Source: Octopus bimaculoides (lineage: Eukaryota). From it: a DNA stretch of 48,908 nt. The stretch is from the NCBI RefSeq assembly GCF_001194135.2, contig NC_068996.1:34177415-34226322 (forward strand). The letters run 5' to 3'. A program made the position numbers and the translations under genes. The notes below the pieces were generated by a model, which searched no databases, was not told where the DNA came from, and saw nothing but the letters and a program-made list of their open reading frames with translations. How positions within the stretch are numbered: position 1 is the stretch's first letter; each line of letters starts with the position of its first letter. Shown here piece after piece: positions 1-48,908 of the stretch.

Positions 1-965
1 GTAAAAAAATAAATAAAAATATTCAAGGGAAGTAACTGAACGTCTTACCAGTATTATCCGTACTACTCTGTTTATAAATAAATCACACACATGATTTGAT
101 TGACGTTAACTGTTTATATATAAATCATACACGTCATTGAATATCATAGTACCGGCTGAGAGATCGAAAATTCCTCGTGGAAGACCGGCTGCACAACAAC
201 TTATTGTTCCTGAAAATGAAATACTCACTCGTGAATTAATATTAGATGAATATTGGAATATTAGTGAGTTATGCAGCAGTTCAAGACACAAAATGTTGGA
301 ATGTTGTGCGCGCCGTCGGCTTATTAGGAATAAGTTTACCTGCGACGATTGTCTAGTACCATGCGGACTTGTTACACGTGGTGACAGAATTGATGGAAAA
401 GAATGGTACTGTAAACACTGTAAAAAAAAAAAGAAATCTGTTCGTTACAGTTCATTCTTTGAAAAGAGCCATATTCCACTTTACAATCTGGTGTTGCTTA
501 TCTACTGCTGGTGCAAAGAAATAATGCAAAAACACATTGTAGATGAGTGTTCTCTTAGCCAGGGGCATCGGATGAATTATTTTCATCTTATCTGCATGAA
601 TTTCTATGCCGGAATTCAATCCCAAAAGAAAAAAACATTTGTTTATTTTTTGGCTGCCATTGCGGAAGTGTATAATGTTGAGTAGGTGAATTTCTAGAAC
701 TGCATGCTGACCCTTGAATAAATATCTAATAAATAATTGTTGAATTTCATTATCATTTCCATCGACAAAGTTCTCTCCTTCCGTCGCATGCTGTTTTAGA
801 AAAAAAAAAAAAAACACGTGTGTGATTTATTTATAAACAGCTAAAACAAAACGGATAATACTGGTAAGTCATTCAGTTATTTCCCTTGAATATTTTTATT
901 TACTTTTTTACCCCCCTAAACTTGAAGATTACATTAGGGATTTCTTTACGCTTTCAATAATTACC
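1..965 (+). mobile_element. Merlin/IS1595(ISXO2)-like DNA transposon, internally deleted; left end lies outside the window
   Basis: 1-92 is the inverted complement of about 815-911 (long TIR). The right end probably ends at ...ATAATTACC (965). The internal ORF carries the N-terminal and C-terminal motifs of ISXO2-type transposases. Confidence 0.7.
137..685 (+). pseudogene. Merlin-like transposase remnant lacking the DDE catalytic domain
   Basis: The N-terminal zinc-finger-like segment CDDC...DGKEWYCKHC..SVRYSSFFEKSHIPLYNLVLLIYCW is joined directly to C-terminal motifs (YLHEFLCR in a shifted frame; FLAAIAEVY). There is no DDE core between them. Confidence 0.65.
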
Positions 966-1114
966 ACTTAAACATCAATAATATTTTGTAAACTTTATAT
1001 TCATATCCCAAGTAAAGAAACGGAATTAATGAATATTAAGGTGGTGTTCCAGCATGGCTGCAGTCAAATGACTGAAACAAGTAAAAAAAATAATAAAATT
1101 ATATATATATATAT

Positions 1115-1167
<53 letters not shown>

Positions 1168-1330
1168 TTAACGTCCGTTTTCCATGCTGGCATGGATGGG
1201 ATGGTTTGACTGAAAACTGGTTAGCTGCTCCAGGTTCTAATCTGATTTGGTATAATTTCTACAGCTGGATACCCTTCCTAACGTCAACCACTCCAAAAGT
1301 GTGGTGAGTGTTTTGTATCTGTTTCGATCA
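1115..1330 (-). mobile_element. 3' tail of the abundant RTE-type LINE family with (CAT)n microsatellite
   Basis: (ATC)n followed by TTTAACGTCCGTTTTCCATGCTGGCATGG, matching the 3' end of the long RTE copy at 42612. Confidence 0.65.
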
Positions 1331-1339
1331 TTAAACTAT

Positions 1340-1585
1340 GGCCATGCTGGAGCCACTGCCTTGAACTTTTAGGCAAATGAATTGACCCCAGTATTTTNNN
1401 NNNNNNNNNNNNNNNNNNNNNNNNNNNGAGCCACTGCCTTGAACTTTTAGGAAAATGAATTGACCCCAGTATTTTTTTTTAGCCTGCTACTCATTCTCTC
1501 AGCCCTTTTTGCCGAGCTACAACATTATGGGAACACAAACAAACCAACACCAATTGTCAAGTTGGTAGTGCAGGAAAACACAGAC

Positions 1586-1625
<40 letters not shown>

Positions 1626-1790
1626 TGAGCTTCTTTCAGTTTCTGTCTGCCAAATCCACTCACAAGGCTTTGGTCAGCCTGGGGTTATGATAGAAGACAC
1701 TTGCCCAAGGTACCACTCAGCAGGACTGAATCTGGAACCATGTGGATGAGAAGCAAACTTCTTACAACACAACCATGCCAGTATCAAAGC
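1340..1790 (-). mobile_element. SINE (tRNA-like head family), split by an assembly gap
   Basis: Homologous to copies at about 35000-35240, 41170-41330, 41690-41850 and 46940-47200 (GGCCATGCTGGAGC, TTTCAGTTTC..TC..CCAAATCCACTCACAAGGCTTTGG) and to + copies at 38339 and 40615. Confidence 0.6.
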
Positions 1791-1959
1791 AAGAAAAACT
1801 TTTAGTATTATTTGTTCACCATTACACTTGTTTCGTTTCCTAATAGGAGTTGCAAAATTGTACATGTAGAAGGTATCTCCTATCAGAAATTCTTCAGACA
1901 ACCACCTTTAGGCAACTTTTTCCCATTTTATAAGAGTAAAATACCCAATCTTTCTGCTT

Positions 1960-2566
1960 CATCGTCATCATCATCATTTAACGACTGTTTTGGCATGGTT
2001 TTTATGGCTGGATGCCCTTCTTAACACCAACCACTCTAAGAATGTAATGGGTATGTGCCACTGGCACGGGTGTCATTTGTGCGACATCAATATCTGTCAC
2101 AACTGGTTTTACTTGACTTGATGGGTCTTCTCCTCAAGCATAGCATAATGTTAAATGGACTTGGTTATTGCCTCCATGAGACCCACTGCTCAAAGCCTGG
2201 CATAATGCCAAATGGTCTCAGTCCTTGCTTCCATGAAGACCAACACTTGAAAGGTGCTTTGACATGCCACCGGCACAGGTGTCATTTGTATGACACCGGT
2301 ATCTGTCACGACTGCAATTTTACTTGACTTGATGGGTCTTCTTCTGAAGCACAACATAATGCCAAAGGTCTCAGTCATTGCCTCTGTGAGGCCCAACTTT
2401 CGAAAGGAGCACAACCACTTTGCCTCCGTGAGGCTCAACACTTGAAAGGTGCTTTTTACGTACCACCTGCCCAGGTGCTGGTTATGTGACACTAGTATCA
2501 GCCACAACTAGGATTTAATATGGCTTGACGGGTCTTCTCAAGCACAGCATATTGCCAAAGGTCTCG
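1960..2566 (-). mobile_element. RTE-family 3' UTR fragment with internal ~110-bp subrepeats
   Basis: Repeated units ACTTGACTTGATGGGTCTTCT...CAAAGGTCTC, homologous to 17880-18060, 40040-40300 and 43100-43200. Confidence 0.6.
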
Positions 2567-2589
2567 ATACATCCATTTGTTGTTTACAT

Positions 2590-2788
2590 ATGGGAGAATT
2601 TACGAAAACACAATAGACGAAGACAGGTGGTGTAAACAACAAATGGATGTATTAGTTTAACGCTCGGGAATAGAGGAAGTCTTTGACGTTTCGAGCTACG
2701 CTCTTCAACTGAAAGGAACACAGAAAGAAATAAGGAAAGAAACAAGGAGAAAAAAATATAAATGTAGTGGTCAGCGATCTATCATGGC

Positions 2789-2790
<2 letters not shown>
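2590..2790 (-). repeat. Short dispersed repeat (PLE pseudo-LTR-like) containing a degenerate hammerhead-like motif
   Basis: Homologous to 12950-13115 (+), sharing TTCCCGAGCGTyAAACTAATACATC. The motif at 2681-2715 (-) reads CTTT-CAGTTGA-A-GAGCgtaGCTC-GAA-ACGT-C-AAAG. Confidence 0.5.
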
Positions 2791-2833
<43 letters not shown>

Positions 2834-3542
2834 TATATATATACATATATAATAAAACAAAAGCTGGTATATGTGGCACCATTTNNNNNNNNNNNNNNNN
2901 NNNNNNNNNNNNNNNNNNNNNNNNNNNNNNNNNNNNNNNNNNNNNNNNNNNNNNNNNNNNNNNNNNNNNNNNNNNNNNNNNNNNNNNNNNNNNNNNNNNN
3001 NNNNNNNNNNNNNNNNNNNNNNNNNNNNNNNNNNNNNNNNNNNNNNNNNNNNNNNNNNNNNNNNNNNNNNNNNNNNNNNNNNNNNNNNNNNNNNNNNNNN
3101 NNNNNNNNNNNNNNNNNNNNNNNNNNNNNNNNNNNNNNNNNNNNNNNNNNNNNNNNNNNNNNNNNNNNNNNNNNNNNNNNNNNNNNNNNNNNNNNNNNNN
3201 NNNNNNNNNNNNNNNNNNNNNNNNNNNNNNNNNNNNNNNNNNNNNNNNNNNNNNNNNNNNNNNNNNNNNNNNNNNNNNNNNNNNNNNNNNNNNNNNNNNN
3301 NNNNNNNNNNNNNNNNNNNNNNNNNNNNNNNNNNNNNNNNNNNNNNNNNNNNNNNNNNNNNNNNNNNNNNNNNNNNNNNNNNNNNNNNNNNNNNNNNNNN
3401 NNNNNNNNNNNNNNNNNNNNNNNNNNNNNNNNNNNNNNNNNNNNNNNNNNNNNNNNNNNNNNNNNNNNNNNNNNNNNNNNNNNNNNNNNNNNNNNNNNNN
3501 NNNNNNNNNNNNNNNNNNNNNNNNNTATTTTTTTATTTTCAA

Positions 3543-3830
3543 GGTGTATAAATTTTATTTTTGGTGCTGCTGGACTGGCTCCTGTGCAGGTGGCACATGA
3601 AATACACCATTTTGAGCGTGGCCGTAATCAGTACCACCTTGAATGGCCTTCGTGCCGGTGGCACGCAAAAAGCACCCACTACACTCTCGGAGTGGTTGGC
3701 GTTAGGAAGGGCATCAAGCTGTAGAAACTCTACCAAATCAGATTGGAGCCTGATGTAGCCATCTGGTTCGAAGTCCTCAGTCAAATCGTCCAACCCATGC
3801 TAGCACGGAACGCGGACGTTAAACGATGAT
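3543..3830 (+). mobile_element. RTE-family 3' tail, + orientation
   Basis: Near-identical reverse complement of 42620-42870, ending ...CGGACGTTAAACGATGAT. Confidence 0.7.
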
Positions 3831-3964
3831 TTCATTAATTGCATCTATTTAATGGGGATATTATTCTCTATACATCATATGTACAGTATTAGATTTTAAT
3901 GAGTGGTTTCCTCATTTAACACACTCACCGGTAAAATTTCCACTTATTTCTTATTTTTATTTTC

Positions 3965-4001
3965 CTAAAATTTTCGTTGTATCTTGCAATCTTTTCAATA
4001 G
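3965..4001 (-). ncRNA. Minimal type I hammerhead-like motif (U3-A8 core variant) in the PLE 3' region
   Basis: The minus strand reads CTA-TTGAAAA-G-ATTGcaagataCAAC-GAA-AATT-T-TAG. It has a 3-bp stem I, a stem II with one mismatch and a palindromic stem III. Confidence 0.35.
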
Positions 4002-4712
4002 TCTTGACTCTGTCCATTATTTACGCTGCATTCTGTTTTGGCTTTTGTTTGTTTTTGTGCATGTGTGTGTATGTATGCATGCATGTATGCGTGCATGTGT
4101 GTGTATGTATGTCTGTGTGTGTGTATATGTATATATGTATGTGTGTGTATGTATATATGTATGTGTGTGTTTGCATGTATGTATGTATGTATTCTGTATT
4201 TGTGTGGGTTTTTTTTATGTATGTGTGTGCATGTGTAAGGCACAATAAGAAAATGACTCTCCCCAGACAGAACAGAATATGCTTCAACACACGAAATCAC
4301 ATAAAAAAATCTTGCAAACCAAATCCAAAAACGAAATATATATATATAATTATAAGATCTGGTAATTAGTCATATATTAATATATTAATTAATATCGATT
4401 AATTATCAGAGGGCCAGCACATTTAAAGAATCAAAGAGATTCAGAAATATTATCTGCAATCTCAGGGGATTAAGGTACATTTTAAAAATAACGTCGACCA
4501 CTAACGTGGACAATTAATGCGCTAGAAATAGATCACATTTTGTGTCTATTAAGACTTAAAAGGTTCTCAACATGAAATATAGCAGCATACCAAAAACGTG
4601 AGAGGGCAAGACNNNNNNNNNNNNNNNNNNNNNNNNNNNNNNNNNNNNNNNNNNNNNNNNNNNNNNNNNNNNNNNNNNNNNNNNNNNNNNNNNNNNNNNN
4701 NNNNNNNNNNNN

Positions 4713-5263
4713 TCCGTATGACTCTGGTCCATCCACTCCATCTCTCTATAGGGGTCTTCCTAATCATAGAGGTAATTGTTGGTGGTCTACCTCTTAAACG
4801 TCTACTAGGGCAGAAATCTCTAAGGTCGTATCTATCTAGATATACATCGTCATATGTCAATCTAAGTAGGAGGCCCAGTTCTTCTGTGTTGACATTGTGG
4901 AACTCCACTTCGTTCTCGTTGATCATCTCCACGCACTTTTCCACCGCAAAATCCACGTCGATAGATGGGTATAGTGATACCACATCCATGCTACCCACTA
5001 TACACCCCGTTAGGTCGCAGGTGTTACAGTCGTTGATCCTGCTGAGATCTTCCGTGCTGTCACAAACATCAGGTGACATCCGGATTATGGGGCGTATGAT
5101 CATTGAGAGGAAGTAAGAAATCCTGTAGTTGCTAGCAACATTCGCTCCACAGACTGGTTTTGTTGGTGGTCCCACTACAGGATCAGTAGTTACTTTGTGG
5201 TCCTTACAAAGCCCATACAGCGTCGGGATATCGTTGTTCCAGGCTTGGAAATTGTTGGCTATA
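4713..5263 (-). pseudogene. PLE reverse transcriptase fragment
   Basis: Open frame containing LYGLCKDHK / PTKPV / SMDVVSLYPSI RT motifs. It is truncated upstream at the junction with the repeat at 5264. Confidence 0.8.
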
Positions 5264-5593
5264 TAGAAATAATACATTTCTAAATCTCTCAGAGAGACTT
5301 AAGCAGTAGTGATGCGATAAAGTAGTTGTATACTGCCAACTTAACGTGACAGTCCCAATAACATGTCCCTGAATGCAGGCTAGGCTGGGTGGAGGAGTTT
5401 GTATTCCCCTCGCAAACATAAGGGCACAGGAAATGTGTCAAGGCCGACAGGAAGCGGTCCAGCTTCCTAAGGCTAAATAGCAGTAGTATATTCCCTTATT
5501 GGGACTGTCACGTTAAGTTGGCAGTATACAACTACTTTATCGCATCACTACTGCTTAAGTCTCTCTGAGAGATTTAGAAAAGTATTATTTCTA
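5264..5593. repeat. Fold-back: 98-bp inverted arms (5264-5361 / 5496-5593) around a 134-bp spacer, part of the hammerhead repeat
   Basis: The arms are reverse complements with one mismatch (97/98). The spacer and right arm match 11433-11612. Confidence 0.95.
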
Positions 5594-5675
5594 ATTTTTG
5601 TAATCAGTGAATGTGTTTCACTGAAATAATATATGTTTGTGAAGGTTTGACAGACTTTTTCAACCAGCTGGTCGT
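5361..5675 (+). mobile_element. Retrozyme-like monomer, locus 1, portion left of the LINE insertion
   Basis: 5361-5540 matches 11433-11612 (about 12 differences in 180 bp by eye). Joining 5675 to 11398 restores a 350-bp monomer period between hammerhead cleavage sites. Confidence 0.75.
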
Positions 5676-5870
5676 TTTTTCCTTGTGCTCGATAGAATAT
5701 TTTGATTTTTGAATCGACATTTTTGTTGCTGCTACTGTGTGAGTTCGATTCCGTTTGTTTCTTCAGTGTATTATAACTGTAATTTTGTTAACTGTTTGTA
5801 TAACAGCCATTTTCGCCCTACGGGGCTGAAAATTACCTCTAAAAAATTTTTTCTTGTCATTGTGACAAGA

Positions 5871-6746
5871 ATGGCTTCCATGTTGTCAGCTGAAGGCGAC
5901 CTTCCCATGGAGGGAGAACGTATTCAAAAAGGAAAACCAAGTTTCTCACAGGCCGTTGGAGGAAATACCATCGAGTTGAAAGTGGCTAAGGAAAGTCTAT
6001 ATGCATTTAGAAAGTATATTCAGAAGGTGGATGGTGAAACAAAGCTGATTCCACCCCCCGAGACAGTCAACGTATTAAAAGAAAAAATTGTGGTGTATAA
6101 AGTTTATAATGTCACGGAAAGAAAAATCGCAGAGGCTCGTAACGAACTTGTAGAGATGTGTTTGGCACCAATTTGGTCAAAAATTCGCCACATCAACTGG
6201 GGTATAAGAAGTACAACAATTGAAGTTCACTTCAACTCGGCTGAAGTGGCGGGAGAAGTTTCAACAGAAACTTTGAAAAATAAAACAATTATGCTGCTGC
6301 CCACATACATGGGAAAAAGAACGGCACGAGTGACAGTGGAGGATATACCATTTGGATACGACGTGTTGTGGGTAGCAGCAGCTGTAATTTTCGATGTTGA
6401 GGAGAATATCAACATTCTGAGCATGAGGAGAAAAGAAGCAACGAAGTTGGTGAGGGCAGACGCTTGAAATTGTAGTCATAATACCTTCGAAAATTTGCCC
6501 AACAGGGTGTTTGTGGGGGAGGGGCATACTATTCGCGTGTCAGTGGAGGGACGTCGACCCAGATGTTTTAAGTGTGGACAAAAGGGTCACGTTTGCTCGA
6601 CCTGCATAAAAAAGCAAAACACCGCTAAAGCGAGTGACGCCCCTCCTTCGAAAGCGGACGAGGAAAACAAAAAAACAACAACAGTCACTGTTGCAGTTGA
6701 AGGTAAAAAACTGAAGGAAAAAAAAAACAAGAACAAGAAAATGTGA
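5871..6746 (+). pseudogene. LINE ORF1 (gag-like, CCHC zinc knuckle), disrupted
   Basis: ATG at 5871 and a stop at 6465-6467. The downstream VSVEGRRPRCFKCGQKGHVCSTC is CX2CX4HX4C, followed by a basic tail. Confidence 0.75.
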
Positions 6747-7597
6747 GGACGACTGAGAAAATAGTTGCCTAGGAAGAAAGTGAACCAACAGAAATGGAAT
6801 TCACAACAGTTTCAAACAAAAGGAAGAAACAACACACACCANNNNNNNNNNNNNNNNNNNNNNNNNNNNNNNNNNNNNNNNNNNNNNNNNNNNNNNNNNN
6901 NNNNNNNNNNNNNNNNNNNNNNNNNNNNNNNNNNNNNNNNNNNNNNNNNNNNNNNNNNNNNNNNNNNNNNNNNNNNNNNNNNNNNNNNNNNNNNNNNNNN
7001 NNNNNNNNNNNNNNNNNNNNNNNNNNNNNNNNNNNNNNNNNNNNNNNNNNNNNNNNNNNNNNNNNNNNNNNNNNNNNNNNNNNNNNNNNNNNNNNNNNNN
7101 NNNNNNNNNNNNNNNNNNNNNNNNNNNNNNNNNNNNNNNNNNNNNNNNNNNNNNNNNNNNNNNNNNNNNNNNNNNNNNNNNNNNNNNNNNNNNNNNNNNN
7201 NNNNNNNNNNNNNNNNNNNNNNNNNNNNNNNNNNNNNNNNNNNNNNNNNNNNNNNNNNNNNNNNNNNNNNNNNNNNNNNNNNNNNNNNNNNNNNNNNNNN
7301 NNNNNNNNNNNNNNNNNNNNNNNNNNNNNNNNNNNNNNNNNNNNNNNNNNNNNNNNNNNNNNNNNNNNNNNNNNNNNNNNNNNNNNNNNNNNNNNNNNNN
7401 NNNNNNNNNNNNNNNNNNNNNNNNNNNNNNNNNNNNNNNNNNNNNNNNNNNNNNNNNNNNNNNNNNNNNNNNNNNNNNNNNNNNNNNNNCGAGAAAGGGC
7501 CCAGTAGAAGCGGAAGGAGTAGGGGAGGTTGGCAAACAAAAAGTGCCATGCTCCCTCCCACAACCGTAAGTGCTTATTTTTACCTTTATTTTTCCCG

Positions 7598-10500
7598 ATG
7601 ATTAAGTTGGGTAGTTTAAATGTACATGGAATGAGGTCGAAATGGAAACAAGCTTGTTTTCTGCACGACCTCATTTCACATAGAATAGATGTGGCTGTGA
7701 TCACCGAGTCCAAGATGAAGGGACCTGAAGCGTTCTCGCCCCTCCTCAATGGTTACGAGAAATTTATTTCTCCGAGCCGGAGGGGAGGTGCAGGCGTGGC
7801 AGTCCTTATCAGGAAAAACTTGGGCTTACTGATATGTACTGTCTTTCTGGACCCAGAAGGTAGGCTGGTCGTCCTAGATGTAACACATGAAAGTAAGCAG
7901 TCCTTCAGGTTGGTGGCTGCCTATGCTCCTAACGGACAGGGGCAGTCGGGTTTTTTTCAGAACCTGGAGTACTTTTTATTGACGTCTAAAACTGTAGTTT
8001 TGCTAGCGAACTTCAACACTATTCTCAATGCACGCATCGATAGTGTAGGCTCCACCAATAGGAAAGGGAATCCTTACCTCAAGGGTCTACTAGAGAGCTT
8101 TAATCTAGTAGACCGCTACCGACTAGATGAGCCGAGCGTTCCACAGTGGACGTGGAGTAATAACGACGGCTCACACAGATCGTACATAGACAGAATTTTT
8201 GTTAAGGAAAGAGATAAGCATAGCTTTAGCTGTCCACATTTTTGTATTGTGACTTACACAGATCACAAACTTGTGATGTGTGAGGTTCATATAGATAAGT
8301 GTCATAGACAGGGACCTGGGTATTGGAAAATGAACAAGTCTATTTTGGCTTGTAAAACTTTCCATACCCGGATTAAGGAGTTAGTGCAGAGGGCATTATG
8401 TGGCACCATCATTAATAATAGATGGTGGCACGCCCTCAAGAGAGCCATCCGTCTTGAGTCCATTAGATTTAGCAATCAGCTAAGTTTAGATAGAACTAGA
8501 ATAGAGGGTGACTTAGTCAAGAGTCTAGATGAGGCAATGGAATCTGGCTCCGCATCCAGAGTGATGGCGGCGAGAACGGTCTTGTACCGTCACCTCAATG
8601 CCAAACACGAAGGGTGCCGAGTCAGAGCTAAGTTATGTGCTGGGAAACAAGAAGGTATCAACGTAGCCAGATGAGCTTGCCGTGTGGNNNNNNNNNNNNN
8701 NNNNNNNNNNNNNNNNNNNNNNNNNNNNNNNNNNNNNNNNNNNNNNNNNNNNNNNNNNNNNNNNNNNNNNNNNNNNNNNNNNNNNNNNNNNNNNNNNNNN
8801 NNNNNNNNNNNNNNNNNNNNNNNNNNNNNNNNNNNNNNNNNNNNNNNNNNNNNNNNNNNNNNNNNNNNNNNNNNNNNNNNNNNNNNNNNNNNNNNNNNNN
8901 NNNNNNNNNNNNNNNNNNNNNNNNNNNNNNNNNNNNNNNNNNNNNNNNNNNNNNNNNNNNNNNNNNNNNNNNNNNNNNNNNNNNNNNNNNNNNNNNNNNN
9001 NNNNNNNNNNNNNNNNNNNNNNNNNNNNNNNNNNNNNNNNNNNNNNNNNNNNNNNNNNNNNNNNNNNNNNNNNNNNNNNNNNNNNNNNNNNNNNNNNNNN
9101 NNNNNGTTGTGACGCTAATCCAGAAGGACCCAAGCAAGGGGGATAGCATTAGTAATTACAGGCCCATAACTCTACTTAACGTAGAGTTAAAGATTTTGGC
9201 CAAGGTGTTAGCTAAAAGGTTGACGGCTGTCATGGAGAAGCTTGTCGGGAAGGCACAAACCTGTGCAATCCCAGGCAGGTCGATCCAGGACAACCTTCAC
9301 CTTCTCCGCTACACCTTAGACAGGGTTGGGAAATTAGCCGGCAAAGGAGGGGCATTGGTCCACTTAGACCAAAGTAAAGCATTCGATAGGGGAGACCATC
9401 GGTACCTGGAGGCCATCCTCGAAGCAGCTGGGATAGGCCCGGGCTTTCGCGAGTGGATCTCTGCTATGTACAGCAGCATCAAGTCCACCGTCCAGATAAA
9501 CGGTTACCTAACGGAACCGTTTTCAATCAAGCGGTCTGTTCGCCAAGGGTGTCCCTTGTCTCCGGTCCTGTATGTTTTAGCCCTGCAGAGGCTGGAGAAG
9601 TTAGGCAGCAACCCTAATGAGATTGGATGCGGTAAGTTCACTTCTGCTTATGCTGACGACGTCACTCTCATCGTGTCTAAAGAAGCACAACTACTTCATG
9701 TAGAAGATGCTCTCCGAAGATACGAAGTGGTGGCAGGAGCAAAAGTTAACAAAGACAAGTTCATCNNNNNNNNNNNNNNNNNNNNNNNNNNNNNNNNNNN
9801 NNNNNNNNNNNNNNNNNNNNNNNNNNNNNNNNNNNNNNNNNNNNNNNNNNNNNNNNNNNNNNNNNNNNNNNNNNNNNNNNNNNNNNNNNNNNNNNNNNNN
9901 NNNNNNNNNNNNNNNNNNNNNNNNNNNNNNNNNNNNNNNNNNNNNNNNNNNNNNNNNNNNNNNNNNNNNNNNNNNNNNNNNNNNNNNNNNNNNNNNNNNN
10001 NNNNNNNNNNNNNNNNNNNNNNNNNNNNNNNNNNNNNNNNNNNNNNNNNNNNNNNNNNNNNNNNNNNNNNNNNNNNNNNNNNNNNNNNNNNNNNNNNNNN
10101 NNNNNNNNNNNNNNNNNNNNNNNNNNNNNNNNNNNNNNNNNNNNNNNNNNNNNNNNNNNNNNNNNNNNNNNNNNNNNNNNNNNNNNNNNNNNNNNNNNNN
10201 NNNNNNNNNNNNNNNNNNNNNNNNNNNNNNNNNNNNNNNNNNNNNNNNNNNNNNNNNNNNNNNNNNNNNNNNNNNNNNNNNNNNNNNNNNNNNNNNNNNN
10301 NNNNNNNNNNNNNNNNNNNNNNNNNNNNNNNNNNNNNNNNNNNNNNNNNNNNNNNNNNNNNNNNNNNNNNNNNNNNNNNNNNNNNNNNNNNNNNNNNNNN
10401 NNNNNNNNNNNNNNNNNNNNNNNNNNNNNNNNNNNNNNNNNNNNNNNNNNNNNNNNNNNNNNNNNNNNNNNNNNNNNNNNNNNNNNNNNNNNNNNNNNNN

Positions 10501-11001
10501 NNNNNNNNNNNNNNNNNNNNNNNNNNNNNNNNNNNNNNNNNNNNNNNNNNNNNNNNNNNNNNNNNNNNNNNNNNNNNNNNNNNNNNNNNNNNNNNNNNNN
10601 NNNNNNNNNNNNNNNNNNNNNNNNNNNNNNNNNNNNNNNNNNNNNNNNNNNNNNNNNNNNNNNNNNNNNNTGATAATTTATGTAGAACATATGTTGTCGC
10701 ATCTGGGACGAGTACAGCTGTCGGCTGAGTCTATGATAAAGATGATACCGCCAACTGGACTCTCAAAGGAAGGTGAGGCTAGTTTTTCTGTACGGTAGCA
10801 GTGTTGAAAGAGTGTATATGGAGGACAAGAATAGAAGGTTTTGTGACAGGGTCCTACATATCCGGCCCTGGATTGCTGACTTACTTCAAATACCATCTGA
10901 AGAGCAAGATAGGGCTGGAAAAGAGGACCCTGTCAGCTAGAGTATATGAACAGAGATGGAAGGAAGTGGTGAAAAAGGTGGGTGTGAGTCTCCCAAACTA
11001 A
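7598..11001 (+). pseudogene. LINE ORF2 (apurinic-like endonuclease + reverse transcriptase), Tx1-like; gaps and stops
   Basis: APE motifs LNVHG, ITE, YAP, SYIDRIF, TDH and the GPGYWKMN linker. RT motifs YRPITLLN, LDQSKAFD, RQGCPLSP and YADD (9106-9765). TGA at 8672. Confidence 0.9.
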
Positions 11002-11397
11002 TCATCGGGGAAATAAAAGGCGAGCTGCTGGGCCTTATAGGCTGCCAGGTTGAAGAATCAATCGTTTTATTATAAAATATATATATATGTGTGAATGTGT
11101 ATGTGTGTGTGTATGTATATGGGTGTATATATATATGTGTATATATATGTATATATATATGTGTGTGTGTGTGTGTATGTATGTATATGTATGTCTGTAT
11201 ATTTAAAAGGAAAAAAAAAGGGAGAAAAAAAGTCAACGAAGATATGAACTTTAAATTTTGATATATATAAAGACAATCGTTAATTTTTAAAAAACATCGA
11301 ACTCATGCATTTTGTATATTTGTTTGTCCTGTATTGTACCCATTTCTATATTTGATCCATAGTGATCCTAATAAAAATTTTTCAACCAGCTGGTCGT

Positions 11398-11612
11398 GCT
11401 GCTTCAGGCTGATGATGAGCAAAGACTCAGAAACATGTCCCTGAATGCACACTAAGCTGGGTGGAGGAGTTTGTCTCCCCTTCGTAAACATAAGGACACA
11501 GGAAATGTGTCAAGGCCAACAGGAAGCAGTCCAGCTTCCTAGGGCTAAATAGCAGTAGTATATTCCCTTATTGGGACCGTCACGTTAAGTTGGCAGTATA
11601 CAACTACTTTAT
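11398..11612 (+). mobile_element. Retrozyme-like monomer, locus 1, portion right of the LINE, ending at (TA)n
   Basis: Hammerhead plus a 180-bp direct repeat of 5361-5540, truncated at ACTTTAT and followed by ATATATAT. Confidence 0.75.
11401..11448 (+). ncRNA. Type I hammerhead ribozyme; predicted cleavage after C11439 (GUC)
   Basis: Stem I TTCAGG (11403-08)/CCTGAA (11440-45), core CTGATGA (11409-15), stem II TGAG-caaaga-CTCA, GAA (11430-32), palindromic stem III ACATGT (11433-38), then C17. Confidence 0.85.
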
Positions 11613-11735
11613 ATATATATTTGAAGAAAAGCAACAAAAATTCAATAGGTTATAGCAGTATGTACGTTTCGTACAACATTTTAAGTACCACATTTAATCT
11701 TTTGATTAAATCTATATTATTATTATATATATATG

Positions 11736-11767
<32 letters not shown>

Positions 11768-11877
11768 TACATAAAGATGTATATATGTATGTATAAATAT
11801 GTGTTGATGTGTGTGTGTGTGTATGATAGACACTCCCTCCCGTCAGTCTTGACATATGACAACCTACTCTTTCTTTG

Positions 11878-12772
11878 TCAGTTATAATGCTTATGTTGAA
11901 TGTGACATTTGAGTCCTGCTAACAATTTGCAAAGAAGCCTGCAGATGTTGCGAGTATGAGGATTATGGGTCAGTGTAGGCAGTATACTTGCAGCTGCTTT
12001 TCTCCTTTGCCTTGCCCTCCTAGGCCTGCTAACGCTGGTTGCAACAAAGTTTCGTATACCATTTTGACACAACGATCTCCATCTTGTTTGCTCAAAGGTG
12101 TTATGAGCTCTATTGACTACTGAGAGGTTACTCTTCAGCTTATCCATATATCTGAGCTGTTGTTGACCAACATTCCTGTGTCCAATATCAAGCTGGCTGT
12201 ACATGAGAACTTTGGGTATTCTTCCATCACTCATTTTGATGACATGGCCAGCCCAGCACAACTGCGACTGCATAAGAAAGCTCTTGGTTCCATCAGTTTT
12301 ACACTTGCTAAACAGATCAGCATTAGAGGCTCTGTCTTTTAATGAGTAACCACAGATTGTCATGAGACAGCCTTTGTGGAAGATGTCTAGTTGGTTAATG
12401 TGCTGTCTGTAGGGTGTCCATGATTCTGAGCCATATAAGAGCTCATGATTCTGAGCTCTTATCATTGTTCCAGGTTTTATGAGAGCTGTGCATTTTACCT
12501 ATCAGCTGCTGGACATCTGTGTTGTTATCACTGAACCAATCTTGATGTTTACAAATAGGAAGTTCAAGAGCCTCTATGGATGCAGAGAGCATTGCATCAT
12601 GCATAGCCTTCCAAGATGATTTGAAAGCATCACTGATATCAAGTGTTGAGTGCGGCTTGATAAAAAGCTCAGCCTGCTTTCCAGTGGTTTTCAAAGGCAG
12701 GAAATTAATGTGTTTAATTAATGTGCTCTTGTGTGCTACTGGTAACATGTAATCCAGTACAACTTGTTGCAT
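11878..12772 (-). mobile_element. RTE-clade LINE remnant with the RT core deleted
   Basis: The EN-RT linker (KHQDWFSDNN) abuts the post-RT region (LLYGSESWT, LCWAGHVIKMSDGRIPK) near 12455. Confidence 0.7.
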
Positions 12773-12949
12773 GATCAGGTCATTAGTGACTAAACTGGCA
12801 CCACCAGGCTTGCTTGGTGAGGAAAGTGATTGTTGGATACCCTGTGGGACAAAAAATAAAACCCATCAAAGGATGGAGGAACTCATGAATAGTCAATGGC
12901 CATCCAACAATATACACACACACACACACACATTTCATCATTTTTTTTC

Positions 12950-13115
12950 TGGTTTTTTTTTGTTCTCTCTCCATTTTTTCCACTCAATCTTTTCTGTCAA
13001 AGAGCACTGGCTTGTAACATCAAAACTCTTCCATTCTTCCCGAGCGTCAAACTAATACATCTGCTGGTTGGTTCCCTCACTTGTCTGCATCTTTTGTTTT
13101 CTGTAAATTTTAACT
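12950..13115 (+). repeat. Second, more decayed copy of the 2590-2790 repeat
   Basis: Shared TTCCCGAGCGTCAAACTAATACATC. A degenerate motif TTTT-CTGTCAA-A-GAGC...-GTA-ACAT-C-AAAA lies at 12990-13025. Confidence 0.5.
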
Positions 13116-13141
13116 TTATACATGTATACATATACATACAT

Positions 13142-13174
<33 letters not shown>

Positions 13175-13390
13175 CGTGTGCATGCATGCACGCACGCATG
13201 TGTGTGTGTGTGTACATATTCTGCTTTTAGGATCTGTGTTTCACTGAAATTAGCAATCTGCTTGAGCTTCACATATTGCTAGTCATCCCAGTCCTTTGTC
13301 ATTTCCTCTGTGAGGTTCAACCTTCTGAATTCAATCTCCACTACTTCATCCCACATATTCCTGAATTACCTCTTCCACAATCTTCATCTA

Positions 13391-14686
13391 TTATGTAGTC
13401 TGGAAAGTTCTGAGTGTTTTTAATATGCAAAAAGAGATATAAATGATTAGCCCTTCAATAAATTTTATTCAATAAAATAATTTCCATTATTATTGATGGC
13501 CTTTTCCCATTTATCAGGCAATTTAAATATTCCATCAGCATATAGATGTTTTCAATCTAGTGTGGATTCTTTGCCATCAAATTTGATGGCAAAGAATCCA
13601 AACTAGATCGAAAACATCTATAAAATTTGACTGGTTTTGAAGAAAAAAAATCATCTAGATGCACTTTAACTCTGTCTAAATCATTAAATGTTTTTCTTTG
13701 CAACAAGTTCTGTAGAGACAAAAACACATGGTAGTTGGATGGTGCAATATCAGGAGAATATGGTGGATGGCATAAGAGATCTAAGCCAAGTTCATGTAAC
13801 TTAGTTTGGGTAGTCAAATATAAATGTGCTCGGGCATTTTTTTGGTTCAATTTAGCTAGCTGACAACAGTACACAGCAGAATTAATGGCCTGATTTTGTA
13901 GGAGAAGCTCATAATAAATAATGCCTTTATGATCCCACCAAACACAAAGCATTGCTTTTTTAGTATGGATATTCGTCTTTGGTTGCTGTTTGGGGAGATC
14001 CTTATGCAAACTCCAGGATCTCTTTTGCACTACATTTTCATACACAATCCAGTCACAAGTTGTTTAAAAAAAGGCATGCTTTCATTCCATTTCAAAAGCA
14101 TATCACAAACAGAATACTGGTCCAAGCAATTCTTTTCTGAGAGTTTGTGAGGGACTCATACCTTATGAGAAATGTATCCTAGCTTCACTAAGTGTTCATG
14201 AGCCATACTTTTAGAAACTTCCAACTCCTCTGCAAATTCTCTAGTTGTGATATTTGAGTTTTCTTTGATATTTTGCTATCAAAACATCTTCATTCAATTT
14301 TGAAGAGCTTCCACTGCGACTGTTATCTTCCAAGCTAAACTCTCCAGCTTTAAATTTTACAAACCACCTTTTGAACAGTTGATTCAGATACAGCATCATC
14401 ACCATAAACTTCCCAAATGTTTTTGCAAGTCTTTGCTGCACTTTCTTTTTTTTTAAAAAAGCGAAAACATTACAATGCAAATATGAAATTTTTGGTTATC
14501 CATTTCAAATGTCAATAAAGGGTAACTGGAATGAAAGATAAATCTATTTTTAGTCAGTAACAAAGAAGAGATGCACTACCACTTCGAGCAGTGCCAAAGT
14601 TTTAATTGTGTTACATTTTAGGTGTGTTCAATGAAGCATTAAAAGATTTAGCTTAAAAATGCTCAGAACTTTCCAGACAACCCTAA
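13391..14686 (-). mobile_element. Mariner transposon, full-length size (1296 bp), defective transposase
   Basis: Imperfect TIRs (GTCTGGAAAGTTCTGAG / CTCAGAACTTTCCAGAC) flanked by TA at 13389-90 and 14687-88. Motifs MLCVWWD, NARAH and HPPYSPDIAPSNYHVF, with frameshifts. Confidence 0.9.
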
Positions 14687-16869
14687 TAACATAAGTGATT
14701 GAGATTTCTTTATGCATCCATGCCTATCATGTGACCATACCAGTACAGCCTTCTTTTTTGCACACTACATCTGATTCTTTTTATATCTAGTTGTTCTCTC
14801 AACATTGGCTATGTCCTCTTATTTCATACAATATTCCTCTATATATCATCTATCCTGTGATTCAATCATTCTGTACTGCAGAGGTTCTGTCAAAGAACAC
14901 AGTATATGTTTAGGGAACTCCTGAACAGCTTTTTCCAGGGAACCAAACTGAATGACTTTTACTCAACTTCTGTAAGACTATTTCCTGAAATGTGAGGACA
15001 GTCTCCTTGTATTACACAGTCTACAATTCTCCCATTTCCAAAACGAGCTAACTCTTGTGTCAAAGAAATGAAAGAACCATAACTGACTTTATGGAATCTT
15101 GATTTCCTCTACATCTTGACCAGAATTATTCCAAAAGCTCAGTGACATGTATGGACTGTTTCATCTCTCCTGAAATTTAAAAAATGAAATCTGGAGAACC
15201 ATATAGGCTATACATATGTATATAAAACAAAGAAAGATGTTAAAATTGTCTGTGGTAGATTCCATAAAATTTAATGTATTATTTTTTTTTAAAAACCTGA
15301 TTTAAGAAAACAAATCATAGTTTGTTAAAGTAGCAAACTGAAAGTGATAAAGATTTGAAATATGAGTTTACTTATAATTATTTTCCCATTTTAATTATTG
15401 TTATGCTGACATGAATGTGAAAGCAGGGGAAATAATTCCTGTATTAGCAACCTAGCTGTCTATGTAACTATCCAGTAGAGAAAATGTATAAAAGGTGCTG
15501 GGAACTAATAGGGAGTCATCTTGAAACAAAGAGTAATGAAAAACAAGAGTTGGCAGAAACATTTAAACCTATTGAAGACTATAACTCTTATATTAATTGG
15601 CTTTATTTTGCTCATCAAATAAATAACAGAATTCTGCTGTGTATAAATGTTAATATGGAATGAGATGAAACTAGAAATTGAAGATGTATAGAAATAATAT
15701 TGTGGGGTATTTAATACACAGGCTACAGCTCTTATAAAACAGTAGGAAAATACAAAAATGAAAACTACTCTTAATCATCTACAATGAAATATATTGTGAA
15801 AAATAAGGAATCCAACTGAGATGAATAAATTGTAATAAATCATAAAAGCATACTCCTGTTGGCTACATGCTTGAAAATGGCCATCATTTATTTGCTATCA
15901 ACTAGGATGTTTTTCTCAATAATTCATTTCTCATCATTCTTGTTGTGTCCATTACCATCCCACCCCTAGTTCAACACTAATCACTAAGACCAGTCCTTCC
16001 ACTCCAGATCATTATCCTTCTGGAATTTCCTCCCTGCTGTTGTACTTCCTGCAGATGTTAACTTATAAAAGTTTAAGGGAACATTAATGGTATTGATCAT
16101 ACTTGACTAGAAGGGCCTGTAAAAGTCCTCCAGAACCAGCAAGTGAAAAAAGATAGCAACTTTATTTTTTATTTTCAACAACTACAAGATACAAACAGTG
16201 TCCATGGTAGTGAATATATGAAGTTTTCTTTCATTGTAGAGAAAAAACCTTAACTGAAGCTCCTTGTAGGATCCACTCTTTTTAATGAGTCCATCATAGT
16301 CCTGACTACTTCATGTTTCCTATCTCTAAGTCATTTCTTTCTTTCTTTAAAAAAAAAGCAGGGCTCTGCTCTCTAGCTATTCACCAGTTGTAGATCCTAC
16401 ATCACAATGAAATATTCTTTGGCCTCATTATCAAATGACTCCCTGGTAAAAAAAAAACAGGCCTTGTACCTAAATTAGAAACATCACACACATAGCATAT
16501 GCATAGAGAAGCTTGCTCAATGTAAGCATATGTCATAAGAAATAAATATACTGTTGCTGCTTGATTTAATATTGGTTTAAAATTTTGTTACAAGGCCAGC
16601 AAGTTAGGGTTAGGGGTAAGTTGATTATATCAATCCTAGTGGTGAACTGGTACTTATTTTATCAACTTAGAAAGGATGAAAGGCAAAGTTGACCATGGCA
16701 GAATTTGAACTCAAGAATGTACAGATAGAGAAAATACTGCTAAGCATTTTGTCCAGCATGCTAGCAATTTTGCAAGCTCACCATCCTGCTATTTAATTTG
16801 ATATTGATTTTCTTACATAAATAATTATATGACATGCATTCAAAAAGAATCCAATTTTATTTTTCCCCA

Positions 16870-17560
16870 TCAAAACCAATTCTGTGTGGACAAAATCCTT
16901 TGAGTAGGAAATGACACCACCTTTCCTGCACATGCATGAAAATTTTCAAGCTGGTAGGGCACATCAGTTCCTGCCTGTTATACCTAGAGTACACACATAT
17001 AGTGCATGCTTGTTGGATCTTTATTTTCAGGTAAGATGACCAAATGCATTAAGTTGAGATATTGCATCAAGTTTTGCCAAAAGCTTATTGGGACTCAAGC
17101 TCAAGATGATTTAGCTGGCCTTTGGCAATGATGCATGGGCAAAACTTAGATCAAGGAGTGGTATAATTGCTTCAAATATCACTGCACCCCAGTGGAGAGT
17201 GAGGTATACTCAGGCAGACAATCCACAAGCTGAAATGAAGTACTGACGGAGAAGGTTTGGCACATAGTCATCAATGACTGTCATGTAACAATCCAGGAAA
17301 TTGTGCATAAAGTAGAAATAAGCATAGGATCAGTGCATTTGAGGGAGTGTTGGCAAAATTCGTTACCAAGAAGCAACTCCACATGGCATCAATCATATTC
17401 CCGTTCTTAGATAAGTTGGATGGAATTTGTGGTAGATTTTCTACAACCAAACGCCCATCCTGTTGCCAACCCTCACCTGTTTCCAAGCAAGGTAATATTT
17501 TCCCTGGTCACATGTTTGTCATGGAAGGCTGGAAATGAAGATCCTTACTTCTATGACAAT
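16870..17560 (+). mobile_element. Decayed mariner-like fragment (N-terminal HTH region)
   Basis: Broken frames resemble the mariner N-terminus (YCIKFCQK, AFGNDA, VTIQEI, AKFVTK). Confidence 0.5.
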
Positions 17561-17676
17561 GATGCTCATTACGGCCATCACATGATGTCTAGACATTGAT
17601 ATACACAAATAAATACAGACACACACATATGTAAATAATAGTTATGTATCTGTATATTTATATGTACATATATCAA

Positions 17677-19594
17677 ATCATCCTCATCATCATTTAACAT
17701 CCACTTTCCATGCTGGCATGGATTAGACAGTTTGATTGAGGGCTGGCAAGGTTTCTACAGCTGGTGCTTGCTACATGCCAGCCCGGTGACACTGGCATCT
17801 GTCATGCTCGAATGGAGTTTTTTACAAGCCACCAGCACGGGAGCTACTCTTGGCCACAACAATGATTTCACTTGGCTCAACAGGTCTTCTCAAGCATGCC
17901 CAATGATTGAAGGGGTACTTTTTAAACAGGCCAATTATGTGACACTGGCATCGGCCATGGCTATAATCTCACTTAGCTTGCCGGGGTCTTCTCAAGCACA
18001 GTATATCCTCAGAGGTCTCGATTGCCTGACATTGCCTCTGTAAGGCCCAACTTTCGAAAGTCATGTTCACCATCTCATCCCGTGTCTTCCTGAGTCTATC
18101 TCTTACACAGGTTCCCTCCACTGTTAAGGTGTGACACTTCTTCACAGAGCTTTCCTCATCCATAGATAACACATGACCATACCGATGCAGTCATCTCTCT
18201 TGCACACCACATCTGATGCTTCTTATATCCAACCTTTCTCTCAGGGCACTTACACTCTGTTGTGTATGCACACTGACACTACACATCCAGCGGAGCATAC
18301 TAGCTTCATTTCTTTCAAGTCTATGCATGTCCTCAGCAGTTATAGCCCATGTTTTACTGCTGTGTAGCATGACTGTTCATGCACATGCAGTCTACCTTTC
18401 ACTCTGAATGAGAGGCACTTTGATACCAGCAACATTGCCCAGGTTATTTTTATTCTAGCAGCTATGCTCTCAGAGTATCCATCCTCGCTACTGACTTGGT
18501 CACCTAGGTAACAGAAGCTATCAACTACTTCTAGTTTTTCCCACTGGCATATGATGGAATCTGTTTCCTGTACATCTTCGGAATTTATTGCTGCTGTGCA
18601 TCTGATCTGCCACACACAAAAACTATCTTTCCAGTTAACCTTCTTTTGATATTGCTACACCGCTTATGTGTCCACAGCTCACACCAGTTACATCTTATGG
18701 GGTTTCTAGTTATGCTTTTCCTACAGTTGGAGGACTATGATGAATAAGAGGGGGCTGAGAACTGATCCTTGGTGAACCTCTACTCCTACCCAGAATTCTT
18801 CACTACACTTGTTGCCAACCTTCACCTTACTGACAGCATCCCTGTATATAGCTTGTACAGCTCTCACCAACCACTCATCTATCCTTAGTTTTCACATTGA
18901 CCACCAGGTAAGGGATAGTGGGATTCTGTCAAAGGCTTTCTCCATGTCAATGAAAGCCAAGTACAGAAGTTTATCTTTGGCTAGGAATTTCTCCTGCAGC
19001 TGTCTAACCAGAAATATAGCATCAGTGGTGCTTCTCCCTGGCACAAACCCAAATTGCATCTCATCTAAACTAACTCTCTCTCTAATTAGTGGAGTTGTCT
19101 TTCATCATTTGACTTTCATGAATTTCATCACTTGATCCTACAACTTGATACCTCTGTAATTATTCCTATCTAATGCATCACCTTTACTTTTGTAGCAGTT
19201 GACTATGGTGCTGCTACACTAGTCATTGGGTATGACTCCTTTATGAATCACCTGGTTGTCTATACAGATGACTAGACTATAGCCTACACCATCAGATATT
19301 TTAAGCATCTCAGCAGTGATTCCTGATGGGCTGGGGGCTTTCCCTGTCTTCATACCCTTAATTGCTTTGTCTACCAAGGTACTGTCAATTTGAATAGCTG
19401 GACCCTCTGTTGGGTCAAAATTTGGCAGACTCTCTTTCTCCCATTCATTCTCTTCATTTAGCAGCTATTCATAGTGTTGTCTCCAAGTCTCTCTCTTTGC
19501 AGCATCATTAAATGCAAGTGAGCCGTCATCCATGCAGACACATTTCTTTTCTATGACATCACAATTTTCTCTTAAACATTGTCTTGCAATCTGA

Positions 19595-19597
<3 letters not shown>
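17677..19597 (-). mobile_element. RTE-family LINE, 5'-truncated and decayed (RT + 3' UTR)
   Basis: Homologous to 42612-45300. The minus strand encodes AFIDMEKAFDRIP and GVHQGSVLSPLLFII, and ends in an (ATG)n tail. Confidence 0.8.
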
Positions 19598-19632
<35 letters not shown>

Positions 19633-19635
<3 letters not shown>

Positions 19636-20356
19636 TAAAGATTATTTGCCAACATAATGTGGCAGTCCCAGTTGGGATGAATGCTACTGTTGTTTAGCCC
19701 CAGGAAACATCGTCTCCAGCTGGCTATACAACACACAATCTGTGTCCTTATATTTTCAAACAGGGGAGTTTAGTATCCCCACTCAGCACAAAACAATATC
19801 TGTGGACCATGGTTTCTGGGTTAATTTCCTTCCTCGGCACAGAATAACTGCTCAGCTAGAGGTGGTGTTGCTAAATCCCCATTTGAAAATATAAATAATT
19901 TTCAAAGTAATACACAGTCACTGATCTAATAAATAGAAACATTATTATTTCTAAATCTTTCAACGAGAGACATTCAGTAGCAGTACTTTAAAGTAAAGAT
20001 TATTTGCCACCATAATGTGGCAGTCTTAGTTGAGATGAATGTTACTGTCATTTAACCCCAGGAAACCTCATCTCCAGCTGGCTATATGATACACAATCTG
20101 TGTCCTTATATTTTTGAACAAGAAAGTTTAGCATCCCAACTCAGCACAAAGCAATATCTGCGAACTGCGGTTTCTGAAGGACACAGATTGTGTGTCATAT
20201 AGCCAGCTGGAGACGATGTTTCCTGGGGCTATACAACAGTAATATCTGTCCCAACCAAGACTGCCTCATTATGTTGGCAAATAGTCTTTACTTTAAAGTA
20301 CTGTTACTAAATGTCACTCGTTGAGAGATTTAGAAATTAAAAAATGTTTCTATTTA
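19633..20356 (-). mobile_element. Retrozyme-like locus 2: 358-bp tandem repeat plus inverted arm
   Basis: Direct repeat AGTAAAGATTATTTGCC at 19634 and 19992 (period 358). The arm at 20177-20356 is inverted relative to about 19930-20108. It is homologous throughout to locus 1. Confidence 0.75.
19799..19843 (-). ncRNA. Type I hammerhead ribozyme (U4C core variant); predicted GUC cleavage between 19805 and 19804
   Basis: The minus strand reads TCTGTG-CCGAGGA-a-GGaaattaacCC-a-GAA-ACCATGGT-C-CACAGA, giving a 6-bp stem I and an 8-nt palindromic stem III. Confidence 0.7.
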
Positions 20357-20373
20357 CACACACACACACACGA

Positions 20374-20574
20374 TGTTATATCCTTGTGGATAAATGAATA
20401 CACTGCAACAGTGTAATAACAATATAGTCCAAACAAACACCAGTAACCACACGTAACATAATGATCTTTTAAGAACCAACAGTCCAACACACTATCTTAA
20501 ATTGTAAACTTTGAACTCCACTCATGACATTCTTGTCATGGGGCATCGTAGTCTCACACAGTATCTCCCCTTTT
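20374..20574 (-). mobile_element. Possible short LTR (TG...CA, 20374-20560) preceded by a polypurine tract
   Basis: The minus strand reads AAAAGGGGAGA-TAC-TGTGTGAG...ATAACA. No second LTR or internal ORF was seen. Confidence 0.3.
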
Positions 20575-20869
20575 GTGATTTCGCGTTACAAAGGAATAAA
20601 GAAACACTTTATATCAGTTTTAGCAACGGTTTTCATACACTTAGCTTTTTCTGTGCTTGTTTCCAGTACATCTAATTCAGGGATTTGTTGTATTTGAAAT
20701 TCACTTAGACGCTGAAATGTGTATTATTTTATTATTATTATTATTTGGCCCAATATATTATATATTAAATGAGTCTTGGTGTGTGGCTTTTGGCCCACTC
20801 TGTATATATATATATATATATAAAGGCAAATAAATATATAGCAAATATCATGCAAGATGAATTTTTGAT

Positions 20870-21545
20870 TCTTGAAATTATCTTCCTTTTAAAGAGAAGA
20901 ATAAACAAACACCTTATGGTAATTGGACCAAGTCCAAATGAGAAGGGGAGATAATGACAAAAATCAAGAACTCTCCAAAATTAACATGCCAATAAGGAAA
21001 AGATAATTTGATCATCAAGGGACAAGGGGACAGCTTTAGGCATGTTTCTACTCCAATAGGCATCATCAACACAAGAGGTGTCCAAGCTTCAACCCAAAAG
21101 ACACAAAAATCAGACACTTACAAAGAGAGTTTAAAAATAATAATGGTTTAGAATAATTTGCATAATTTAAATGAAAATGGGCTAAGAGAGTACCGAAGAC
21201 ATGTATTTGGACAATAAAGATGAATAAAGGTATATTAAATGTCATACATAATAAATTCTTGATTTATTCAATTTAGGTGATAAATGTTTTCTACTCTTTT
21301 CTATATGTATTTCACCAGTAGGATTCAAGAGTGATCAACCACTGAGCTGATGATGTCTACTGAGGCAATAACATATGTTCACAGCTGTTCTCTTGTTTCC
21401 AGGCATTCAGATTGTCTTTTTATGAATGGTGTGTCAATTTTGGTGAATTCTTCATCCTTAAGATTATCTCCCCTTCTCATCTGGAGTTCATTGTAATTGC
21501 TACAAGGTTTTTGTTTAGTCTTTTCTTAAAAGAGATACACATTAG
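20870..21545. repeat. Diverged inverted repeat pair (about 20870-21100 / 21320-21545)
   Basis: ATGAGAAGGGGAGATAAT at 20938 (+) is mirrored on the minus strand ending at about 21480, with gapped similarity over about 230 bp. Confidence 0.6.
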
Positions 21546-24500
21546 ATGATGGAGTCCAAGATAATGTTTTTTAAAGAAAGGCGAATGTTTAAAGGCTGAA
21601 ACATAAGTTTTGATCATTAGTTTGTTGGATCAGGATTGTCCCAGGGCTATACAACAACATCATCATCATCAACAACAACAACAACAACCACATGGAAGGA
21701 ATTCGATATTCTTTCTGTTTGATCCTGAGAATATGGTCTGACTATTTACAGACTACAATCAAAATTGAGGTTCAGTTCCAAAAGCCAAGTGCATTCAGAG
21801 CCCAAAAGAAAACAGCAATATTGTGTCTTTCTACCAAATATATGAAATTAATAACTATAATTAGAGAAACCCATACAATAATTAGCAACATTTCTGATGA
21901 AAGAAATGTTAAATAAGGTTATGTATTTAAATTTTTTTTTCAGGCATTACATTGTACCTTTGCCCAGTCTTTTTACTTAATGGTATTAGCTTCTCTTTTT
22001 CTGACAATGCTGAATATGTGAATGGTCAGGTAGAAATGTTAGATCATTGAAAAAAATTTCTTGTGGTATCTAATTATGTTATGAATTCAACTTTACTTTT
22101 CATCCTCTGGGTTGATAAAATACGATATCAGTGAAATACTAGGATAGATTCAATATTTCTAGAAAATATCCTAGATGTGAATGAAATTATAGTAGAAGAC
22201 TAGGTGATGAAATATGATCTTTGGTTGCTGAGCCTCAAGGAGGCAATGACAAGTGACTGAGACTTCTGGCGATTTGCTGTTCTTGAGAAGACGTGAAGCT
22301 AGTGAATCAGGGTCATTGTGAGTGACAATGACACATAAAAGGTACTTGTGCCAGTGACATGTCAGAAACATCTAGTACACTCTGTAAAATGGTTGACATT
22401 AGGAAGGGCATCCATTCATAGAAACCATGTCAAAACAGATCACTGGAGCCTGATGCAGCTGTCTGGCTTACCAGTTCCAGTCAAACCAGCCAACCCATGT
22501 CAGCATGAAAAATAGACATTAAATGATGATGATGATTACGACGATGACAACTAACTTTATCTTGCATCCTCTCAGGTTTGTTAAAAATAAGAAACCAGTG
22601 AAATACTAAGGTAGATTTAATAATCCTCTAAAACACCCTAGATGTGAATGGAATTATAATAGATTTAGAACTATAATGTAGAAGAAAGGAAAACTCTGAG
22701 GTGTTCATGGCTCTTATAATTCCAGTCAGACTGGATGCAATTATCTTCCTTAAAGTTATCACTAGTGTGAAATGGTGTAAACTTGTATTAAACTGGATTA
22801 TAAATTAGATGAGGGTCTCCACTTAGTATTAGCCAATCTGTGCTGATGTTTATTCCCTAATCTTGTAGATGATAAGATACTGCAGGGTATGGCGGAAGCT
22901 TTCAGTGAGTTTATTTTGAGTTTCAAGTCACTTCATTTATGCAATTATTTTCTTTAGAATAGCTATGACTATCACAACTTGTTTCTCAACCTCATCTACC
23001 TTACTCTGCATTCGTCAGAGATAGCAGCCAGATCTTCCTCAAATCATACCCTGCTGTCATATTTAAAGACAGGTTACTAAATAATGTGGAGAGAGAGAGA
23101 GAATGATTTACTCAGAGCATGTTTTTAATTATATATTCCTTTGAACATTGGAAAGAGTTTTTTAACATTAAAAATACATTAATGTAGATAAATTCACATT
23201 CATAAATTGAAATAAGGCAAGATATTTGAAGAAGCAATTATTTTTAAAAATAACGAATGACAGAATGAAAGCTATTTTGTTTGTATTGATTATGTTACTA
23301 TATTAATTAGACAAAAGAGCAACAGCCGTGTTAAATAAAAAAAAATTTTAACAATTATATAATCAATAAATTCCACGTAGACCAAAATTATTGATAGCTG
23401 ACATGTGACATTTTAAAGGTTCATTTATTCCCAAACGAACATCATTTCATCATTCACCGCTTTCATGTAGCATGATAAATATGTAGTTGTTACTATTGAT
23501 TTATTCGTACTAAATTTTGATAGGAGAGGAGTATGATCAATGGAATCCACTTCAGCATTTTGCTGGACCTGAAAGAACTTCATTCTTACAATATAGAAAT
23601 TCAGAATATTGTGAACTATTCACTCCAGTGCTTTGTCGTTTTGCCGTCTACTCTGTAGTAAATTACAGATATGTTGTTAATCGTTTCCGAGTAATAAATA
23701 TATATACAAATAATTGCCAAAACCAAATTACTAGCTGATAAGAGGAATTTTTTATTCTTAATTCGGTTTACATTATTCATTGTACCCCATCTCCCATTTT
23801 CGATAAGGAAAAGAAAAATTAATACTTACTTTTACGAGCCCCAACAATATATATAGTTATTAAAAAATAATTAAGAATTTGTTGCCGAAGCAATCCAAAT
23901 ATTGCGTCAAGGTTGCCACATTAGACAGGAACCGGGTTACGCTATTATTTTATTTTCGATTTGGAGCAAAACTTACTGCTTTAAAATTTTATTTCTTGGA
24001 TGCAAAAATCCCATCCAATGTCTAAGTAAATTAAAATTGATCCACAAGTAATCTTTTTACATACATATTCAGTTTGGACCAATTTTTTAAAGCATTCTGC
24101 TACTTTCTGAAAATTTACGATCCTGTGCTATTTTATGAAATTGACAAAGTATTCCTGCGATCAGACTTCAGTGATTTAATAATGCTTAGTAATTAAAATA
24201 ATCTCTATACGGAACACTTGGATAAGGAGGGTTACACTAGAGTACTTAAATTAGTTTTTTCAACGTTGAGAGGAAGTCGGACGTATTAACGTACCAATTG
24301 ACTTGGTGCAGTTTCACGGAAGACTATTTAGAATCATATTCTAGAAATTAGTTTAGATTTTATAGGCCTTCTATTAAATAGAATTCGGCCTCGCAGATTA
24401 AAAAGGGATGCACATTGTCGAAAATTCGGGTCGTTAGATTTGTTTGTGTAACGTCCTACCAATAAACTCTTTATTACTTTTTATCCAGGAATTCATCGAG

Positions 24501-24914
24501 TTAAACAAACATACTTTCCCATTGTTTTCCTCCAAAGAACATCAAGCGCAACTCAATACTGATTTGCAACACTGACACAAGGGCATAAATTTCAGATTGA
24601 GGGGTTATAATAGATTAGATCGACTGCAGTATTTGAATGGGACTTTATTTTATCGATCCTGAAGATGATGAGAGACAATGTCGTCTTCTATGAGATTTGA
24701 ACTCAGAACGTAAAGGACCGCAACTAAATATTGCAAGGCATTATTAAATTACTTCACATTTTTTTCTCTTGATCGGCGCTCATTCTACCGTTTCTGCCAA
24801 TCTAGTGACCTTAGCGAACATAAAATATTACGTAGATATTTAATATGAGATTAGAAGAGAGAGCAATAGCAAAGAGGGTCGGTCATAGATTAGAGTCGGA
24901 AGCAGTGCTGCCCT

Positions 24915-24933
24915 CCAATCAACACTGGCCACG
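24915..24933 (+). promoter_or_regulatory. ER-stress response element (ERSE), overlapping the CCACGTGG palindrome
   Basis: CCAAT-caacactgg-CCACG is an exact CCAAT-N9-CCACG consensus, 230 bp upstream of the HRD1 ATG. Confidence 0.75.
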
Positions 24934-25162
24934 TGGTCAGGTCGTCTGGCATAAACAGACGCCATATTCATCAGTCATACATACGCGTACGTACATACAC
25001 ATACTGACACATGCACATACGTACACGCACATATACATACACTGACATCGACATCATATCATTGTTTATAACGACATTTCTTGGGGGACAGTCTTACAAT
25101 TATTGCACGAAAATATAATTAATACACACACAAACCCCGAAGAAAACCAACAAGAAGCAGCC

Positions 25163-25291
25163 ATGAGGGCCTTTATGCTCACCGGGTTTAGTTTTCTGCT
25201 CACCACTGTTGTCATAGCCAATGCATATTACCAGAAAAGTCAGTTTTATCCATCTGTTGTCTACATAACCAAATCTAATGGGAGTATGGCG
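25163..25291 (+). CDS. SYVN1: E3 ubiquitin ligase HRD1/synoviolin, coding exon 1
   Basis: MRAFMLTGFSFLLTTVVIANAYYQKSQFYPSVVYITKSNGSMA matches the HRD1 N-terminus. GTAAGC donor at 25292, phase 0. Confidence 0.93.
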
Positions 25292-25510
25292 GTAAGCAAT
25301 CGCACAAACACACACAATCTCTCTCTCTATCTCTCTCTCTCTCACTTTGTATTATTGACATTAAATCGTTTGGCGTTTGTTTTAAAAAATAAGTATATAT
25401 ATAAATGTATGTATATTATATATATATATATATATGTGTGTGTGAATGTCTTATCTTTTTACATGTGGTAGTGGTAGTGGTGGGATTGTTTTAGTTTGTA
25501 TAGTGTGTGC

Positions 25511-25514
<4 letters not shown>

Positions 25515-25577
<63 letters not shown>
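25515..25577. repeat. (TA)n microsatellite
   Basis: Direct reading of the sequence. Confidence 0.95.
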
Positions 25578-25583
<6 letters not shown>

Positions 25584-25854
25584 AACATGCATATGCACAC
25601 ATACACACTCATAAATATATATGCGTGTGTGTATTGCATGAAACTGTAATGCTTCTCTTCGCTAATACTCAGAGTTTTCGACCGATTGCAGAAGTCTTGA
25701 AAGAAAGGGAAACTGCCAAGTCTTGAAAGAAAGGGAAACTGCCGAATAGCGACGTAGAGAATCACCTGTTTTGTGTATACACACACACACACATTATTAC
25801 ATATATTGAGTACTTTTCGTGCTGTTTGTTACACTATGTTTACATATATGTGCG

Positions 25855-26210
25855 TTTATGGTCGGTTGAATGGTTTAAAGAGGAGGAGTCCTCTTCGCTA
25901 TCATGAGATCCCGAGTTTAATCCTCCGTCATAGCATCTTGGGCAAGTGTGTTAACTTGGGGCTCAGGGTGACCCAATCTTTGTGAATGGAACTGTATAGA
26001 CGGCCATCATCGGATGGTCTGCAACTTTAATTTAATGGTCTATACTTGTCACAACACAGTGTCACACTGACTTACTTGAGGATTACATTAAAAATAACTT
26101 GTGCCTATTGGAATACTCAGCCACTTGACTGTAATTTAATGAATAAGTAGATCACTGATCGAGCAACTGGAAGATGCCTCATATAAACTGACGGAGATCC
26201 ATTTTATTTA
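25855..26210 (+). mobile_element. SINE-like element (tRNA-like head, GGGCAAGTG motif)
   Basis: A/B-box-like head (GGTTGAATGG...GAGTTTAATCC) followed by CTTGGGCAAGTGT, as in the other SINE copies. Confidence 0.5.
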
Positions 26211-27701
26211 TCTCTATTACCGATATACAATTTCTTTCCGTTAGGTGTTGGCCTGTGAAATCCTGATTTTCATTGCGAATATTTCTTCCCTAGGGTTAAA
26301 CCCCCCCCCCAAAAAAAAAACAAGTAATTACACACTATATAATTATCTCTGGTGCTGTCGCCTTTGTAATAAATAAATAAATACCATTAAACACCCCAAA
26401 ATTTCTTGTTAACCTCTCTTGTCATTTTGAAAACCCACACAATTACAGACATTATTAATTTCTATTTTGTAACGTAATTAAATCCGTCTATTAAATCTAT
26501 ATTCCTAGAATTATTCAGTACTTCAATCTATAGAATGTTGAATTTGAAAGGGGCTTCCTTTTACTTTATTTTGTTATTAGAAGTACCTAGCTTATTTTTA
26601 TTTGTTATTCACAGATTCCCAAACCCTTGTCTGTGCTTCATTAATAATCATAGTATTATTACATATCTACTTCTGTTATTTAGAATATCTCTATGATAGT
26701 TCATTTGGAATTGGTTTTTAAAATAACTCGTAAAAAAACGTTAAAAAATATACAATATTTTAATTCGAAACTGAAATTTTAGTTAATAATAGTAATCGTA
26801 ATAACAGTAATACTAGTGTTGATAAATACGTGTTCAAATTCCTTTGGACATTATTATCGGCTGATGCTCTTTTAATAGACATGAGATACGTTGAATTTTC
26901 GAAAATCTGAGTGAAATTTTCAAATATTCCATGCAACATGGCTAGATTAACTGTTGTTTTCTCCAGATTTACCGGTTTACTGGCTCCAAGATTGAACTTT
27001 GCGAAATTTTCGTAGAAATTCCGAATTACAGCTGCGTCGTTTTGTGTTTCGCCGTTATTGAAGAACACATTCCACATGTTCCAGTAAACTGTGGATCACT
27101 GGTGTTTCACACACACGCACACAGTCCCCGGACATAATTATGTATTATACACCAACTCAATCCTTTCAAGCTACTCACTATATAGACTTTCCGAGTTTGC
27201 AACTAAAATTTAATATTCCTTTAGTATGTAAATGTTTTAATTTGTTGCACTCATTAATTAGCTAATTATCTTCAGTAAAAATGATTAAAAATATTTTAAA
27301 CAGCTGAAATGGTAGACATAGTTATAGCCTTAAGTGTGATTTACTCTTACCCAATCACCGTGTATGTATTTTACAAAATCATCATTTTCAGAAAATCTCA
27401 ACATCAAATGCAATTCAGTTAATTTCTTGTTAAGCTTTTAATAAATCATTTATCTTTCTAAGGATTTCCAACATTGCAATTAATTCAGAAGAGCTTGCAA
27501 AACCTCTATGTAGACCCTGCAGTTTCTGCATGGAGCAAAGCATCTCTGATGTTTATTTCACCTTCAACTGAATATATTTCAATCAGGCGTGTAAGATTGA
27601 ATTTCATCAATCAAGTTGGTAAAATATCAATCTATCAATTCATAAAGGAACTCAAAATCACAATGGAAATTTTGTTTGCCTGTGTCTAGATATTGCTACT
27701 C

Positions 27702-28616
27702 GTCTCTCAGTACATATAATTTAAAACTATATAATATATATAGTTTTATATTCTAATAAAATAGTTTTAGGCACTTTATCCTTTGCATGCACCCATCAGT
27801 TTCAATCTCAAAAGCAAAAACTTTTTTTGTCTTTTTGGCTACATGTCAAAACACCCTGTGTCTCAAAATTATTAATGAACCAACAGCTCATTTCCTGTTA
27901 TGTCACTGACAGCCAAATGTTCTATTCAACAGGACAAAACCTGAATGAACATTTTAACCTTTTTCCAAAGCATTTTCATGAGTTTGACCTAAACACGTCC
28001 ATGCTTGATTTCAGACTTTTAAGTTAGCCCTTGTTTCATATGTACTGAATAATATAAAGCTTTTCTAAGTCCCAAGTTATTCTGCTGGTTGAAAAAAATT
28101 GGAAACATGTATCATACATGATGCATTGATGCCAGGCATTAGCTTAGCCAGGGGGTCACTTTTAATGGGGTGCCATTTTTGGGACTGCTGTAGGCAATAG
28201 GTGTTTCTTGTGGGGTCTGGGGGCAGCAAATGGAAGGGCCGCCCTGGGCAGCTCACATTCTAGCTATGCTAGTGAGGCCAGGGAGATATGTCTAATGAAT
28301 CACATGTGATACACAATATATGCAAAAGGTTAACCCTCTTGGAATGCCCAGGTCAATTGATCAGTCCAAGTGATCAAGCTGAAAAGACTTTGAGGCCAAT
28401 CCATCAGCCCAACGAAACCAATGTTTTGAAGTGTAATAGCCAATCAGAGATTGTCTCTTGGTAGATATAATATAAAACTATATAATATATAGTTTTATAT
28501 TCTAATAAAATAGTTTTAGGCACTTTATCCTTTTCATGTACCCATCAATTTCAATCTCAAAAGCAAAAACATTTTGGTCTTTTTGGATACTCATCAAAAC
28601 ACCCTGTGTCTAAAAT
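27702..28616 (+). repeat. Direct repeat of about 165 bp (27702-27870 / 28454-28616)
   Basis: Shared AAAACTATATAATATATAGTTTTATATTCTAATAAAATAGTTTTAGGCACTTTATCC...CAAAACACCCTGTGTCT. Confidence 0.85.
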
Positions 28617-31049
28617 GAAAAGCTCCAAAGCATATGCAGCATTTTGTTCAAGATATCAATGTGTGTGTGTTGTATGTAAACAGGAATGCATATTAGAACT
28701 ATGATTCAGTTAATCTGTTGATCAACTGTAAACACCAAGAAACCTAATCTCTTTGGTAATTAATTGATTCAGTTTGATATTACAACCCACTTCACCATGA
28801 AATATCTTCTCACTTCATTGGCCTGTGTAGTTGACTAAAAGGTATATTGAATGAAACTGGTTAGTTTGGAAGTGTAATGCCTTTTCATGTGTTGTAAAAC
28901 AAATAAAAACTGTGTGAAAGAATATGATTTGGTTTAAAGATATCATTTAAAGTATTGAAGAGAGTCGGTCGCTCTTGTTTGGACATGAGTGCTGAGTGAA
29001 TAAGTGTTGTGTTGAAAGTGATGTCTGCAGTAGATTGATTATAGCATGAAACAAGTGATGGATGTTGACTCTCGCAGACAAGATTATGCAGCATCAAGTT
29101 GAGTGGTAATTTCCATGCCATGAGAAAATGGTCAATAAAATATGTATTAGAAAATATGTATATCTGCTATATAGTCCAAATACCATGTGAAATAAGCAGA
29201 AAGAATTAACCACAAATAGAGCCATATAAAGAAAATATGCATATATTTATAGCAGTAACCTTCTAGGACATCAAGATGTTTCTGTGATACTTCTTCAGCT
29301 GGTACAGATTCCTTTTTCTATTTATTTGTTTCACATAGACATTTGGATGTTGCTCCAGTATTTTGTATTTGTTGAATACTTCTGATGAATAAATTCCTTT
29401 ATTAGATGAATTATAAAGTACCTTGTGAGGTTCATGTATGTCTCATTAATATGTATTTAAGAGATCTATATGTGCAAGAACTTAAACGATTTGGTTATGT
29501 TGCTTTATTATTGTATTCTCAGGTGATGAACTGTATATAATTAGGTATGTTTTATTTCAGTATTGTTCTGTACAACATTGTTTTGCTGTACTTCTTGCAT
29601 TCTGAGAAGGAAATATATAATTTCCATTTGAAATATTTATTAATTTACTATATTTAATTAAATATAAATTATATAATTAAATAATTTGTTTAAATTTACG
29701 ATGTGTTTTTTAATATGCTTAGATAGTCTGTAAAATATAGACAACATGTAATTTTATTAAACTTTTATTTAAACCTAATTTTAGTTCATTGATTGTTCTT
29801 AATTTAAATTAAAATTCATGCAATTTATATCATTAAGTTCACTCTATTTCATGAAATAACTTATATTTTGATCATTAAAGAACCAAAAATCTTAATAAAA
29901 AAATGAATGCCTGAATTTGGTAATCTAGCAAACTCGTATTAGTATGGAGAATTCAAATAAAATCTAAATTAATTTTTTTTGCAATGAGTTGCAAGGTTAA
30001 TCTATTTTTGTATACCATTTTTAATATGTTGCTCCAAGTTTACACTGTATAGACAGACAAGTTAAGTGTGGGAATTCCTATATTGTTTTAGTTGTTCATA
30101 CAGGTGTACTTGTCTCACAAACATTACCTTTGGTTTCTACTGTTTCTTTCAAATATATTGTCCTATTTTTTATAGTGAGTGTTATTTCTGTTTATTGAAT
30201 TCACAACTGGTTTACTGAATCAATAAGCCATTAAACAGTGGAGTCTATATTGTTCCAGTAACTGGAACAGTCATAGTACCACTTGTGTAATTTCTTAGAT
30301 TTTCATGGTATTGTTTTGGCAAGCTTTATTCTTATGTGGCTTAAAGTTCATTATCATCATGTCCATTTTCCATGCTGATCAGGAGCTTACCAGCTGAAGG
30401 GCTGTTCAGGCTCCATGTCTGTTTTGGTATGGTTTCTATAGCTGGATGCTATTCCTAACACCAACCACTTTACAGAGTGTACTGGGTGCTTATACGCAGC
30501 GCCAGCACCTACAAACCTGCAAGGTTAGGGATGCTCAACTGGTGAGGGTTGTAGGGGACAAACCTGTGTACAAGGGCAACCACACTTTTACTTAACTTGA
30601 CATGTCTTTTCAAGCACAGCAAACCTCCAGGAGTCTTGGTTTCCTGTCATCCTCTCTGTGAGTCCCAACATCTGTAGATCCTTTCTCACTACTTCATCCC
30701 ACATCTTCCTGGGCCTACCCCTTCCACATATTCCCTCTTCAATTAGAAATGAGCGCCTCTCAAGGCAACTGTCTTCATTTATACGTATTACATGGCCATA
30801 AAATTAGATGTAGTCTTCTCTCTTGCAGACTACATCTAATTTTATTTTTGTTTGTTATTGTTTTCCCAATTCACCTTGTATTATACTTCATTGAGCAAAC
30901 AGATTGTTCCATTTTGTTTTCAAGCATTAATTTCTAAAATATTTTAATGATTTCTCTTTCTATCTTTATATCTTTTCTTCATCATAGCCTGTAAATAAGA
31001 AATCTCTTCCCCCTTGCACCATCAGGGTTGATGAATGGGGACTGCCTTG

Positions 31050-32900
31050 ACAAGTGCTTGTCACTGTGATTAGTTTAAGTTAGTTCTCAGTACAGTTTGG
31101 TTGCCTGTCCACTGTTTTGATATCAGCCTACTCAGAGGACAATCTCTCACACATGAAGCTTGCCTAAAATAGTATCAAACATGATGGTTCCCTTGAGACT
31201 ATCATCAAATGGCTAGCAGTAATATAGCTGAAGTATGTTAGTTTTCACTTGGGCACAATATTTACATGACTAGGAGGGTTGCCGGCCTTCATGAAATGCA
31301 TAGCTTATGGCATCAGTACCACAATTTCAAGCTCCCAACTTTGCATCATTGTTCAGTGTTTAGCAGTTGTGTCTCACCACTATATAGAGCCACCAAGATG
31401 ACCAGTGACTTCACTACATGCATCTTTGTCTTGAGGGACACGCTTTGATGTTTTACACTTTCATCAGGTTTCTCATTACTGGCCTTTACCCAACTTGTGG
31501 TAGATATCTTTGCCTACATGTATAGCAACTGCTACAGCAGCACTTACATATATGAAGTCTTCTAGCATCTCCATCACCATGTCATTAGTCCAAATTACTG
31601 GGAACTAATCAGATTCTACAACTATTATTTGAGTTATGTTGATGTTCTGGTATAGAACGAATTGTCACTTCATACGCATGTTTTGTCAAAGTAACAAATC
31701 TTTGCACTCTTCATGGCTGGTTGGAAGTAATGAAGTAATGTGGTGTCCTTATCATATTACAGACTGCCATCATCTCCATCAAAGTCCATTTGCATCAGCA
31801 TTTCCCCAAACTGGTAATAGCTCTGTTGAATCAGTTACAACTATTGCTTTTTGAATAGACTTGAGCATATAGCATATGATTAAAACAACCAAATGGCTAG
31901 AAAAACTCATATCATGCACAATATTTCATGTAGTAATCAGTGAATATTTCATGTAGTAATCAGTGAAATACAGGTACATCTACAGCTATTTATTGTACAT
32001 TTTCTCCAGGATCTAGACAGTAGGTATCATCTCATTATATGTTAACTTTACTACAAAAACTGGTTTGTTCCTTGTGAATGTCTTAATCATACCTGTAGTT
32101 TGACTTGTTAAATGATGGAGAGCAGGATCTTGCTGGCAGGGCAAATGAAGATTGCTTGAATGTTCTTACAATGCTGACCATCATTTTTCTTCAGAATAGT
32201 GTTCAACACTGATCGCTTCTAATCAGATGTTCCAAATCAAATTATAAAGATATTGGAAGAAGAGCATGCCTTCTTCACTAGTGGCTTGTAACATTTCATT
32301 TGGTGCGTTCTCAGACCTTGGTGTCTTGTCACATTTTAGAACAAAATTTCTCAAAAATGTATAGATGTAATTATCTTCCCTACCACCCCATTTGTTATCA
32401 CAATACCTGTATAAAATTTTTCACTTCCTACTTCTTCCCCAACTCCAGAAAGTCTAACTGTCCATTTTGAGAAGCACTATCTTTTGAGCCTTCATGGCCT
32501 CTTTCATTCTGATCATAATCATAGCTCATGATTGTTTGCTGGAGACAAACAGTTTGATAATACAGTGGTCTTCCTTGTACAGTTTCTGGCAATATTTCAA
32601 GAAGTTTTGGATTTCAGAAGTTTTGGTCAGCATTTGCTTGTCTTGGTTGTAGAAGTACACTGAGCTGAAATGTGAATTTCTTAACCAACTGTTTCAAAGT
32701 TAGGTACAAGTCTTTTTCTAGGTGGTGACTTGTCTCTGTGCTGCACCTCTTCTTCTACACCTCTTCCTTCAGCTGCTATTATTGTTCATGTTCTGTATTA
32801 ATGTGACAGCCCTTGGTTGTGTGTCACCATCTGTTATCTACCATTTGCAGAGGTTAACCAGAGATGTTTTGATACAGCTCTGCAATGACATGTGGACAGT
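31050..32900 (-). mobile_element. Old RTE (BovB-like) LINE RT remnant in HRD1 intron 1
   Basis: Minus-strand broken frames resemble ASKILLSII (RT domain 1) and TKMHVVKSLVILVALYSGET (post-RT motif). There are many stops. Confidence 0.55.
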
Positions 32901-33040
32901 TTGGAGAGTGGCATATTAATTCAACTTTTTTTTTTTACTTATATTAAAGTGCAATAGATTCCTGTTACTTTATAAACTAATTACACTTTTCTCTTGGACA
33001 TTTATTTTTAATTGATTTATTTTTCTTTATTTATATTTAG

Positions 33041-33133
33041 ATTCTCTATATACAAGCTTTTGTTTTTGTTGTCCTGATGGGGAAACTCATGAGGAAAATA
33101 TTCTTTGGTCAGCTAAGAGCAGCAGAAATGGAG
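33041..33133 (+). CDS. SYVN1: HRD1/synoviolin coding exon 2
   Basis: TTTAG acceptor; ILYIQAFVFVVLMGKLMRKIFFGQLRAAEME; GT donor at 33134. Confidence 0.95.
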
Positions 33134-33208
33134 GTTTGTATGTTTTGAAATATCAACATAACTGTTTGTTCAGAGTTTATGTATAGGTCAAAGAATGTTT
33201 CAATAGAT

Positions 33209-33239
<31 letters not shown>

Positions 33240-33889
33240 GCTAGTCTTCTGTAATTTGATTTCAGATTTATTTCTTTGACCTGCTTGGATAAATTATAAT
33301 TAAGCAGTGTCATTGTAATTAACCTTAGCCAGTTCATTTAGGAATTGTCCTTGTTCTTTAGAAATCTGTCTTGGCTTTGTTGCTCAGATAAACAAAATTC
33401 AACAGAAATAGGACATTTGGATATTATGTAATTATATATGATCATATCATATAGTTCATTACAAAAAAAGAAACTTAAGAATGTGTATGTGTGTGTGTTT
33501 ATGTTCATGCTTAAACCAGTCTAAAAACTAGTATTGTTTATGTTTTGTAGTCCTGTAATTTAGCAGCTTGACAAATAGAAATTAGTAAAACAAGCACTAA
33601 AGTTGATATAAACTATCTTAGTCCAATGATTAAAACCTGTTGATGAATAAAAGTTTATATAAAAGACAGGCTATTATATATTACCTTAAATTACTCAATC
33701 TAATTGTATTATAGCTAATGCTCTTTAGGAGTTCTTTATGACTTAAGTTCATAATACAAACCTTGTATGTTCATGTTATTTAGCAGTGAATATATATTGT
33801 GATTTATTGCATTACTGAAACAAAGGCTTTTAAAGCTTCAGCTTTCTACTGACATCTTTTCATTCATTTCAATTTCATTTATTTTGTAG

Positions 33890-34042
33890 CATCTAATAGA
33901 AAGGTCTTGGTATGCTGTTACTGAGACTTGCTTGGCTTTTACAGTTTTTCGAGATGACTTCAATCCACGATTTGTGGCCATGTTCACGTTATTGTTATTT
34001 TTGAAATGTTTTCACTGGCTTGCTGAAGATAGAGTAGACTAT
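33890..34042 (+). CDS. SYVN1: HRD1/synoviolin coding exon 3
   Basis: HLIERSWYAVTETCLAFTVFRDDFNPRFVAMFTLLLFLKCFHWLAEDRVDY; AG and GTAAGT boundaries. Confidence 0.97.
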
Positions 34043-34310
34043 GTAAGTTTGTTTTAAAAGTTGTTTTTTTCACTTCTTCCTCTTGAATTACTTATTTAGT
34101 TTGGTTTTCTATTTTTTAAAAATGTTCCCTCTTAAAAATTGATAACAAGCCATTTCATTCTTGTGTCCAAAATTGAAACCACCTGTGAGGTTTTTTTTTT
34201 ATGTCTGAATTATTTGTGTATTGATTGTTTATTTTGTTTGTTGATTGGAAGTTTTATGAAAAAATTCTACATGTGGAAATTGGTGAAAAAATTTTATTTT
34301 TATTTTTCAG

Positions 34311-34359
34311 ATGGAAAGAAGTCCCATGATAACAATTCGATTCCATATTAGGGTCATGT
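34311..34359 (+). CDS. SYVN1: HRD1/synoviolin coding exon 4
   Basis: MERSPMITIRFHIRVM + 1 nt; TTTCAG and GTAAGT boundaries. Confidence 0.93.
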
Positions 34360-35173
34360 GTAAGTGTTAAAATTTACATTTAAAAAAAATAAAGGAATGG
34401 TAAATGTGGTAGTGTCAGCCTAAAGGTTTTATTCCCTCCTCTCTCCCTCCTTCCCTATCTTTCCTGCCCTCCCTCTCCCCCTCTCACATTTCTGAGTTCC
34501 ATCCCACCCATGCCAGCATGGAAGGCAGATGTTAAACGATGATGATGATGAAATCTGATGTGATCATTTTCTTTTAAATTAATTAAATAAGTACTAGTAA
34601 TATATTTGTATCAGTTCACTTGGATATATATCTCTACCTCCTAAGTTGTTGAACATCTACTGAAAGGAATCATTATTAACTGGAACTTAAAACTGTGTTG
34701 TTGACCAAAACAATAGAATAGTGTGCTAAATATCTATTGTAGTCTCATTCTTCTATGATGAGTGCATTCACATTTTACCAATAACAAGTTTATCATTCTG
34801 GGGATTGATAAACTTATTGGTAAAATAGTGGTGTCATTTCAATCAGAAATTTGCTAATATGTTGCTATTGTATCTATTTGAGATACATCATTATTTTTTT
34901 CAAGTCTGAAATTTCAATAAAAATCAGCTTCATGATGTTTATTTTTGCTTGTAAGGGTACTCTCTCTTTACTCTTTTACTTGTTTCAGTCATTTGACTGT
35001 GGCCATGCTGGAGCACTGCCTTTAGTTGAGCAAATCGACCCCAGGACTTATTCTTTGGAAGCCTAGTACTTATTCAATCAGTCTCTTTTGCCGAACCGCT
35101 AAGTTACGGGGATGTAAACACACCACCATCGGTTGTCAAGTGATGTTGGAGGGACAAACACAGACACGCAAAC

Positions 35174-35204
<31 letters not shown>

Positions 35205-36106
35205 CATATATATGACGGGCTTCTTTCAGTTTCTGTCTACTTACCACACAGCCACTCCTACGCCTACACAGCCAGGCTGAAATTAGATAAGGAAGGAATA
35301 CAGCTTTTGGGTACCTTTAGTTGGGCTCTCCCTGTTACAAGCAAGTAGGTTATGTCTTCTTCCCATCATTCACAGAAGCCCTTAAAAGGGTCACTGGTGT
35401 TACACTACCTGCTCTGATTTTACCAACAAAAACAAAAATGTTTTTTGTTTAATCAACTTGATACAATTGAATCTCTTGGAAGAATATTCTAAAGTAGTGA
35501 AGCATTTGTTACTTATACACTTACCTTGGTTTTTACCACAGGGAACTCCATTTATTCACTGTAATTTGGTGATCTGAGCTGTTAACATTTAGTGTCTGAG
35601 TTATAACCAAGACAATGCTGGGAGGATAGGATTTGAAAACTTTGCCTCTTGTCCGTTGATCCTAGATTTGGAAATTATATACATGATGTAGTTTTGATTG
35701 TCCATAAAATCTGATGGACATTCTACTGCATTATTGATATATGCATCCACTATTGTCAGTTGATTCGTATTTTTACTTCAAAGTAAGAGTGAAATGTTTA
35801 AATAAAAAGTTTGTTAGGTAAAAAGTCAAATTAGATAAGTTTTTGGAGTAATTCATTATTTTCATACTATTACTGTGAATTAATAATGAGTGATATGTAT
35901 AGCTAATTTGACCATATCCAACAGGATAATGTTTTGCTTGGTGGGTTTATAAGAGCAGGACTTATATCTTCTACCTTTTACTTACTAGCAACTTTAATTT
36001 GAAAATAATATACAGTTTAAATGCATTTTAAATCTTCATAAATATTTTTAATTTTAAAATATTTTATATAGTAATTGAATAATTTTCTTTTTAATTATTT
36101 TTTCAG

Positions 36107-36210
36107 CTCTAATCATTGCACTTGCCAGCGTTGATCTTCATTTCATAAATCATGCTTATTATAGCACTTTGTTGCGAGGAGCTTCTGTTCAGTTAGTTTT
36201 CGGATTTGAG
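36107..36210 (+). CDS. SYVN1: HRD1/synoviolin coding exon 5
   Basis: (S)LIIALASVDLHFINHAYYSTLLRGASVQLVFGFE; phase 1 start matches exon 4. Confidence 0.95.
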
Positions 36211-36445
36211 GTAGATATATAATTACTGTTTCATTCTCTTGGGATTTTTTTTTTCTGTTCATTTTATTTCAGTTTCAGTTACTTTACATTAAAAATTTTA
36301 CAAGTTATTGTTCCAAGTCGAGCATTTAGTGTTTAAGCCAATCAGATCTTGTGGTATACTGTTCTTGGTAGCAGGAAAACTCTTGAGATTTTATTCCTGT
36401 TTCATCACCTCTATTTTATATGAATACTTTAACATATCTCACATG

Positions 36446-36900
36446 AAACCTTAGACAAAACACACCACTCTATATACATATCTAACATCATTACTATTAT
36501 GTTAACTAAACTGTTAAACTTTAGACAAGACACATCACTTTATATAATACATTAACATAACACATTATTAGTACTACAATAACTAAAATGTTAAACCTTA
36601 AACATGACACACAGCTCTATATAAATACTTATCTAATACCATCAATATTTTGAAAGCTAAAGTGTAAAACCTTAAACTAGACACACCACTTTACATAAAC
36701 ACATCGCCAAAGTTGACTTCGCCTTTCATTTTTCTGGGGTAGATAAAATAAGTACCAGTCAAATACTGGAGTCGATGTAATTGACTTACCACCTCCCCTG
36801 AAATTGCTGGCCCTGTGCCAAAATTTGAAACCAATATTATGATTTCTAAAGTATTAAAAACCTTAGGCTAGTTACACCGCTCTACATAAAAACATCAGTG
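36446..36900 (+). repeat. Degenerate 70-77-bp minisatellite (5 units) interrupted by a SINE fragment (about 36706-36840)
   Basis: AAACyTTArACwAGACACAyCACTyTAyATA recurs at 36446, 36516, 36593, 36667 and 36858. Confidence 0.75.
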
Positions 36901-37028
36901 TATCTCACACCAAAGATGTGTTACACGATATGAAAATATTAATATCTCTAACAGTAATAAATATTATGAATGCTAATACTTTTTGGCTAATTTTCTTATA
37001 TAACCCTGATATTTCTCCTATTTTTCAG

Positions 37029-37155
37029 TATGCCATTTTGTTAACAGTTGTACTGATGACATTAACAAAATATATTCTTCATGCTTTTGATCTTCAAAGT
37101 GAAAATCCTTGGGAAAATAAGGCAGTATATCTTCTTTATACAGAATTGATCATGG
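37029..37155 (+). CDS. SYVN1: HRD1/synoviolin coding exon 6
   Basis: YAILLTVVLMTLTKYILHAFDLQSENPWENKAVYLLYTELIM + 1 nt; AG and GT boundaries. Confidence 0.96.
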
Positions 37156-38338
37156 GTAACATCAGTTTTTACTTACGATTTGATAATTCTAAAATTAATC
37201 TTGTTTGTTGTTGCATTGAATTTTTGATTTGATTAGTAAACTTCTTCATAATCTTTGGATGTTGATTTAATTACATGTGAACAGAGATATATAGAGGGAA
37301 AAAAAGAAGATGAATGAATAATGGAGTTAAGGCAGCAGAATGGGGGAGGGGTACTGTGTAAGTGGAAATTGTTAGTAATTATGATACACCATCATCACTG
37401 CTTGACTTATGTTCATGCTAGTTGGATGATTTAATGGGATCCAACAAGCTAGAGAACTGCTTTGGCATGGTTAAACACCACTCATTTCACAGTGTGTACA
37501 GGGTGCATTTTTTCATGACATTGGCATAGTAGGATCACCAAGTAACTTGCAAACCAAAGGAAAGACTTTCAACAAGTGGGGTTGTAATAGAGAGGGAGGT
37601 GGCTTTATGCGAAATATTGAGAAGCTAAATCATGACAGAGGGACAGGCGTAGGTATCTTGTTATAGGGGAGATACATGGCTATCCAGTATTATACAAGGA
37701 TGGGTGAGAGTAACTGAGAAGACAATGATGGTAGTGACAAGTAAATGTGATGCATTATGATATAAACAAAATGGTCAAGGAGTGAACTTAGCTTAGAGAG
37801 AAAGGAGAATTATCTCTTTCTGTCTCATTTTATCTGTGTATCTGTTGCACTTGAAAGTTTATGAATTGGTGGTGGGGAGAGTCAGGCCAATCTATCAACT
37901 AACTTGTCTCTTCACCAATGTCATTGGATATTGGCCTGTTACAAATTTACTCACCACCTCTCTACTAATACACAAGCCATACCTCTTATGCTTCTCTCAA
38001 GCAACACTCCCACACTCTATCTCTCACCCATTTCTACTGTCCAGGCTACATTAAGTATTCAAATTTCATTCAGGAAGATAGATACTAAATGGGTTCTTGC
38101 ATGGTTTTGAGGTTAATAATTTTGTTTTGCGACCATGTAGTTCTAGCTTTGGTTTTGATACACATCTTATTTAAGTGTTTTCTGCTGAAGCCTTGCTTAT
38201 AAAGGGAAACTGTATATTCGTTTTCTTATGCTAGTGGATTGATTGAATGCATATTATTGAGAAGGTGTTTTACAGATGGATGCCGCTCCTGTTGCTAACT
38301 CTTGTTATTCAAGTAAATGATATTTCAATTCAGTAGTA

Positions 38339-38752
38339 GGTGCAGGTGTGGTTGTGTAGTAAGAAGTTTGCTTCCCAACCACATGGTTTGGGATTCAGTC
38401 CCATTGCATAACACATTGGACAGGTGTCATCTACTATAGCCTTGGGTCAACTAAAGCCTTGTGATTGGATTTGATGCACAAAAGCTGAAAAAAGCCTCTC
38501 ATGCGTGTGTGTGTGTGTGTATTATTGTTTCCGTATCTTAACTTCGCACAGTAATTATAAATGAGTATCATTGTCATGCAAGCAATGTCCTTCATTTTCA
38601 ATCTTCCATGAAAACATGTCTGGTCATGGAGAGAAATATTACCTTACTTGGTGACAGGAAGAGCATCTGGCTGTAGAAAAATCTGCCTAAAAAAATTCTG
38701 TTCCACCTATGCAAGCATGGCAAAGTAAACACTAATGTGGATGTTAATGATG
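38339..38752 (+). mobile_element. SINE (tRNA-like head)
   Basis: GGTGTGGTTGTGTAGTAAGAAGTTTGCTTCCCAACCACATGG...; paralogous to 40615-41160 and to the minus-strand copies. Confidence 0.65.
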
Positions 38753-38883
38753 AGTAGGAGTGCCTGTTTAGATCATGGGCATTACATTTCCTCCTCTTAA
38801 TGACTTAAAAACAAATCAATTAAAACTGATTTGTTATTTTTAACCACCTTATTTTAATTTTTAATTTTTTCCTTATGTTTCAG

Positions 38884-38983
38884 GATTGATCAAAGTACTT
38901 TTATATGTATTATTTATGGTCATTGTAATTAAAGTTCACACATTCCCACTTTTTACGATACGGCCAATGTACCTTTCTGTGAG
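38884..38983 (+). CDS. SYVN1: HRD1/synoviolin coding exon 7
   Basis: (G)LIKVLLYVLFMVIVIKVHTFPLFTIRPMYLSV + 2 nt; CAG and GTAAAT boundaries. Confidence 0.96.
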
Positions 38984-39019
38984 GTAAATATTGCTTCTTC
39001 TTTATATATTATCATTGGT

Positions 39020-39038
39020 ATCATTATTGTTATTGTTA

Positions 39039-39084
<46 letters not shown>

Positions 39085-39127
39085 CATCATCATCATCATC
39101 ATTATCATTATTATTATTATTATTATT
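39020..39127. repeat. Compound (TTG)/(ATT)n/(ATC)n microsatellite
   Basis: Direct reading of the sequence. Confidence 0.95.
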
Positions 39128-40039
39128 TACTAGTGAATGAGAGAGCAGTGCATGCCATCAAAGTGACACTGGGGTAAAATTTACGAAGCCCAGTATACCC
39201 ATCATGACTACCCATCTGATAAGGGTACACTAGACACATGCATCACAACCATATGTGTGCGACATAGTGATCTCATATCAAGATAAACTGCGTATGACCT
39301 TGCAGGTTGAGTAGACCATCCCACTCAAAACGTCCCTGAATAAGGGTTGTTTAAGGCTGAACAAAACTCCCATGTTTCCAAAGGTGAATTATTCAAACCC
39401 CAAACTGGTACTGCATCAGGGCATTTATTATTATTATTTCATTTATTGCTATTATCATCATTATTATATCATCATCATCATTTGTTGTTAGCTGACAGAA
39501 TCGTTAACATGCAGGACTTTGCTGTTCATCTTTTTGGCGTCAATAAAATACTAGTCATGTACTGGGGATCAATGTAATCAATTATCCCCTACCCTTAAAC
39601 TGCTGGCCTTGTGACAAAATTTGAAGTATTATTATTATTTTCATCATTAAGGCAGTAAACTGGCAAAAACGTTAGCAAACCAGACGCAATGCATAGTGAC
39701 ATTTCTTCCAGCTTTACCTTCTGAATTTGAATTCTGCTGAGGCGAACTTTACCTTTCATCCTTTTGGCATCAATAAAATAAATATCAATTGAGCACTGAA
39801 GTTGATTTAATCGACTATGACGCTCTCTCAAATTTTAGGCCTTGTGCTTATATATATGAAACTAATATTATCATCAAACCTTGCTCAGATCAACATTGCT
39901 TTTAATTTCCCCATTAAATAAATAAAACACCTGTCAAGTACTAGCATTGATGTAATTGACTAGCTCCAGTCTGCTTCTTCCATCAAAATTACTGGTCTTG
40001 TATCTGAATTAAAGTGTTATTATTGTGAAAGTGTCAATG

Positions 40040-40480
40040 TACATGATATTAGAAATAATTTAAGTAGCTAATTTGAGCAAGAGATTAGCAGATGCTCTGA
40101 GATGGTTTTGGTAGTATGAGTATTGGGCCTCATGGAGGCAAAGTGGCTGAGTTCCTTTTGAGTGTTGGGCCCCACGGAGGCAATGACCAAAACCTTTGGC
40201 ATTATGTCGTGCCTGAGAAGAAAACCCATCAAGCTGAGCAAAATCGCAGTCATAGCATATATCGGTGTCACACAAATAGTACCCGTGCTACCTTGATGCA
40301 AATGGCACCCAGGTAGCACGTAAAAACATCCATTACATCACAGGATTGGTTGGTGTTAAGAAGGGCATCCAGTCGTAGAAAACCATGCCAAATCAGACTA
40401 GATCCTGGTGCAGTCCAGTCAAACTGTCCAACCCATGCCAGCATGGACAATGGACATTAAATGATGATGATGATGATCAC
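40040..40480 (+). mobile_element. RTE-family 3' UTR fragment
   Basis: Ends ...CAACCCATGCCAGCATGG...TTAAATGATGATGATG. Confidence 0.7.
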
Positions 40481-40614
40481 CTGACAAAAAGGTTATACAA
40501 GATCTGAGTCCTATTAGTCAGCCTGTTATGCTTTTCTCTTTCACATTGAAATAGCTTTAACATTAAAAACTTGATAGTTAATTTTATGTACAATTTTATG
40601 AAATTGTAAAATCA

Positions 40615-41160
40615 GTGTGGTTGTGTTAAAAGAAGTTTGTTTCCTTACCACATGCCTCTGGGTTCAATTCCACTGCATTGTACCTTGAACTAGTGTTTTC
40701 TACTATAGCCCTGGGCTGACCAAAGATTTGTGAGTGGATTTATTAGATAGAAACTGAAAAAAGCCTGTCATATTATCATCATCATCATTTAACATCTGTT
40801 TTCTATGTGGGAATGGGTTGGAAAGTTTGACAGGAGCTGATCAGGCTCCTTGTCTCCTTTGGGATGGTCTCTACAGTTGGATGCTTCCTAATGTCAATAC
40901 ATTTCCTAATGTTGTATATATGTATGAATATGATGTATATGTGTTACTGCGACATTGTGTGATAGTTGTAAACAAATGTTACCTTCATGAAAATGGTGCT
41001 CTTCATCTTCCATGAAAGCATGTCTGGTCATAGGGGAATATTACCTTACTTGGAAACAGGTGAGGGTTGATGACAGGAATTATATCCTGCCATACAAAGA
41101 ACTACAACAAAATTCCATCCAATCCATGGAAAAGGGGACATTAAAGTGATAATAATGTAA
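40615..41160 (+). mobile_element. SINE with a nested RTE 3' tail fragment (about 40770-40890, minus)
   Basis: Head and body match 38339-38752. There is an internal CATCATCATTTAACATCTGTTTTC insertion. Confidence 0.6.
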
Positions 41161-41636
41161 TGTTTGCATGTTTAGGAGACCTGAGCACTTTGACACACAC
41201 ACATATACACACAGTAGACTCTCAGTGTCTGTCTTCTAAATCCACATAACCAGGCTTTGGTTGATTTGAATCCATAGTAGAATACACTTGCCCAAAGTGC
41301 CATGAAGTGAGACTGAACTCAAAACCACGTAGACAGATAGTGAATTAATGTATGCATACTGTTGATAAGCCAGTTACTGCAGTAGCTGTCCTGAGATAAC
41401 ATCTCCGATGGACTTGCTGTGTTAAAAACACAAATCTCAGAGAACGACAGGAATTTATCCCAGTAGCAAGGAAGTCCATAAGAGTTGTAACTAGTCTATC
41501 AATCATCCGATCATAAAAACCATACCAAACACAGACAGTGGAGCTTGATGCAGCCCTCTGGCTTTCTACTTCTTTGTCAAACTAGCCAAGTCATGCCAGC
41601 ATGGAAGACAGATGTTAAATTTTTGTTAATTTCCTA

Positions 41637-41677
<41 letters not shown>

Positions 41678-41900
41678 ACACACACACACACATAAATAGG
41701 ATGGGCTTCTTTCAGTTTCCATCTACCAAATCCACTCATAAGGCTTTGGTTGGCTTGAAACTATAATGGAAGATAATTACTGAAGGTACCACACAGTGGG
41801 ACTGAACCCAGAACCATGTGGTTGGGAAGCAAACTTCTTACCACACAGTCATATCTTGTTTATTTTTTTTTTAATTCTTAACCTTCCCCCCCACCCCCAT

Positions 41901-42150
41901 AGGAGGTGGGGCTTAGTGATTAAGGTGTTGGACTCATGATTGTAAAAGTGTGGTTTTGATTCCTGGACCAGGCAACGTGTTGTGTTTTTGAGCAAAACAC
42001 TTCATGTTACTCCAACCCACTCAGCTGGCAAAAATTAGTAATCCTGTGATGGACCAGCATCCTGTCCAGATGATGGATTTATATGCCATGGAAACCAGGA
42101 AGCTAGCCCTTATGAGTCGACATGACTTGAAAAGGTAACCATTATCTTTT
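41901..42150 (+). mobile_element. SINE of a second family (tRNA-like head)
   Basis: GGCTTAGTGATTAAGGTG (A-box-like)...GGTTTTGATTCC (B-box-like)...TTGAGCAAAACACTTCA. Confidence 0.55.
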
Positions 42151-42493
42151 TTTTTCATGTACTCACTCCCTACAGAAAAGCCAAGTCGATCTTGCTAGGC
42201 TTTAAGCTCACAAGGATATATGAAGCTAATCCCTAAAGCATTAATACTATTGTTCCATTATGTCAACCTGTTGTTTCTTTTAGTGTTATAAATACCACTG
42301 CTCTTACCAATTGCAATTAAAACAAAAAATAACCCCTCTGTTTTAAAGTTTATGATGTAGCCTCAAATACAACTGATTCAAGTTGATAGATTTGGTTTGA
42401 TTTTATTTATTTATTCATTTTATGTTTGTCCAGAAAATATTTTTAGCTGAAACTATTTTCATCTGCTTTAACTTTTTCTGATTTTCTTCTCAG

Positions 42494-42559
42494 AGCATTC
42501 AAGAAAGCACTCAATGATATTGTCATGTCCAGAAGAGCTATAAGAAATATGAACACTTT
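42494..42559 (+). CDS. SYVN1: HRD1/synoviolin coding exon 8
   Basis: (R)AFKKALNDIVMSRRAIRNMNT + 2 nt; CAG and GTAAGT boundaries. Confidence 0.96.
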
Positions 42560-42611
42560 GTAAGTTATTCAGTTTTATTGTTTTACAAAAGTCTAAATTT
42601 AGTTTGAATAT

Positions 42612-45600
42612 ATCATCATCATCATCGTTTAACGTCCGCTTTCCATGCTAGCATGGGTTGGACGATTTGACTGAGGACTGGTGAAACCAGATGGCTACAC
42701 CAGGCTCTAATCTGATTTGGCTGAGTTTCTACAGCTGGATGCCCTTCCTAATGCCAAGCACTCAGAGAGTGTAGTGGGTGCTTTTACGTGCCACTGGCAC
42801 GAAGGCCAGGTAGGCGGTACTGGCAACAGCCACGCTCAAAATGGTATATTTTACGTGCCACCAGCACAAGAGNNNNNNNNNNNNNNNNNNNNNNNNNNNN
42901 NNNNNNNNNNNNNNNNNNNNNNNNNNNNNNNNNNNNNNNNNNNNNNNNNNNNNNNNAGGAGACGACGTTGGCATGGGTGCCAGTTGTCGAATTTAGTTCG
43001 ATTTCGATTTCACTTGCCTCAACAGGTCTTCGCAAGCGGAGTTTAGTGTCCAATGAAGGAAAGGAACGCATAAGTGGGCTGGCTACATCCCTCGCAGAGG
43101 CCTTGCATTTAGGCCTCACTTGGCTTGCCGGGTCTTCTCAAGCACAGCATATTTCCAAAGGTCTCGGTCAGAAGTCATCGCCTCAGTGAAGCCCAATGTT
43201 CGAAGGTCTTGCCTCATCCCAAGTCTTCCTGGGCCTACCTCTTCCACAGGTTCCCTCAACTGCTAGGGTGTGGCACTTTTTCACACTGCTATCCTCGTCC
43301 ATTCTCACCATATGACCATACTGACACAATCGTCTCTCTTGCACACCACAACTGATGCTTCTTAGGTTCAACTTTTCTCTCAAGGTACTTACACTCTGTC
43401 GAGTATGCACACTGACATTANNNNNNNNNNTTCTCTCAAGGTACTTACACTCTGTCGAGTATGCACACTGACATTACACATCCATCGGAGCATACTGGCT
43501 TCATGCCTTGCGAGCCTACGCATGTCTTCAGCAGTCACGGCCAATGTTTCACTGCCATGTAGCATGGCTTTTCGTACACATGCGTCATACAGTCTGCCTT
43601 TTACTCTGAGAGAGAGACCCTTTGTCACCAGAAGAGGTAAGAGCTCTCTCAACTTTGCCAAGGCTATTCTTATTTTAGCAGCTACACTTTCAGCGCACCC
43701 ACCCCCACTACTAACTTGGTCACCTAGATAGCGGAAGCTATCAACCACTTCTAGTTTTTCTCCCTGGAATGTGGCAGAAGTTCTTTTCTGCACATTTACA
43801 GTGTTTATAGCTCCTGAACATCTGCTACATACAAAAACTAACTTCCTAGTTAACCTTCCTTTGATATTGCTGCACCTCTTATGTGTCCATAGCTTGCACT
43901 GGGTGCATCTTATAGAGTTTCTACCTACGCCTGAAGGTGTTTGTGATTTTTCTACCTTCCTACTTATTAGGNNNNNNNNNNNNNNNNNNNNNNNNNNNNN
44001 NNNNNNNNNNNNNNNNNNNNNNNNNNNNNNNNNNNNNNNNNNNNNNNNNNNNNNNNNNNNNNNNNNNNNNNNNNNNNNNNNNNNNNNNNNNNNNNNNNNN
44101 NNNNNNNNNNNNNNNNNNNNNNNNNNNNNNNNNNNNNNNNNNNNNNNNNNNNNNNNNNNNNNNNNNNNNNNNNNNNNNNNNNNNNNNNNNNNNNNNNNNN
44201 NNNNNNNNNNNNNNNNNNNNNNNNNNNNNNNNNNNNNNNNNNNNNNNNNNNNNNNNNNNNNNNNNNNNNNNNNNNNNNNNNNNNNNNNNNNNNNNNNNNN
44301 NNNNNNNNNNNNNNNNNNNNNNNNNNNNNNNNNNNNNNNNNNNNNNNNNNNNNNNNNNNNNNNNNNNNNNNNNNNNNNNNNNNNNNNNNNNNNNNNNNNN
44401 NNNNNNNNNNNNNNNNNNNNNNNNNNNNNNNNNNNNNNNNNNNNNNNNNNNNNNNNNNNNNNNNNNNNNNNNNNNNNNNNNNNNNNNNNNNNNNNNNNNN
44501 NNNNNNNNNNNNNNNNNNNNNNNNNNNNNNNNNNNNNNNNNNNNNNNNNNNNNNNNNNNNNNNNNNNNNNNNNNNNNNNNNNNNNNNNNNNNNNNNNNNN
44601 NNNNNNNNNNNNNNNNNNNNNNNNNNNNNNNNNNNNNNNNNNNNNNNNNNNNNNNNNNNNNNNNNNNNNNNNNNNNNNNNNNNNNNNNNNNNNNNNNNNN
44701 NNNNNNNNNNNNNNNNNNNNNNNNNNNNNNNNNNNNNNNNNNNNNNNNNNNNNNNNNNNNNNNNNNNNNNNNNNNNNNNNNNNNNNNNNNNNNNNNNNNN
44801 NNNNNNNNNNNNNNNNNNNNNNNNNNNNNNNNNNNNNNNNNNNNNNNNNNNNNNNNNNNNNNNNNNNNNNNNNNNNNNNNNNNNNNNNNNNNNNNNNNNN
44901 NNNNNNNNNNNNNNNNNNNNNNNNNNNNNNNNNNNNNNNNNNNNNNNNCACCTGGTTAACAATACGGGTGACTAGGCTATAGCCAACACTGCCAGATATT
45001 TTGAGCATCTCTGCAGTGATTCCTGATGGGCCGGGGGCCTTCCCTGTCTTCATACTTTTAATTGCTTTATCTACCATGGTACTGTCAACTCGGATAGCTG
45101 GTCCCTCTGTTGGGTCGACATTCGGCAGACTCTCTTTCTCCCATTCATTCTCTTTATTGAGCAATCTTTCGTAGTGGCGTCTCCATACCTCTTTCTTTGC
45201 AGCCTCATTTAGTGCAAGCGTACCATCATCCATGCGAACACATTTCTCTCCCATGACATCACAATTCTCTCTCACACACTGTCTTGCAACACAAAATACC
45301 TCAAGTCTTTGGTCATCACAGCACAGAACATTGGCAAACTTTTTCTTATCTGCTTCCCCTCTGGCAGTCTGATACAATTCCCTGCTACCACCGTTCTTCC
45401 AGTCCTTCCAAGCCTGTTTCTTTTGTCTAATAGCCCTGTCAACAATATTGTTCCACCACCACGTTATTTTGGGTCAAGAGGGGACTTTGCACTATCCACA
45501 GATCTGGTCAGTGGCCCTCAGCAGGTTGTCCTGTAGAAACAACTAGTTGTCTTCTACATTGTGTGAAGCTACATCCCCCTCTATTTCATCAAAGGCTTTG

Positions 45601-46930
45601 AGTAATAAGTCTCTAAATCTCTGTCGATACGCAGGGTCTTTGAGCTTCCAGACCCTTCTCCTCCAAGCTGGTTGTCTCCTGGGCAACCACTTGGCCCTAA
45701 TCCTGAAGTCACTAACTACTAGTCTATGTTGTGGAGTGCATTCTTCACCTGGGAAGGTTTTGGCATTTATAAGCAGCCATCTTTCCATTATTTCTGGTGA
45801 GGATGTAGTCAATTTGGCTAGAGTGCCTGCCAGAACGGTAGGTGACTAGGTGACTGGCAGGTTTCCTGAAGTTAGTATTGCAGACCATAAGGTCATTTGC
45901 GTCACAGAACTCCAGCAGTCTGGTTCCCTCCTCATTGCGGGAACCAAAACTATAGCCTCCATGTACGCCATAGAAGCCCCCTGAATGTTGTCCAACATGA
46001 CCNNNNNNNNNNNNNNNNNNNNNNNNNNNNNNNNNNNNNNNNNNNNNNNNNNNNNNNNNNNNNNNNNNNNNNNNNNNNNNNNNNNNNNNNNNNNNNNNNN
46101 NNNNNNNNNNNNNNNNNNNNNNNNNNNNNNNNNNNNNNNNNNNNNNNNNNNNNNNNNNNNNNNNNNNNNNNNNNNNNNNNNNNNNNNNNNNNNNNNNNNN
46201 NNNNNNNNNNNNNNNNNNNNNNNNNNNNNNNNNNNNNNNNNNNNNNNNNNNNNNNNNNNNNNNNNNNNNNNNNNNNNNNNNNNNNNNNNNNNNNNNNNNN
46301 NNNNNNNNNNNNNNNNNNNNNNNNNNNACCTGTGTTCTTTGCCTGTGAGGAACCTCCTCTCTACCTTACTTCTTGGAGGCAGCAGATATCGACACATCTC
46401 TGTTCAAGCATCTCAACAATCTCACCAGACCTACCTTTCAGTGTGCCGACGTTAAGAGTGCCAACCCTGAGGGTGTGGGAGGTATGGGCCCGTGAGACCC
46501 TGGGGCGGGGAACAGCAGCATCATGTACCTGAAAAGAAAGCTCGCATTTTGCAGAATTCATAACAATCAGTAGCATTCATTTTGCACCATATTTTGCACC
46601 ATATGATCTCTACCTTACATAGGGGATAAACCCTAAGTGGGGGTGGGAAATCTTTAGAAGTGATCATGGAGGACAGTCACAGTACTGGTGAGGAAGATAG
46701 GAACTACCGGTACTGGTGGAGAAGATAGGAACTTCCGGTACTGGTGTAGAAGATAGGGACTTCCGGTACTGGTGGAGGGGGAGCACCAAAACCGCGTGAT
46801 GCAAGGGGTTAATCGAAAGAGGAAGGAGAGGAGAGAGAGAGGTAAAGAGCTAGGGAACTAGGGAGTGGGATCGAGAAAGACATAGTAAAGCAGATATCGA
46901 AAGAGACAGAGTAAAGCAGAGAAGGTTAGG
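42612..46930 (-). mobile_element. Near full-length RTE-clade LINE, antisense in HRD1 intron 8 (gapped; 5' boundary uncertain)
   Basis: APE start VGTLNVGTLKGRSGE...CCLQEVR (46361-46460), QHRLVVSD, KAPGPSGITAEMLK, MLHGSET and RWMCNV. (ATG)n 3' tail at 42612-42626. Confidence 0.88.
46682..46777. repeat. 28-bp tandem repeat, 3.4 copies, upstream of the RTE ORF
   Basis: GTACTGGTGGAGAAGATAGGAACTTCCG units start at 46682, 46710, 46738 and 46766. Confidence 0.9.
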
Positions 46931-47648
46931 CCCAGTCATTAGACTGCAGCCATACTGGGGCACTACCTTGAAGTGATTTTAGTCAAACAAATTGACCTCC
47001 AGTACTTACTTTTTAAGTCTGATACATATATTAGTCCTTTTTGCTAAACTGCTAAGTTGCAGGGAAGTAAACAAACCGATACTGGTTGTCAAGTAGTGGT
47101 GGGGTGAACTAACACAGACACACACACACACACACATTTGCATATATATATATACATCTATCAAATTCACTCACAAGTCATTGATTAGCCTAAGGCTTTA
47201 GTAGGTCTGAACATATTTGGAGACCCTAAGCCAGAATAAAGAAAAGCAGAAAAAGAATAAGAAAGTATTGGATAAGAGATAACTAAAGATACAGTAAGAA
47301 AGAAGAGAGAGTGAGACTAAGAATGAATTTGATGACAGATGACAGTATAAGGTACACAGGAAATATTTTCTGATTGATCACTCAGGAAGATACAATAATA
47401 TTCTTAACATTACAATATTATCATGTGATGTAGAACAATCTATTCATATTTACAATTTGTTTGTATGATTTATTTCATATTCTAACAAACCCTGTTATTT
47501 TTTCACAGATACTTGGACAGCTTAGAAATAAAATTTTATAGTACAACTCAAATCAATTTTACAGCCTAATTAATACCAAAGATTCAGTTGCCTACTTATT
47601 AAGTGTAATGTACTTAATGCTTTATAAATTGTTTCTTCTTCTTTACAG

Positions 47649-47929
47649 ATATCCAGATGCAACACCAGAAGAATTGTCTTCAGGTGATAATGTCTGTATA
47701 ATATGTAGAGAAGAGATGGTTACTGCTTGTAAGAAATTGCCATGTAATCACATTTTCCATGCAAGCTGTTTACGTTCTTGGTTTCAACGTCAACAAACAT
47801 GCCCCACTTGTCGTATGGATATTCTCCGAATTCCACGGCCTCAACCAGCACAGCCTCAACAAGCACAACCACAACAAAATGTCCCCCAGCCACCATTACA
47901 GCCACCACATCCACAGTTTCCACACAACA
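47649..47929 (+). CDS. SYVN1: HRD1/synoviolin coding exon 9 (RING-H2 finger and start of the P/Q-rich region); gene continues beyond the window
   Basis: (L)YPDATPEEL...CIICREEMVTACKKLPCNHIFHASCLRSWFQRQQTCPTCRMD is C3H2C3. GTAAGT donor at 47930. The nine exons sum to 1102 nt in a continuous frame. Confidence 0.97.
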
Positions 47930-48297
47930 GTAAGTTTACTAATTCTATTTCCTTCCTTTTGTTGCTCAGTTGCTGCAATGACTAATTTCTTTTAATTAGT
48001 AACAATATTAATTTTTGCAATGAATGGAGATGGCTAGTTATAGACACATGTATTGAGATTATGAATACAAGCATTAATGGCAGTTGTTCTTACACTAAGT
48101 AAAGTAATTGAGATATAGCTAAATCTCTATTNNNNNNNNNNNNNNNNNNNNNNNNNNNNNNNNNNNNNNNNNNNNNNNNNNNNNNNNNNNNNNNNNNNNN
48201 NNNNNNNNNNNNNNNNNNNNNNNNNNNNNNNNNNNNNNNNNNNNNNNNNNNNNNNNNNNNNNNNNNNNNNNNNNNNNNNNNNNNNNNNNNNNNNNNN

Positions 48298-48335
<38 letters not shown>

Positions 48336-48908
48336 ATGTCAAGCTACTGAACTGCTGGACACAAACATCACTGCTTTCTAAGCAGTGATGTCAATCATAA
48401 TGAGATTACTGCTTCACCGACTAATAGCCTTGTCTTTTTCCATCATATTGTTTTTCTTTTTGCCAACCTGTCTTATTTTTGGCTACCTCTGTCATTGCCA
48501 ATCACTCCCATTTTGACATCACCTCACCATATCATAACATTCTTATTCCTGCCACTCTGGCACACATTCTGGTCCAGTCACCTATATAAAGGTATGCAGC
48601 TTTGGTTATCTCCTTCTCTCTGACAACTACATTCACACCCTTTCCCCACCTCTCAAATACTCATTTCTTGTTTTTCTGACATCACTGTTCTCACTCACTT
48701 TTTTCCTTGCCTCTCTACGTCTGAACAAGGGCTTGCCACTTTTGATTTTTGCAATATTAAGTTGTTGGCTAAATTAGCAAAGGAAGTGTTGATATAGATA
48801 TATATATATATATATATATGTATGTATATGTATGTATGTGTTTATGATGTGTATGTGCATATGTGTATATATAATATATGCATATATATATATATATATA
48901 TATATATA

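What the first reader, a model, noticed from the sequence alone, without database searches (positions are those of the whole stretch)
5656..11448. Tx1-like LINE inserted next to a hammerhead ribozyme: candidate retrozyme-targeting retrotransposon
Seen: a 5.7-kb LINE is bounded by a perfect 20-bp duplication (TTTTTCAACCAGCTGGTCGT, containing the 10-bp palindrome ACCAGCTGGT). Removing the LINE restores a tandem 350-bp repeat, and the duplicated site ends 3 bp before the hammerhead fold (11401). Established: Tx1-clade LINEs are often sequence-specific, with targets including Tx1D transposons, U2 snRNA, tRNA spacers, 5S rDNA and microsatellites. Inference: this family may specifically target the hammerhead repeat, a type of target I do not know to be described. 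One copy cannot prove specificity.
Basis: partly seen in the sequence, partly recalled or inferred. Interest (0 to 1): 0.85.

Follow-up and report, generated by a model that had tools for sequence, protein, structure and literature searches.

The report
Octopus LINE that homes to hammerhead repeats
A dead L1/Tx1-type jumping gene sits, with a perfect 20-bp target duplication, a few bases upstream of a hammerhead ribozyme inside a short Penelope-style repeat. An independent copy in the Octopus bimaculoides genome sits at exactly the same spot in another copy of that repeat, so this LINE family probably targets the ribozyme repeat.

Summary
An exact 20-bp duplication (5656-5675, 11378-11397) bounds a 5.7-kb LINE with ORF1 (CCHC knuckle), APE, RT and a C-terminal region. 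The copy is dead: two nonsense codons, at least one frameshift, three gaps.

Removing the LINE restores a 350-nt unit that ends in a type I hammerhead (11403-11445). A descriptor finds this motif once in about 230 kb. Rfam does not detect it.

The "tandem repeat" is really one Penelope-style insertion: an inverted 5'-truncated arm, 1.5 tandem units and a (TA)n end.

The decisive result came from an ORF1 homologue, which led to an O. bimaculoides locus (L005). It holds a second copy of the same LINE (90-94% identical in ORF2) at the same nucleotide position of a different, 85%-identical repeat copy. Its 19-bp duplication carries a locus-specific variant, its 5' end differs, and the outer flanks are unrelated. 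A third, related full-length LINE starts 11 bp further on. Chance and simple duplication are therefore unlikely.

Targeting of other transposons by Tx1-clade LINEs is known, but I found no report of a ribozyme repeat as target. Tx1-group placement by phylogeny and a genome-wide census remain undone.

The parts
5264..5361 (-). Inverted, 5'-truncated arm of the hammerhead repeat (reverse complement of 5496-5593)
   Evidence: the repeat finder: 98 nt, 99% complementary. This arrangement is typical of Penelope-like insertions (PMC8557442).
5362..5655 (+). Upstream part of repeat unit 1. It starts with the 3' half of a hammerhead (AACATGTC, predicted cleavage after 5367).
   Evidence: 93% identical to 11432-11612. 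Colinear with the uninterrupted related unit at 19636-19995.
5656..5675 (+). Target-site duplication, copy 1 (TTTTTCAACCAGCTGGTCGT)
   Evidence: Exact 20/20 match, only two copies in the window. The homologous 19-bp duplication flanks the second LINE copy in L005.
5676..11377 (+). L1/Tx1-type LINE, 5702 bp including 1971 N. 5' UTR 5676-5870; ORF1 5871-6746; ORF2 7598-11001; 3' UTR 11002-11377 with a (TG/TA)n stretch at about 11076-11200, ending in AATAAAAA.
   Evidence: ORFs and Pfam. Colinear with relatives. 90-94% identical to the L005 copy. Human L1 ORF2p is the best solved-structure match.
5871..6746 (+). ORF1, with an in-frame TGA at 6465-6467 and a CCHC knuckle at 6564-6605
   Evidence: Translation. 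Homologues in O. bimaculoides. The intact LINE-C ORF1 has Pfam zf-CCHC above cut-off.
7598..8671 (+). ORF2 N-terminal part: apurinic-type endonuclease plus linker, ended by a nonsense TGA at 8672-8674
   Evidence: Pfam Exo_endo_phos 1.1e-9. L1 endonuclease structures match. LINE-C reads W at the stop position.
9106..9765 (+). ORF2 reverse transcriptase domain (YADD box)
   Evidence: Pfam RVT_1 2.3e-29.
10673..11001 (+). ORF2 C-terminal end, with a frameshift near 10797
   Evidence: Translation. 84-94% aa identity to the L005 copy. The zf-RVT domain of the family lies in the gap just upstream (seen in LINE-C).
11378..11397 (+). Target-site duplication, copy 2
   Evidence: The 3' junction TAATAAAAA|TTTTTCAA is identical in L005.
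11403..11445 (+). Predicted type I hammerhead ribozyme: UUCAGG-CUGAUGA-UGAG(CAAAGA)CUCA-GAAAC-AU-GUC^CCUGAA, cleavage after C11439. Helix III is only 2 bp within the palindrome ACAUGU, the dimer-type arrangement.
   Evidence: Descriptor hit, chance 0.01 per window. Helices I and II appear in the minimum-energy fold. Helix I is kept through compensatory changes in the related unit at 19.8 kb. Not detected by Rfam.
11440..11612 (+). Partial repeat unit 2, ending where (TA)n begins (11613 onward)
   Evidence: 93% identical to 5368-5540. The related locus at 19636 ends at the same unit position, followed by (TA)n.

Best explanation
An L1/Tx1-type LINE family of octopus integrates preferentially, and probably sequence-specifically, at one site of a short hammerhead-bearing repeat. 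That repeat is a non-autonomous Penelope-style element, of the kind called an animal 'retrozyme'.

Shown:
- In two diverged copies of the repeat, the LINE lies in the same orientation at the same nucleotide.
- The 3' junction is identical in both (…TAATAAAAA|TTTTTCAA…), and there is no added poly(A) tail.
- The target duplications are 20 and 19 bp.
- A related LINE starts 11 bp downstream in one of the two loci.

Inferred:
- The element's endonuclease nicks the bottom strand at 5'-TTGAAAAA^G(Y)CTGTC-3', and the top strand 19-20 nt away at 5'-CTGGTCG(T)^GCT-3'.
- Reverse transcription is primed at the bottom-strand nick.
- The terminal AAUAAA would place RNA 3' ends within downstream target sequence. 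Read-through RNA could therefore anneal to the nicked target and fix the start point, as proposed for other target-specific LINEs.
- The insertion leaves the hammerhead downstream intact.

Both copies examined are dead relics.
For: TSD and LINE anatomy.

Second copy, in O. bimaculoides L005:
- LINE 9783-15392, with APE 94%, RT 92.7% and the 3' part 89.6% identical to the window copy.
- TSD TTTTTCAAACAGCTGGTCG at 9764-9782 and 15393-15411.
- The upstream flank 9629-9783 matches window 5522-5675 at 84.6%.

Independence of the two insertions:
- The outer flanks are not colinear.
- The repeat has a different truncation and inversion architecture.
- The TSD variant (A versus C at position 9) is shared by both TSD copies within each locus.
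- The LINE 5' ends differ, and the 5' UTR/ORF1 module is only 68% nt / 54% aa identical.
- The flanks (85%) are more diverged than ORF2 (90-94%).

Third event: full-length LINE-C (about 73% nt identical) starts at L005 15423, 11 bp after the TSD.

Empty site: the uninterrupted related unit at 19636-19995 aligns straight through the insertion point.

Precedent: many Tx1-clade families prefer specific targets, including other transposons (PMC4494074; PMC1950540).
Against: - Only two copies of the family plus one relative were examined. I could not run a genome-wide census, so the fraction of copies at this site is unknown.
- Octopus vulgaris has 13 recently active L1-Tx1 families with 421 insertions (PMC13282606), which shows these LINEs can be dispersed.
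- Neither the LINE nor the repeat was found in 105 kb of O. vulgaris.
- LINE-C's 3' junction lies in a gap or beyond the locus, so its exact target site is unknown.
- The nearest relatives in Argonauta hians sit at a different sequence, (ATCT)n plus a 160-bp repeat.
- The primer end (…GAAAAA-3') is not complementary to the LINE's A-rich 3' end, so the annealing step rests on assumed read-through RNA.
- Both assemblies are gapped short-read drafts.
Confidence: 0.7

Rival explanations
1. Loose preference rather than true target specificity. The endonuclease likes a short motif or DNA shape (for example AAAAA/G next to the CAGCTG palindrome) that occurs in many places. The hammerhead repeat is then just one frequently hit target among many.
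For: Only 2-3 events were seen. LINE-C's 5' junction is 11 bp from that of the other two. L1-Tx1 elements are numerous in octopus. The 10-bp palindrome itself is not conserved between the two targets.
Against: Both the bottom-strand and top-strand nick positions agree to within 1 nt in two diverged targets. With a short degenerate motif, a randomly drawn second copy would almost never fall in the same repeat family at the same base.
Confidence: 0.15
2. One insertion, later copied. The repeat plus LINE was duplicated as a block (segmental duplication), or mobilised as a composite together with its flanks, so the shared 'target' is inherited rather than chosen twice.
For: The flanks on both sides of the second copy are homologous to those in the window. 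Penelope-style elements form complex tandem and inverted structures.
Against: - The TSD differs between loci but is identical within each locus.
- The LINE 5' ends differ and the 5' UTR/ORF1 is only 68% identical, while ORF2 is 90-94% identical.
- The flanks are more diverged (85%) than ORF2.
- The repeat architecture differs, and homology stops at the repeat's edges.
Confidence: 0.08
3. Chance. A non-specific LINE happened to land in an abundant repeat, and the nearness to the ribozyme means nothing.
For: A single copy cannot show specificity. About half or more of octopus genomes is repeats.
Against: A second, independently found copy is at the identical position. By my estimate, even with 10,000 copies of the repeat the chance of hitting the same base in a 2.7-Gb genome is about 4e-6.
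Confidence: 0.02
4. Assembly artefact. Short-read assemblers joined LINE ends to collapsed repeat contigs, creating false junctions.
For: Both loci come from gapped draft scaffolds. Penelope-style inverted repeats are known to upset short-read assemblies.
Against: All four junctions lie inside contiguous sequence, not at gaps. The two loci differ at 6-15% of positions, so they are not one collapsed consensus. TSDs match within each locus.
Confidence: 0.05

Closest known systems
Tx1L of Xenopus laevis, which inserts into the Tx1D DNA transposon, and crocodilian Tx1-Mar, Tx1-8_Crp and Tx1-4_AMi, which insert into Mariner-N4_AMi or LTR retrotransposons (PMC4494074, PMC1950540)
   Same: These are APE-type LINEs of the L1/Tx1 lineage that integrate at a defined site inside another family of mobile elements, giving nested composite elements. 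Tx1L's endonuclease is sequence-specific in vitro.
   Different: The target here is a short hammerhead-ribozyme repeat of Penelope style, a target class I found in no paper. Placement within the Tx1 clade is not yet shown by phylogeny. The endonuclease is untested.
Keno (U2 snRNA genes), Dewa (tRNA arrays), Mutsu (5S rDNA), Kibi and Koshi (microsatellites): Tx1-clade, Kojima and Fujiwara 2004, as cited in PMC4494074
   Same: Target-specific members of the same broad lineage. Their targets are multicopy, transcribed or repetitive sequences, which act as safe havens.
   Different: Those targets are host RNA genes or simple repeats, not a self-cleaving ribozyme element.
R2 in 28S rDNA, with its HDV-like ribozyme and co-transcription with the target (Eickbush and Eickbush 2010, cited in PMC4494074)
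   Same: This is a possible functional analogy only. A target-specific LINE is co-transcribed with its target, a ribozyme defines an RNA end, and target-derived RNA helps to position reverse transcription.
   Different: R2 has a restriction-like endonuclease, and the ribozyme is its own, at the 5' end. Here the ribozyme belongs to the target and lies 3' of the LINE. No processing has been shown.
Animal non-LTR retrozymes and the pseudo-LTRs of Penelope-like elements (PMC7229834; bioRxiv 10.64898/2026.07.22.740005; PMC8557442)
   Same: This is the target, not the LINE. It is a 350-nt unit with a type I hammerhead that has a very short helix III. It is AT-rich and strongly structured as a circle. 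It forms a partial tandem plus an inverted 5'-truncated copy, and inserts at (TA)n.
   Different: Only about 1.5 units are present per locus rather than long arrays. Helix II closes with U-A instead of G-C. Rfam models do not score it. Expression and cleavage are untested.

Membership tests
L1 superfamily LINE (L1/Tx1) | ORF2 with an N-terminal APE endonuclease, a central RT and a C-terminal zinc-binding (zf-RVT/CCHC) region | tested here: met
   Exo_endo_phos and RVT_1 in the window copy. zf-RVT at 8.7e-11 in the related LINE-C; in the window copy that region lies in gap 3.
L1 superfamily LINE (L1/Tx1) | Closer to L1 ORF2p than to other LINE groups | tested here: met
   Among solved structures, human L1 ORF2p scores 2.5e-32 against 4.5e-15 for R2 proteins. 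The L1 endonuclease is the best APE match. Only a few LINE clades have solved structures, so this is a weak test.
Tx1 clade | RT phylogeny groups the element with Tx1L, Keno, Dewa, Mutsu, Kibi and Koshi | not tested
   No reference Tx1 sequences were available to the tools, and the hits carried no informative names. Octopus genomes are annotated as carrying L1-Tx1 families, which is circumstantial only.
Tx1 clade | Type I ORF1 protein (RRM plus CCHC knuckle) rather than the mammalian Transposase_22 type | tested here: inconclusive
   A CCHC knuckle is present: by eye in the window, and with Pfam zf-CCHC above cut-off in LINE-C. No RRM and no Transposase_22 were detected. PMC5203782 links RRM/CCHC ORF1 types to Tx1.
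Target-specific LINE | Independent copies at the same nucleotide of the same target sequence, each with its own TSD | tested here: met
   Window and L005: same site, same orientation, TSDs of 20 and 19 bp with a locus-specific variant. The sample is n = 2, plus a related LINE 11 bp away.
Target-specific LINE | Most copies in the genome occupy that target | not testable with these tools
   No DNA search of octopus genomes was available. Scans of metagenome and viral contigs found nothing.
Hammerhead ribozyme, type I | Conserved core CUGANGA…GAAA…NUH^ with helices I, II and III in type I topology | tested here: met
   The descriptor gives a single hit at 11403-11445, expected 0.01 per window by chance. 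Helix I is kept through compensatory changes in the related unit.
Hammerhead ribozyme, type I | Match to the curated Rfam hammerhead covariance models | tested here: not met
   No hammerhead family appears at gathering score or at E<=10. Likely reasons are the 2-bp helix III with a 2-nt loop and the U-A closing pair of helix II. Self-cleavage is untested.
Animal non-LTR retrozyme / non-autonomous Penelope-like element | Repeats of 170-400 bp carrying a type I hammerhead, whose RNA is predicted to be highly base-paired as a circle | tested here: met
   The unit is 350 nt. The circular fold is -125 kcal/mol against -83 +/- 5.5 for mononucleotide shuffles (z = -7.6). Size and features match PMC7229834.
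Animal non-LTR retrozyme / non-autonomous Penelope-like element | Penelope-style insertion architecture: partial tandem (pseudo-LTR), inverted 5'-truncated copy at the 5' end, microsatellite bias | tested here: met
   Seen at window locus 1, window locus 2 and L005, as described in PMC8557442. (TA)n lies at the ends.
Animal non-LTR retrozyme / non-autonomous Penelope-like element | Expressed as self-cleaved linear and circular RNA | not testable with these tools
   No transcript data were available.

The most novel reading that the evidence does not exclude
The LINE does more than use the hammerhead repeat as a safe landing site. It exploits the ribozyme.

Insertion a few bases upstream of an intact hammerhead means that read-through LINE transcripts would be cut 62 nt past the LINE's end. 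This would give an RNA whose 3' tail carries the 20-nt target sequence. That tail could pair with the nicked target DNA (…CCAGCTGGTTGAAAAA-3') and fix the start of reverse transcription exactly at the LINE's last base.

This would be a LINE that borrows another retroelement's ribozyme for 3'-end formation and homing.
Probability: 0.15. Interest if true: 0.85.

Novelty: new member of a known kind. Interest (0 to 1): 0.6.

Why it matters
Target-specific LINEs are rare natural examples of programmable, site-directed DNA insertion. They also show how selfish elements limit harm to the host by landing in expendable multicopy sequences.

A family that homes to a hammerhead-ribozyme repeat would add a new class of target: a self-cleaving, probably circular-RNA-producing retroelement. 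It would link two poorly understood groups in cephalopod genomes, L1-Tx1 LINEs and Penelope-derived retrozymes.

It also offers a compact 20-30-bp recognition site and an endonuclease that can be tested directly. It raises a testable idea as well: that a LINE can use a neighbour's ribozyme to shape its own RNA.

If the census shows strict specificity, these nested insertions would also be useful markers for dating bursts of both element families in octopods.

Tried and rejected
- Rfam over the whole window at gathering score, and over 11300-11700 at E<=10, found no hammerhead. I therefore wrote a descriptor with a chance control.
- No second LINE copy exists inside the window.
- A protein search with APE+RT+C-terminus found nothing above about 52-60% identity. 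The best named hit was Argonauta hians. Cluster look-ups gave no useful names for clade assignment.
- The Argonauta locus holds two related LINEs, but at a different sequence, (ATCT)n plus a 160-bp repeat, with no hammerhead.
- The nearest non-cephalopod relatives (ENA ERZ21867824) form tandem LINE arrays with no Rfam hit between copies.
- Exact-pattern scans for the LINE 3' end and for the hammerhead in metagenome and viral contigs returned nothing.
- I tested whether the RT-like ORF next to the repeat (4567-5277, minus strand) would lead to more repeat copies. Its O. vulgaris homologues gave 105 kb with neither the repeat nor the LINE, and they carry no Pfam domain. I do not call that ORF a Penelope RT.
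- P0184, a second O. bimaculoides ORF1 homologue, is not on record in the contig collection.
- LINE-C's 3' junction falls in a gap or off the end of L005.
- The endonuclease hairpin-loop comparison with the Tx1L graft structure was uninformative: 9 residues as in L1, with an NDGSH motif vaguely like Tx1L's RDGH.
- The 10-bp palindrome is rejected as a required target feature, because the second target has only CAGCTG.
Full report
**1. What is in the window**

The 20-mer TTTTTCAACCAGCTGGTCGT occurs exactly twice, at 5656-5675 and 11378-11397. The match stops sharply on both sides.

Between the two copies lies a LINE in plus orientation:
- A 195-nt 5' UTR.
- ORF1 (5871-6746), with a CX2CX4HX4C knuckle and one in-frame TGA.
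- ORF2 starting at 7598, with an apurinic-type endonuclease (Pfam Exo_endo_phos, 1e-9), a reverse transcriptase (RVT_1, 2e-29) and a C-terminal piece ending at 11001.
- A 3' UTR with an internal (TG/TA)n stretch, ending in AATAAAAA directly against the second 20-mer.

The copy is dead. It has nonsense codons at 6465 and 8672 and a frameshift near 10797.

**2. The gaps**

The sequenced pieces fall in the expected order and spacing on 1150-aa ORF2 proteins of relatives.
- Gap 3 (905 N) corresponds to 897 real bases in a second copy of the family.
- Gap 2 fits the expected roughly 135 aa.
- Gap 1 cannot be checked, because the second copy has a gap at the same place. A related element has only 468 bp there, so the N-run may be too long.
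- Frame continuity cannot be established, and ORF2 is broken regardless.

**3. The target**

Taking out the LINE and one 20-mer gives a 350-nt unit (5368-5675 plus 11398-11439), followed by a partial second unit (11440-11612, 93% identical).

The unit ends in UUCAGG-CUGAUGA-UGAG(CAAAGA)CUCA-GAAAC-AU-GUC^CCUGAA.
- Rfam does not report a hammerhead, even at E<=10.
- A type I descriptor hits this place only. Chance expectation is 0.01 per window, and there is no other hit in about 230 kb examined.
- Helices I and II appear in the minimum-energy fold.
- Helix III is 2 bp inside the palindrome ACAUGU. Amphibian retrozyme hammerheads likewise have a short helix III and cleave efficiently only as dimers (PMC7229834).
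- As a circle, the unit folds at -125 kcal/mol against -83 +/- 5.5 for mononucleotide shuffles.

The repeat is not a long array. Upstream sits an inverted, 5'-truncated arm (5264-5361, 99% complementary to 5496-5593), and the structure ends at (TA)n.

A second, roughly 70%-related locus on the minus strand (19636-20356) has the same build:
- 1.5 tandem units, an inverted arm and a (TA)n end.
- A degenerate core (CCGAGGA).
- A helix I maintained by compensatory changes.

A partial tandem, an inverted 5'-truncated copy, hammerheads in the pseudo-LTR and a microsatellite bias are the published signature of Penelope-like insertions and their non-autonomous derivatives (PMC8557442). Animal retrozymes have recently been argued to be exactly such derivatives (bioRxiv 10.64898/2026.07.22.740005).

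The uninterrupted unit at locus 2 aligns straight through the LINE insertion point. The LINE is therefore an insertion into a pre-existing unit.

**4. The test of specificity**

No other copy of the LINE is in the window. The ORF2 search found nothing closer than 52-60% identity, with Argonauta hians the closest named hit.

The ORF1 search found two O. bimaculoides proteins. One, LOC128247805, could be located on chromosome CM046605.1, giving locus L005.

L005 carries a second copy of the same family at 9783-15392:
- APE 94%, RT 92.7% and the 3' part 89.6% identical.
- It is flanked by TTTTTCAAACAGCTGGTCG at 9764-9782 and 15393-15411.
- Its upstream flank is the same stretch of the hammerhead repeat (84.6% to window 5522-5675).
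- The 3' junction TAATAAAAA|TTTTTCAA… is identical.

The two are independent events, not one duplicated locus:
- Sequences outside the repeat do not match.
- The repeat is truncated and inverted differently.
- The TSD differs at one base between loci but is identical within each locus.
- The LINE 5' ends differ.
- The 5' UTR/ORF1 module is only 68% nt / 54% aa identical, although ORF2 is 90-94% identical.

Eleven bases after the downstream TSD in L005 (GCTACTTCAGC, the homologue of GCTGCTTCAGG that precedes CUGAUGA in the window), a third LINE begins. This full-length, related element, LINE-C, is about 73% identical. It has an intact 274-aa ORF1 with zf-CCHC and a zf-RVT domain at the ORF2 C-terminus. 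Its 5' terminus is homologous to that of the window copy. Its 3' junction is lost in a gap.

That makes three insertion events within about 30 bp of the same repeat, in two repeat copies. L005 was found through protein similarity, not through its flanks. By my estimate the chance of a random second hit on the same base is of the order of 1e-6 to 1e-5.

**5. Mechanism**

Shown are the positions of the junctions and duplications. Everything else is inferred by standard target-primed reverse transcription logic.

The TSD begins with TTTTT on the LINE's sense strand. The primed nick is therefore on the bottom strand at 5'-TTGAAAAA^GYCTGTC-3', not at an L1-like TTTT/AA site. The second nick is 19-20 nt away on the top strand.

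The primer end cannot pair with the LINE's A-rich terminus. Yet both copies start precisely after AATAAAAA with no tail. This suggests one of two things: recognition of the 3' UTR by the RT, or annealing of read-through RNA that carries downstream target sequence. Co-transcription with the target is thought to reinforce specificity in other target-specific LINEs (PMC4494074). The AAUAAA signal at the very end would place cleavage and polyadenylation inside the target sequence.

The hammerhead stays intact 5 nt beyond the TSD, so it could also trim such read-through RNA. This is the novel reading and has no direct support.

**6. Comparison with known elements**

The architecture (APE-RT-zf-RVT, CCHC ORF1) and the best structural match (human L1 ORF2p, 2.5e-32, against R2 at 4.5e-15) place the element in the L1 superfamily. 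Tx1-clade membership could not be tested by phylogeny.

Many Tx1-clade families are target-specific. Several target other transposons: Tx1L into Tx1D, Tx1-Mar into a mariner, and Tx1-8_Crp and Tx1-4_AMi into LTR elements (PMC4494074; PMC1950540). The present case is therefore a new member of a known kind with a new sort of target.

I found no paper describing a LINE that targets hammerhead repeats or retrozymes. A recent O. vulgaris repeat study lists L1-Tx1 and Penelope families but mentions neither hammerheads nor retrozymes.

**7. Limits**

- The sample is tiny, both assemblies are gapped drafts, and the hammerhead and the endonuclease are untested.
- Argonauta relatives sit at another sequence. 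Two copies only 67-70% alike are both followed by (ATCT)n plus the same 160-bp repeat. This hints at target preference in the lineage, but for a different target.
- The window's species is an Octopus. Its LINE has a 90-94% identical paralogue in O. bimaculoides, and a neighbouring repeat ORF is 78-88% identical to O. vulgaris proteins. The species itself was not determined.

Noticed in passing
window 19636-20356 (minus strand): A second, roughly 70%-related hammerhead-type repeat locus: a 357-nt unit, 1.5 tandem units plus an inverted arm (20177-20356), ending in (TA)19 at 19596-19634. The ribozyme core is degenerate (CCGAGGA), but helix I is kept by compensatory changes. The site homologous to the LINE target is diverged and empty.
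   Followed up: partly
window 4567-5277 (minus strand): An ORF fragment with RT-like motifs seen by eye (LYGLCKDHK…, GSMDVVSLYPSIDVD) abuts the inverted arm of the repeat. It is 78-88% identical to many Octopus vulgaris 'hypothetical' proteins but has no Pfam domain. It is not linked to the hammerhead repeat in 105 kb of O. vulgaris.
   Followed up: partly
L005 15423-20288 (O. bimaculoides CM046605.1): LINE-C, a full-length relative (about 73% nt) of the window's LINE, has an intact 274-aa ORF1 and starts 11 bp after the other LINE's duplication. Its 3' end is lost in a gap. It could be a second hit on the same target with a longer duplication.
   Followed up: partly
L004 9761-12965 and 13400-19074 (Argonauta hians BAAFZT010000021.1): Two related LINEs only 67-70% identical to each other both end in …GGCTAATAAAGAA, followed by (ATCT)n and the same 160-bp sequence (99% identical). 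This suggests a target preference of their own, either for the microsatellite or for a SINE-like repeat.
   Followed up: partly
L001/L002 (ENA ERZ21867824 ctg88761c): The closest non-cephalopod relatives (52% in RT) form a head-to-tail tandem array of ORF1+ORF2 with a period of about 6.82 kb. No Rfam family lies in the 1.2-kb spacers. The organism is unknown.
   Followed up: no
window 13557-14045 (minus strand): A fragment of a mariner-type transposase (Pfam Transposase_1, 1.3e-23).
   Followed up: no
window 18727-19482 and 11878-12465 (both minus strand): Fragments of other, unrelated LINEs. One is an RT piece about 27% identical to the relatives of the main LINE. The other is an ORF that by eye resembles a LINE ORF2 C-terminus. 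Each lies just beyond the (TA)n end of a hammerhead repeat locus.
   Followed up: no
window 1148-1314, 1985-2565, 3657-3830, 17653-18318, 22202-22536, 30415-30509, 40165-40897, 42608-43418: An abundant interspersed repeat of a few hundred bp, 70-88% identical to L005 4983-5856. It is probably a SINE-like family shared across loci.
   Followed up: no
window 6842-7489 and L005 10715-11272: Both assemblies have a gap at the same place in the LINE, between ORF1 and ORF2. This suggests a stretch that short reads cannot assemble.
   Followed up: no
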